NCBI GenBank assembly: GCA_964654805.1
Contig: CAZZJU010000002.1
Coordinates: forward strand, 1 to 35,467
Length of the DNA stretch: 35,467 bases
Origin: an uncultured Thermotogae bacterium
GTDB lineage: Bacteria > Bipolaricaulota > Bipolaricaulia > UBA7950 > UBA9294
Direction of reading: 5' to 3'
The notes beneath the pieces are model-generated. The model saw only the letters and a program-made list of their open reading frames with translations, did not search any database and had not been told where the DNA came from. Both the position numbers and the translations under genes were made by a program. Shown here piece after piece: positions 1 to 35,467 of the stretch. Every line of letters begins with the position of its first letter. Positions within the stretch are counted from its first letter, which is position 1.

Positions 1-3000
1 ACGGGGATCAGATGGCGGTGCACCTCCCGCTTTCTCCAGAAGCGATCAAAGAAGCGCGCGAGCTAATGGCCGCGCCGCGTAACATCCTCTCCCCGGCGAA
101 TGGGGAACCACTGAGCATTCCCACCCAGGATCCGATCTTCGCTTACTATTACCTCACCCTGCTCGATGAGGAGGCCAAAGGAGCGGGGAAGGTGTTCCGC
201 GATATTGATGAAGCGAAAAGAGCCTACGAAGAGGGATATCTTGACCTGCACGCTCCGGTGAAGATCCGTATCGATGGAAAGATCATCGACACGACTCTGG
301 GACGTGCAGAGTTAAATCAATTCCTTCCTCCTGAAATCCGGGACTACGGCAAGGTATTCGACCGCCGGGTAGTTAAGAAGCTCCTCACCGAGTGCTACGA
401 CCGGTTCGGTTGGGAACGTACTGCCGAACTTCTCGATAGCTTGAAGGAGTTAGGATTCAAGTACGCCACCCAAGCCGGGCTCACAATCTCCATCAAGGAC
501 TGTCTGATTCCTCCGGAGAAGGATGCGATCATCAAACGTTCTTATGCTGTGGTACGAAGGATCAACAAGATGTACGAGCTTGGGCTTGCCACTGAGGAAG
601 AGCGCAAAGCCGCGGTAATCCGAATCTGGCGACGGACAGTCGACGAAGTTGAGCGGGCGACAATGGAGAACCTACGTAAGCACAAGTACAACCCGGTATA
701 TGGAATGGTCACGTCCGGGGCGCGGGGAGGACCGGATCAGGTCAAACAGCTCTCCGGGATGCGCGGCCCGATGGCCGGTCCGTCTGGTGAGATTATCGAA
801 ATGCCGGTCATCTCTAATTTCCGTGAGGGATTGGATATGATGGAGTATTTCATCTCCACCCACGGCGGACGGAAAGGGGCAGCGGACACAGCGCTCAAGA
901 CCGCCGATTCCGGTTACCTCACCCGTCGATTGGTTGATGCCGCCTCTGATACGATCATCAAGGAGATCGACTGCGGAACTGCGCAAGGGGTGGATATCGA
1001 TCCATTACGGTTCAGCCAATATGAGGTCATGGAAACGATTGAAGAGCGGATATACGGCCGCGTAGCGAGCCAACCGGTCATCGATCCGGGGACCGGGGAA
1101 GTGCTCGTCGAGGCAAACCAATGGATCACCCGGGAGATGGCGGCTCATATCGGGAGACTCCAGGTCACTCTTCCTGTTGGGGATAAGTCCGAGGATGAGC
1201 GTTTGATCGGCACGAAGAGTGTGGAGGAGGTGCACGATCCAAAGACGGGGCAGGTCCTAATCAAGCAGGATGAGCTCCTTACTCCGCAACTTCTCGATCT
1301 TCTGCGGTCAGCGGGAATCAAGGAGATCAAGGTGCGGCCGCGGATCGTTATCCGCTCGCCGATGACGTGCGAGACCAGGGGGGGAGTCTGCCAACTATGT
1401 TACGGCTATGACATGAGTAACCATCGTCCGGTGCAGCTTGGGACAGCGGTGGGGGTAATCGCGGCTCAGTCAGTGGGAGAGCCGGGCACCCAGCTCACAA
1501 TGAGAACTTTCCACACTGGAGGAGTTGCTGGAGAAGACATCACCCAAGGGTTGCCCCGCGCTGAGGAACTGTTCGAAGCACGTAAGACGATGAAAAGCGG
1601 TCAGGCCGGAATATCCCCACTAGACGGACACGTGACCGCCATCATTCCTACGCAGGCAGGACGGGACCGGATCGAGATTACAAGCGAAGCTCGCACTTTG
1701 CTGCTTCCTTCTGCTTTGTGTAAGGCGGAACCGGAAGAAGAGATCGGAAGTGTAGAAGAACTGCTCGATGCGGGAAGTCCGTGTGCCGGTGAGGTCTATA
1801 TATTACGAAACAACGATCAGGAAGAGGTATTTGTCATCGATACCGCTTCCGGTGACCGTGCTTATCCGCTTCCGCCCAACGCTGTTCCCTGCGTTAAGGA
1901 CGGAGACAGGGTGAAAGAGGGAGATCCGCTCACAGAACGGTTCAATATCGAACCGATCGTTGCGGAGAAAGACGGGACAATTCAGGTTCCGGAGGATAAA
2001 TCTCGCGTATTCGAACTTGTTACAGAGGACGGTGAAACCTTCACTTACGAGATCCCTTATGGAGCGCGGATGCTCGTTGAGCCGGGGACGAAAGTGAAGG
2101 AAGGGGAACCACTTACGTCCCGTTCCAAACCGATTTTCATCGCCGCTGAGGCGGAAGGAACAGTGCTTCTCATCCCGGGACGGATCATCGTCTACAACCC
2201 GGAGGGAAGGGCGCTTCGTTTCCCTCTTACTCCGGACATCTCTCCGAATAAGGGCAACGGAGAGAAGGTACGGGAAGGAGAGCCGCTAGTGCGCCTTGAG
2301 GTGGAGCATGTTGGCAGTGCCGTAGTGGATCGGGTGGAAGACGAAGGGGACGTCACCCGTGTTTACCTGCGCTACAAGAGCGTTGTGGAAACCGATCAGG
2401 CGGTCACGGTTCATGTCGGAGACAAGGTGAAGAAGGGTGACCTCCTGACTAAGGGAGTTGTTGCTCCGCACACCCTACTCGATTCTGCAGGGGTGAACAA
2501 GACGCGTGAATACCTGCTCACTGAAATTCACAAGGTGTACAAAGCGCAGGGAGTGGACATAAACGATAAGCACCTGGAGGTCATCATCCGCCAGATCCTC
2601 AATAACGTTCGGATTGTGGAGCGCGGGGATTCCAAATTCCTGCTTGGGGACCTCGTACCGCTCGAGGAATTTCAGGACGAAGTGAGTAAATTAGCGCAGT
2701 GGAACAGTCGCGCCAGGCAATTACAGAAAGAGGCTATTGGAGCAGAAATCGCGGAAGATATCGCATCTAAAGGACATTTGATCGCTCAAGCCGGCACTCA
2801 GTTAACCAAGGAAATCTTGCACGCTGCGGATCGAGCCGGAGTGGAGGTAATCCGTGTACGGCAGGGAGAGGAGATTATTGAGGTGCCGGTGCGGGAAAAG
2901 CAACTACCGCTCGGAGAGCGTGAGTTACTGCGGATCTCCAAGGCGGCCCTGCAGACGAAGGGGTGGCTCTCCGCCGCTTCGTTCCAACGGACGACGAAAG

Positions 3001-3179
3001 TTCTTGCCGAAGCAGCTCTGCGTGGGGAGACGGATGAGCTAGAGGGGCTCAAACCGAGCATCATTGTGGGGAAACGCATCCCGGCAGGGACGGGGTTCCC
3101 CTTGGCAGCAAAGACAGACCAGGCCGTAGAAACGGCTGGAGCAGCTCCGGATGAACCCTTGACAGAGACCGTGGACTGA
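1..3179 (+). CDS. rpoC: DNA-directed RNA polymerase subunit beta-prime, 5'-truncated by the window edge
   Basis: Frame 3 is open from the window edge. nt 3-35 read [11 protein letters not shown], the end of the universal catalytic NADFDGDQMAVH motif. Also present: [31 protein letters not shown], trigger loop [32 protein letters not shown], and C-terminal [21 protein letters not shown]. Stop TGA at 3177-3179. Confidence 0.98.
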
Positions 3180-3211
3180 CCTAAAATTCACGCCAAATTT
3201 GGAGAGTGATT

Positions 3212-3583
3212 ATGCCGACTATTAACCAGCTTATCCGATTGGGAAGGAAACCGAAGGGGAAGAAGAGCAAGGCTCCGGCGCTTTCTTCCTGCCCGCAGCG
3301 GCGGGGAGTGTGCACGCGCGTTTACACACGTACGCCGAAGAAACCTAACTCGGCGTTGCGAAAGGTGGCACGCGTTCGCCTGAGCAACGGTAAAGAAGTT
3401 ACGGCCTACATCGGTGGTGAAGGGCACAACCTGCAAGAGCACTCGATGGTTCTGGTGCGTGGTGGACGTGTTAAGGACCTACCTGGAGTCCGTTACCACA
3501 TAATCCGGGGGACGATGGATGCCGAGGGTGTGGAAGGGCGCCGGCAGGGACGGTCTAAGTACGGAACCAAGAAGGGGAGCTAG
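3212..3583 (+). CDS. rpsL: 30S ribosomal protein S12
   Basis: [75 protein letters not shown] is the S12 signature. ATG 3212 lies 5 nt after SD GGAGAG (3201-3206) and is preferred over the in-frame GTG 3206 used by the ORF track. Confidence 0.97.
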
Positions 3584-3594
3584 GAGGGTAGGTA

Positions 3595-4053
3595 ATGCAG
3601 ATACCAGGCCGCGATGTAAAGCCGGACATAAAATACAACAGCAAGCTTCTGTCTAAACTGATCAACTACGTGATGCTCGACGGCAAAAAGTCTGTTGCCG
3701 AGAGGATCGTTTACGAGGCACTCGAGCGGATCGAAAAACAGAGCGACACCCCTCCGCTCGAGGTGGTGAATACCGCGGTCGCCAACTGTTCCCCCCGCCT
3801 TGAGGTACGCACCCGCCGTGTTGGAGGTGCCAACTACCAAGTGCCGTACGAAGTTCCGCCTGACCGTCAAACGGCGCTCGCTCTGCGCTGGATTGTAAGG
3901 GCGGCGCGCGAACGCGGTGAGCACACGATGGCCGAGCGGCTCGCTGCCGAGATTATCAGTGCGGCGAACAAAGAGGGTAAAGCGTACGGAAAGCGTCTTG
4001 AGGCCCACCGGATGGCCGAGGCTAACCGTGCCTTCGCCCACTATCGCTGGTAG
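3595..4053 (+). CDS. rpsG: 30S ribosomal protein S7
   Basis: [33 protein letters not shown] and C-terminal [10 protein letters not shown]. Canonical position after rpsL. Confidence 0.97.
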
Positions 4054-4068
4054 TCCGTTCTTCCGGTC

Positions 4069-6147
4069 ATGTCCGGCGCCGATGATAATGTGGGCTTGGA
4101 AAAGGTCCGCAATATTGGGATTATAGCTCACATCGACGCCGGCAAGACAACAACGACCGAACGTATCCTCTATTACACCGGTCGCACCCACAAAATGGGT
4201 GAGGTGCATGAAGGGGATACGGAAATGGACTGGATGCGGCAGGAGCGGGAACGGGGGATTACTATTACCTCCGCTGCCACTACCTGTCCGTGGAAGGGCC
4301 ATCGGATAAACATCATCGATACCCCGGGGCACGTCGACTTCACCGCCGAGGTAGAACGCTCATTGCGTGTTCTCGACGGTGGAGTCGTTATCTTTTCCGG
4401 GGTGGAGATGGTGGAATCGCAATCGGAGGCGGTTTGGCGCCAGGCCGATCGTTACAATATCCCTCGCATCGCGTTCGTTAATAAGCTCGACCGAGTGGAA
4501 TCTGACTACTTGGGAACCCTTACCATGATCGAGGAACGCCTCGACGGACGTGTGGTCCCGCTCCAGATACCATACCGCGATGAGAATCGCCGATTAGTAG
4601 GAATGGTTGATCTGATCGCGGAAAAGCTCATAGTGTGGGACCAAGAGACCAAAGGAAAGGAGTTCAAGCTCCTCCCGGTGCCGGATGACATTAAGGACGA
4701 CGTTGCTCAATACCGAGAACGGGCAATCGAGCGGGTAGCAGAGTTTGATGACCGGGTGATGGAGCTGTATCTGGAGACCGGTGAAGTCGATCCCGACACG
4801 TTTCACACCGGGTTGCGGCGGGGATGCATTCACCATCGGTTAATCCCAGTCCTCGGAGGGGCGGCGTTCCAGAATCAGGGTGTTCAACCGCTGCTCGATG
4901 CTATCGTGCGCTATCTTCCTTCGCCAGTTGACATCCCACCGGTAGAAGGAGTTAACGGGGAAGGATCCCGCCGCGCCGATCCGAATGAGTTGCTTGCCGC
5001 GCTCGCGTTCAAGGTAGTCACCGATCGCTATGCTGGCAGGCTGGTATTTATCAGGGTCTATTCCGGAACGGTCAAGGTTGGAGATATGGTACTTAACTCC
5101 ACTACGGGCAAAAAACTGCGCCTCACCAAAATTTTCCGCATGCACGCTGACAAGCGGACACCGCTTGATGCGGCTACTGCTGGGGATATTGTAGCGGTTG
5201 TCGGTTCGGGCCCTCTCAACACCGGCGATACATTATGCGATCCGAAGGCACCGATTTTACTCGAGCAGATCCAATTTCCCGAGCCGGTTGTGTTCGTGGC
5301 GGTGGAGCCACGCACTGAAGCTGAGCAGGATGCTCTGGATGAGGGACTGCGCAAGCTTGCGGCTGAGGATCCTACATTTAGGGTGTCGGTCGATGAAACG
5401 ACCAACCAGACGATTATCGCTGGAATGGGAGAGCTCCATCTGGAGGTGCTCATCCGCCGGTTGCGCGAGGAGCTGGGAGTGCAAGCCCTGGTTGGCCCTC
5501 CTCAGGTTGCTTATCGCGAGACTCTACGAGAGCCGATTGAGGTGGAAGAGAAATTCGAGCGGCAAGCTGCGGGACGTGGCCAATATGCACACGTAGTCAT
5601 TCAGTTCGAGCCGCTTCCCCGTGGAAGCGGTTTCCGCTTTACAGATGCGATAAAACAAGACGAGATTCCAAAAGAATATCGAGCGATCGTGGGGAAAACG
5701 TTGCAGGAGACGTTGACAAACGGCCCCCTTGCCGGTTATCCTTTGGTGGATATCGGGGCCACCTTGATTGGTGGATCCTTTCACCCGGTTGATTCCTCGG
5801 AGCTGGCCTTTCGCGCGGCTGCTGCCGGTGCACTCCATAAGGCTTATGAGGAGGGGGTTTTTGACCTTCTCGAGCCGATTATGGAGGGGGAGGTCATCAC
5901 TCCCGGGGAATATTTGGGTGAAGTATTAGAGGATCTTTCGCGCCGGCGCGGGGAGATCCGTGAACTTAAGTCGCGGGGGACGGTGCAGATCATCTTCGTT
6001 GCCGTCCCGTTGGCTGAGACTTTCGGGTACGCGACGCAGTTGCGTTCGCTCACCCAAGGGAGGGCCACTTACACCCTGCGGGTGGCGCGATATGAGGTTG
6101 TGCCGGAGAGGTTAAAGGAAGAAATCATAAGACGTAGAGGTTATTAG
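4069..6147 (+). CDS. fusA: Elongation factor G
   Basis: 692 aa. GTPase motifs AHIDAGKTT (G1), DTPGHVDF (G3) and NKLD (G4). Full five-domain length. Position after rpsG. Confidence 0.97.
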
Positions 6148-6149
6148 CC

Positions 6150-6458
6150 ATGGCGAGAGAGAAGATCAGAATTAAGCTGCGGGGCTATGATCACGAGCTG
6201 GTGGACAGTTCCGTCCGCAAGATTGTGGAGGCAGCGAAGGAGACACGGGCTAAGATAGCGGGGCCGATCCCCCTTCCGACGAGGCGGCGGATCTATACGG
6301 TACTGCGTTCCCCGCATATCGACAAGCGGTCGATGGAGCACTTCGAGCGGAAGATTCACACCCGCTTGCTCGATATAAAAGAGCCGACCTCGGAGACGAT
6401 CAACGCCCTGATGGATATCGAACTTCCTACGGGGATCGATATCGAGATCAAGCTATAG
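6150..6458 (+). CDS. rpsJ: 30S ribosomal protein S10
   Basis: [39 protein letters not shown]; 102 aa. Starts 2 nt after the fusA stop. Confidence 0.97.
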
Positions 6459-6477
6459 ACGACGGAGGTTCATGAGG

Positions 6478-7101
6478 ATGGCTCTAGGAATCTTAGCGCG
6501 AAAAATTGGAATGACGCAGGTCTTCGTTGATGACCGCGCCGTGGGGGCGACGGTAGTTGTGGCTCCACCGTGCACGGTGGTTAGGGTAAAAACCGTGGAG
6601 ACGGACGGGTACAATGCCCTTCAACTTGGTTACGAGGAAGTGCCGGAGCGTAAAGTTACGAAACCGATGCTCGGGCATTTCAAGAAGGCCGGAGTGCCTC
6701 CCCACCGGCATCTATTTGAGGTGCGTGTGGACGACCCCGAATCCTACAACGTAGGGGATAAAATCGGGGTCGATCTATTTGAGGAAGGGGAAAAAATCGA
6801 TGTTACCGGAACTTCACGCGGACTCGGTTTTCAGGGCGTTATGAAGCGTTGGAACTTTGCTGGTGGGCCGAAGACACATGGGTCCAATTTTCATCGTCGT
6901 CCCGGATCGGTAGGGCAGTGCGTGGAGCCCGGTCGAGTGGTTAAAGGGCGGAAACTACCGGGGCATGCAGGGGGCAAACAAATTACGGTAAAGGGATTGC
7001 GGGTACTCAAGGTCGATCCGGAGAAGAACCTGATCGTGTTACTCGGCTCGACTCCGGGTGCTCGTGGAACGTTGCTTAAGTTGAGGAAGAGCCATGGTTG
7101 A
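6478..7101 (+). CDS. rplC: 50S ribosomal protein L3
   Basis: KIGMTQVF..., GTSRGLGFQGVMKRWNFAGGPKTHGS.FHRRPGSVG. ATG 6478 lies 9 nt after SD GGAGG (6464-6468). The ORF-track ATG 6472 is only 3 nt from the SD. Confidence 0.95.
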   Translation: MALGILARKIGMTQVFVDDRAVGATVVVAPPCTVVRVKTVETDGYNALQLGYEEVPERKVTKPMLGHFKKAGVPPHRHLFEVRVDDPESYNVGDKIGVDLFEEGEKIDVTGTSRGLGFQGVMKRWNFAGGPKTHGSNFHRRPGSVGQCVEPGRVVKGRKLPGHAGGKQITVKGLRVLKVDPEKNLIVLLGSTPGARGTLLKLRKSHG

Positions 7102-7726
7102 AGCGAAACTTTATTCATTTGACGACAAGGAAGCCGAGCCGAAGACCGTCGAACTCGATGAAAACATTTTCGCCGCACCGGTAAACACCGATCTCCTCTA
7201 TCGCACGGTGCGCATGCAGCTTTTGAACCGGCGGCAGGGAACTCATTCCACCAAAACACGCGGTGAAGCGCGTGGAGGAGGACGTAAACCGTGGCGACAG
7301 AAGGGAACCGGCCGAGCGCGGGCTGGATCGCGTCGTTCTCCGCTTTGGGTGGGCGGTGGAACGGTCTTCGGACCGAAACCGAGGTCTTATGAGATTAAGC
7401 TCCCCAAGAAAATGCGTAAGCGCGCTCTCGCCTCTGCCCTGTCCGACCGGGCAGGTTCCGGAAAGATTGTCCTCGTCGATCGAGCTGGATTCACCGAGCC
7501 GAAGACGAAAAGGGCGATCGAACTCCTCAACCGGCTGGGAATGGTGACATCTACCCTGGTGGTTGTGTCCAGGGAAGAGTATAATCTTCCGGTCAAGAAG
7601 TCCTTCTCTAACATCCCGCAGGTGAAATGCCTGGCGACTCCGGGATTGAATGTGTACGACATTCTACGTCATGAAGGGCTTGTTTTGACATTGGGAGCAC
7701 TTGAAGAGTTAAAAACGAGGTTCTGA
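7094..7726 (+). CDS. rplD: 50S ribosomal protein L4
   Basis: [48 protein letters not shown]. 8-nt overlap with rplC. Confidence 0.97.
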
Positions 7727-7728
7727 GA

Positions 7729-8028
7729 ATGGCTAAACTGAGACATGCTGAAGATATTATCCTCGCGCCGCTTCTCACCGAGGAGACCTGGGCCAAGATG
7801 GCGGAGAACAAGTACGCGTTCCGCGTGGCCTTGGGGGCGAATAAAGTCCAAATTCGTAAAGCGGTCGAGGAACTGTTCAAGGTCAAGGTGGAGAAGGTGT
7901 GGACGGCGAATATGCCGGGCAAACCGCGCCGGGAACGGATGAATCAGCTACACGGGCGGACTGCCCGCTGGCGTAAGGCGATTGTCCGTCTTGCTCCCGG
8001 TGACCGGATCGACGTGATGGGAGGATAA
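7729..8028 (+). CDS. rplW: 50S ribosomal protein L23
   Basis: [37 protein letters not shown]; 99 aa; S10-operon order. Confidence 0.96.
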
Positions 8029-8033
8029 CGGAA

Positions 8034-8870
8034 ATGGCGCTCAAGAGATTTAAGCCGACTTCACCCGGGCTTCGCCACGCCGAATGGCCGGATTACTCCG
8101 AGTTAACGGAAGTCAAGCCGGAGAAAAGCCTGCTGCGGCCGTTGCCCAAGAAAGGGGGACGGAACAACCAGGGAAGAATCACTTCTCGGTTCCGGGGTGG
8201 CGGTCATAAAAGGATGTATCGGGTGATCGATTTTGCGCGCGATAAAGAAGGAATACCAGCGCGTGTTGCAACACGCGAGTATGACCCTAACCGCTCTGCA
8301 TGGATCACCCTGCTCCATTACGCTGATGGGGAAAAGCGATACATCCTCTCACCGATGGCGCTTGAAATCGGGTCGATCGTGGAGGCGGGCGAGAATGCTG
8401 AGGTGAGAGTGGGCAATGCGATGCCCATTCGGCGGATCCCTCTTGGAGCGACCATCCATAACTTAGAACTGACACCGGGTAGTGGGGGAAAAGTGGCGCG
8501 TGCTGCCGGTACCTCGGCTAAGCTGATCGGGAAAGAAGGCGGCAGAGCGCATATCCGTATGCCTTCGGGGGAAGTGAGGATATTCAGCGTTGAATGCCGC
8601 GCTACGATCGGTGCGGTGGGTAATCCCGATCACAAAAACGTCAAGCACGGTAAAGCCGGGCGTGTGCGTCATCTTGGGCGCAAGCCTCACGTGCGTGGAG
8701 TAGCGATGAACCCGGTTGATCATCCGCACGGCGGGGGTGAAGGACGGGCCCGGGTCGGCCGTCCTCAGGTTTCCCCGACCGGTAAACTGGCCAAGGGTGG
8801 GCGGACGCGTAAGAAGCGCAAGGCGTCGAGTGCCCTGATCGTCCGGCGCGCGGGTAAGGGGAGGAGATAA
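8034..8870 (+). CDS. rplB: 50S ribosomal protein L2
   Basis: [40 protein letters not shown]; 278 aa. Confidence 0.98.
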
Positions 8871-8871
8871 G

Positions 8872-9156
8872 ATGCCTAGATCTACTAAGAAGGGTCCTTA
8901 CGTGAAGGAGAGCCTGCTCAAGAAAGTGCAGCGGGCCAAACGCGGAGAGCTCAAGGAGATTAAGACATGGTCGCGGGCCTCGATGATCACCCCGGAGATG
9001 GTCGGGTTGACGATCAAGGTTCACAACGGGAAGGTGCATGTCCCGGTGTATATCGTGGAGAACATGGTCGGGCACAAACTGGGTGAGTTTGCTCCCACCC
9101 GCACCTTCCGCGGCCATGGTGGAATGAAGAAGAAGCGGGCCCCGAGCCTGACTTAG
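8872..9156 (+). CDS. rpsS: 30S ribosomal protein S19
   Basis: [10 protein letters not shown].., [32 protein letters not shown]. Confidence 0.97.
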
Positions 9157-9164
9157 GGGAGAAG

Positions 9165-9506
9165 ATGGAAGCAAGAGCTGTAACGAAATTTGTACGTATA
9201 TCTCCGCGTAAAGCGCGATTGGTGATCGATGCGATCCGGGGCAAAAACGTTAATGAGGCATTGGAAATCGTGTCGCTTTCCAACAAGAAAGCGGCACGGC
9301 CAATCCGGAAGACGCTAGAGTCGGCGATCGCTAACGCGGAGAATAACTATAACGTCGATGTTGACCAACTGGTCGTGGTTAAAGCCACTGTGGACATGGG
9401 GCGGTCGCTTCGGCGACTGCGGCCACGGGCGATGGGACGGGCCGACGTAATCCGTCACCGGTTGAGCCATATCACGATCGTGGTCGGCGATAAGAGGGAG
9501 GAATAA
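9165..9506 (+). CDS. rplV: 50S ribosomal protein L22
   Basis: [35 protein letters not shown], ..[22 protein letters not shown]. Confidence 0.97.
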
Positions 9507-10162
9507 TGGGGCAGAAGGTTCATCCGATAGGATTCAGAGTCGGGGTAACCCGCAAGTGGGTGTCCAATTGGTATAACCCCAAGCTTGCCCCGCAGTATAT
9601 CGCCGAGGATAAGAAGATCCGCGATCTGATCTCGTCGCGGTACCGCCGCGCTGCGGTCGCCGAGGTGAATATCGAGCGGCCGAAGGAAGATCGGGTGTCG
9701 ATCGTCATCCGCTCGGCGCGTCCGGGTATTCTAATCGGTCGTGGTGGAGCGGAGATACAAGGGTTGCAGATAGCGTTGGAAAAGCTCACCAAGAAGCGGG
9801 TGAAGATCTCGATTCAGGAGATCGAGCGGCCCGACCTGGAAGCAACGCTGGTGGCGCAGGACGTAGCGATGCAGATCGAAGCACGAATCGCTCCCGCACG
9901 GGCGATGAAAGAAGTGATCCGGCGAGTGATGGGGGCCGGGGCTGAAGGCGTGAAGATTAAGGTGAGTGGCCGACTCGGTGGGGCGGAGATCGCTCGTTCG
10001 ATAACGATGATGGAAGGTAGAGTCCCGCTTCAGACTATCCGTGCTGACATCGACTACGGGTTCACCGAAGCGCACACCAAGTACGGGAACATAGGCGTGA
10101 AGGCTTGGGTCTTCCGCGGTGAGCGCTCTCCCAGAGGGCTGCGAGAGGGTGAGGTGAGATAA
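9506..10162 (+). CDS. rpsC: 30S ribosomal protein S3
   Basis: [21 protein letters not shown]-domain [19 protein letters not shown]. 1-nt overlap with rplV. Confidence 0.97.
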
Positions 10163-10163
10163 G

Positions 10164-10595
10164 ATGCCGCTTCTTTTCCCGAAGAGAACTAAATACAGAA
10201 AGATGCACCGTGGGAGGATGAAGGGGAAGGCGACACGAGGGAATGAAGTTGTGTTCGGCGAGTATGGAATTCAGGCGCTGGCACCGGCATGGATAACCGG
10301 GCAGCAGATAGAAGCCTGCCGAACTACGATTGCCCGCAAGACCCACCGTGACGCAAAGATTTGGATCCGGATATTCCCGGATAAATCGATCACCAAACAT
10401 CCGGCGGAGGCCCGTATGGGTAAAGGTAAAGGAGCCGTCGATCATTGGGTAGCGGTAGTAAAACCGGGAACCGTCATGTTTGAAATCGCCGGTGTGGGAG
10501 AGGCTCAAGCAAAACGTCTTCATGAGCTTGTCAGTCACAAGCTTCCTATTCCCACCCGCTTGAAGCGTAAAACTACTTTGGGAGGAGAGGCATGA
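10164..10595 (+). CDS. rplP: 50S ribosomal protein L16
   Basis: [36 protein letters not shown], ..[19 protein letters not shown]. Confidence 0.97.
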
Positions 10596-10789
10596 AGGCG
10601 GAAGAACTGCGCGAGATGACGTTGGAAGAGCTGGAGCAGAAAGAGCGTGAGTTCAAGCGCAAGCTGTTCAACCTGCGGTTTCAGAAGGCGACCGGAGAGT
10701 TGGACAACACAGCAGAACTGAAGAAAACCCGGCGGGACATCGCGCGTGTCTTGACCATCGTGCGCGAAAAGCGGGGTGAGAAGAGATGA
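10592..10789 (+). CDS. rpmC: 50S ribosomal protein L29
   Basis: [33 protein letters not shown]; 65 aa. ATGA overlap with rplP. Confidence 0.95.
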
Positions 10790-11031
10790 AAAAAGTAAAA
10801 ATCGGACGGGTTGTGAGCGACAAGATGGATAAGACCATTGTGGTGCGTGTGGAGGAACTGCGGCTGCATCCGCGGTACCGCAAGCACATTCGCCGCCATT
10901 TTAAGTTCTACGCACACGACCCTGCTGGAGCGGCCGGGATCGGGGATTTGGTGAAGATTGAGGAATCCCGTCCGCTGAGCCGGCTTAAGCGTTGGAGATT
11001 AGTGGAGATCATCGAGAAAGCGGAGGCGTAA
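10786..11031 (+). CDS. rpsQ: 30S ribosomal protein S17
   Basis: [17 protein letters not shown]...HPRYRK...[24 protein letters not shown]. Confidence 0.96.
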
Positions 11032-11033
11032 CC

Positions 11034-11402
11034 GTGATTCAGATGCAAACAATGCTCAAGGTGGCGGATAACTCCGGGGCGAAACAGGTGCGCTGCATCA
11101 ACATCCTCGGACCGTCGAACCGCCGCCGCGGCGAAATAGGAGATATCGTTGTTGGATCCGTGCGTAAGCGTCTGCCTACGAGCGACATCGAAAAAGGGCA
11201 GATCGTGCGTGGGGTGATCGTACGCACCCGCAGCCCGTATCGCCGTAAGGACGGAACGTACATCCGGTTTGATGACAACGCGATCGTGCTCATCAATAAC
11301 CAAGGGGAGCCGATTGGAACGCGGGTATTCGGTCCGGTGGCGCGGGAATTGCGTGATAAGAAGATGATGCGCATCATCTCACTCGCCCCTGAGGTTCTGT
11401 AA
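11034..11402 (+). CDS. rplN: 50S ribosomal protein L14
   Basis: A GTG 11034 start gives [23 protein letters not shown], 122 aa, the canonical L14 N-terminus and length. The ORF-track start 10992 would run through the end of rpsQ. Confidence 0.96.
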
Positions 11403-11413
11403 AGGAGGCCGCG

Positions 11414-11725
11414 ATGCGAAAGGTGCGTAAGGGAGACAGAGTGAAGGTGATCGCGGGGAACGACCGGGGTAAGATTGGCAAAGTGCTGGTTGTCTATCCC
11501 GATCGTCAGCGGATCATCGTAGAGAACGTGCATATGATCACCAAACACCAGCGCGCAACGGAGAAGCTGCGCGAACCAGGGATCATCCAGCGGGAAGGTC
11601 CGATACACATTTCCAACGTCCTTCCCATCTGTCCTGGTTGTGGGTTGCCTACGCGTGTTGGTTTTACTGTCGTGGAAGGCGAAAAGATGCGTCAGTGCAA
11701 GCACTGCGGGGAGATATTCAGATAA
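11414..11725 (+). CDS. rplX: 50S ribosomal protein L24 (Cys4 form)
   Basis: KOW motif VRKGDRVKVIAGNDRGKIGKVL; ..EGPIHISNV.P. C-terminal CPGC..x18..CKHC. Confidence 0.96.
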   Translation: MRKVRKGDRVKVIAGNDRGKIGKVLVVYPDRQRIIVENVHMITKHQRATEKLREPGIIQREGPIHISNVLPICPGCGLPTRVGFTVVEGEKMRQCKHCGEIFR

Positions 11726-11726
11726 G

Positions 11727-12257
11727 ATGCTGCGTGAGAGATTCGAAAAAGAGATTATTCCGCAACTTATGAAGGACCTGCATCTCGATAACGTGATGGA
11801 GGTCCCGCGGGTAGAGAAGGTCGTCGTCAACATGGGGGTCAAGGAGAAGGATAACCCCAAGGTGCTCGAAGGCGCGGTGAAGAACTTGACCAAGATCACC
11901 GGGCAGCGCCCGATCGTGACCAAAGCGAAGAAGTCAATCTCCGATTTCCGCCTTACTGCCGGAGATCCGATCGGGTGTAAAGTTACGCTGCGGCGGGACA
12001 GGGCGTACGAATTCTTGAACAAGTTATTCAACGTTGTTCTCCCCGGCATCCGTGATTTCCGCGGGCTTTCCAGCTCCGCGTTCGATGGACGGGGAAACTA
12101 TACTCTTGGGGTATCCGAACAGCTGATCTTTCCCGAGATTTCCTATAACGAGATAACCACTGTTCAAGGGATGGATATAACGATCGTGACGACGGCGAGA
12201 AACGACCAGGAGGGCTATGCCCTTCTGAAAGCGCTCGGGCTACCATTTAAGGACTAG
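11727..12257 (+). CDS. rplE: 50S ribosomal protein L5
   Basis: An ATG 11727 start gives [35 protein letters not shown], 176 aa. The ORF-track start 11640 overlaps rplX and is rejected. Confidence 0.96.
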
Positions 12258-12270
12258 GGGGAAGGGAAAT

Positions 12271-12456
12271 ATGGCGAAGAAAGCGTTGATTGTAAAAAGC
12301 CAGCGTGAGCCGAAGTATAAAGTGAGGGCGTATAACCGTTGCAGTATCTGCGGTCGTCCTCACGGATATATCAGAGATTACGGGATCTGCCGGATCTGCT
12401 TCCGCAAGCTGGCGCACAAGGGAGAAATCCCGGGTGTAAAAAAGGCGAGTTGGTAG
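12271..12456 (+). CDS. rpsN: 30S ribosomal protein S14, short zinc-binding (type Z) form
   Basis: 61 aa. [59 protein letters not shown] with CxxC..CxxC. Confidence 0.96.
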
Positions 12457-12464
12457 GAGGAACG

Positions 12465-12872
12465 ATGACAATCCCGTATCCGATTGCTGATATGTTGACC
12501 CGTATCAGGAACGCAAGCGATAAATTGCATCCCGATGTGACGATGCCTCACTCGAAGATGAAGGAGGCGATAGCGAGGATCCTCGAAGCGGAGGGATATA
12601 TCGAGGGATACGAGGTCATTGAAAAGTTTCCCCAGTCCGAGCTCCGTATCCGCCTTAAATACAAGGGCAGTCGCAAGAACATCAAGCGGGGGATTACTGG
12701 ATTGAAACTAGTTAGCAAGCCGTCACGGCGGGTGTACGCGAGCAAGGACGAGATTCCGCAACCGCTTGGCGGTTTGGGGACCTGCATAGTATCCACCTCA
12801 CAGGGGATCATTTCGGGACGCGAAGCGAGGGAACGCGGGATCGGTGGAGAGATTCTGTGTGAGGTGTGGTAG
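12465..12872 (+). CDS. rpsH: 30S ribosomal protein S8
   Basis: An ATG 12465 start gives MTIPYPIADMLTRIRNA.., 135 aa, with SD GGAGG just upstream. The ORF-track start 12339 lies inside rpsN. Confidence 0.96.
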   Translation: MTIPYPIADMLTRIRNASDKLHPDVTMPHSKMKEAIARILEAEGYIEGYEVIEKFPQSELRIRLKYKGSRKNIKRGITGLKLVSKPSRRVYASKDEIPQPLGGLGTCIVSTSQGIISGREARERGIGGEILCEVW

Positions 12873-12882
12873 GTGATATGTC

Positions 12883-13434
12883 ATGTCTAAGGTAGGAAAG
12901 GTTCCGGTTAAGATCCCGGAGGGGGTCAAAGTTACGGTTAACGATGGGAAAATTGTAGTCGAAGGACCGCATGGCCGTTTGGTGCAAGACTACCGTCCGG
13001 ATCGGGTAGAGATAAAAATTGAGAACGGAATGGCCGTTGTAACTCGCAAAGGGGAGGACAAAGTATACCGCGCGTTTCACGGGCTTTATCGCAGCCTCCT
13101 CGCAAACATGGTGCACGGTGTGTCGCAGAAGTGGGAAAAATCTCTATTGATCAAGGGGCTTGGTTACCGTGCACGATTGCAGGGGCGAAAGCTCACTTTG
13201 GATCTTGGTTACTCACAGCCGGTGGAATATGAACTTCCCGAGGGAGTTGAAGCCGAGGTGCCAAATCCGAACGAGATCATCATTCGCGGCGCGGATAAAC
13301 AGCAGGTGGGACAGGTAGCCGCGAAGATACGGGCATTCCGTAAGCCGGAACCGTACAAGGGGAAGGGTATCAGGTACAAGGACGAGATCGTACTGCATAA
13401 AGCAGGCAAGCTCGGTGGCCAGGGTGCCGGTTAG
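12883..13434 (+). CDS. rplF: 50S ribosomal protein L6
   Basis: SKVGKVPVKIPEGVKV....IVVEGPHG, ..KPEPYKGKGIRYKDE; 183 aa. Confidence 0.96.
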   Translation: MSKVGKVPVKIPEGVKVTVNDGKIVVEGPHGRLVQDYRPDRVEIKIENGMAVVTRKGEDKVYRAFHGLYRSLLANMVHGVSQKWEKSLLIKGLGYRARLQGRKLTLDLGYSQPVEYELPEGVEAEVPNPNEIIIRGADKQQVGQVAAKIRAFRKPEPYKGKGIRYKDEIVLHKAGKLGGQGAG

Positions 13435-13445
13435 GGGGATAAGTG

Positions 13446-13808
13446 ATGGCGAGAGTCGATAGGAAGGCAGAAAGAATTAAGCGCCATCGGCGTATCCGCA
13501 AGAAGGTTTTCGGGACGGCTGATCGTCCCCGCCTGTGCGTGACCAAAAGCCTCCGTCATGTGTATGCGCAACTGATCGACGATAACGCGGGCAGGACGCT
13601 CGCAGCTGCGTCAACTCTCGATAAGGAGCTGCGGGAGGTGGTGCACGGGTGCAATATCCCCGCTGCTACTAAAGTCGGGGAGCTTCTGGCGGAGCGGGCC
13701 AAAGCGTTAGGGATCGAACGCGTCGTGTTCGACCGTGGCGGTTACCCCTACCACGGAGTGGTGGCGGCCCTGGCCGAGGCGTGTCGCAAGGGAGGGCTAG
13801 AGTTTTGA
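13446..13808 (+). CDS. rplR: 50S ribosomal protein L18
   Basis: [34 protein letters not shown], ..[31 protein letters not shown] 13446 lies 7 nt after AGGGGG. GTG 13443 is an equally possible start. Confidence 0.95.
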
Positions 13809-14308
13809 TCACCACTGACGAATTTGAGAACGAGATAATCGATATCAGGCGGGTGAGTAAGGTTACTAAGGGTGGCCGGAATCTGAAGTTCCGGGTAACT
13901 ATCGTGATCGGTGATCGCAAGGGACGTGTTGGAGTCGGGGTGGGAAGCACTACCGAGATTCCGCGCGCGATCCAGCGGGCAATCAGAGACGCCAAGAAGA
14001 ACCTGATCGAAGTCCCGCTCGATGGAGGAACGATCCCACACGAGATTATCGGAAAGTTCAAGGCCGGACGTGTCCTGTTGAAACCTGCTTATCCCGGTAC
14101 GGGGATTATCGCTGGTGTCACGGTGGGAGCGATCTGCCGATTGGCTGGGATCAGGGATATCTTGACGAAATCGATCGGAACCACCAATCCGCTTACCCTA
14201 TCCCGCGCGGCGATCGAAGGTCTCCGCCGTATGCGGAGCAAGGAGGAAGTGGAAGCCCTGCGGGGAAGGGGAGAGGACGTACCTGCGGAGGTGAACAATG
14301 CGGCTTGA
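13805..14308 (+). CDS. rpsE: 30S ribosomal protein S5
   Basis: [75 protein letters not shown] 13805 lies 8 nt after SD GGAGGG (13791-13796), shares TTGA with the rplR stop, and gives 167 aa. GTG 13781 (ORF track) is the alternative start. Confidence 0.93.
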
Positions 14309-14744
14309 GGATCTTCGCCCCACCAAAGGGAGCGTTCATCGGCGCAAGCGCGTCGGGCGTGGTTACAGCTCTGGACATGGGGGGCATGAAAGTGGCCGAG
14401 GGACAAAGGGACAGAATTCCCGCAGTGGCGGGGGAGTCCGTATCGGGTTTGAGGGAGGGCAAACTCCCGTTTGGATGCGATTTCCCAAACGTGGATTCAG
14501 AAATTACACACGCGTCGAGTATGCGTGCGTTAATCTGGATACACTGGAACGGGTCTTCCCGGAGAATTCTGAGGTGACATTAGACGCGTTGCGCGAACGA
14601 CGGATTGTTAAGGGAAGGATCAAGCGGTTGAAGATCCTCGGCCGTGGTGAGCTGACCAAACCGCTTACTGTGCGTGCACACCGATTCACCGCAACCGCCC
14701 GGCAAAAGATCGAACAAGCTGGGGGAAAGGCTGAGGTGATTTAG
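14298..14744 (+). CDS. rplO: 50S ribosomal protein L15
   Basis: [44 protein letters not shown]. Overlaps the rpsE 3' end by 11 nt. Confidence 0.97.
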
Positions 14745-14745
14745 G

Positions 14746-16035
14746 ATGTGGGAGACGTTAACCAACGTTTTCCGCGTCCCGGAGCTGCGTAAGCGTATTA
14801 TTTTCACCCTGGGAGCGATTATTGTCTTCCGATTGGGAACGCACATCGCAATCCCAGGGGTAAACGCGGACGCGCTGAAGCACTTCTTCGAGTCTCAGGG
14901 CGGGGGGATCTTCGACTTTATGAACATGTTCACCGGGGGGGCGCTTAAGCGATTCTCCCTGTTTGCTCTTGGAGTAACTCCGTACATCAACGCCTCGATT
15001 ATCTTCAGCCTTCTTACCGCTGTGGTTCCCAAGCTGAAGGAACTGCAGGAGCAAGGACGTGAAGGACGGCGCAAGATCACCGCTTACACGCGTTGGTCGA
15101 CCGTCGGACTGGCGGTAATTCAGGCAGCAGCGATGAGTTTGCTCGTTGTTAACTGGGGACTGGCGAAGGGAACGGTTTGGTTCTACCTTACCTCGATAAT
15201 TGCTATGACCGCCGGTACGATCTACCTGATGTGGCTCGGTGAGCGTATGACGGAGAATGGTATCGGAAACGGAATCAGCATGATAATCATGATCGGTATC
15301 CTCGCTCGCCTCCCCGCGCAGTTCCAATCGACGTACATTGAAATTACGGCCGGTACAGTGAGCCCATTTTGGGGGATCGTGTTTATCGGCCTTCTCATCG
15401 TGGTGATCGCTGGTGTGGTTATGATCCAGCAGGGACAGCGCAAGATTGTCATCCAGTACGCTAAGCGGACCACGGGAAGGCGCATCTATGGTGGACACAC
15501 GTCGCACCTTCCGATCCGCGTTAACCAGGGTGGAGTAATCCCGATCATATTCGCCCTTGCGCTTCTGTCAATCCCGATGACGATCGGACAATGGATTCCG
15601 TCACTTGCCTGGATTACCCCATATGTGCGTGCTGGGAGCCTTCCTTATATGATTGCGTACGTGATTTTGATCTTCTTCTTCACTTACTTTTACAGCTCGA
15701 TCGTCTTCGATCCTGAGGACGTGGCGAAGAACATCCGCGAGTCGGGTGGATTCATCCCCGGGGTTCGCCCGGGTAAACCGACCGCTGATTACATCTCCAT
15801 GATCCTCAACAGGATCCTGTTGATTGGTGCGGTGTTCCTATCGGCGATTGCGGTACTTCCGTATGTATTCACCGCTATCTCCGGAATCCGCGGGATGTAC
15901 ATAATCGGGGGAACATCGCTTCTCATCGTGGTAGGAGTAGGGATCGATACGATCATGCAGATGGAGGCGCACCTTGTCATGCGCCACTACGAGAGCCTGA
16001 CCAAGAGCGGTGGGCTTCTTGGAAGGAGAAAATAA
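14746..16035 (+). CDS. secY: Preprotein translocase subunit SecY
   Basis: 429 aa, multi-TM. FALGVTPYINASIIFSLL, ..MWLGERMTENGIGNGISMII. Canonical position after rplO. Confidence 0.97.
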   Translation: MWETLTNVFRVPELRKRIIFTLGAIIVFRLGTHIAIPGVNADALKHFFESQGGGIFDFMNMFTGGALKRFSLFALGVTPYINASIIFSLLTAVVPKLKELQEQGREGRRKITAYTRWSTVGLAVIQAAAMSLLVVNWGLAKGTVWFYLTSIIAMTAGTIYLMWLGERMTENGIGNGISMIIMIGILARLPAQFQSTYIEITAGTVSPFWGIVFIGLLIVVIAGVVMIQQGQRKIVIQYAKRTTGRRIYGGHTSHLPIRVNQGGVIPIIFALALLSIPMTIGQWIPSLAWITPYVRAGSLPYMIAYVILIFFFTYFYSSIVFDPEDVAKNIRESGGFIPGVRPGKPTADYISMILNRILLIGAVFLSAIAVLPYVFTAISGIRGMYIIGGTSLLIVVGVGIDTIMQMEAHLVMRHYESLTKSGGLLGRRK

Positions 16036-16664
16036 TGGCCAAGAACAAGATTATCCTCCTCGGTCCGCCCGGAGCGGGTAAGGGGACGCAAGCGAAGCGT
16101 TTGGTAGAGAAAACCGGACTTTTACACCTTTCGACCGGGGATATCCTGCGTGACGAAGTGGCACGGGGAACCGAGTTAGGCAAACAGGCTAAGGAGTACA
16201 TGGATCGTGGCGATCTCGTCCCTGATGACCTGATCATCGGGATGATCCGCGGGCGGATCGCAAGCGCGAACGGATTCATCCTTGATGGATTCCCACGTAC
16301 TGTTGCCCAAGCGGAAGCGCTCGAGAAAATTACCCCGGTTGATATTGTGATAAACATCGATCTTTCCCGTGAGGAAGTGGTTCGGCGTTTGTCCTCACGG
16401 CGTGTCTGTCGAAATTGCGGAAAGATCTACAACTTAATCAGCAACCCTCCCAAGGTGGAAGGGAAATGTGATGCGTGTGGCGGGGAGCTGTATCAACGTG
16501 ACGATGATCAGCCCGAAGTAATCCAGAACCGCTACGACGTCTACATGAAATCGACTGCTCCATTGATTGAGTTCTACCGCACACGCGGGATCTTAGCGCA
16601 AGTGGATGGCAAAGCTACGCCGGAGGAGATATTCACTCGTATCATGAACCTCATCGCCGGATGA
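16035..16664 (+). CDS. adk: Adenylate kinase (Cys4 LID)
   Basis: P-loop GPPGAGKGTQA, STGDILR. LID CRNCGKIY..CDACGG. 209 aa. Confidence 0.96.
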   Translation: MAKNKIILLGPPGAGKGTQAKRLVEKTGLLHLSTGDILRDEVARGTELGKQAKEYMDRGDLVPDDLIIGMIRGRIASANGFILDGFPRTVAQAEALEKITPVDIVINIDLSREEVVRRLSSRRVCRNCGKIYNLISNPPKVEGKCDACGGELYQRDDDQPEVIQNRYDVYMKSTAPLIEFYRTRGILAQVDGKATPEEIFTRIMNLIAG

Positions 16665-17413
16665 TCCTGATCAAAACGCGGGAAGAGATCGAGACGATGC
16701 GGCGAAACGGCGCGTTGTTGGCCTCCGTGCTGGACGAGGTATGTGCTCAGATAATGCCCGGAGTGAGCACTGCTTATCTGGATCGATTGGCGGAAGGATT
16801 GATCCGCGATGCAGGAGCTCAACCGGCGTTTAAGGGATATCACGGGTTTCCGGCAACACTGTGTACGTCGATAAATGATGAAGTTGTACATGGGATACCG
16901 TCGGAAAAGCGCATATTGAGCGAGGGAGATATCATCTCTATTGACATCGGTCTGCTGCGGGATGGGTTTTACGCGGATATGGCGACAACTGTTCCGGTTG
17001 GGAAGATCACCAACGAGGTTGAACATCTTCTTTCTGTAACGAGGGAGAGCTTGTGGAGAGGAATAAAACAGGTTAAAATCGGAAATCGCCTGTCCGATAT
17101 CTCGCACACGATCGGTTCCTATGTGGAAAGTGAGGGACTTTTCGTGGTGAGGGAGTACGTCGGGCACGGAATAGGAAGGAACCTGCACGAAGATCCGCAG
17201 ATCCCGAACTACGGGCCAAAAGGAAGAGGTCCGCGGCTGCAGGTAGGGATGGTGTTCGCTATTGAACCAATGGTGAAAACCGATCCTGAACCGACCCGTG
17301 TGCTCAACGACGGATGGACCGTGGTTACGGCGACGGGTGGGTTGGCGGCGCACTTTGAACATACCGTCGCCTTAACTGAAGAAGGAGCGGATGTATTAAC
17401 GATAGGGAGGTGA
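16661..17413 (+). CDS. map: Methionine aminopeptidase, type I
   Basis: [47 protein letters not shown]; 250 aa. Confidence 0.96.
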
Positions 17414-17661
17414 AGAAAGACGTAGTGGCGAAGACAGAGAACCGCGGCAAAAAGGAAGTCATCCGGCAACGGGGAGAGGTTATAGAGAGTCTTCCCAGTT
17501 CGATGTTCCGGGTACGGCTTCAGAACGGGCATGTGGTGTTGTGCCATATTTCAGGTAAGATTCGCAAACACTACATACGCATTTTGACCGGAGATCGAGT
17601 AGTCGTTGAGTTCTCTCCATACGACCTCACGAAGGGTCGAATTGTTTACCGAGAGTCCTGA
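17410..17661 (+). CDS. infA: Translation initiation factor IF-1
   Basis: S1-like core [60 protein letters not shown]. The start is uncertain: GTG 17410 shares GTGA with the map stop, and GTG 17425 is the alternative. Confidence 0.93.
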
Positions 17662-17679
17662 CCACTGCGTCGATAGATT

Positions 17680-17793
17680 ATGAAAGTAAGAAGCTCAGTG
17701 AAAAAAATCTGTCCGAATTGCAAGGTGATTCGACGGGAAGGCCGGTTGATGGTCATCTGTCGGAATCCCAAACATAAACAGAGACAGGGCTAG
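17680..17793 (+). CDS. rpmJ: 50S ribosomal protein L36
   Basis: Not in the ORF track (37 aa, below cutoff). I translated ATG 17680 to TAG 17791-17793 as [37 protein letters not shown]. This is the canonical L36 zinc ribbon (CxxC..C..H), located between infA and rpsM. Confidence 0.95.
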
Positions 17794-17802
17794 GGAGGAT
17801 GC

Positions 17803-18168
17803 ATGGCGCGGATAGCCGGGGTTAACCTACCTAACGATAAACGAGTGGAAATTGGCCTAACTTACATCTTTGGGATCGGTCGATCGCGTGCGGCGAAGAT
17901 CCTTGAGGCAGCGGGTGTATCACCGGATGTACGGGTTCGCGATCTGACGGAGAAGGAGATCGCCGCCTTGCGGGCTGAGGTGGAGAAATACGTGGTTGAG
18001 GGTGATCTGCGCAGGCGGATTTATGCGGACATCCAGCGCCTCAAGGACATAAATGCTTACCGCGGGATACGCCATAAACGGCGCCTGCCGGTACGGGGGC
18101 AGCGGACGCGGTCGAACGCACGCACATGGAAAGGCCCACGGCCAGCTAAAGCTGGGAAGAAGAGGTAG
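17803..18168 (+). CDS. rpsM: 30S ribosomal protein S13
   Basis: [30 protein letters not shown].., ..[25 protein letters not shown]. Confidence 0.97.
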
Positions 18169-18170
18169 GA

Positions 18171-18521
18171 ATGGCGAAGAACATCAAACTGGAACGAGCG
18201 CGGGTTCACATCCACGCTACGTATAACAATACGATCATCACGGTCACAGACTTAAACGGCAATCCGATCACATGGAAAAGTCCAGGGGTGGTCGGATACA
18301 AGGGTTCACGTAAGGGAACGCCGTATGCGGCACAGATCGCGGCTGAAGCACTGGTAAGGGAGATGAAAGATTACGGTATCCGTTCTGTGATCGTTACGAT
18401 CAAAGGGACTGGGTCTGGTAGGCAATCCGTGGTGCAAACCATCAAAGGGTCGGGTATCCGGGTCGAGGAAGTGAAGAACGTCACCCCGGTCTCCCATAGC
18501 AGCAATCCGAGGAGAAAATAA
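18171..18521 (+). CDS. rpsK: 30S ribosomal protein S11 (short; divergent C-terminal tail)
   Basis: HIHATYNNTIITVTDLNGN.ITW.S.G..GYKGSRKGTPYAAQIAAE. 116 aa. Tail is ..VTPVSHSSNPRRK. Confidence 0.95.
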   Translation: MAKNIKLERARVHIHATYNNTIITVTDLNGNPITWKSPGVVGYKGSRKGTPYAAQIAAEALVREMKDYGIRSVIVTIKGTGSGRQSVVQTIKGSGIRVEEVKNVTPVSHSSNPRRK

Positions 18522-19144
18522 TGGGAAGAGATACTGGGCCGAAATGCAAGAAATGTCGTAGGGAAGGCGAAAAGCTTTTTCTCAAGGGTGAGCGCTGTTA
18601 TACTCAAAGTTGTCCGCTCACTCGCCGGGCAAATCCACCGGGCGAGCGTCCGAAGAAACATCGGCCTCGTCGCAGTCAGTATTTGCTCCACCTGCGAGAG
18701 AAGCAAAAGGCGCGACGCATCTACGGGCTTGGCGAGCGCCAATTCCGAAACTACGTGGAACAGGCAAAGCGGAAGAAAGGAGTAACAGGCGAAGCGTTGC
18801 TTACCTTGCTCGAACGACGGCTGGATAATACTGTCTACCGTGCGGGGTTCGCGTCTTCGCGGGCACAGGCCCGTCAGATGATCGTGCATGGTCATTTTCA
18901 ACTTAACGACCGCCCGGTTAATATCCCGTCAATTTTGGTGCGGGAAGGGGACGTGATCGCGGTCAAAGAGGGAAGGCGAGACAAGGTCAAGGCAATTATC
19001 GAAGCTAATAAAGATCGGGAAATACCGAGTTGGATCGAGCGTAATTTCGAAGCGATGAAAGCGCAGGTGATTGCTCCTCCCAACTTGGAGGAGACGGGCT
19101 ACAATATCGCCGCCAACCTGATCGTCGAGTTCTACTCCCGGTAA
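18521..19144 (+). CDS. rpsD: 30S ribosomal protein S4 (N-terminal Cys4 form)
   Basis: GPKCKKCRREGEKLFLKGERCYTQSCPLTRR. S4 RNA-binding domain LERRLDNTVYRAGFASSRAQARQMIVHGHF.LN. 207 aa. Confidence 0.97.
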   Translation: MGRDTGPKCKKCRREGEKLFLKGERCYTQSCPLTRRANPPGERPKKHRPRRSQYLLHLREKQKARRIYGLGERQFRNYVEQAKRKKGVTGEALLTLLERRLDNTVYRAGFASSRAQARQMIVHGHFQLNDRPVNIPSILVREGDVIAVKEGRRDKVKAIIEANKDREIPSWIERNFEAMKAQVIAPPNLEETGYNIAANLIVEFYSR

Positions 19145-19154
19145 GGAGGTTGTA

Positions 19155-20117
19155 ATGAACGAGCTCGTCTTCCCACAGGGGATTACTACCGAAGAATTGA
19201 CCGATACATATGGGCGTATAGTTATCGAGCCGCTTGAGCGCGGGTTCGGTACCACGCTCGGGAACAGCATCCGGCGCACGTTGCTTTCGTCCATCCCCGG
19301 GGCGGCGATAGTTAGGGTGAATTTCGCCGGCAAGTATCATGAATATGATACGATCGAAGGAGTGCGCGAGGATGTCCTGGAGATCATCTTGAACTTGAAG
19401 GACATCGCATTCCGCCTCTCCGAGGACGAGCTCAAGCACCTCACCTTGGAGCGGCAAGGGCCGGCTGAGGTAACAGCGGCGGATATTGACCTTCCCCCCG
19501 GAGTGGAGATCGTCAACCCGGACCTACATATCGCCACCCTAAACGAGAAGGGGCGCTTGGAAGTGGAAATGGAAGTCGAGGCTGGTTATGGGTATCGGCC
19601 GGCGGAAATGAACCGACTGGAAAACGCTCCGCTTTCCCTGATCCCAATAGACGCGGACTTTTCTCCCGTACGCCAGGTAAATTTCAAAGTTGAGGAAACG
19701 CGTGTCGGTGGGAGAACCGGGTACGAGCGTCTAATTTTGGAGCTAAGGACAAACGGAGGAATTCGACCGGAAGAAGCGCTTTCCGAGGCAGCAAAGATCC
19801 TTAAACGGCATTTAGATCTGTTCTCCGGTTTTGCCGAGCATCCGTTTGGCATGACGGGGGAAGCGGAAGCTGTCGAGGAAGAGGAACAACCGGAGCAGGG
19901 AGAGCTTGCGATTCCGCTTACTGAATTGAAGATCGATCAGCGGGCGTGTAATTTGTTACGAGAGGCGGAGATCATTACGTTGGGTGATCTGCTCTCTCGT
20001 CCACGGGAGGAACTCCTCGACATCCACGGGTTTGGAGCCAAAACCCTGGCGAAGGTGGAGGAACGGCTCCGAGAGCTCGGATACACGCTCAAAGGTGAAG
20101 GGGAGATGCAAGAATGA
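19155..20117 (+). CDS. rpoA: DNA-directed RNA polymerase subunit alpha
   Basis: IEPLERGFGTTLGNSIRRTLLSSIPGAAI (NTD). C-terminal helix-hairpin-helix LKIDQRACNLLREAEIITLGDLL. 320 aa. SD AAGGAGG upstream. Confidence 0.97.
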   Translation: MNELVFPQGITTEELTDTYGRIVIEPLERGFGTTLGNSIRRTLLSSIPGAAIVRVNFAGKYHEYDTIEGVREDVLEIILNLKDIAFRLSEDELKHLTLERQGPAEVTAADIDLPPGVEIVNPDLHIATLNEKGRLEVEMEVEAGYGYRPAEMNRLENAPLSLIPIDADFSPVRQVNFKVEETRVGGRTGYERLILELRTNGGIRPEEALSEAAKILKRHLDLFSGFAEHPFGMTGEAEAVEEEEQPEQGELAIPLTELKIDQRACNLLREAEIITLGDLLSRPREELLDIHGFGAKTLAKVEERLRELGYTLKGEGEMQE

Positions 20118-20464
20118 GACACAGGAAAGATGTTGACAAAATCGGAATGGTAAAAGCTCATCGGAAGAGCGTGTTGGCGAACTTAACCAAGGGGTTGATT
20201 CTTTACGATAAGGTGGATACCACATTCGGACGGGCCAAAGCGGCACAGCGGTATGCTGAACGAGTGATCTCGCTCGCCCGTCGTGGCGATCAGCACGCGC
20301 GTCGGATCGTGTTTGCGCGATTGCAAGACAAACAAGTAGTCGACAAGCTGTTCAATGAAATTGGTCCGCGTTATAAAGACCGTCCCGGTGGTTATACTCG
20401 GGTAGTGAAGCTCGGCCCTCGTCGGGGAGATGGGGCTGAGCGAGCGCGATTGATGCTCGTTTAA
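20114..20464 (+). CDS. rplQ: 50S ribosomal protein L17
   Basis: MRHRKDVDKIGMVKAHRKSVLANL.., ..RPGGYTRVVKLGPRRGDGAE. ATGA overlap with rpoA. Confidence 0.97.
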   Translation: MRHRKDVDKIGMVKAHRKSVLANLTKGLILYDKVDTTFGRAKAAQRYAERVISLARRGDQHARRIVFARLQDKQVVDKLFNEIGPRYKDRPGGYTRVVKLGPRRGDGAERARLMLV

Positions 20465-20478
20465 CTGAGAATGTAGGA

Positions 20479-20523
20479 GCCCTTCGCACACTATTCACGA
20501 CGCGAAGGGCATTTTTCGTTTTT
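20479..20523 (+). terminator. Rho-independent terminator closing the ribosomal super-cluster
   Basis: Perfect 9-bp stem GCCCTTCGC (20479-20487) / GCGAAGGGC (20502-20510) with a 14-nt loop, followed by ATTTTTCGTTTTT (20511-20523). It is the only hairpin in the 70-nt gap between the convergent rplQ and the 20535 gene. The opposite side lacks a good T-tract, so it mainly serves the + strand. Confidence 0.8.
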
Positions 20524-20534
20524 AGGATTGGATT

Positions 20535-21515
20535 TCATATGCTGGGATCTTCTCCTGCCAATTTTTGCCGCAAGCGGGAGAGCATGTCAGTGACCATAGT
20601 GCTAAGATCGAATTTCGGTTCCCATCCCCATTCTTCTCGTGCGGCGGAGTCATCGATCCGCTTCGGCCAGGAATCAGCAATCTCCTGGCGGAAATCGGGA
20701 TGGAATTCATAGGTGAACTCTGGGATATGTTTTTTGATTTCGAGCGCTAATTCCTCAGCGGAGAAGCTCATGCCAGCGAGGTTGAAATCGCAGTGATGCT
20801 TGAGGCGATTAAAATCAGCCTCCATCAGTTCGATCGTGGCACGAATGCAATCCGGCATGTACATCATCGGAAGCACGGTGTCCGCGCGGACGAAGAAGTT
20901 GTAATGCTCTTCCTGTAGTGCCTTGTAGAACACTTCAACCGCATAGTCGGTCGTCCCACCGCCAGGTAGGGTCTCGCTCGAGATGATTCCGGGATATCTC
21001 ACTCCGCGAACGTCAAGGCCAAACCGGCGCACGTAGTAGTTACCGAGTAGTTCTCCTGTGACTTTAGTCAGGCCGTACATCGTAGTCGGCCGCAAGACGG
21101 TCTCCTGAGGCGCAGGATCGCGCGGGGTTTCCGGCCCGAACACGGCGATCGAACTCGGAACGAAGACGCGGGTCATGTTGTTGATTCTTGCCACCTCAAG
21201 CACATTATAAAGCCCGTTTATGTTCACCTGCCAGGCAAGATCAGGTTTTTCTTCCCCCACTGCCGACAGGATCGCTGCCATGTGAAATATTGTGTCGATC
21301 TCGTATTTCTGTACCACCTCTTCGATCCTGACCCTGTCAGTAACGTCGACATGCTCGATCGGACCCGAATCACGTAGTTTAGGCGATGGTGGGGTGATGT
21401 GATCGGTAGCGATCACGTTCTCCGCTCCGTACCGCTCTCGTAGGGCTAGCGTGAGTTCCGAACCGATCTGCCCGACAGCTCCAGTGACCAGTATGTGCTT
21501 CATCCGCTTTTCCAA
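20535..21515 (-). CDS. NAD-dependent epimerase/dehydratase-fold (extended SDR) enzyme, L-threonine 3-dehydrogenase-like
   Basis: Rossmann motif TGAVGQIGS and catalytic YGLTK (YxxxK). From memory, it resembles SDR-type threonine dehydrogenases through ..RYPGIIS..GGGTTDYAVEVFY..LPMMYMPD..IPEF. TTG 21515 lies 6 nt after SD AAAGGAG (21522-21528). ATG 21503 is the alternative start. Confidence 0.7.
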   Translation of the reverse strand: MEKRMKHILVTGAVGQIGSELTLALRERYGAENVIATDHITPPSPKLRDSGPIEHVDVTDRVRIEEVVQKYEIDTIFHMAAILSAVGEEKPDLAWQVNINGLYNVLEVARINNMTRVFVPSSIAVFGPETPRDPAPQETVLRPTTMYGLTKVTGELLGNYYVRRFGLDVRGVRYPGIISSETLPGGGTTDYAVEVFYKALQEEHYNFFVRADTVLPMMYMPDCIRATIELMEADFNRLKHHCDFNLAGMSFSAEELALEIKKHIPEFTYEFHPDFRQEIADSWPKRIDDSAAREEWGWEPKFDLSTMVTDMLSRLRQKLAGEDPSI

Positions 21516-21530
21516 ATTTATCTCCTTTCT

Positions 21531-22277
21531 TTAGAGAAACTCAAATTTCCCCTTTCCGCAGCACGGGCAGGCCTCATCCCGGGGGATAATTTGGGTGGAG
21601 AACCTTTCCTGCCAAAGATCCAGTGTGATAAGTCGGGTTGGGACTTCCACTGCACCGAGGAGAATTTTGATCCCTTCTGCAGCGGCGATCGCTGCGATGG
21701 CGCGCGGGACCGCGTTCAGAAGCCCACTTGTTCCTGCGGTGAGAACTGCGCTGTCAGGTGGTGGGTTTGGGATGAGACAACGTAAACATGCCCCTTTTCC
21801 GGGAATTATTGGCATTACTTCTCCGTATGTTCCAGCTACAGCCGCGAATACCCAAGGAACGCCGTGTTTGATACACGCATCGTTTGCCACATACCGAGAC
21901 GGATAGTTATCCAATCCGTCGAGCACTATATCCGTTTTCGTCACTAACTCTTCAATATTTGCCGGTCCGATTCGCATGACACGATAGTCAATATGTATCT
22001 CGGAGTTGACTTTTCGTAAATGCTCTGCAAGAATCTCCGCCTTCGCGCGTCCTACATCCTCTTCGGTCACGACACTCTGCCGCTGCAGGTTGGATAATTC
22101 GAGCAAATCATTGTCGACCAGGGTGACTCTTCCCACTCCGGCCCTCACTAGAAGTTCGGCAACATTAGAGCCAAGCGCACCGCAACCAAGGACAAGGATA
22201 CGCGATTCACGTAATCGTACCTGGCCGGTGTGACCTATCTCAGGCAGGTCGATCTGCCGTTCGTAACGATTCTCCAT
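21531..22277 (-). CDS. MoeB/ThiF-family E1-like adenylyltransferase
   Basis: YERQIDLPEIGHTGQVRLRESRILVLGCGALGSNVAELLVRAGVGRVTLVDNDLLELSNLQRQ (nucleotide-binding fold). Two CxxC pairs (CLRC, CPCC), as in the E. coli MoeB/ThiF zinc site. 248 aa. ATG 22277 lies 7 nt after SD AAGGAG. ThiF versus MoeB cannot be resolved by eye. Confidence 0.85.
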   Translation of the reverse strand: MENRYERQIDLPEIGHTGQVRLRESRILVLGCGALGSNVAELLVRAGVGRVTLVDNDLLELSNLQRQSVVTEEDVGRAKAEILAEHLRKVNSEIHIDYRVMRIGPANIEELVTKTDIVLDGLDNYPSRYVANDACIKHGVPWVFAAVAGTYGEVMPIIPGKGACLRCLIPNPPPDSAVLTAGTSGLLNAVPRAIAAIAAAEGIKILLGAVEVPTRLITLDLWQERFSTQIIPRDEACPCCGKGKFEFL

Positions 22278-22290
22278 GGGTTCTCTCCTT

Positions 22291-25200
22291 TTAGAAGGTG
22301 GCGGTTACGGTGAGCTCAAAAAGCACGCTATTATATAGATTGCCGTCCGATTTGAGCCCGGTCAGGTAGGAGGAGGAAAGGGAAGCACTCCATGTGTCGG
22401 ATAGCGTTACGTCAGTTCCTCCGCGCAAGCTCAAGTTGAACTGGGGACGGGTAGCCCCTTCTGCGTAGCGACTGTTCAGTACTATCCTAGCAGAGACGGT
22501 CTTCGAAAGGGGATAGATGAAGGTATTTGTCAGATTGCCGGTTAAGTTCAGCTTTTCTTTCTCTTCACTTGTACGGAGGGAAAACGATAGTTCATCGCTT
22601 ATACCGCCTTGAGGTCTGTAGGATAACTTACCAATCAAGCTGCGATTAAGCCGTGGTTTTGCTACTCCGTTATAGATGACCGAGCTGAGATTTTGCGTGT
22701 ATGTAATACTGGGACGTAGATCAGTAATGCCCGAGTACGACAACCGAACCGTAAGACGATCCGAGACCTGTTCCCGCGGTTGCCATAATCCGGAAAACTC
22801 ATGGCTATAGTTAATTGTCGTTTTGAACTCGGAGTAGTCTATCGTTACAGTTCCGCCTCCACTTACCGTCCATACCCCGTTTTTGTCCTTGAAAGAAACA
22901 TTGGCGACAGGGCTCAGTTGCCAATCACCGATCTTAAGTTTTACTGGACGCAGATTGATTTTGCCAGTTTGATTACCTGTAATGGCTTCGCTTCCTAATG
23001 ATCTATTTAGTTTCATCTCGTAGTTTGCACTTACGATCCCGATGGTAAACCGGTGTGACCAATCAAGTTTGCCGGTGAAAGTTTCGCTGCCTGTACGGTT
23101 TTTTGACACATTTACTGGGCGAGTGAAATTCCCCGAGATTGTCAGGTCATGGGTTGCCCGGAGAGTAGCGGCCAAACTCAAATTCGTGTTCCGGGTGGTT
23201 TTAGACGGGGACACCGCCCAGGCAAAAGTATCGGTCCAATTGAGGTTTAAATCCAACGAGCTTAGGAATAGTTTGTCGGAGAGCCCTATTCTGTAGCTCA
23301 GTTTGCCGGAATCAAAACCGGGCGTTTCCCGATTGTCGTCAACCAACCCATGGTTAATGGCGACTGACAGTTTGGGGCCGAATATCCATGAAAGGGAGAC
23401 GGAATTATCCAACGTGGTTTTGGGATCATCAGTTGAAGAGTCGATCAAATAGTAGGAATGAGAAGCGGTTAATGACAGATCATCGGATAAGTTGGCCTTC
23501 CCATCGATTGTCCAGCCGGTCTTATCTTCTCTGCCCAAGCGGCCTATCGCGGTGAATCGAGGGGAAATGCTCTCGAATGTTCCGTCGAGTGTAACTGGGC
23601 CTAGATCTCTGGTGAAGCTTGCACGGGCGATCCCGCCACGGTCGGTGTGTAAGGCAGCCGGGATATCAGTGAATCGTCCGGGATCCCGTCCAGCGATCTT
23701 AGTTTCGCTTGAAGTATAGGATTCGTATGTTCCATCCTCTGCATGGAGTACTTCGATTTCGTAGTCCGAGTTAGCGCGTGTACCCGCCCACATTCCGCCT
23801 TCACCGTCGGGCGAAATCGCGGTTACTGCGAGGTGCGAATGAATCTCTTCCCCGGCGAGGGAGTGCAAGCCGCTTTCGTCCCCGTACCAAAGGACTCCGT
23901 TCACTGAGGCAACGGCGTAGACCGGTTTGCCGAAGACAAGCCACCCGGTTCCTATTCCATCCTTGAACGCGCGTAATCCAAGATCACTCGCGGCATAGAT
24001 AATTCCGTTTTTAATGAGCAGGGCGTTTACCTTTACCCCGTTCATCCCTGACAGCGGGGACAACGATTCGGTTGCTGGATCGAGTGAGAACAATCCTTTA
24101 TCGGTTCCGATGTAGACAATCGAATCATCTATCGCAATAGCCCGGATGGTGCCAAGATCGATGATTTTCTGATCGGTGTAAACCTGCCAACTTGTCGGAT
24201 CGTCCATCTTGTCCATCTTCACTGCCGCGATGCCTGCTTCAGTACCCATCCATAGCACACCATCTGCGATCGCTAGCGAATGTACAGCGCTGTTCGGAAG
24301 GCCAGCGTCCGTGGAGTAGCGCTCCCAATTACCCACTTGATCAAGGGGTGATTCTCCCTCCATACTGAGAACGGTGATTCCCGCAGAGGTGGCAAAGAAA
24401 ACGTGGTTGTCAACTGCCTTTATGTCGTAGACCCGGTTGGCAGACAGTCCATCCGATGCTGTATATAAGCTCCAAGTTCCATTGTGATATACGCTCACTC
24501 CAGCGGCATGGGCGAAGAATGCATAACCGTTTGTGCAAACAATTGCATTGACCATGTTTGGCATGTTGGCCCGGGCATTGTCATCAAACGGGAAGCGGTT
24601 ATTGCTGTAACCGAGAGTAAAATCGGCTGAGAACCCATCGAGGGTTACATGGCCGATGATTCCGGATACGGTATGAGTATTCGGCATAGTGCGTACCTGA
24701 TCCGGATCAGTAAGCGGAGTAGGGCTGTCCGCTGCTTGTAGTATGCTTCCTTCCATAGTGATGGCATTGGACAGGGGGAGTTTGATGCTTGCTCCGTAAA
24801 AGTTACGTGAGTATTCAGCAGTACTGCCCAACCCCCCCCGTGCTCGTTCATAATCGATGCGGATGGTATCATTATCTTTTACTTCGACGAGTAATATTAA
24901 TAGACCGGTTTCGTAATCGATTGTGTAATCTGAGTTACGAGTGAGCAGCTTACCGTTGAGGTAGACTTTCTCACTTCCCGAGACGATGGAAAATCCGAGT
25001 GGATAGACGTTGCCTGAGACGGAATAACTAAATGATACGCGCATAGCGCTCTTCTTGCTCGAGAAGAACTCGTCCGGAAACTTAATTTCCAGGATACCTT
25101 GTTTATAGAACACGGTCTTCTGATAATCAGCGAGATCAGGGTCAGTGATCGGTCGGAAGGTAGTTCCGTTTATGCTCACCTCTACCGTTACTGAACCGGG

Positions 25201-26235
25201 CTTTATGTTCTTTTCGCCGAGAAAGTAGAACCGATGTCGTTCCCCGGAGGAGAGAGAGTATGAAGTAGTATCTACGACTAGGGACGTTTGTTCCATAAGA
25301 GAATTGAGAAAAGCTTTTTCGTAATCGGTACCGACGTTCAACGGATATCTCTTCTTATCATTTCCGGTGAGCCCGGATGACTCATTGTAAGTTTTAATGT
25401 ATGCTAAAAGGATGTTACGAATTAGAGTTTGCGGCTCCTGAAGCAGTATGAGATAGTCAGATTGATCGGAGACCACGACAAACGTGCCCTGCTTCAGCTC
25501 GTTAGTCGGTGAAGCGGAGATAGTTTCGTAAAGGTAACCTAATCCGTAATTCGAAAGAAGGTTACGCAATGTGTTAGAAGCGTCAAAACGGAGATCTACT
25601 TCCGAAAAACCCTCGATGTAAGGGGCACTCAGGCGATAGTGATAGAGTCCGTTGAGGTTCTTTGTGTAAGGTTGAGTTGCCCATGGTCGATCCTGCGGTG
25701 CAAAAGAGAACAGTATCTCGCCTTGCGCATTATGGCCGATGAACGTTTTGGATTCGGAAATCCCTTCGATGCGGGAAATGATGCCGGTGATGACCCCCCC
25801 ATCGGGCAGGTTGTAGTCGAGACGTGCTCCCTTAAGTTTCTTGTTGTATACGGCAAACGCTTCCTTCCCTGAAAGGGAGAAATCCCCAAATACGCCGTTT
25901 AAATCACCTGAATGCAGATACAGAGTAAGAGTCTGCATGCTCGGCGGTTCCTGGTCGTTGAAGTGCGCCTTAAGGGTGAGGATGGACAATGCTTCAGCAG
26001 TTATGTCTACAGCGAGAGTCTGATCGAGATCAAGCTGGTAAGGAGCCTGCCCAAGCCCCTGTGGATCACCGATCCCGTAGCGGAGAGTGAACGTTTTATG
26101 CCCGGAGATATTGGCGCTAAAGTTATTATTGTCCTGTCCGAATCCCACAACTAGCACAACCCCCAGGATAAGCCCTATGATTGCCAGCACGTTTATACTC
26201 ATCCGACTAAAAACTGTAAGTGACAGAAGCCCCAT
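22291..26235 (-). CDS. Very large envelope protein: N-terminal signal/anchor, ~550-aa uncharacterised region, 7-blade Reg_prop-like beta-propeller, ~440-aa C-terminal beta-barrel-like domain
   Basis: One uninterrupted ORF. ATG 26235 lies 5 nt after SD GGAGG (26241-26245); alternatives are ATG 26202 and TTG 26277. Hydrophobic segment INVLAIIGLILGVVLVVGF. Seven repeats of the form [V/I]xxIxxDxxGxxWxGTxxGLxxx (nt ~23698-24552). The last ~440 aa alternate hydrophobic and polar residues in short strands and end ..LFELTVTATF, the aromatic C-terminus typical of OMPs. Confidence 0.75.
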   Translation of the reverse strand: MGLLSLTVFSRMSINVLAIIGLILGVVLVVGFGQDNNNFSANISGHKTFTLRYGIGDPQGLGQAPYQLDLDQTLAVDITAEALSILTLKAHFNDQEPPSMQTLTLYLHSGDLNGVFGDFSLSGKEAFAVYNKKLKGARLDYNLPDGGVITGIISRIEGISESKTFIGHNAQGEILFSFAPQDRPWATQPYTKNLNGLYHYRLSAPYIEGFSEVDLRFDASNTLRNLLSNYGLGYLYETISASPTNELKQGTFVVVSDQSDYLILLQEPQTLIRNILLAYIKTYNESSGLTGNDKKRYPLNVGTDYEKAFLNSLMEQTSLVVDTTSYSLSSGERHRFYFLGEKNIKPGSVTVEVSINGTTFRPITDPDLADYQKTVFYKQGILEIKFPDEFFSSKKSAMRVSFSYSVSGNVYPLGFSIVSGSEKVYLNGKLLTRNSDYTIDYETGLLILLVEVKDNDTIRIDYERARGGLGSTAEYSRNFYGASIKLPLSNAITMEGSILQAADSPTPLTDPDQVRTMPNTHTVSGIIGHVTLDGFSADFTLGYSNNRFPFDDNARANMPNMVNAIVCTNGYAFFAHAAGVSVYHNGTWSLYTASDGLSANRVYDIKAVDNHVFFATSAGITVLSMEGESPLDQVGNWERYSTDAGLPNSAVHSLAIADGVLWMGTEAGIAAVKMDKMDDPTSWQVYTDQKIIDLGTIRAIAIDDSIVYIGTDKGLFSLDPATESLSPLSGMNGVKVNALLIKNGIIYAASDLGLRAFKDGIGTGWLVFGKPVYAVASVNGVLWYGDESGLHSLAGEEIHSHLAVTAISPDGEGGMWAGTRANSDYEIEVLHAEDGTYESYTSSETKIAGRDPGRFTDIPAALHTDRGGIARASFTRDLGPVTLDGTFESISPRFTAIGRLGREDKTGWTIDGKANLSDDLSLTASHSYYLIDSSTDDPKTTLDNSVSLSWIFGPKLSVAINHGLVDDNRETPGFDSGKLSYRIGLSDKLFLSSLDLNLNWTDTFAWAVSPSKTTRNTNLSLAATLRATHDLTISGNFTRPVNVSKNRTGSETFTGKLDWSHRFTIGIVSANYEMKLNRSLGSEAITGNQTGKINLRPVKLKIGDWQLSPVANVSFKDKNGVWTVSGGGTVTIDYSEFKTTINYSHEFSGLWQPREQVSDRLTVRLSYSGITDLRPSITYTQNLSSVIYNGVAKPRLNRSLIGKLSYRPQGGISDELSFSLRTSEEKEKLNLTGNLTNTFIYPLSKTVSARIVLNSRYAEGATRPQFNLSLRGGTDVTLSDTWSASLSSSYLTGLKSDGNLYNSVLFELTVTATF

Positions 26236-27064
26236 AACTTCCTCCAAGTTCACCGCTCTCGCGGTAGGAGATATCAATACGCATTGCTGAAAACCGTACA
26301 GATAATCCCATGCTCGGTCCGCTTGAATTCAATCCTGCTCTTACTCCGAGTCTCCCCACCCAGCCCTCGATCCCAGCGGAGAACTCAAGGTCAGGTGAAA
26401 AGAGGCCGTTGGCCACAACGGAGAGAGTCCACTCCACTTCATCCGAAGGGTGTAATCGAAGCGCTGCTCCGATATCGAACCCCATTATCCACTCCCCGCT
26501 TACTCCTGTGGAATATTCCACAGCTTGGGAAACAATATTCTCCAGCATCAGCCCGATCCGTAAATTGTCGGTTGCAATGAGTACAGCTGGATCGAACGCC
26601 CACCCAAAGGCGGTGTAAGGGCTTTCAACTTGGTACAACTTAACGCGTATTCCAAAACCCACAGGCCCGATTGCGAAACCGGTGCCAGCGACTCCGCACT
26701 GGCTGACGTAAGAAAAGCCGCCAGAGTCAGTCTGGATCCAGCCAGATTCCAAGCGCATCAGTTCTGCGCCCAGATAGGGGAGGCTGATTCCAACAGTACC
26801 GTAGGACAGAACTCCGTAAGCTTGGGAGAAGTAAGAACTGACCGAAATCCGCTTTTCCCAGCCTAATCCAGCTGGATTGTAGAAAGCCGCGCTTTCGTCG
26901 TCCGCTAGCGGTAGGAATGCTCCTCCAAGGCCTGCGGCACGTGCACCAGTTCCGAGATGGAGAATCGCGGCTTGGTTGGAGTATTGAGAGGCGACGGAGG
27001 AGAATCCGATACTGAACACCAAGAAAACGAGGCCTGTTACTATCTGCGTGGTTATTCTACTCAT
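26207..27064 (-). CDS. Small outer-membrane beta-barrel protein with FadL/PorV-type N-terminal hatch motif
   Basis: Signal peptide MSRITTQIVTGLVFLVFSIGFSSVAS. Then LGTGARAAGLGGAFLPLADDESAAFYNPAGLG; compare the mature N-terminus of E. coli FadL, ..[27 protein letters not shown] (from memory). Gly/aromatic-rich alternating strands. Ends ..GASVTYSF. The ATG shares ATGA with the protease stop. Confidence 0.7.
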   Translation of the reverse strand: MSRITTQIVTGLVFLVFSIGFSSVASQYSNQAAILHLGTGARAAGLGGAFLPLADDESAAFYNPAGLGWEKRISVSSYFSQAYGVLSYGTVGISLPYLGAELMRLESGWIQTDSGGFSYVSQCGVAGTGFAIGPVGFGIRVKLYQVESPYTAFGWAFDPAVLIATDNLRIGLMLENIVSQAVEYSTGVSGEWIMGFDIGAALRLHPSDEVEWTLSVVANGLFSPDLEFSAGIEGWVGRLGVRAGLNSSGPSMGLSVRFSAMRIDISYRESGELGGSYGASVTYSF

Positions 27065-29199
27065 CTCGCTATCACCAACCTACCGATAGCGGTTTGGCTT
27101 GAGCCGTCCGAAAGCATGAACAGATATAACCCAGGAGCGAGTGGTAATCCGCCTGAATCTTCTAAATTCCAGTTGTATGTCCCTTCACCCGGAGGGAGCT
27201 GAGCGGTAAACACCCTCTTCCCAACGACATTGTATATAGTTAATTCTGCTTTATCCGCGTCCTCGGGCACGGTGTAAATAAAACGGGCAAAGTCGTGCAC
27301 AGGATTCTCTGTCAGCTGGATCGATAGCTTGCTCTCACTGGTCGAAGGTGAAGGAGTTACAGCAGCAACTGCAGCATCGGCAGCTAGCTTACCCCATCCC
27401 CACATATTATTTGGTACAACACCGGTGAATTTGTCCGATTTTGCATTTTGCCGGAGTTTTTCCTTTATCTCATCGGCGGTGAGGGTGGGATCAATGGAAA
27501 GCATGAGGGCAACTGTTCCGGTTACATGAGGAGCGGCCATACTCGTCCCGAGGAGGAGGGTGTGGACCCCATCCGGACAGGTGAGATAATCAGCAGCTGG
27601 GGCGGATGACGACATTGCCGAAGCGATCCATGCTCCAGGGGCTGTAATGTCCGGTTTGATCCTGCCATCGCGTGTTGGACCCCGGCTGGAAAAGTAAGAC
27701 AGATCCCCGATAGGGTATTGCGAGGAGAAATCCTGTTCCCCAGCGCGGGATGGCCAACTGTTTTTGGTGTTAAACGCGCCTACAGTGATCAGATGTGGAG
27801 CATTGCCCGGCTCGTCGATGGTTTCTGCTGCGTCTCCGCCCAGAATCGTGCCGTTGTCGGACGTTATCCAACCGTCGAATCTCCCCCCGCCGGAGGCATC
27901 GGTCACGGTGATCTGCCAGGGCATATGCGGGGTAAGTCCAGATAAGTTCAAGATTGCTTCTTTATCCCCGTTATTTGGGTTAACTCCCCCAGAGGCGTTG
28001 TCGACGTACACATTTCCCGCGTAAGTACTCTCCGAATCGCTGGTTCCGGATGGCACGGAGAGCGAGACTCCCCCCGGGGGAACGACAGTGATTGTGAACG
28101 CTGATTCCCCGGGGTACCATAAAATAAAGTCTAACGAGCCATTGGAGGGAACGAGGGAGAAAGTGTAAGCATCACCGTGAAGGCTGCGTCCCACGTGGAT
28201 TAGCTGGTCCCCCTCATTTCCGGCAGAAACAACGATAGCTCTGCCTGATCCCTGAGCAAGCTCATCCAACCCTTGCTCGAACAGGCTTGTCCCATCATGC
28301 GGTCCGTCCTGTCCCCCGAGGCTCAGGTTGACTACAGCCGGGAGCCCAAGTTCACTTGCCTTATCAAATATGTAGCGCACTCCAGCGAGGATATCCGAAG
28401 TATAAAAAGTTGTCTTCACTGATATGATCCATGCTTGCGGTGCTACCCCAATAAATCCGGATGAAGATGCTGACCCGTCCCCAGCAGCGATTCCCATTAC
28501 ATGTGTACCATGACCATCGGTGTCCTTTTCCCGTACCTCTCCTTCTCCGGGGCCGGAACCGCTTGCCAGATCGGCTTCTATCTCCTGCCTGGTGTATGTA
28601 ACGTTGAAAAGTCCGGTTTGGTCCAGGATATAGAGAATACGGGACGATTCTTCAATTCCGTCTCCGTCTGAATCATAGCGGAAGTCCAGGTGAGAGTAGT
28701 CGAGTCCGGTATCAACTGCACCGATGATTACTCCTTTACCGGTAATCGGAGGGACTTGGGAATGGAGGATATCGGCTCCGATTGCTGGAACGCTCCGATC
28801 AAGGGTCGGTTTTGCTTTCCAGGCTGGTTCCACGTAGATAACATCAGAAGCCGCGGCCAGGGTGAGCAATCCCTCAATGGGAACGCGCATCCCAATGATT
28901 GTCCCGGTGGACACAGTAACGGGAAATCCGAGAAAACTCGTTCCGAAGAACGGATGGGAAAGCTTGACCAATACACGTATTGGTTCGTCAGTGGGAAAGG
29001 GAAACGTGATTGTAGAACCAGGTGGCAGGTTGCCGAATCCGGGAATACTTTCAGCGGTAGCATCGGTATCGCCCGCAAGGAGCAGACGCAGGTACGGAGA
29101 CAGCTTTGCTGCCATCGCGGCCGTGCTTACCCATAATAGGCCTGTACACCCAAGTACGAGTAAAAAAACGAATACCAATCGTCTACAGGTTTTCATCAT
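27061..29199 (-). CDS. Secreted subtilisin-family (S8) serine protease with a C-terminal T9SS/FlgD-Ig-type sorting-like domain
   Basis: Catalytic triad motifs in D-H-S order: GAVDTGLDY, DGHGTHVMGIAAG, GTSMAAPHVTGTVAL. Oxyanion motif VVSAGNEG. Signal peptide MMKTCRRLVFVFLLVLGCTGLLWVSTAAMA. The last ~89 aa are ..LTENPVHDFARFIYTVPEDADKAELTIYNVVGKRVFTAQLPPGEGTYNWNLEDSGGLPLAPGLYLFMLSDGSSQTAIGRLVIAR. Confidence 0.9.
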   Translation of the reverse strand: MMKTCRRLVFVFLLVLGCTGLLWVSTAAMAAKLSPYLRLLLAGDTDATAESIPGFGNLPPGSTITFPFPTDEPIRVLVKLSHPFFGTSFLGFPVTVSTGTIIGMRVPIEGLLTLAAASDVIYVEPAWKAKPTLDRSVPAIGADILHSQVPPITGKGVIIGAVDTGLDYSHLDFRYDSDGDGIEESSRILYILDQTGLFNVTYTRQEIEADLASGSGPGEGEVREKDTDGHGTHVMGIAAGDGSASSSGFIGVAPQAWIISVKTTFYTSDILAGVRYIFDKASELGLPAVVNLSLGGQDGPHDGTSLFEQGLDELAQGSGRAIVVSAGNEGDQLIHVGRSLHGDAYTFSLVPSNGSLDFILWYPGESAFTITVVPPGGVSLSVPSGTSDSESTYAGNVYVDNASGGVNPNNGDKEAILNLSGLTPHMPWQITVTDASGGGRFDGWITSDNGTILGGDAAETIDEPGNAPHLITVGAFNTKNSWPSRAGEQDFSSQYPIGDLSYFSSRGPTRDGRIKPDITAPGAWIASAMSSSAPAADYLTCPDGVHTLLLGTSMAAPHVTGTVALMLSIDPTLTADEIKEKLRQNAKSDKFTGVVPNNMWGWGKLAADAAVAAVTPSPSTSESKLSIQLTENPVHDFARFIYTVPEDADKAELTIYNVVGKRVFTAQLPPGEGTYNWNLEDSGGLPLAPGLYLFMLSDGSSQTAIGRLVIAR

Positions 29200-29468
29200 T
29201 CACGAAGTTTACTATACAGGGTCAGCGCAGACAAAGCAGCGTCAAGTGCCCCATTAAAGACGAGTTATTCTTCACCAAGCAATAGACACTGACTTACCTG
29301 CATTCTTATTGACTGATTGTGTAATTTTCAACACATTAGTTGCCGGGAGTGAGCCCTGTAGCGTTGTTTGGATAACATGTAGATCTGCACGCAGCGATTG
29401 ATCACCGAGAGTAGTTGTTGGTAATTGAAGGTTGGTCTTGATAGATTACTTCCGGACAGTTTTCTTTC

Positions 29469-29498
29469 TTTACAACCTGCAGTAGCCTGTGGTATCAT
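29469..29498 (+). promoter_or_regulatory. Candidate sigma70-type promoter for the DUF4139-like gene and downstream + strand genes
   Basis: -35 TTTACA (29469-29474), 18-nt spacer, extended -10 TGgTATCAT (29490-29498). The predicted start near 29505 leaves a short leader carrying SD AAGGAGGGGG before ATG 29518. Motif match only. Confidence 0.45.
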
Positions 29499-29517
29499 CG
29501 ATCAAAGGAGGGGGACC

Positions 29518-30801
29518 ATGTTGGGGAAAATAGCGCCGATCATCGTTTTGATGGTACTAGCGCTGGGGGTAACAACCAGTGCTGCAGGAACAGTTACGTT
29601 ATACTCCCAAGGGATCGCGTGCATCGATGAAACGCAGACCATTACGCTGAATAAAGGGACTAATACCGTGCGGATCTCGGTCCCGTCTGGGTTCGTCCCT
29701 GATTCACTTACGATCGAGTTCAACGGGGAGGTAATCTCTCAGTCGTTCCATGCCGGTACGGCGGATTCGGTGCTTGCAGCCGCGATTGGCAAAAAGATAG
29801 AAGTGGTAGGTAAAGACGGTACGGTCTATCGCGGCATCCTCATTTCGACGGCCGGAGAGATTGTTCTACGGGAAGAAAATGGAACGATCGACCTGATCTC
29901 AAATCCGTCTCGGATCAGCATTTCTGGTAAAGATATTGAGCTTTCTCCTTACCTCGAACTTGTTCTATCCGCCGCTGCATCGGGAAAGGAACCTCTGCGG
30001 CTTACTTACCTCTCGACCGGCTTCAATTGGGCAATGAGCTATGTGGGAACCTTATCCGCGGATGGAAAAGCGCTGAGCCTCACCGGCTGGGCCCGGTTGG
30101 AAAACAACACTGATTATTCACTTTCTGGGATGAGCGTCCAACTTGTGGCGGGACAGGTTAACCAAGTGGAAAAAAGTTACTCGGGAATGCGGGTTGCGGC
30201 GATGGCTGCTCCGCCGCTTCCAGAAGAAAACGCGTTCGAATATCATCTTTATACTCTTCCTGTTCCGATCGATCTCCCGGCCGGTAAAACTGTGCTGATC
30301 CCCTACGGCACGTATTCCGGAATCCCGGTGAAGAAGATTTACACTTTCAAAGGATCCGGAGTTGAAGTCTCCTTGCAATTCAGGAACGACACGGATAATG
30401 GCCTGGGAGTTCCTCTTCCTGCTGGAGACGTTCGCTTGTTCCAGGCGCGATCTGATGGAACGATTTTTATCGGAGCCGACTCAATTGGACATACCCCGAT
30501 AGGAACAGAGGTTTCCCTTGCAGCGGGGAGTGCATTCGATCTCACGGGCAAGAGGACCGAACTCTCGAACGTGAAGCTCTCCGGCTCGACCTACCGCGCT
30601 AGTTACCGAATCGAATTGCGCAATCATAAAGACGAAGCGGTTACGGTAAACGTGCTTGAGCGTCCAGCAGGGAAGTCATGGAAAGTTATTACCTCATCAC
30701 AGTCGTACACCCGAGTGGATTCTGGGACGATAAAATTCGTCGTTAATGTTCCGGCAAACGGGGAAAGCGAGGTCACTTATACCGTTGAATACAGTTACTG
30801 A
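29518..30801 (+). CDS. Secreted DUF4140/DUF4139-like protein (MuiA-like family), function unknown
   Basis: ATG 29518 follows SD AAAGGAGGGGG. Signal peptide MLGKIAPIIVLMVLALGVTTSAAG. N-terminal VTLYSQGIACIDETQTITLNKGTNTVRISVPSGFVPDSLTIE fits the DUF4140 pattern. LRLTYLSTGFNWAMSYVGTLSADGKALSLTGWARLENNTDYSLSGMSVQLVAGQVNQV fits the DUF4139 pattern. Both patterns are recalled from memory. The ORF-track start 29425 is rejected because it lies upstream of the promoter and SD. Confidence 0.75.
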   Translation: MLGKIAPIIVLMVLALGVTTSAAGTVTLYSQGIACIDETQTITLNKGTNTVRISVPSGFVPDSLTIEFNGEVISQSFHAGTADSVLAAAIGKKIEVVGKDGTVYRGILISTAGEIVLREENGTIDLISNPSRISISGKDIELSPYLELVLSAAASGKEPLRLTYLSTGFNWAMSYVGTLSADGKALSLTGWARLENNTDYSLSGMSVQLVAGQVNQVEKSYSGMRVAAMAAPPLPEENAFEYHLYTLPVPIDLPAGKTVLIPYGTYSGIPVKKIYTFKGSGVEVSLQFRNDTDNGLGVPLPAGDVRLFQARSDGTIFIGADSIGHTPIGTEVSLAAGSAFDLTGKRTELSNVKLSGSTYRASYRIELRNHKDEAVTVNVLERPAGKSWKVITSSQSYTRVDSGTIKFVVNVPANGESEVTYTVEYSY

Positions 30802-30814
30802 TCCGCCTGAAGAC

Positions 30815-31069
30815 ATGTTCCTCCGCTACAAGCGGGCGGTGGAGGAAGCAATCTCCCGACTGCCGGTGAAAAACGGGGTCGTGGATATCGATTCAATTTG
30901 GGTTGAGACGTCGCTTCCTTACGACCTCATTCAAGAAATCCTCTCCCGTGACGACCTCGTCCTTCCCGAGAACGTGGAGCGGATTAACACAAAGTCGCTG
31001 ATACAAACGGGGGGCAGGAGTGGGAAGAAAGGGAAGAAGCGAAGACATAACAATAAAGTTCGGCACTGA
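30815..31069 (+). CDS. Hypothetical 84-aa protein with a basic C-terminal tail
   Basis: ATG 30815 lies 13 nt after the upstream stop. Third codon positions are strongly G/C-biased in this frame, as in neighbouring real genes. I recognise no family. The 3' 50 nt overlap the phosphohexomutase start. Confidence 0.45.
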   Translation: MFLRYKRAVEEAISRLPVKNGVVDIDSIWVETSLPYDLIQEILSRDDLVLPENVERINTKSLIQTGGRSGKKGKKRRHNNKVRH

Positions 31070-32504
31070 CGGCTGGCGTGGGGTAATCGCGCGTGATTTC
31101 ACGTTCGGGAACGTCGGCCGCGTCGCTGCCGCGACCGGTAAGTTCCTCGCCTCACCCGAGCGGAAGACACTCGCGATCTACACCGACTGGGGAGCGGAGT
31201 ACCGGCCGGCGGTAGACGGGGTAGTGATCGGCTACGATATGCGGTTCCTGTCCCGCGAATTTGCGCACCACTTCGCGCGTGTCCTCCACGACACCGGGAT
31301 CCCGGTTGTAGTTGCGAACGCGCCGGTGACCACTCCGGCAGTCTCCTACGCTGTTGTCGATCGCCACGCCGCGGCTGGGATCATGATCACCGCTAGTCAC
31401 AATCCGCCGATCTACAACGGAATAAAGTACAAGGCCGAATACGGCGGCTCCGCACCGGGAGAGGTAACCGACGGGGTGGTGGCATACCTGCAGGAGCAGG
31501 TCCCGATCCCCCGCACTCCGGAGGGAGCTGTCCCCGAGGTTGATCTACGCACGCCTTTTCTCGATAAAGTCCGCACCCTGATCGATCCCGCCCGGCTAAA
31601 GGCATCCCCTGTACATGTGGTGATCGACTCGATGTACGGCTCGGCCCAGGGGTACGTAGCTGAGATCCTGCACGAGAACTATGTTCCTTACACGCAAATC
31701 CGCGCCCGACGCGATCCCCTGTTTGGGGGGAAGAAGCCGGAACCGCTCGAGGAGAACCTGGTTCCGCTGCGCGCGGTGATCGCCTCGCTGCGCCCGAAGA
31801 AAAAGCACCTCATTGGGGTGGTGACCGACGGGGACGGCGACCGCGTCTCGGCGATGGACGAACAGGGTGGGTTCATCGACGCCCACCGCACGTTTGCCCT
31901 TATCCTCCGTTACCTGGTGGAGGAGCGTGGGATGCGCGGCGCGGTCGTAACCTCGTTCAACCTGACCGACATGGCGCGTGACATGTGCGAGGACTACGGC
32001 CTCACCCAGATCGTCGTTCCCATCGGGTTCAAGCATCACTGCGAGCAGATCCTGACACGAGGCGATGTATTGGTCGCCGCCGAAGAGAGTGGGAGCATCG
32101 CGATCCGCGGGCACATTCCCGAACGGGACGGGGTCCTGTGTTCGCTCCTTCTCACCGAGATCGCGGCGAGCGCGGGCAAGCCGATGAGCGAGCTCGTCCA
32201 ATCCCTGTTTGATAAGTACGGACCGCGGTTCTACCACCGCCGTGACATCCACGTCCCCCACCGCCTGGAGGTGGTGGAGAAACTCCGGCATAATCCGCCG
32301 GAGCGGTTTGCCGGAAGGACGGTGCGGTCTGTAGAGACTCTCGACGGGGTGAAGCTCCGGTTCGACGATGGCTGGCTCCTGTTCCGCGCGTCCGGTACCG
32401 AGCCGATCCTGCGGCTTTACTGCGAGATGAGAGAGAAAAGGCAAGTGTACGAGCTTCTGGAGGAAGCGGAGAGGTTGGCGAGAGGAGATCTCACACTATG
32501 GTAG
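31020..32504 (+). CDS. Phosphoglucomutase/phosphomannomutase-family (alpha-D-phosphohexomutase) enzyme
   Basis: FGTDGWRG. Active-site Ser loop [14 protein letters not shown]. Mg loop VTDGDGDRV. Sugar loop AAEESGSI. Phosphate loop [16 protein letters not shown] 31020 is the only plausible start upstream of FGTDGWRG. Confidence 0.9.
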
Positions 32505-35380
32505 AAGAATACGATTTCAAGAAGATCGAGGAACGGTGGCGTGACTTCTGGCGGGAGAGAAAGTTCTTCCACGCCGACATCAAAGACACGAAGAAGAAGT
32601 TCTACTATCTCAACATGTTCCCCTATCCGTCCGGGTATCTCCACGTCGGGCACGGGCGGAATTACATCATCGGCGATGTCGTCACCCGGTTCTATCTCAT
32701 GCGCGGATACAACATCCTGAACCCAATGGGCTGGGACGCGTTCGGCCTGCCGGCGGAGAACGCGGCGATCGATCACGGGATCCATCCCCGCGATTGGACG
32801 CTCAATAACATCGCCCACGCCAAGGAACAGTTCCGCGCCTGGGGGATCGAGTACGATTGGGATCGTGAGATAACAACCTGCCTTCCCGACTACTACAAGT
32901 GGACCCAGTGGCTGTTCCTGCAGCTGTACAAACACGGGCTCGCGTACAAGAAGCGGGCAACGGTGAACTACTGCCCGACCTGCGACACGGTCCTTGCCAA
33001 TGAGCAGGTGGTCGGCGGGGTGTGCGAGCGCTGCGGGACCCCACCGGCGCAGAGAACGCTGGAGCAGTGGTTCTTCAAGATCACTGACTACGCCGATGCC
33101 CTTCTCGATGACCTGAAGAAGCTCGACGGCTGGCCGGAGAACGTAAAAAAGATGCAGGAGAACTGGATCGGCCGCAGCTTCGGGGCGGAGGTCGTCTTTC
33201 ACACCGAGAAGGGGGAGGAGATCGTGGTGTTCACCACCCGGCCGGATACCCTGTGGGGGGCGACGTTCATGGTCCTCGCTCCGGAGCATCCGCTTGTCGA
33301 CTCACTCACCACCGCTACCCAGCGCGCCGCGGTCGATGCCTACCGGAAGGAGACGGCCCGTCGCACCGAGATCGAACGTACCTCGACCGAGCGGGAGAAG
33401 ACCGGCGTGTTCACCGGTGGATACGCGATCAACCCGGTGAACGGGGAGAAGATCCCGGTCTGGATCGCAGATTACGTCCTTATGACCTACGGGACCGGGG
33501 CGATCATGGCCGTTCCAGCGCACGACGAGCGCGACTTCGCGTTCGCGCTCAAATTCGGTCTGCCGATCATCCCGGTGATCGAGCGGAGCGACGGGGTGGT
33601 GCGCTCCTACGTGCGGAGCTCCGCGGTCGATCCCGAGTTCGCCGCTGCGCTCGCCGCGGGCGGGTTCGCATACAAGACGACTGAGGATGGATTCACGGTA
33701 GAACTGACCGTCCCCGACCTCGACGGTTACCTTGCGCTCCTCCGCGAGCACCTCAAGCCCGATTGCTGGGCGAGCGTTGCCGGGGCCAGGTTCGCGTTTG
33801 TGTTCAAGGATGGCGTGCGCGAGCTCGACTCCGCCGCAGCGGATCGGGAGATCCTCTCCCGGCTGCAGGCCATAGATCCAAGCCTTTCCGGAAAGCGCAC
33901 GACGATGGAGGTTCTCGCCGCAATCCCGGCCTACGCGGACGTCCTGTTCCACGCCGATCACGGGACGATGCTCCACTCCGGCGAGTTCACCGGCACCCCG
34001 GGGGAGGAGGCGGTCGATAAAGTGATCGCCTGGCTCGAGGAGACAGGGAAGGGGAAGCGAGCGGTCAATTATCGCTTGCACGACTGGCTCATCTCCCGCC
34101 AGCGCTACTGGGGGGCGCCGATCCCGATCGTCTACTGTGAGAAGTGCGGGATCGTACCCGTGCCGGAGGAGGATCTTCCCGTCCTCCTTCCTGATGTCGA
34201 ATTCATCGGCAAGAAGGGACTCGCCGACATCCCGGGCTACGCCGAGACAACATGCCCGATCTGTGGCGGGCCAGCGAAGCGCGACACCGATACGATGGAC
34301 ACATTCGTCGATTCATCCTGGTATTATCTGCGCTACATCTCGCCCGACCGCGACGACGTCCCGTTCGTGAAGGAGGACGTCGACAACTGGCTCCCGGTCG
34401 ACCAGTACGTCGGCGGAGTGGAACACGCCATTCTCCACCTCCTCTATTCGCGGTTCATCACCAAGGCGCTCCACGACATGGGATACGTCTCGTTCGACGA
34501 GCCGTTCAAGCGCCTGTTCACCCAGGGGATGATCTGCCACACCGCCTACCGCTGTCCGGAGCACGGCTGGCTCTACCCGCACGAGGTGAAGGACGGGCGC
34601 TGTCCCCATTGCGGGCGGGAGCTGGAAACCTACAACTTCTCGATGTCGAAATCGAAGAAGAACGTCGTCTCCCCGGAGGAGATCATCGAGCGTTACGGTG
34701 CGGACACCGAGCGGCTGTACACGCTGTTCATGGGACCTCCCGATCGCGACATCGAGTGGACTGAGGAAGGAGTGCGGGGGGCGTTCCGGTTCCTCAATCG
34801 ATTCTGGACGTTGGTCCTGTCGCAGACGGAGCGGGTGAAAGCGGCCCCGAAGGCGGTGAATCCATCCACGCTCGACGCCGCGGGCAGAGCGCTGTGGCGG
34901 CGGTACAACCGGACGGTGAAGAAGGTGACCGAGGACATCGAGGGACGGTTTAACTTCAACACCGCGGTCGCTGCGGTGATGGAGCTCGTGAACGAGCTAA
35001 CCCGCTACGTCGAGGGGGAAAGCGACGACGCGCTCGTGCGCGCAGTGATCGAGGGGCTGGTTCTGATACTCTCGCCGTTCACCCCGTTTGTATGCGAAGA
35101 GCTGTGGCGGCGGATCGGGCACGACGACGCGATTCTCGAACAGCCGTGGCCGGAGTACGCTGCCGACGCGCTTGAGGAGGAAGTCCTCGAGGTCCCGGTG
35201 CAAATCAACGGGAAGGTGCGGGCGCGGGTACAGGTCCCGGCCGCGGTGGGGAACGACCCCGAGGCGCTGAAACAGGCAGCGCTCGCCGATCCCGCTGTTC
35301 AGAAGCGGCTCGACGGGAAGGATCTCGTCAAGGTGATCGCCATCCCGGGGAAGATGGTGAGCATCGTACTTCGAGGTTGA
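32498..35380 (+). CDS. leuS: Leucine--tRNA ligase
   Basis: Class I HIGH motif [16 protein letters not shown] variant [11 protein letters not shown]1 editing-domain motifs [20 protein letters not shown] and [13 protein letters not shown]. Cys clusters CPTC..CERC and C..CPHC. 960 aa. ATG overlaps the phosphohexomutase stop by 7 nt. Confidence 0.96.
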
Positions 35381-35416
35381 AACGGACTTAAAAATCGGGT
35401 AAAAACCGAATATATC

Positions 35417-35467
<51 letters not shown>

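Follow-up and report, generated by a model that had tools for sequence, protein, structure and literature searches.

A subtilase, a PorV-like barrel and a half-size SprA-like protein in one operon of an uncultured Bipolaricaulota bacterium: a probable reduced export module related to the type IX secretion system

The operon described here probably encodes a reduced outer-membrane (OM) export and surface-display module made from homologues of the translocon core of the type IX secretion system (T9SS), judging from sequence profiles and predicted structures. Its three parts are homologous to a T9SS C-terminal sorting domain (CTD), to PorV and to SprA; the genes form a tight operon, and the trio is syntenic phylum-wide. 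The window, that is, the whole stretch of 35,467 nucleotides analysed, comes from an uncultured Bipolaricaulota bacterium, where the trio resembles a stripped-down T9SS core beyond the usual range of a system that, to our knowledge, is usually taken to be confined to Bacteroidota and their relatives.

As the first-pass annotation had described, five minus-strand genes run with no gap above 15 nt; in the ORF list the first two junctions overlap and the last two leave gaps of 13 and 15 nt. The features of the region are the following.

29302..29331, minus strand: weak sigma-70-like promoter match (consensus scan, 9/12), a candidate operon promoter only
27061..29199, minus strand: S8 protease, 712 aa
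27064..27315, minus strand: putative T9SS type-A-like CTD of the subtilase, aa 629-712 (FlgD_ig, TIGR04183, CTD profile)
27061..27064, minus strand: ATGA overlap of protease stop codon and barrel start codon, read from the sequence
26207..27064, minus strand: PorV-family barrel, 285 aa
26233..26245, minus strand: giant-gene SD GGAGG (26241-26245) and ATG (26233-26235), read from the sequence
22291..26277 from TTG, or 22291..26235 from ATG, minus strand: giant ORF, 1314 aa plus stop codon in the ATG form
22291..26235, minus strand: predicted half-size SprA/Sov-like translocon (signal peptide, AF2/Foldseek, hhalign)
24652..26139, minus strand: N-terminal SprA-homologous region, aa 33-528 (hhalign)
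23668..24570, minus strand: predicted seven-bladed Reg_prop beta-propeller, aa about 556-856, at the position of the SprA central region
22294..23646, minus strand: predicted C-terminal barrel region, aa 864-1314 (DSSP of the model, hhalign)
21531..22277, minus strand: ThiF/MoeB gene
20535..21515, minus strand: SDR epimerase gene

Both coupling signals claimed earlier are present. The protease and barrel genes share their ATGA, and the SD of the giant gene stands 5 nt upstream of its ATG, both lying within the final 29 nt of the barrel gene; an identical 1314-aa giant protein (P0001) was independently called from the same ATG in NCBI assembly GCA_054028715.1. The promoter match lies about 100 nt 5' of the protease start, and the 13 sigma-70-like sites of the region are not a significant excess over the shuffled mean of 8.2 (sd 3.1). 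Elsewhere the window holds rpoC, a ribosomal-protein operon, secY, adk, map, rpoA, L17, a DUF4139 gene, PGM and LeuRS. The earlier remark that no porK/L/M/N is in view also holds: of the 27 large ORFs of the window that were scanned, 5 with both Pfam and NCBIfam and 22 with Pfam alone, none showed a PorK/L/M/N-type domain, and PorU, PorW and PorT are neither in the window nor conserved near the trio.

The giant protein, which might have fallen into an unrelated known family, is by hhalign and Foldseek a SprA/Sov homologue, and more precisely, judging from profiles and the predicted structure, a collinear half-size homologue of that translocon with a Reg_prop propeller inserted. Its family comprises more than 120 full-length homologues. 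When the giant alignment (A1) was compared by hhalign with an alignment of bona fide SprA (A4, which itself matches 6h3i_A at E 8e-109), the N-terminal region aligned with a probability of 99.9% and E 1.2e-31 over 454 columns. This region contains a small beta-sandwich domain with a DYTIDYETG motif (aa about 410-465), and TIGR04189 matches at E 6.4e-9, over aa 411-520 if the 1328-aa ORF is counted from its TTG, or about aa 397-506 if counted from the ATG. An alternative hhalign alignment pairs giant aa 865-1318 end to end with SprA columns 1196-1811 (probability 89%, E 2.2e-6); in the AF2 model this C-terminal region is predicted by DSSP to consist of about 25 long strands with short turns, leading to the ..TVTATF end that had been noticed before. 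The model itself (aa 115-1314; pLDDT 89.4, pTM 0.71) finds F. johnsoniae SprA chains as its top three Foldseek matches in the PDB, namely 8gl6_A (E 1.6e-20), 8gl8_A and 6h3i_A, with TMq 0.47-0.49. Between the two SprA-homologous regions, seven four-strand blades are predicted by DSSP at model residues 442-742. This propeller matches Pfam Reg_prop at E 5.2e-7 and PorZ_N_b_propeller at 27.5 bits (cut-off 27), and in profile comparison it matches the HTCS sensor propeller 4a2l at E 4.7e-31 and PorZ 5m11 at E 4.5e-5.

The small barrel had been read as shuttle-like, opening with a FadL/PorV-type hatch, and profile and model together support its identification as a PorV homologue, not a generic FadL. 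The 285-aa protein carries a signal peptide and ends in ..TYSF; in its AF2 model (pLDDT 91) the N-terminal hatch is helical (aa 33-69) and leads into a barrel of about 14 strands. Residues 16-93 match the PorV2, PorQ and PorV models of NCBIfam, and the PorV_fam match covers aa 31-285 (E 4.5e-15; 56 bits, cut-off 90). The barrel profile (A3) matches F. johnsoniae PorV (6h3i_F) over its full length at E 1.4e-12. The top Foldseek match of the model is again PorV (8gl6_F, E 9e-12, TMq 0.75), followed by OmpG and FadL.

In the subtilase, a signal peptide at the N-terminus is followed by a CspB-like catalytic domain, in which the D/H/S motifs read DTG, HGTH and GTSMA (Pfam Peptidase_S8, E 5.8e-45; closest solved relative CspB, 4i0w, E 4.6e-36), and by a C-terminal domain that, on its sequence, we assign as a T9SS type-A/FlgD-Ig CTD, as first proposed. 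The scores narrowly pass for Pfam FlgD_ig (28.4 bits, cut-off 27) and NCBIfam TIGR04183, the T9SS type A sorting domain (23.4 bits, cut-off 23), and fail for Pfam Por_Secre_tail (14.8 bits, cut-off 27), a cut-off that is passed by orthologous and paralogous CTDs of related loci (37.9 and 28.6 bits). An HMM of the CTD built from these loci matches invariably at the extreme C-terminus. In the PDB the CTD profile (A5) finds the PorU CTD first (6za2, E 1.9e-8), then the PorZ CTD (5m11, E 2.8e-4) and an F. johnsoniae cargo CTD (8glj_D, E 1.2e-3), a ranking that is weak evidence because very few CTDs have been solved.

Whether the trio stays together in related genomes was a check proposed at the outset, and it does: 29 of the 36 related loci have the three genes in the same order and tightly packed, a recurrence that places the arrangement beyond chance. 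The hosts are Bipolaricaulota, Fraserbacteria and MAGs labelled Bacillota, with giant-protein identity down to about 30%. In the loci of Bipolaricaulota and Fraserbacteria an orthologue of the subtilase, with 40-58% identity, keeps its place, and in L014 and L021 the S8 protease retains 42-44% identity compared to about 31% for the giant protein. Variant loci also keep a CTD-tagged protease, a fervidolysin-like S8 in L022, L027 and L032 and an M6 peptidase in L024, and in L020 and L030 the giant gene stands without an adjoining protease or barrel. Besides the trio no neighbour is conserved among the 36 loci, and none of them shows a conserved T9SS gene within 10 kb of it; the ThiF and epimerase genes are lineage-specific neighbours outside the module. 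Further CTD proteins occur nearby in some genomes: L010 has four within 24 kb (an S8 protease, a cohesin+PKD protein, a VWA protein and a fourth of unknown type), and in both L010 and L026 a CTD protein adjoins a second PorV-like barrel. FlgD_ig domains are also fused to distant barrel relatives, which argues for a direct CTD-barrel partnership.

Let us consider how such a module might work. The subtilase and other CTD-bearing proteins would cross the inner membrane via Sec, as the signal peptide suggests. In the periplasm, the SprA-like giant barrel and the PorV-like barrel would jointly recognise the Ig-like CTD; the folded passenger would then pass through the giant barrel and exit with its CTD bound to the PorV-like barrel, which might carry the passenger at the cell surface or keep it there permanently. 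The propeller, standing in place of the SprA central region, would most likely form an extracellular cap or docking platform. We infer the direction and route of this transport, and likewise its energy source. Against this reading count the PorK/L/M/N, PorU, PorW and PorT genes missing from the scanned window and from the conserved surroundings of the trio (in Bacteroidota the T9SS translocon does not work without its motor), the giant genes of L020 and L030 that lack their partners, and the failure of the window CTD to reach the Por_Secre_tail cut-off.

That the giant barrel is an unrelated large OM protein, such as an LptD-like lipid/LPS inserter or a nutrient channel, and that its place beside a protease and a FadL-like channel reflects envelope housekeeping or peptide uptake, not export, seems to us very improbable, and the data already weigh against it. 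LptD and Deinococcus SlpA barrels do occur among the Foldseek matches of the giant protein, as FadL and OmpG do among those of the small barrel, and the operon lies in a housekeeping region beside the ribosomal-protein operon. However, the LptD match is far weaker, at E 1.7e-9 and TMq 0.16 compared to about E 1e-20 and TMq 0.47-0.49 for SprA, sequence profiles give independent evidence of homology to SprA at both ends of the protein, the small barrel matches PorV specifically while FadL-type chains reach E 0.05 at best, and the linked subtilase has a T9SS-type CTD. We also consider it unlikely that the trio accompanies, as a satellite, a complete T9SS whose genes lie at other sites of the genome, and is hence a paralogous or specialised translocon that is not self-contained; such a T9SS would include a PorKLMN/GldKLMN motor and ring, PorU, PorW and PorT. 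T9SS genes are indeed scattered in Bacteroidota, where transport depends on the motor, and in FCB-type phyla extra clusters of PorV-like and CTD-peptidase genes (L045, L051) exist alongside true SprA (L044 and L072, 358 and 572 bits). On the other hand, in our scan of 185,579 species genomes, the matches in Bipolaricaulota, Acetothermia and Fraserbacteria are all of the 1.3-kaa form and none is a full-size SprA, although this is weak evidence, coming from the best 80 of 130 loci. The lack of a conserved T9SS gene around the trio also speaks against a satellite, and we know of no report of T9SS motors outside the FCB group.

A possible, if tentative, alternative concerns the role of the subtilase, which the first-pass annotation had offered as either cargo or a PorU-like processing protease, and the data are compatible with the latter. 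The subtilase would then be a built-in processing enzyme, a serine-protease analogue of PorU and not mere cargo: seated on the PorV-like barrel and with its own CTD retained, it would cut the CTDs off other substrates or transfer these to a surface anchor. Its gene lies immediately 5' of the PorV-like gene, as porU adjoins porV in Bacteroidota; the S8 orthologue holds its position across Bipolaricaulota and Fraserbacteria and surpasses the giant protein in long-range conservation; a CTD-tagged protease is kept in every variant locus; and the solved CTDs closest to the profile are the retained one of PorU and then that of PorZ, within the limits of that ranking. Yet the protease class varies, between S8 of two subfamilies and M6, a pattern easier to reconcile with a nutritional protease that is a favoured cargo than with a dedicated sortase, and PorU is a cysteine peptidase of unrelated fold.

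Returning to the export module, we read its three proteins as distant relatives, not orthologues, of T9SS parts, since all fall below the curated equivalog or subfamily cut-offs. Compared to SprA/Sov (6H3I, 8GL6, 8GL8; TIGR04189), the giant protein is likewise a giant single-chain barrel, here by predicted structure, with collinear homology in the N-terminal ~500 aa and the C-terminal barrel and with its gene beside those of a PorV-family protein and a CTD protein. It differs in having about half the length (1314 compared to 2403 aa), in scoring 33.6 bits where the equivalog cut-off is 200, in carrying the predicted seven-bladed Reg_prop propeller where the SprA central region has conserved DxDxDG-type repeats (A4), and in its hosts, which are Bipolaricaulota, Fraserbacteria and MAGs labelled Bacillota and lie outside the FCB group. 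The small barrel shares with the FadL-like shuttle and anchor proteins PorV (LptO) and PorQ (NF033709, NF033710, NF033711; 6H3I chain F) the N-terminal hatch motif, the ~14-stranded barrel and a gene adjoining that of a CTD-bearing peptidase. It is, however, much shorter than PorV (285 compared to ~400 aa, with short loops) and stays under all curated cut-offs (PorV_fam 56/90, PorV 12.9/250, PorQ 31.8/220, PorV2 38/325), and some related genomes have a second paralogue, each with its own CTD protein.

The CTD resembles T9SS type-A domains (TIGR04183, Por_Secre_tail, FlgD_ig) in its ~85 aa length, its extreme C-terminal position, the motifs NP.., (I/V)Y(D/N)..G(R/K).V, W.L and NGLY(L/I), and its presence on diverse passengers, here S8, M6, cohesin/PKD and VWA proteins; it differs in the marginal scores of the window protein, which misses the Por_Secre_tail cut-off, and in hosts outside the FCB group. 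With PorU (6ZA2), the CTD peptidase/sortase of the T9SS, whose CTD is the best solved match of the CTD profile, the subtilase shares the arrangement of a CTD-bearing peptidase encoded directly beside a PorV-family gene, whereas its catalytic domain is a CspB-like S8 serine protease and that of PorU a gingipain-like cysteine peptidase; one related locus has an M6 metallopeptidase in the subtilase's place. PorZ (5M11) is a surface component of the T9SS that has two beta-propellers and retains its CTD. The giant protein's propeller passes the PorZ_N_b_propeller cut-off and matches 5m11, but it is far closer to the Reg_prop propellers of hybrid two-component sensors (4a2l), and PorZ is a separate CTD protein, whereas here a single propeller is predicted inside the translocon chain itself.

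The three envelope genes considered here, encoding an S8 subtilase with a C-terminal sorting domain (CTD), a 285-aa PorV-like barrel and a 1314-aa giant protein, belong to a group of five minus-strand ORFs that sits between housekeeping blocks, the window being a core chromosomal region (ORFs as called, motifs as read from the sequence, flanking genes from the window annotation):

Up to 20464, plus strand: rpoC, S7, EF-G, a ribosomal-protein operon, secY, adk, map, rpoA and L17
20535..21515, minus strand: SDR epimerase
21531..22277, minus strand: ThiF/MoeB
22291..26277, minus strand: giant ORF
26207..27064, minus strand: 285-aa barrel protein
26241-26245, minus strand: GGAGG, 5 nt before ATG 26235, within the 3' end of the barrel gene
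27061..29199, minus strand: S8 protease
27061-27064, minus strand: ATGA, stop/start overlap of protease and barrel genes
After 29425: DUF4139/DUF4140 gene, then phosphoglucomutase (PGM) gene and LeuRS

The ORF calls agree with the tight packing of five genes described in the first-pass annotation, the two downstream gaps being 13 and 15 nt, and both coupling signals that it pointed to are present: the ATGA overlap, and the GGAGG-preceded ATG 26235 inside the barrel gene, from which an identical 1314-aa protein is also called in NCBI assembly GCA_054028715.1. The public gene call of an identical locus (L081 7121-9175) places the subtilase start 28 codons later (684 aa), a choice by which the signal peptide would be lost; we consider the longer ORF from ATG 29199 more plausible.

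Promoter and terminator scans of the operon region returned no more sites than shuffled sequence, and Rfam and tRNA scans of the whole window found nothing. A G+C-rich hairpin (gcccttcgc / gcgaagggc) at 20479-20510 separates two converging genes, L17 (plus strand, ending at 20464) and that for the epimerase (minus strand, ending at 20535); a T-run 3' of the hairpin on the plus strand suggests that it terminates the rpoA-L17 operon. The DUF4139/DUF4140 gene (29425-30801, plus strand) is divergent from the protease gene, and such a gene is also found between PGM and protease in the related locus L003, a linkage to the trio that is not conserved more widely. The trio occupies the lowest-G+C part of the window (22-30 kb, 0.48-0.53), and G+C content, ~0.51 for the operon as a whole, increases to 0.60-0.63 in the stretch with PGM and LeuRS (30000-35467). 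A 336-aa ORF antisense to the ribosomal-protein operon (11039-12049, minus strand), with no Pfam match, is almost certainly spurious.

The giant protein is matched in Pfam only by its Reg_prop and PorZ_N propeller, and its score against the NCBIfam SprA model TIGR04189 (33.6 bits, E 6.4e-9), confined to aa 411-520 of the 1328-aa ORF read from a TTG start, stays below the equivalog cut-off of 200. Since a search of PDB sequences with the giant-family profile found propellers alone and missed SprA, recognition of the homology needed profile-profile comparison and the fold. An AF2 model covering aa 115-1314 (1200 aa; alignment of 95 homologues; first 114 aa outside the model) reached pLDDT 89.4 and pTM 0.71, and its top three Foldseek matches in the PDB are all SprA chains (8gl6_A, E 1.6e-20; 8gl8_A; 6h3i_A; TMq 0.47-0.49). 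LptD-like and SlpA-like barrels were considered and set aside for their much weaker structural scores (LptD E 1.7e-9, TMq 0.16). By hhalign, we compared the giant-family alignment with an alignment of 11 SprA-like proteins from other phyla, which finds F. johnsoniae SprA itself at E 8e-109. Giant aa 33-528 pairs with the N-terminal part of SprA (probability 99.9%, E 1.2e-31), and an alternative alignment pairs aa 865-1318, end to end, with the SprA C-terminal end (probability 89%, E 2.2e-6). Their order is collinear, and the homology reaches past one small shared domain.

The region between these two matches is where the two families part. In the SprA comparator alignment, conserved DxDxDG-type repeats stand there, and the giant has at that position a seven-bladed Reg_prop propeller (model residues 442-742, about aa 556-856). 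DSSP assigns ~25 C-terminal and ~8 N-terminal long strands to the modelled 1200 aa, the SprA-type fold having 36 strands; the C-terminal count in the DSSP string is 25 or 26, and on which of the two it is hangs the membrane side on which the propeller would lie. Collinear homology at both ends with a propeller in the middle argues for an SprA homologue of half size that carries an inserted propeller, and the Foldseek search and the two hhalign tests settle this identity at the level of predicted fold and aligned sequence. The very large outer-membrane-type protein, tested for membership of an unrelated family, thus proved to be a relative of SprA instead.

The 285-aa barrel matches NCBIfam PorV_fam (NF033709) over its full length (E 4.5e-15), at 56.1 bits below the cut-off of 90, and is likewise below the cut-offs of NF033710 (12.9 bits vs 250) and NF033711 (31.8 vs 220). 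Assignment to NCBIfam PorV2 (NF052325) is ruled out, with 38 bits vs 325 and the hatch alone matching. A profile of 33 barrel homologues finds F. johnsoniae PorV (6h3i_F) at E 1.4e-12 and FadL-type chains only at E 0.05. The AF2 model (pLDDT 91) has an N-terminal helical hatch at aa 33-69 and ~14 strands, and Foldseek ranks PorV of 8GL6 first among its structural matches (8gl6_F, E 9e-12, TMq 0.75), with OmpG and FadL behind. The FadL/PorV-type hatch that had been read from the sequence therefore reappears in the model, and the protein is predicted to adopt a FadL-type 14-strand fold with an N-terminal hatch, nearest to PorV among known structures. More distant barrel relatives are fused to FlgD_ig domains; four proteins of ~416 aa (P0162, P0164, P0169 and P0170) combine a UPF0164/PorV-like barrel and FlgD_ig in a single chain and are, by sequence, natural fusions of the two partners that we infer to bind each other.

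In the subtilase, a signal peptide precedes a Peptidase_S8 domain (Pfam, E 5.8e-45), CspB being the closest solved relative. Its C-terminal 84 aa pass the cut-offs of Pfam FlgD_ig (28.4 vs 27) and of NCBIfam TIGR04183, the T9SS type A sorting domain (23.4 vs 23); Por_Secre_tail is below cut-off in this protein (14.8 vs 27), and that cut-off is passed in related loci (37.9 bits in L022, 28.6 bits in L010). The domain is at the extreme C-terminus in every case in the related loci. A CTD alignment built from these loci carries the customary type-A CTD motifs, and its strongest match across all PDB sequences is the PorU CTD (6za2, E 1.9e-8), followed by the PorZ CTD (5m11), an F. johnsoniae cargo CTD (8glj_D) and FlgD. 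The suspected T9SS/FlgD-Ig character of the protease C-terminus is borne out by these scores and by this closeness to PorU and PorZ. A search of a 5.8-billion-protein set with the CTD profile returned 13 short fragments and nothing more.

Full-length homologues of the giant number >120 (about 1270-1460 aa, 27-85% identity). When its N-terminal 525 aa were run exhaustively by phmmer against 1.84 billion representatives, 88 clusters came out at E <= 1e-30, past which the small domain is the sole shared part; judged by sequence, the family is small and tight. In a one-genome-per-species scan of 185,579 genomes, 36 loci among the best 80 of 130 hold full-length relatives, under the record names Candidatus Bipolaricaulota/Acetothermia, Candidatus Fraserbacteria, and MAGs labelled Bacillota, Firmicutes, Thermotogota or Thermotogae. 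The other 44 of the best 80 are nearly all from FCB-type or other candidate phyla; most share the small domain alone (~aa 400-520), a few add N-terminal segments, and the members scanned are true SprA or shorter proteins with the small domain only. Proteins of ~1,000-1,150 aa from Cloacimonadota (L049), Latescibacterota (L057), Zixibacteria (L045) and Wallbacteria (L043) are excluded from the 1.3-kaa family, the small SprA domain being what they share (L043 also a short N-terminal segment).

Two of these FCB-type loci, L051 1-14127 (Ignavibacteria) and L045 1-12439 (Zixibacteria), hold a different cluster. It is headed by a PorV-family protein (863 or 943 aa; PorV_fam 243 bits) with a ~550-aa insert between hatch and barrel, next to which stands a CTD protein, of 1051 aa in L051 (M6-like with FG-GAP repeats) and of 1094 aa in L045 (identified by its CTD only). 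Three small ORFs follow in L051; then, in both loci, comes a ~1100-aa protein whose only shared part is the small SprA domain, and in L051 a 555-aa BamA-like protein after it. The cluster may represent another PorV-linked system, as yet undescribed.

Synteny of the trio, examined in the related genomes, is extensive: a PorV-like barrel and a CTD-tagged protease accompany the giant gene in 29 of the 36 loci, and a thirtieth has the end of a barrel gene at the contig edge. Neighbour clustering over the 36 loci found no other gene conserved beside the trio. ThiF/MoeB and the SDR epimerase are ruled out as module members, since no loci but those of the closest relatives (L001, L002 and L004) have them behind the giant gene. 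The protease itself varies: Bacillota-labelled loci L022, L027 and L032 have a fervidolysin-like S8 protease with PKD domains and CTD, and the Bacillota-labelled L024 has an M6 peptidase with CTD in this position. Four CTD proteins lie within 24 kb in L010 (S8, cohesin+PKD, VWA and one of unknown type), and both L010 and L026 have a further, paralogous PorV-like barrel adjoining a CTD protein. In L020 and L030 (Bipolaricaulota/Acetothermia), the giant gene directly follows priA, with neither protease nor barrel adjoining; protease and barrel genes may have been relocated, or both lost at once.

L010 14280-16339, minus strand: second barrel and CTD protein (cohesin+PKD+CTD), downstream of giant gene
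L026 13813-17593, minus strand: second barrel and CTD protein (three PKD domains + CTD), downstream of giant gene
L020 3436-7308: giant gene after priA
L030 9890-13831: giant gene after priA

With the homology, the synteny and the operon layout of the trio established, a way in which the module might work can be proposed from its likeness to the T9SS. CTD proteins would be exported across the inner membrane by Sec; the SprA-like and PorV-like barrels would then jointly recognise the CTD, the giant barrel would offer the route across the outer membrane, and the CTD proteins would finally be bound to the PorV-like barrel. The propeller, in place of the SprA central region, would probably cap or decorate the giant barrel. 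The one-to-one pairs of CTD protein and PorV-like barrel, the barrel-FlgD_ig fusions and the likeness of the CTDs to the retained CTDs of PorU and PorZ suggest that the PorV-like barrel may act as more than a shuttle, namely as a permanent anchor at the cell surface.

The protease may process CTDs, as it invariably occupies the position that porU has in Bacteroidota, beside porV; its class, however, changes between lineages, which argues that it is rather just a favoured cargo. That the trio should be a self-contained, motor-independent machine for export and surface display in non-FCB diderms, an ancestral or minimal T9SS translocon in which the propeller takes over cap/PorZ-like docking, the serine protease substitutes for PorU in CTD processing and each CTD protein is held by its own PorV-like barrel, is a combination we consider rather unlikely. 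No PorK/L/M/N (GldK/L/M/N) motor or ring genes are found in the 35-kb window, nor is any conserved across the 36 loci at up to 10 kb from the trio. If the module did work alone, it would define the minimal core of the transport mechanism, would bear on the time and place of origin of the T9SS translocon, and would provide reconstitution and structural studies with a far smaller system, on which CTD recognition, substrate removal by PorV and the purpose of the motor could be tested.

The T9SS counts as a distinguishing trait of Bacteroidota and of the FCB group at large, with a translocon of 2,400 residues that is regarded as functional only together with a proton-driven motor. Bipolaricaulota and Fraserbacteria are uncultured, have small genomes and are distant from that group. 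To our knowledge, no SprA/PorV/CTD module has been known from them or from Bacillota-labelled lineages, nor has a half-size, propeller-bearing SprA. The operon is direct genomic evidence for a genuine outer membrane, very large barrels included, in these candidate phyla, and a likely display route for proteases and adhesin-like proteins. The module differs from the T9SS in several respects: its hosts lie outside the FCB superphylum, whereas FCB-type phyla have only the small domain in common with it or possess full-size SprA; its giant and barrel proteins, with all scores under the cut-offs, fall outside the curated SprA, PorV and PorQ equivalog families; and the peptidase by porV, PorU-type (gingipain-like, C25-related) in Bacteroidota, is here an S8 subtilase and elsewhere of another S8 subfamily or M6. 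In Bipolaricaulota and Fraserbacteria, homologues of no more than the substrate tag, PorV and SprA make up a conserved three-gene operon; they correspond by homology to the SprA-PorV-CTD core of the T9SS, in the manner of which, by analogy, the module would operate.

What the first reader, a model, noticed from the sequence alone, without database searches (positions are those of the whole stretch)
22291..26235. Giant OM protein with an unusual architecture: unknown ~550-aa N-terminal region, 7-blade Reg_prop-like propeller, ~440-aa C-terminal barrel
Seen: residues ~576-860 in ORF-track numbering (nt 23698-24552) contain seven consecutive repeats. Examples are NRVYDIKAVDNHVFFATSAGITVLS, SAVHSLAIADGVLWMGTEAGIAAV, TIRAIAIDDSIVYIGTDKGLFSLD, VKVNALLIKNGIIYAASDLGLRAF and KPVYAVASVNGVLWYGDESGLHSL. 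This is the pattern I know from 'two-component regulator propeller' repeats of Bacteroides hybrid sensor kinases. Residues ~885-1328 (nt 22294-23625) are short alternating-polarity strands ending in Phe, typical of an OM beta-barrel and large enough for well over 20 strands. The N-terminal region (nt 24553-26235) contains two similar segments, GSVTVEVSINGTTFRPITDPDLADYQKTVFYKQGILEI and GSEKVYLNGKLLTRNSDYTIDYETGLLILL, but I cannot assign a family. A sensor-type propeller fused to a very large barrel is not an architecture I can name.
Basis: partly seen in the sequence, partly recalled or inferred. Interest (0 to 1): 0.7.

Follow-up and report, generated by a model that had tools for sequence, protein, structure and literature searches.

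The report
Compact SprA-like secretion pore with propeller
The giant gene encodes a half-size relative of SprA, the outer-membrane pore of the type IX secretion system, with a seven-bladed propeller inserted into its barrel, and it sits in a conserved operon with a miniature PorV carrier and a protease carrying a type IX sorting tag, in a bacterial phylum (Bipolaricaulota) where I found no report of such a system.

Summary
The ORF is real: 22291-26235, minus strand, 1314 aa. It has about 110 full-length homologues, and all the named ones are Bipolaricaulota/Acetothermia.

The C-terminal 450 aa form 25 long beta-strands ending in Phe. The layout is not three modules in a row. Four barrel-length strands precede the propeller, so it is an insertion in a larger barrel.

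The AF2 model (pLDDT 88.8) has SprA, the T9SS translocon, as its best PDB match (Foldseek E 8e-20). LptD scores 5e-9. Two collinear N-terminal blocks also match SprA by sequence.

The 285-aa upstream gene is PorV-like (Foldseek top hit F. johnsoniae PorV, TM 0.75). The next gene upstream is an S8 subtilase with a T9SS type-A-like C-terminal domain (CTD). This triad is conserved in most of 46 Bipolaricaulota loci. PKD-repeat proteins carry the same CTD.

Best reading: a compact T9SS-like translocon/carrier/cargo module in an LPS-free, toga-bearing phylum.

Not shown: transport itself, the energy source (no motor genes were examined), which side the propeller faces, and barrel closure.

Verdict: a new variant of a known kind. 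Interest is high.

The parts
22291..26235 (-). Gene for the 1314-aa SprA-like outer-membrane protein (stop codon included).
   Evidence: ORF. ATG with a Shine-Dalgarno sequence. Identical 1314-aa database protein P0001. AF2 pLDDT 88.8. Foldseek top hits are SprA 8gl6_A, 8gl8_A and 6h3i_A.
26134..26235 (-). N-terminal signal peptide or anchor (MGLLSLTVFSRMSINVLAIIGLILGVVLVVGFGQ).
   Evidence: Read directly from the translation. The cleavage site is inferred.
25705..26100 (-). Conserved N-terminal beta-hairpin region (residues 46-177 from the ATG). It aligns with SprA residues 145-262 and probably forms the first barrel strands.
   Evidence: The family profile against PDB sequences gives SprA 6h3i_A at E 1.9e-6, with query 41-153 aligned to SprA 145-262. 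Four 9-residue strands appear in the modelled part. Conservation is 0.60. Residues 1-114 were not modelled.
25051..25704 (-). Inserted alpha/beta domain of unknown family (residues 178-395).
   Evidence: DSSP on the model shows mixed helices and short strands. No Pfam or NCBIfam match.
24718..25047 (-). Block shared with SprA (residues 397-506). It holds the motif VSGSEKVYLNGKLLTRNSDYTIDYETG plus the first long strands, and is the most conserved part of the protein.
   Evidence: NCBIfam TIGR04189 SprA, E 6.4e-9, model positions 584-691. hhalign probability 98.9% to about 1000-aa outer-membrane proteins of FCB-type phyla (the Fibrobacterota-Chlorobiota-Bacteroidota group). Conservation is 0.68.
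24595..24813 (-). Four barrel-length strands (13-14 residues each) immediately before the propeller. The invariant MPNTH motif lies in the loop between strands 2 and 3.
   Evidence: DSSP strands at model 361-373, 378-391, 406-418 and 421-433. Invariant columns M506, P507 and H510.
23716..24546 (-). Seven-bladed Reg_prop-type beta-propeller, inserted between barrel strands.
   Evidence: Pfam Reg_prop and PorZ_N_b_propeller. Profile hits to 4a2l, 3ott and 3va6 at E 5.5e-29 to 6e-25, and to PorZ 5m11 at 1.5e-5. Seven blades in DSSP, six of four strands and one of three.
22294..23646 (-). C-terminal part of the barrel: 25 long antiparallel strands with short turns, ending in Phe.
   Evidence: DSSP. 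Terminal ...LTVTATF. This is the least conserved region, 0.43.
26207..27064 (-). Upstream gene for a 285-aa miniature PorV/PorQ-family barrel. It overlaps the start of the giant gene by 29 nt.
   Evidence: NCBIfam PorV_fam E 4.5e-15 over its full length. Profile against PDB gives PorV 6h3i_F at E 3e-3. AF2 pLDDT 91. Foldseek top hit is PorV 8gl6_F at E 9e-12, TM 0.75. Present beside the giant gene in 44 of the 46 Bipolaricaulota loci.
27061..29199 (-). First gene of the operon, a 712-aa S8 subtilase with a signal peptide. It overlaps the PorV-like start by 4 nt.
   Evidence: Pfam Peptidase_S8 E 5.8e-45. The motifs DTG, HGTH and GTSMAAP are visible in the translation. Present beside the PorV-like gene in 42 of the 46 loci.
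27064..27348 (-). C-terminal sorting-type domain (CTD) of the subtilase.
   Evidence: TIGR04183 T9SS type A sorting domain 23.4 bits (cut-off 23). FlgD_ig 28.4 bits (cut-off 27). Profile against PDB gives the PorU CTD at E 3.7e-7 and the PorZ CTD at 2e-3. R/K six residues from the C-terminus in 19 of 19 sequences. The same CTD sits on PKD-repeat proteins.

Best explanation

Architecture:
- The barrel is assembled from N-terminal hairpins, four strands before a seven-bladed propeller, and 25 strands after it.
- An unknown alpha/beta domain and the propeller are inserts in barrel loops.
- From strand parity and loop lengths I infer that both inserts lie on the extracellular side. There they would form the counterpart of the SprA cap.

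Operon: the gene is the third in a tightly overlapping operon. The order is an S8 subtilase with a T9SS-type C-terminal domain (CTD), then a miniature PorV, then the SprA-like barrel.

Proposed mechanism (inferred by analogy with F. johnsoniae SprA-PorV, PMC10994853):
1. CTD-tagged proteins are exported by Sec. These include the subtilase and PKD-repeat surface proteins.
2. They enter the barrel from the periplasm.
3. The CTD is bound by loops of the PorV-like carrier docked on the barrel.
4. The cargo leaves to the cell surface together with the carrier.

Two further roles are speculative:
- The operon-encoded subtilase may be more than cargo. It could be the CTD-processing enzyme, a functional analogue of PorU.
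- The propeller may bind a surface glycan or the cargo, a PorZ-like role supplied in cis.

What is shown: homology and fold of the two barrels, the CTD, and the conserved synteny.
What is inferred: transport, topology, and the roles of the protease and the propeller.
For: 1. The AF2 model of residues 115-1314 has pLDDT 88.8 and pTM 0.71. Its best PDB matches are the three SprA entries: E 8e-20 to 6e-18, TM 0.44-0.45 normalised on the query. The query includes a 285-aa propeller that the sequence searches match to propeller proteins, not to SprA. LptD scores 5e-9 (TM 0.15) and Deinococcus SlpA scores 3e-7.
2. There are two collinear sequence matches to SprA. The N-terminal strands align with SprA 145-262. 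Residues 397-506 match SprA model positions 584-691 at E 6.4e-9.
3. The neighbouring gene matches the PorV/PorQ family at E 4.5e-15. Its AF2 model (pLDDT 91) has F. johnsoniae PorV as top fold hit: E 9e-12, TM 0.75. The next hits are OmpG at 2.6e-8 and FadL at 2e-7. Both top hits, SprA and PorV, come from the same cryo-EM complex, 8gl6.
4. The subtilase C-terminus passes the T9SS type A sorting-domain cut-off. Its closest solved relatives by sequence are the CTDs of PorU and PorZ. It keeps a basic residue near the C-terminus, like the near-invariant Lys of type A CTDs (PMC10994853).
5. The same CTD ends PKD-repeat proteins of 430-1290 aa. Some of these are encoded directly downstream of the giant gene. 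It therefore behaves as a shared tag.
6. The triad with the same order and strand is found in most of 46 Bipolaricaulota loci, down to 30% identity, and in a closed genome. The genes overlap by 4 and 29 nt.
7. The host phylum is diderm, with a toga-like outer membrane and an S-layer (PMC6092417; bioRxiv 10.1101/2025.11.21.689855).
Against: - The scores are far below the curated family cut-offs: SprA 33.6 bits against 200, PorV_fam 56 against 90, PorZ 19.5 against 260.
- The protein is about half the length of SprA (1314 aa against 2403 for the PDB chain).
- Sequence similarity covers only about 220 residues.
- I could not inspect model coordinates. Barrel closure, strand number, a lateral opening, a cap and the side of the propeller are not established.
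- The first 114 residues were not modelled.
- No motor or ring genes (GldLM/PorLM, PorKN) were looked for, and none lie within the conserved neighbourhood.
- The reviews I searched describe the T9SS as confined to Bacteroidota or the FCB group.
- The phylum is reported to lack LPS (PMC6092417). PorU/PorZ-type attachment to anionic LPS therefore cannot apply as such.
- The CTD fold (FlgD_ig-like) is very widespread. It has 55,311 representatives, many of them internal tandem repeats. It is not diagnostic on its own.
Confidence: 0.62

Rival explanations
1. The protein is an anchoring or attachment platform, not a translocon. The barrel plus surface propeller would be a fused counterpart of PorQ and PorZ. 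It would hold CTD proteins, or the S-layer, on the toga together with the PorV-like protein and the protease. Transport across the outer membrane would happen elsewhere.
For: The propeller matches the Pfam PorZ_N_b_propeller family and PorZ 5m11. The CTD is closest to those of PorU and PorZ, the attachment-complex proteins. The small barrel fits the combined PorV/PorQ family, with PorQ at E 7.5e-8. The phylum has an S-layer on its toga (bioRxiv 10.1101/2025.11.21.689855).
Against: The barrel is far larger than PorQ, and its best fold match is SprA, not a 14-strand barrel. The N-terminal blocks match SprA specifically. The propeller matches generic Reg_prop sensors (E 5.5e-29) much better than PorZ (1.5e-5). 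The small barrel's top fold hit is PorV.
Confidence: 0.15
2. The protein has an SprA-fold barrel used for something other than protein export. It could be a large solute or glycan channel, or a structural toga protein whose surface propeller binds polysaccharide. The adjacent protease and small barrel would then be only loosely related neighbours.
For: Reg_prop propellers in Bacteroides hybrid sensors bind glycans (background knowledge; the hits are). The locus sits among housekeeping genes, and the family is apparently universal in the phylum. Proteins of about 1000 aa in other phyla share the SprA-like block without a detectable PorV-like neighbour.
Against: The three genes overlap and stay together from 85% down to 30% identity. 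The neighbours are exactly the two partner types an SprA translocon needs, a PorV-like carrier and a CTD-tagged protein.
Confidence: 0.15
3. The protein belongs to another known large-barrel family: LptD, BamA/TamA, a PapC-type usher or a TonB-dependent receptor.
For: LptD structures appear among the fold hits at E 5e-9 to 1e-6.
Against: No Pfam or NCBIfam match to any of these families. LptD hits are 11 orders of magnitude weaker than SprA, with TM 0.15. No BamA, usher or TonB-dependent receptor appears in the top 50. No POTRA, plug or TonB-box domain was found.
Confidence: 0.03
4. The protein is a signal-sensing protein, as the 'two-component regulator propeller' name suggests.
For: Reg_prop repeats are typical of hybrid two-component sensors.
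Against: There is no Y_Y_Y, histidine kinase, receiver or DNA-binding domain. The propeller is embedded in an outer-membrane barrel that ends with a beta-signal Phe.
Confidence: 0.02

Closest known systems
SprA/Sov, the T9SS outer-membrane translocon (F. johnsoniae SprA; PDB 6H3I, 8GL6, 8GL8; NCBIfam TIGR04189)
   Same: Best fold match by a wide margin. Two collinear sequence blocks are shared. Both are giant barrels with folded inserts, partnered with a PorV-type barrel and CTD-tagged proteins.
   Different: 1314 aa against 2403. It scores 33.6 bits against the 200-bit family cut-off. It carries a seven-bladed propeller insert that is not matched to SprA. It occurs in Bipolaricaulota, outside the FCB group. 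It is encoded in one operon with its partners. No motor, ring, Plug, PPI, SprE or SkpA partner is known here.
PorV (T9SS carrier, 14-strand FadL-type barrel; PDB 8GL6 chain F) and PorQ
   Same: The upstream 285-aa protein has PorV as top fold hit at TM 0.75. It shares the N-terminal ARAxGxGxA...NPA motif and the C-terminal strands, and matches the PorV/PorQ family at E 4.5e-15.
   Different: About 100 residues shorter than PorV (402 aa). It falls below the family cut-off (56 against 90 bits). Whether its loops reach into the large barrel is unknown.
PorZ (T9SS attachment-complex protein with two propellers and a CTD; PDB 5M11)
   Same: Same Reg_prop-type propeller. The Pfam PorZ_N_b_propeller score is just above its cut-off, and the profile hit is E 1.5e-5. 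The operon's CTD also resembles the PorZ CTD.
   Different: There is one propeller, not two. It is fused into a barrel rather than being a soluble surface protein. The NCBIfam PorZ score is 19.5 against 260. PorZ's ligand, anionic LPS, is not expected in an LPS-free phylum.
PorU (T9SS CTD signal peptidase/sortase; PDB 6ZA2)
   Same: A protease that itself carries a T9SS CTD and is associated with PorV. The operon's subtilase CTD is closest to the PorU CTD at E 3.7e-7.
   Different: PorU is a gingipain-type cysteine peptidase (background knowledge). Here the catalytic domain is an S8 serine subtilase. A processing role is only an analogy.
Periplasmic propellers of Bacteroides hybrid two-component sensors (BT4663 4A2L, BT4673 3OTT/3VA6; Pfam Reg_prop)
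   Same: These are the strongest sequence relatives of the propeller, at E 5.5e-29 to 6e-25.
   Different: Those are tandem propellers followed by Y_Y_Y, a transmembrane segment and kinase domains in the inner membrane. Here a single propeller is inserted in an outer-membrane barrel.
Unannotated outer-membrane proteins of about 960-1275 aa in Fibrobacter, Cloacimonas, WOR-3, Latescibacterota, Hydrothermota, Balneolales (loci L047-L064)
   Same: They share the VPGSE[KR]VYLNG...DYxIDY block (hhalign probability 98.9%). They share the N-terminal strands weakly. They have a signal peptide and end in an aromatic residue or Leu.
   Different: No propeller. No detectable PorV-like neighbour. No demonstrable similarity over the rest of the protein. 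No Pfam family.

Membership tests
SprA/Sov T9SS translocon (NCBIfam TIGR04189) | Full-length match above the curated 200-bit cut-off | tested here: not met
   33.6 bits, E 6.4e-9. Only residues 411-520 (ORF-track) match, against model positions 584-691 of 2319.
SprA/Sov T9SS translocon (NCBIfam TIGR04189) | SprA-type giant barrel fold | tested here: met
   Foldseek top three hits are 8gl6_A, 8gl8_A and 6h3i_A, E 8e-20 to 6e-18, TM 0.44-0.45 on the query. The next barrel family, LptD, scores 5e-9.
SprA/Sov T9SS translocon (NCBIfam TIGR04189) | 36-strand barrel of about 2400 aa with an extracellular cap and a lateral opening | tested here: inconclusive
   The length is 1314 aa, so size is not met. 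DSSP shows 29 long strands plus N-terminal hairpins, which is compatible with about 36. The cap and the lateral opening could not be examined.
SprA/Sov T9SS translocon (NCBIfam TIGR04189) | Works with a PorV-type carrier and CTD-tagged substrates | tested here: met
   At the gene level only. A PorV-like gene and a CTD-tagged subtilase sit in the same operon in most of 46 loci. Physical interaction was not tested.
SprA/Sov T9SS translocon (NCBIfam TIGR04189) | Dependence on the PMF-driven GldLM/PorLM motor and the PorKN ring | not tested
   Only 10-kb flanks were available, and no such genes lie in the conserved neighbourhood.
PorV/PorQ family (NCBIfam NF033709), applied to the upstream 285-aa gene | Score above the curated 90-bit cut-off | tested here: not met
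   56.1 bits, E 4.5e-15, aligned over the full length, residues 31-285 against model 3-326.
PorV/PorQ family (NCBIfam NF033709), applied to the upstream 285-aa gene | FadL-type barrel of about 14 strands closest in structure to PorV | tested here: met
   AF2 pLDDT 91 with about 14-15 strands. Foldseek top hit is PorV 8gl6_F at E 9e-12, TM 0.75/0.60.
T9SS type A C-terminal sorting domain (TIGR04183 / Pfam Por_Secre_tail), applied to the subtilase C-terminus | Match at the extreme C-terminus above the curated cut-off | tested here: met
   TIGR04183 scores 23.4 bits against a cut-off of 23, residues 632-710 of 712. This is marginal. Pfam Por_Secre_tail scores only 14.8 against 27, while FlgD_ig scores 28.4 against 27.
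T9SS type A C-terminal sorting domain (TIGR04183 / Pfam Por_Secre_tail), applied to the subtilase C-terminus | The same tag is shared by several unrelated secreted proteins, with a conserved basic residue near the C-terminus | tested here: met
   PKD-repeat proteins carry it at their C-terminus. R/K at position -6 in 19 of 19 sequences.
Reg_prop beta-propeller (Pfam PF07494) | Repeat match above cut-off and a closed multi-blade propeller | tested here: met
   29.5 bits against 20.4. E 5.5e-29 to 4a2l. Seven blades in DSSP, six of four strands and one of three.
PorZ (NCBIfam NF052228) | Equivalog score of at least 260 bits; two propellers plus a CTD | tested here: not met
   19.5 bits. There is a single propeller and no CTD on this protein.
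LptD / BamA-TamA / PapC usher / TonB-dependent receptor | Family-specific domains (LptD jellyroll, POTRA, usher plug, TonB plug) and best fold match | tested here: not met
   No Pfam or NCBIfam hits. LptD is only at E 5e-9 and TM 0.15. The others are absent from the top 50 fold hits.

The most novel reading that the evidence does not exclude
Bipolaricaulota carry a self-contained three-gene type-IX-like export and sorting module. It would consist of an SprA-like pore with a built-in PorZ-like propeller, a mini-PorV carrier, and a CTD-tagged subtilase acting as the signal peptidase. It would work without the GldLM/PorKN motor and without LPS. If so, the SprA-PorV core would be an old, portable outer-membrane export device that predates or exists independently of the Bacteroidota machinery. 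It might deliver the surface or S-layer proteins of the toga.
Probability: 0.35. Interest if true: 0.9.

Novelty: new variant of a known kind. Interest (0 to 1): 0.78.

Why it matters
The reviews I searched describe the T9SS as a machine of about 20 components restricted to Bacteroidota or the FCB group. How its translocon is energised is still under study, and cargo attachment is known only for LPS-containing bacteria.

This locus offers a different case:
- It is a half-size SprA homologue, genetically bundled with a minimal PorV and a tagged protease.
- It is conserved across a deep-branching phylum that is LPS-free and toga-bearing.

If it is a working translocon, three things follow:
- It gives a natural minimal version of the translocon-carrier pair for structural and mechanistic work.
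- It tests whether the motor is intrinsic to the transport step.
- It bears on how proteins reach the surface of toga-type outer membranes, about which almost nothing is known.

It also assigns a function to a family of more than 100 'hypothetical' 1300-aa proteins. A related unannotated set of outer-membrane proteins in Fibrobacter, Cloacimonas, WOR-3 and Latescibacterota is flagged as well.

Tried and rejected
I modelled residues 115-1314 instead, so the first 114 residues are not modelled.
2. The 72-sequence alignment was too diverse for the locus search. I redid it with 15 closer sequences.
3. I rejected them as a repeat.
4. A search of the 5.8-billion-protein collection with a CTD profile returned only 13 short fragments. 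It was uninformative for cargo range. The exhaustive representative search worked better but carries no taxonomy.
I used the last homologue search to obtain admissible sequences.
6. A profile-profile comparison with the roughly 1000-aa proteins of FCB-type phyla shows homology over about 100 columns only. I do not claim they are orthologues.
7. A PorV-like HMM found no partner next to those proteins.
8. The promoter and terminator scan of the operon gave nothing beyond chance.
9. Literature searches for T9SS in Bipolaricaulota or Acetothermia, and for SprA-like or PorV2 terms, found nothing relevant. The 2018 SprA structure paper is not held.
10. Cluster look-ups gave no names or taxonomy for the window's own proteins. 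The organism is assigned only through named homologues. Some records are labelled 'uncultured Thermotogae', and one is labelled Neomarinimicrobiota. I treat these as labelling or binning issues, not as evidence for other phyla.
11. LptD, BamA, usher, TonB-receptor and sensor readings were considered and rejected on domain content and fold ranking.

Full report
THE GENE

The ORF listing gives one ORF, 22291..26277 on the minus strand, 1328 aa from a TTG. The ATG at 26235 is preceded by GGAGGAAGTT.

The N-terminus is a signal-peptide-like hydrophobic stretch, and the protein ends ...LTVTATF.

Subtract 14 for numbering from the ATG. My AF2 model residue 1 is ATG residue 115.

CHECK OF THE OBSERVATION

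Propeller.
- Pfam finds Reg_prop (29.5 bits, cut-off 20.4) and PorZ_N_b_propeller (27.5 bits, cut-off 27) in the repeat region.
- A profile of 72 family members hits the solved propellers of Bacteroides hybrid sensors at E 5.5e-29 to 2.5e-20, and PorZ at 1.5e-5.
- In the AF2 model, DSSP shows seven blades (six of four strands, one of three) between model residues 450 and 726. This confirms the seven repeats.

Barrel.
- The last 450 residues form 25 strands of 10-17 residues with turns of 2-14 residues. This confirms a very large barrel.
- Four further strands of 13-14 residues lie directly before the propeller.
- The first ~130 mature residues are conserved hairpins.
- The propeller is therefore an insertion within the barrel, not a middle module.

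N-terminal segments.
- The two similar N-terminal segments are not related at profile level (probability 0.3%).

WHAT THE PROTEIN RESEMBLES

A phmmer search against PDB sequences finds nothing. Three other lines all point to SprA.
- NCBIfam gives a local hit to SprA/Sov. It is E 6.4e-9, residues 411-520 on ORF-track numbering, against model positions 584-691.
- The family profile hits SprA 6h3i_A at E 1.9e-6. Its best stretch aligns the N-terminal strands with SprA 145-262.
- The AF2 model has mean pLDDT 88.8 and pTM 0.71. Its three best PDB matches are the SprA chains of 8gl6, 8gl8 and 6h3i, with E 8e-20 to 6e-18 and TM 0.44-0.45 normalised on the 1200-residue query.

The TM value is obtained even though 285 query residues are a propeller that the sequence searches match to propeller proteins, not to SprA. 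Next in the list come isolated propellers (about 1e-11), LptD (5e-9, TM 0.15) and Deinococcus SlpA (3e-7). BamA, ushers and TonB-dependent receptors are not in the top 50.

I conclude that the protein is a distant, half-size homologue of the T9SS translocon. It fails the curated SprA cut-off by a wide margin (33.6 against 200 bits). I therefore do not file it as an SprA orthologue.

TOPOLOGY (INFERRED)

An outer-membrane barrel ends in the periplasm. Counting back 25 strands from the C-terminus puts the propeller junction on the extracellular side.

With that register, three things fit:
- The 2-residue turn between the third and fourth pre-propeller strands is periplasmic.
- The 14-residue loop carrying the invariant MPNTH motif is extracellular.
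- The longer loops of the C-terminal barrel (9, 7 and 14 residues) fall on the extracellular side.

This would place both inserts on the outside, the 220-aa alpha/beta domain and the propeller. In SprA the cap sits there (PMC10994853).

The inference depends on not counting the short polar strand RDPGRFT as a membrane strand. I had no coordinates, so the topology is unproven. Strand number is also open. There are 29 long strands plus up to about 8-10 N-terminal ones, which is compatible with SprA's 36.

Conservation is highest in the SprA-like block (0.68) and in the N-terminal and pre-propeller strands (0.58-0.60). It is lowest in the C-terminal barrel (0.43).

THE NEIGHBOURS

PorV-like gene.
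- The gene immediately upstream (26207..27064, 285 aa, ending in Phe) overlaps the giant gene by 29 nt.
- It matches the NCBIfam PorV/PorQ family over its whole length (E 4.5e-15, 56 bits, cut-off 90).
- A family profile finds F. johnsoniae PorV as the only meaningful PDB sequence hit (E 3e-3).
- Its AF2 model (pLDDT 91, pTM 0.82) has PorV chain 8gl6_F as top fold match. That match is E 9e-12, TM 0.75 on the query. It is ahead of OmpG (2.6e-8) and FadL (2e-7).

Subtilase gene.
- The next gene upstream (27061..29199, 4-nt overlap) is an S8 subtilase (E 5.8e-45) with an intact DTG/HGTH/GTSMAAP triad context.
- Its last ~90 residues pass, narrowly, the T9SS type A sorting-domain model (23.4 against 23 bits). 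They also pass Pfam FlgD_ig.
- A profile of 19 such C-termini finds the CTD of PorU as its best PDB hit (E 3.7e-7). Next come the CTD of PorZ, then FlgD, then an F. johnsoniae CTD.
- All 19 keep Arg or Lys six residues from the end. This recalls the near-invariant Lys of type A CTDs that contacts PorV (PMC10994853).

DISTRIBUTION AND SYNTENY

About 110 full-length homologues exist, 1266-1471 aa, down to 28% identity. Every one that carries an organism name is Candidatus Bipolaricaulota, Acetothermia or Bipolaricaulia, except one labelled 'archaeon'.

In one genome per GTDB species, 46 loci encode a full or contig-truncated homologue.
- Most are named Bipolaricaulota or Acetothermia.
- Some TPA records are labelled 'uncultured Thermotogae'.
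- One is labelled Thermotoga sp. and one Neomarinimicrobiota. I take these as labelling or binning problems, but I did not verify this.

In 42 of the 46 loci the order subtilase / PorV-like / giant gene is kept on one strand. The four exceptions are loci where the contig ends near the giant gene. The same triad is in the closed genome CP070725.1.

The locus sits among housekeeping genes. On one side are rpoC, fusA, the ribosomal protein genes, secY and rpoA. On the other are PGM and leuS.

In one subclade a PKD-repeat protein with the same CTD lies just downstream. An exhaustive profile search shows this. The closest single, C-terminal copies of the CTD are on subtilases and on PKD-repeat proteins of 430-1290 aa. 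The tag is therefore shared by unrelated passengers.

The same search is also a caution. The fold is very common, with 55,311 representatives, many of them internal tandem repeats. The CTD alone proves little.

HOST BIOLOGY

Bipolaricaulota are Gram-negative-staining. They have a toga-like outer membrane carrying a hexagonal S-layer (bioRxiv 10.1101/2025.11.21.689855).

A closed genome was reported to lack LPS genes while encoding outer-membrane proteins (PMC6092417).

I found no paper linking the phylum to type IX secretion. T9SS reviews describe the system as confined to Bacteroidota or the FCB group.

MECHANISM PROPOSED

By analogy with the SprA-PorV cycle (PMC10994853):
1. Sec-exported, CTD-tagged proteins enter the barrel from the periplasm.
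2. The CTD binds loops of the PorV-like carrier docked on the barrel.
3. Carrier and cargo leave sideways to the surface.

The operon's subtilase is either the constitutive first cargo or the enzyme that removes the CTD. The second role would be PorU-like, performed by an unrelated catalytic fold.

The propeller, of the type that binds glycans in hybrid sensors and anionic LPS in PorZ (background knowledge), could hold a surface glycan, the S-layer or the cargo.

What is shown:
- Homology and fold of both barrels.
- The CTD and its sharing between proteins.
- The operon and its conservation.

What is inferred:
- Transport and docking.
- The topology of the inserts.
- The roles of the protease and the propeller.

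What is unknown:
- The energy source. No GldLM/PorKN genes were examined.

RIVALS

- An attachment platform (a fused PorQ/PorZ analogue) is possible. It fits the barrel size and the SprA-specific blocks less well.
- A non-export use of an SprA-fold barrel is possible. It does not explain why exactly a PorV-like barrel and a CTD-tagged protein are welded to it across the phylum.
- LptD, BamA, usher, TonB-receptor and sensor readings are disfavoured by domain content and fold ranking.

WIDER FAMILY

The conserved block VPGSE[KR]VYLNG...DYxIDY also occurs in unannotated outer-membrane proteins of 960-1275 aa. They come from Fibrobacter, Cloacimonas, WOR-3, Latescibacterota, Hydrothermota, Hatepunaea and Balneolales.
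- hhalign gives probability 98.9% over 99 columns.
- There is weak collinear similarity of the N-terminal strands.
- They have no propeller, no Pfam family and no detectable PorV-like neighbour.

They suggest that 'short SprA-like' barrels are widespread and unstudied.

VERDICT

The architecture is nameable after all: a compact SprA-like translocon with a propeller insert, in a T9SS-like three-gene module outside the known range of the system.

I rate it a new variant of a known kind. My confidence is about 0.85 that it is an SprA homologue and about 0.6 that it works as a CTD-protein translocon. Interest is 0.78.

Noticed in passing
L047-L064 (e.g. L055:9443-12328, L054:8717-12265, L051:2875-6150): Unannotated outer-membrane proteins of 960-1275 aa in Fibrobacter, Latescibacterota, Cloacimonas, WOR-3, Hydrothermota, Hatepunaea and Balneolales. 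They share the SprA-like block (VPGSE[KR]VYLNG..DY.IDY) and, weakly, the N-terminal strands. They have no propeller, no Pfam family and no PorV-like neighbour. Several have a signal-peptide gene of about 300 aa upstream and another barrel gene ending in Phe downstream.
   Followed up: partly
window 29425-30801 (+): A secreted 458-aa DUF4139 protein, transcribed divergently from the subtilase gene. It keeps this position in at least 11 related loci. Its function is unknown, and it could be a further component.
   Followed up: partly
window 21531-22277 (-) and 20535-21515 (-): A ThiF-family adenylyltransferase gene starts 13 nt after the giant gene's stop. It is conserved downstream in at least 16 loci. 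An NAD-dependent epimerase/dehydratase follows in the closest relatives only. The five genes are packed on one strand, so co-transcription or a link to a glycan pathway is possible but untested.
   Followed up: no
L039:15049-18063, L040:14687-17587, L041:14904-17906 (all minus strand): PKD-repeat proteins of about 1000 aa ending in the same CTD as the subtilase. They are encoded directly downstream of the giant gene in one Bipolaricaulota subclade and are likely additional cargo.
   Followed up: partly
P0082, P0090 (L065:10001-13393, closed genome CP070725.1): Some family members carry an extra Big_9/cadherin-like Ig domain at the N-terminus, before the first conserved strand. P0090 lacks the last ~300 residues of the barrel even though it lies in a closed genome. 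This may be a frameshift or a pseudogene.
   Followed up: partly
P0169, P0171, P0176, P0177 (distant hits of the PorV-like protein): Proteins of about 415 aa from unnamed bacteria combine a UPF0164/PorV-type barrel with a FlgD_ig (CTD-like) domain. The carrier-type barrel and the tag-type domain are fused in one chain.
   Followed up: no
L065:573-1367 (-) and L065:1-667 (-): In the closed Bipolaricaulota genome, a gene with a faint LptC hit lies next to an ABC ATPase gene, about 9 kb from the operon. This is odd for a phylum reported to lack LPS genes.
   Followed up: no
L002 (JAJRTG010000068.1), L034 (DYGJ01000047.1), several CAZ*/CAY* records: Records carrying clear orthologues of the operon (up to 74-78% identity) are labelled Neomarinimicrobiota, Thermotoga sp. 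or 'uncultured Thermotogae'. This is probably mis-binning or coarse taxonomic labelling of Bipolaricaulota MAGs.
   Followed up: no
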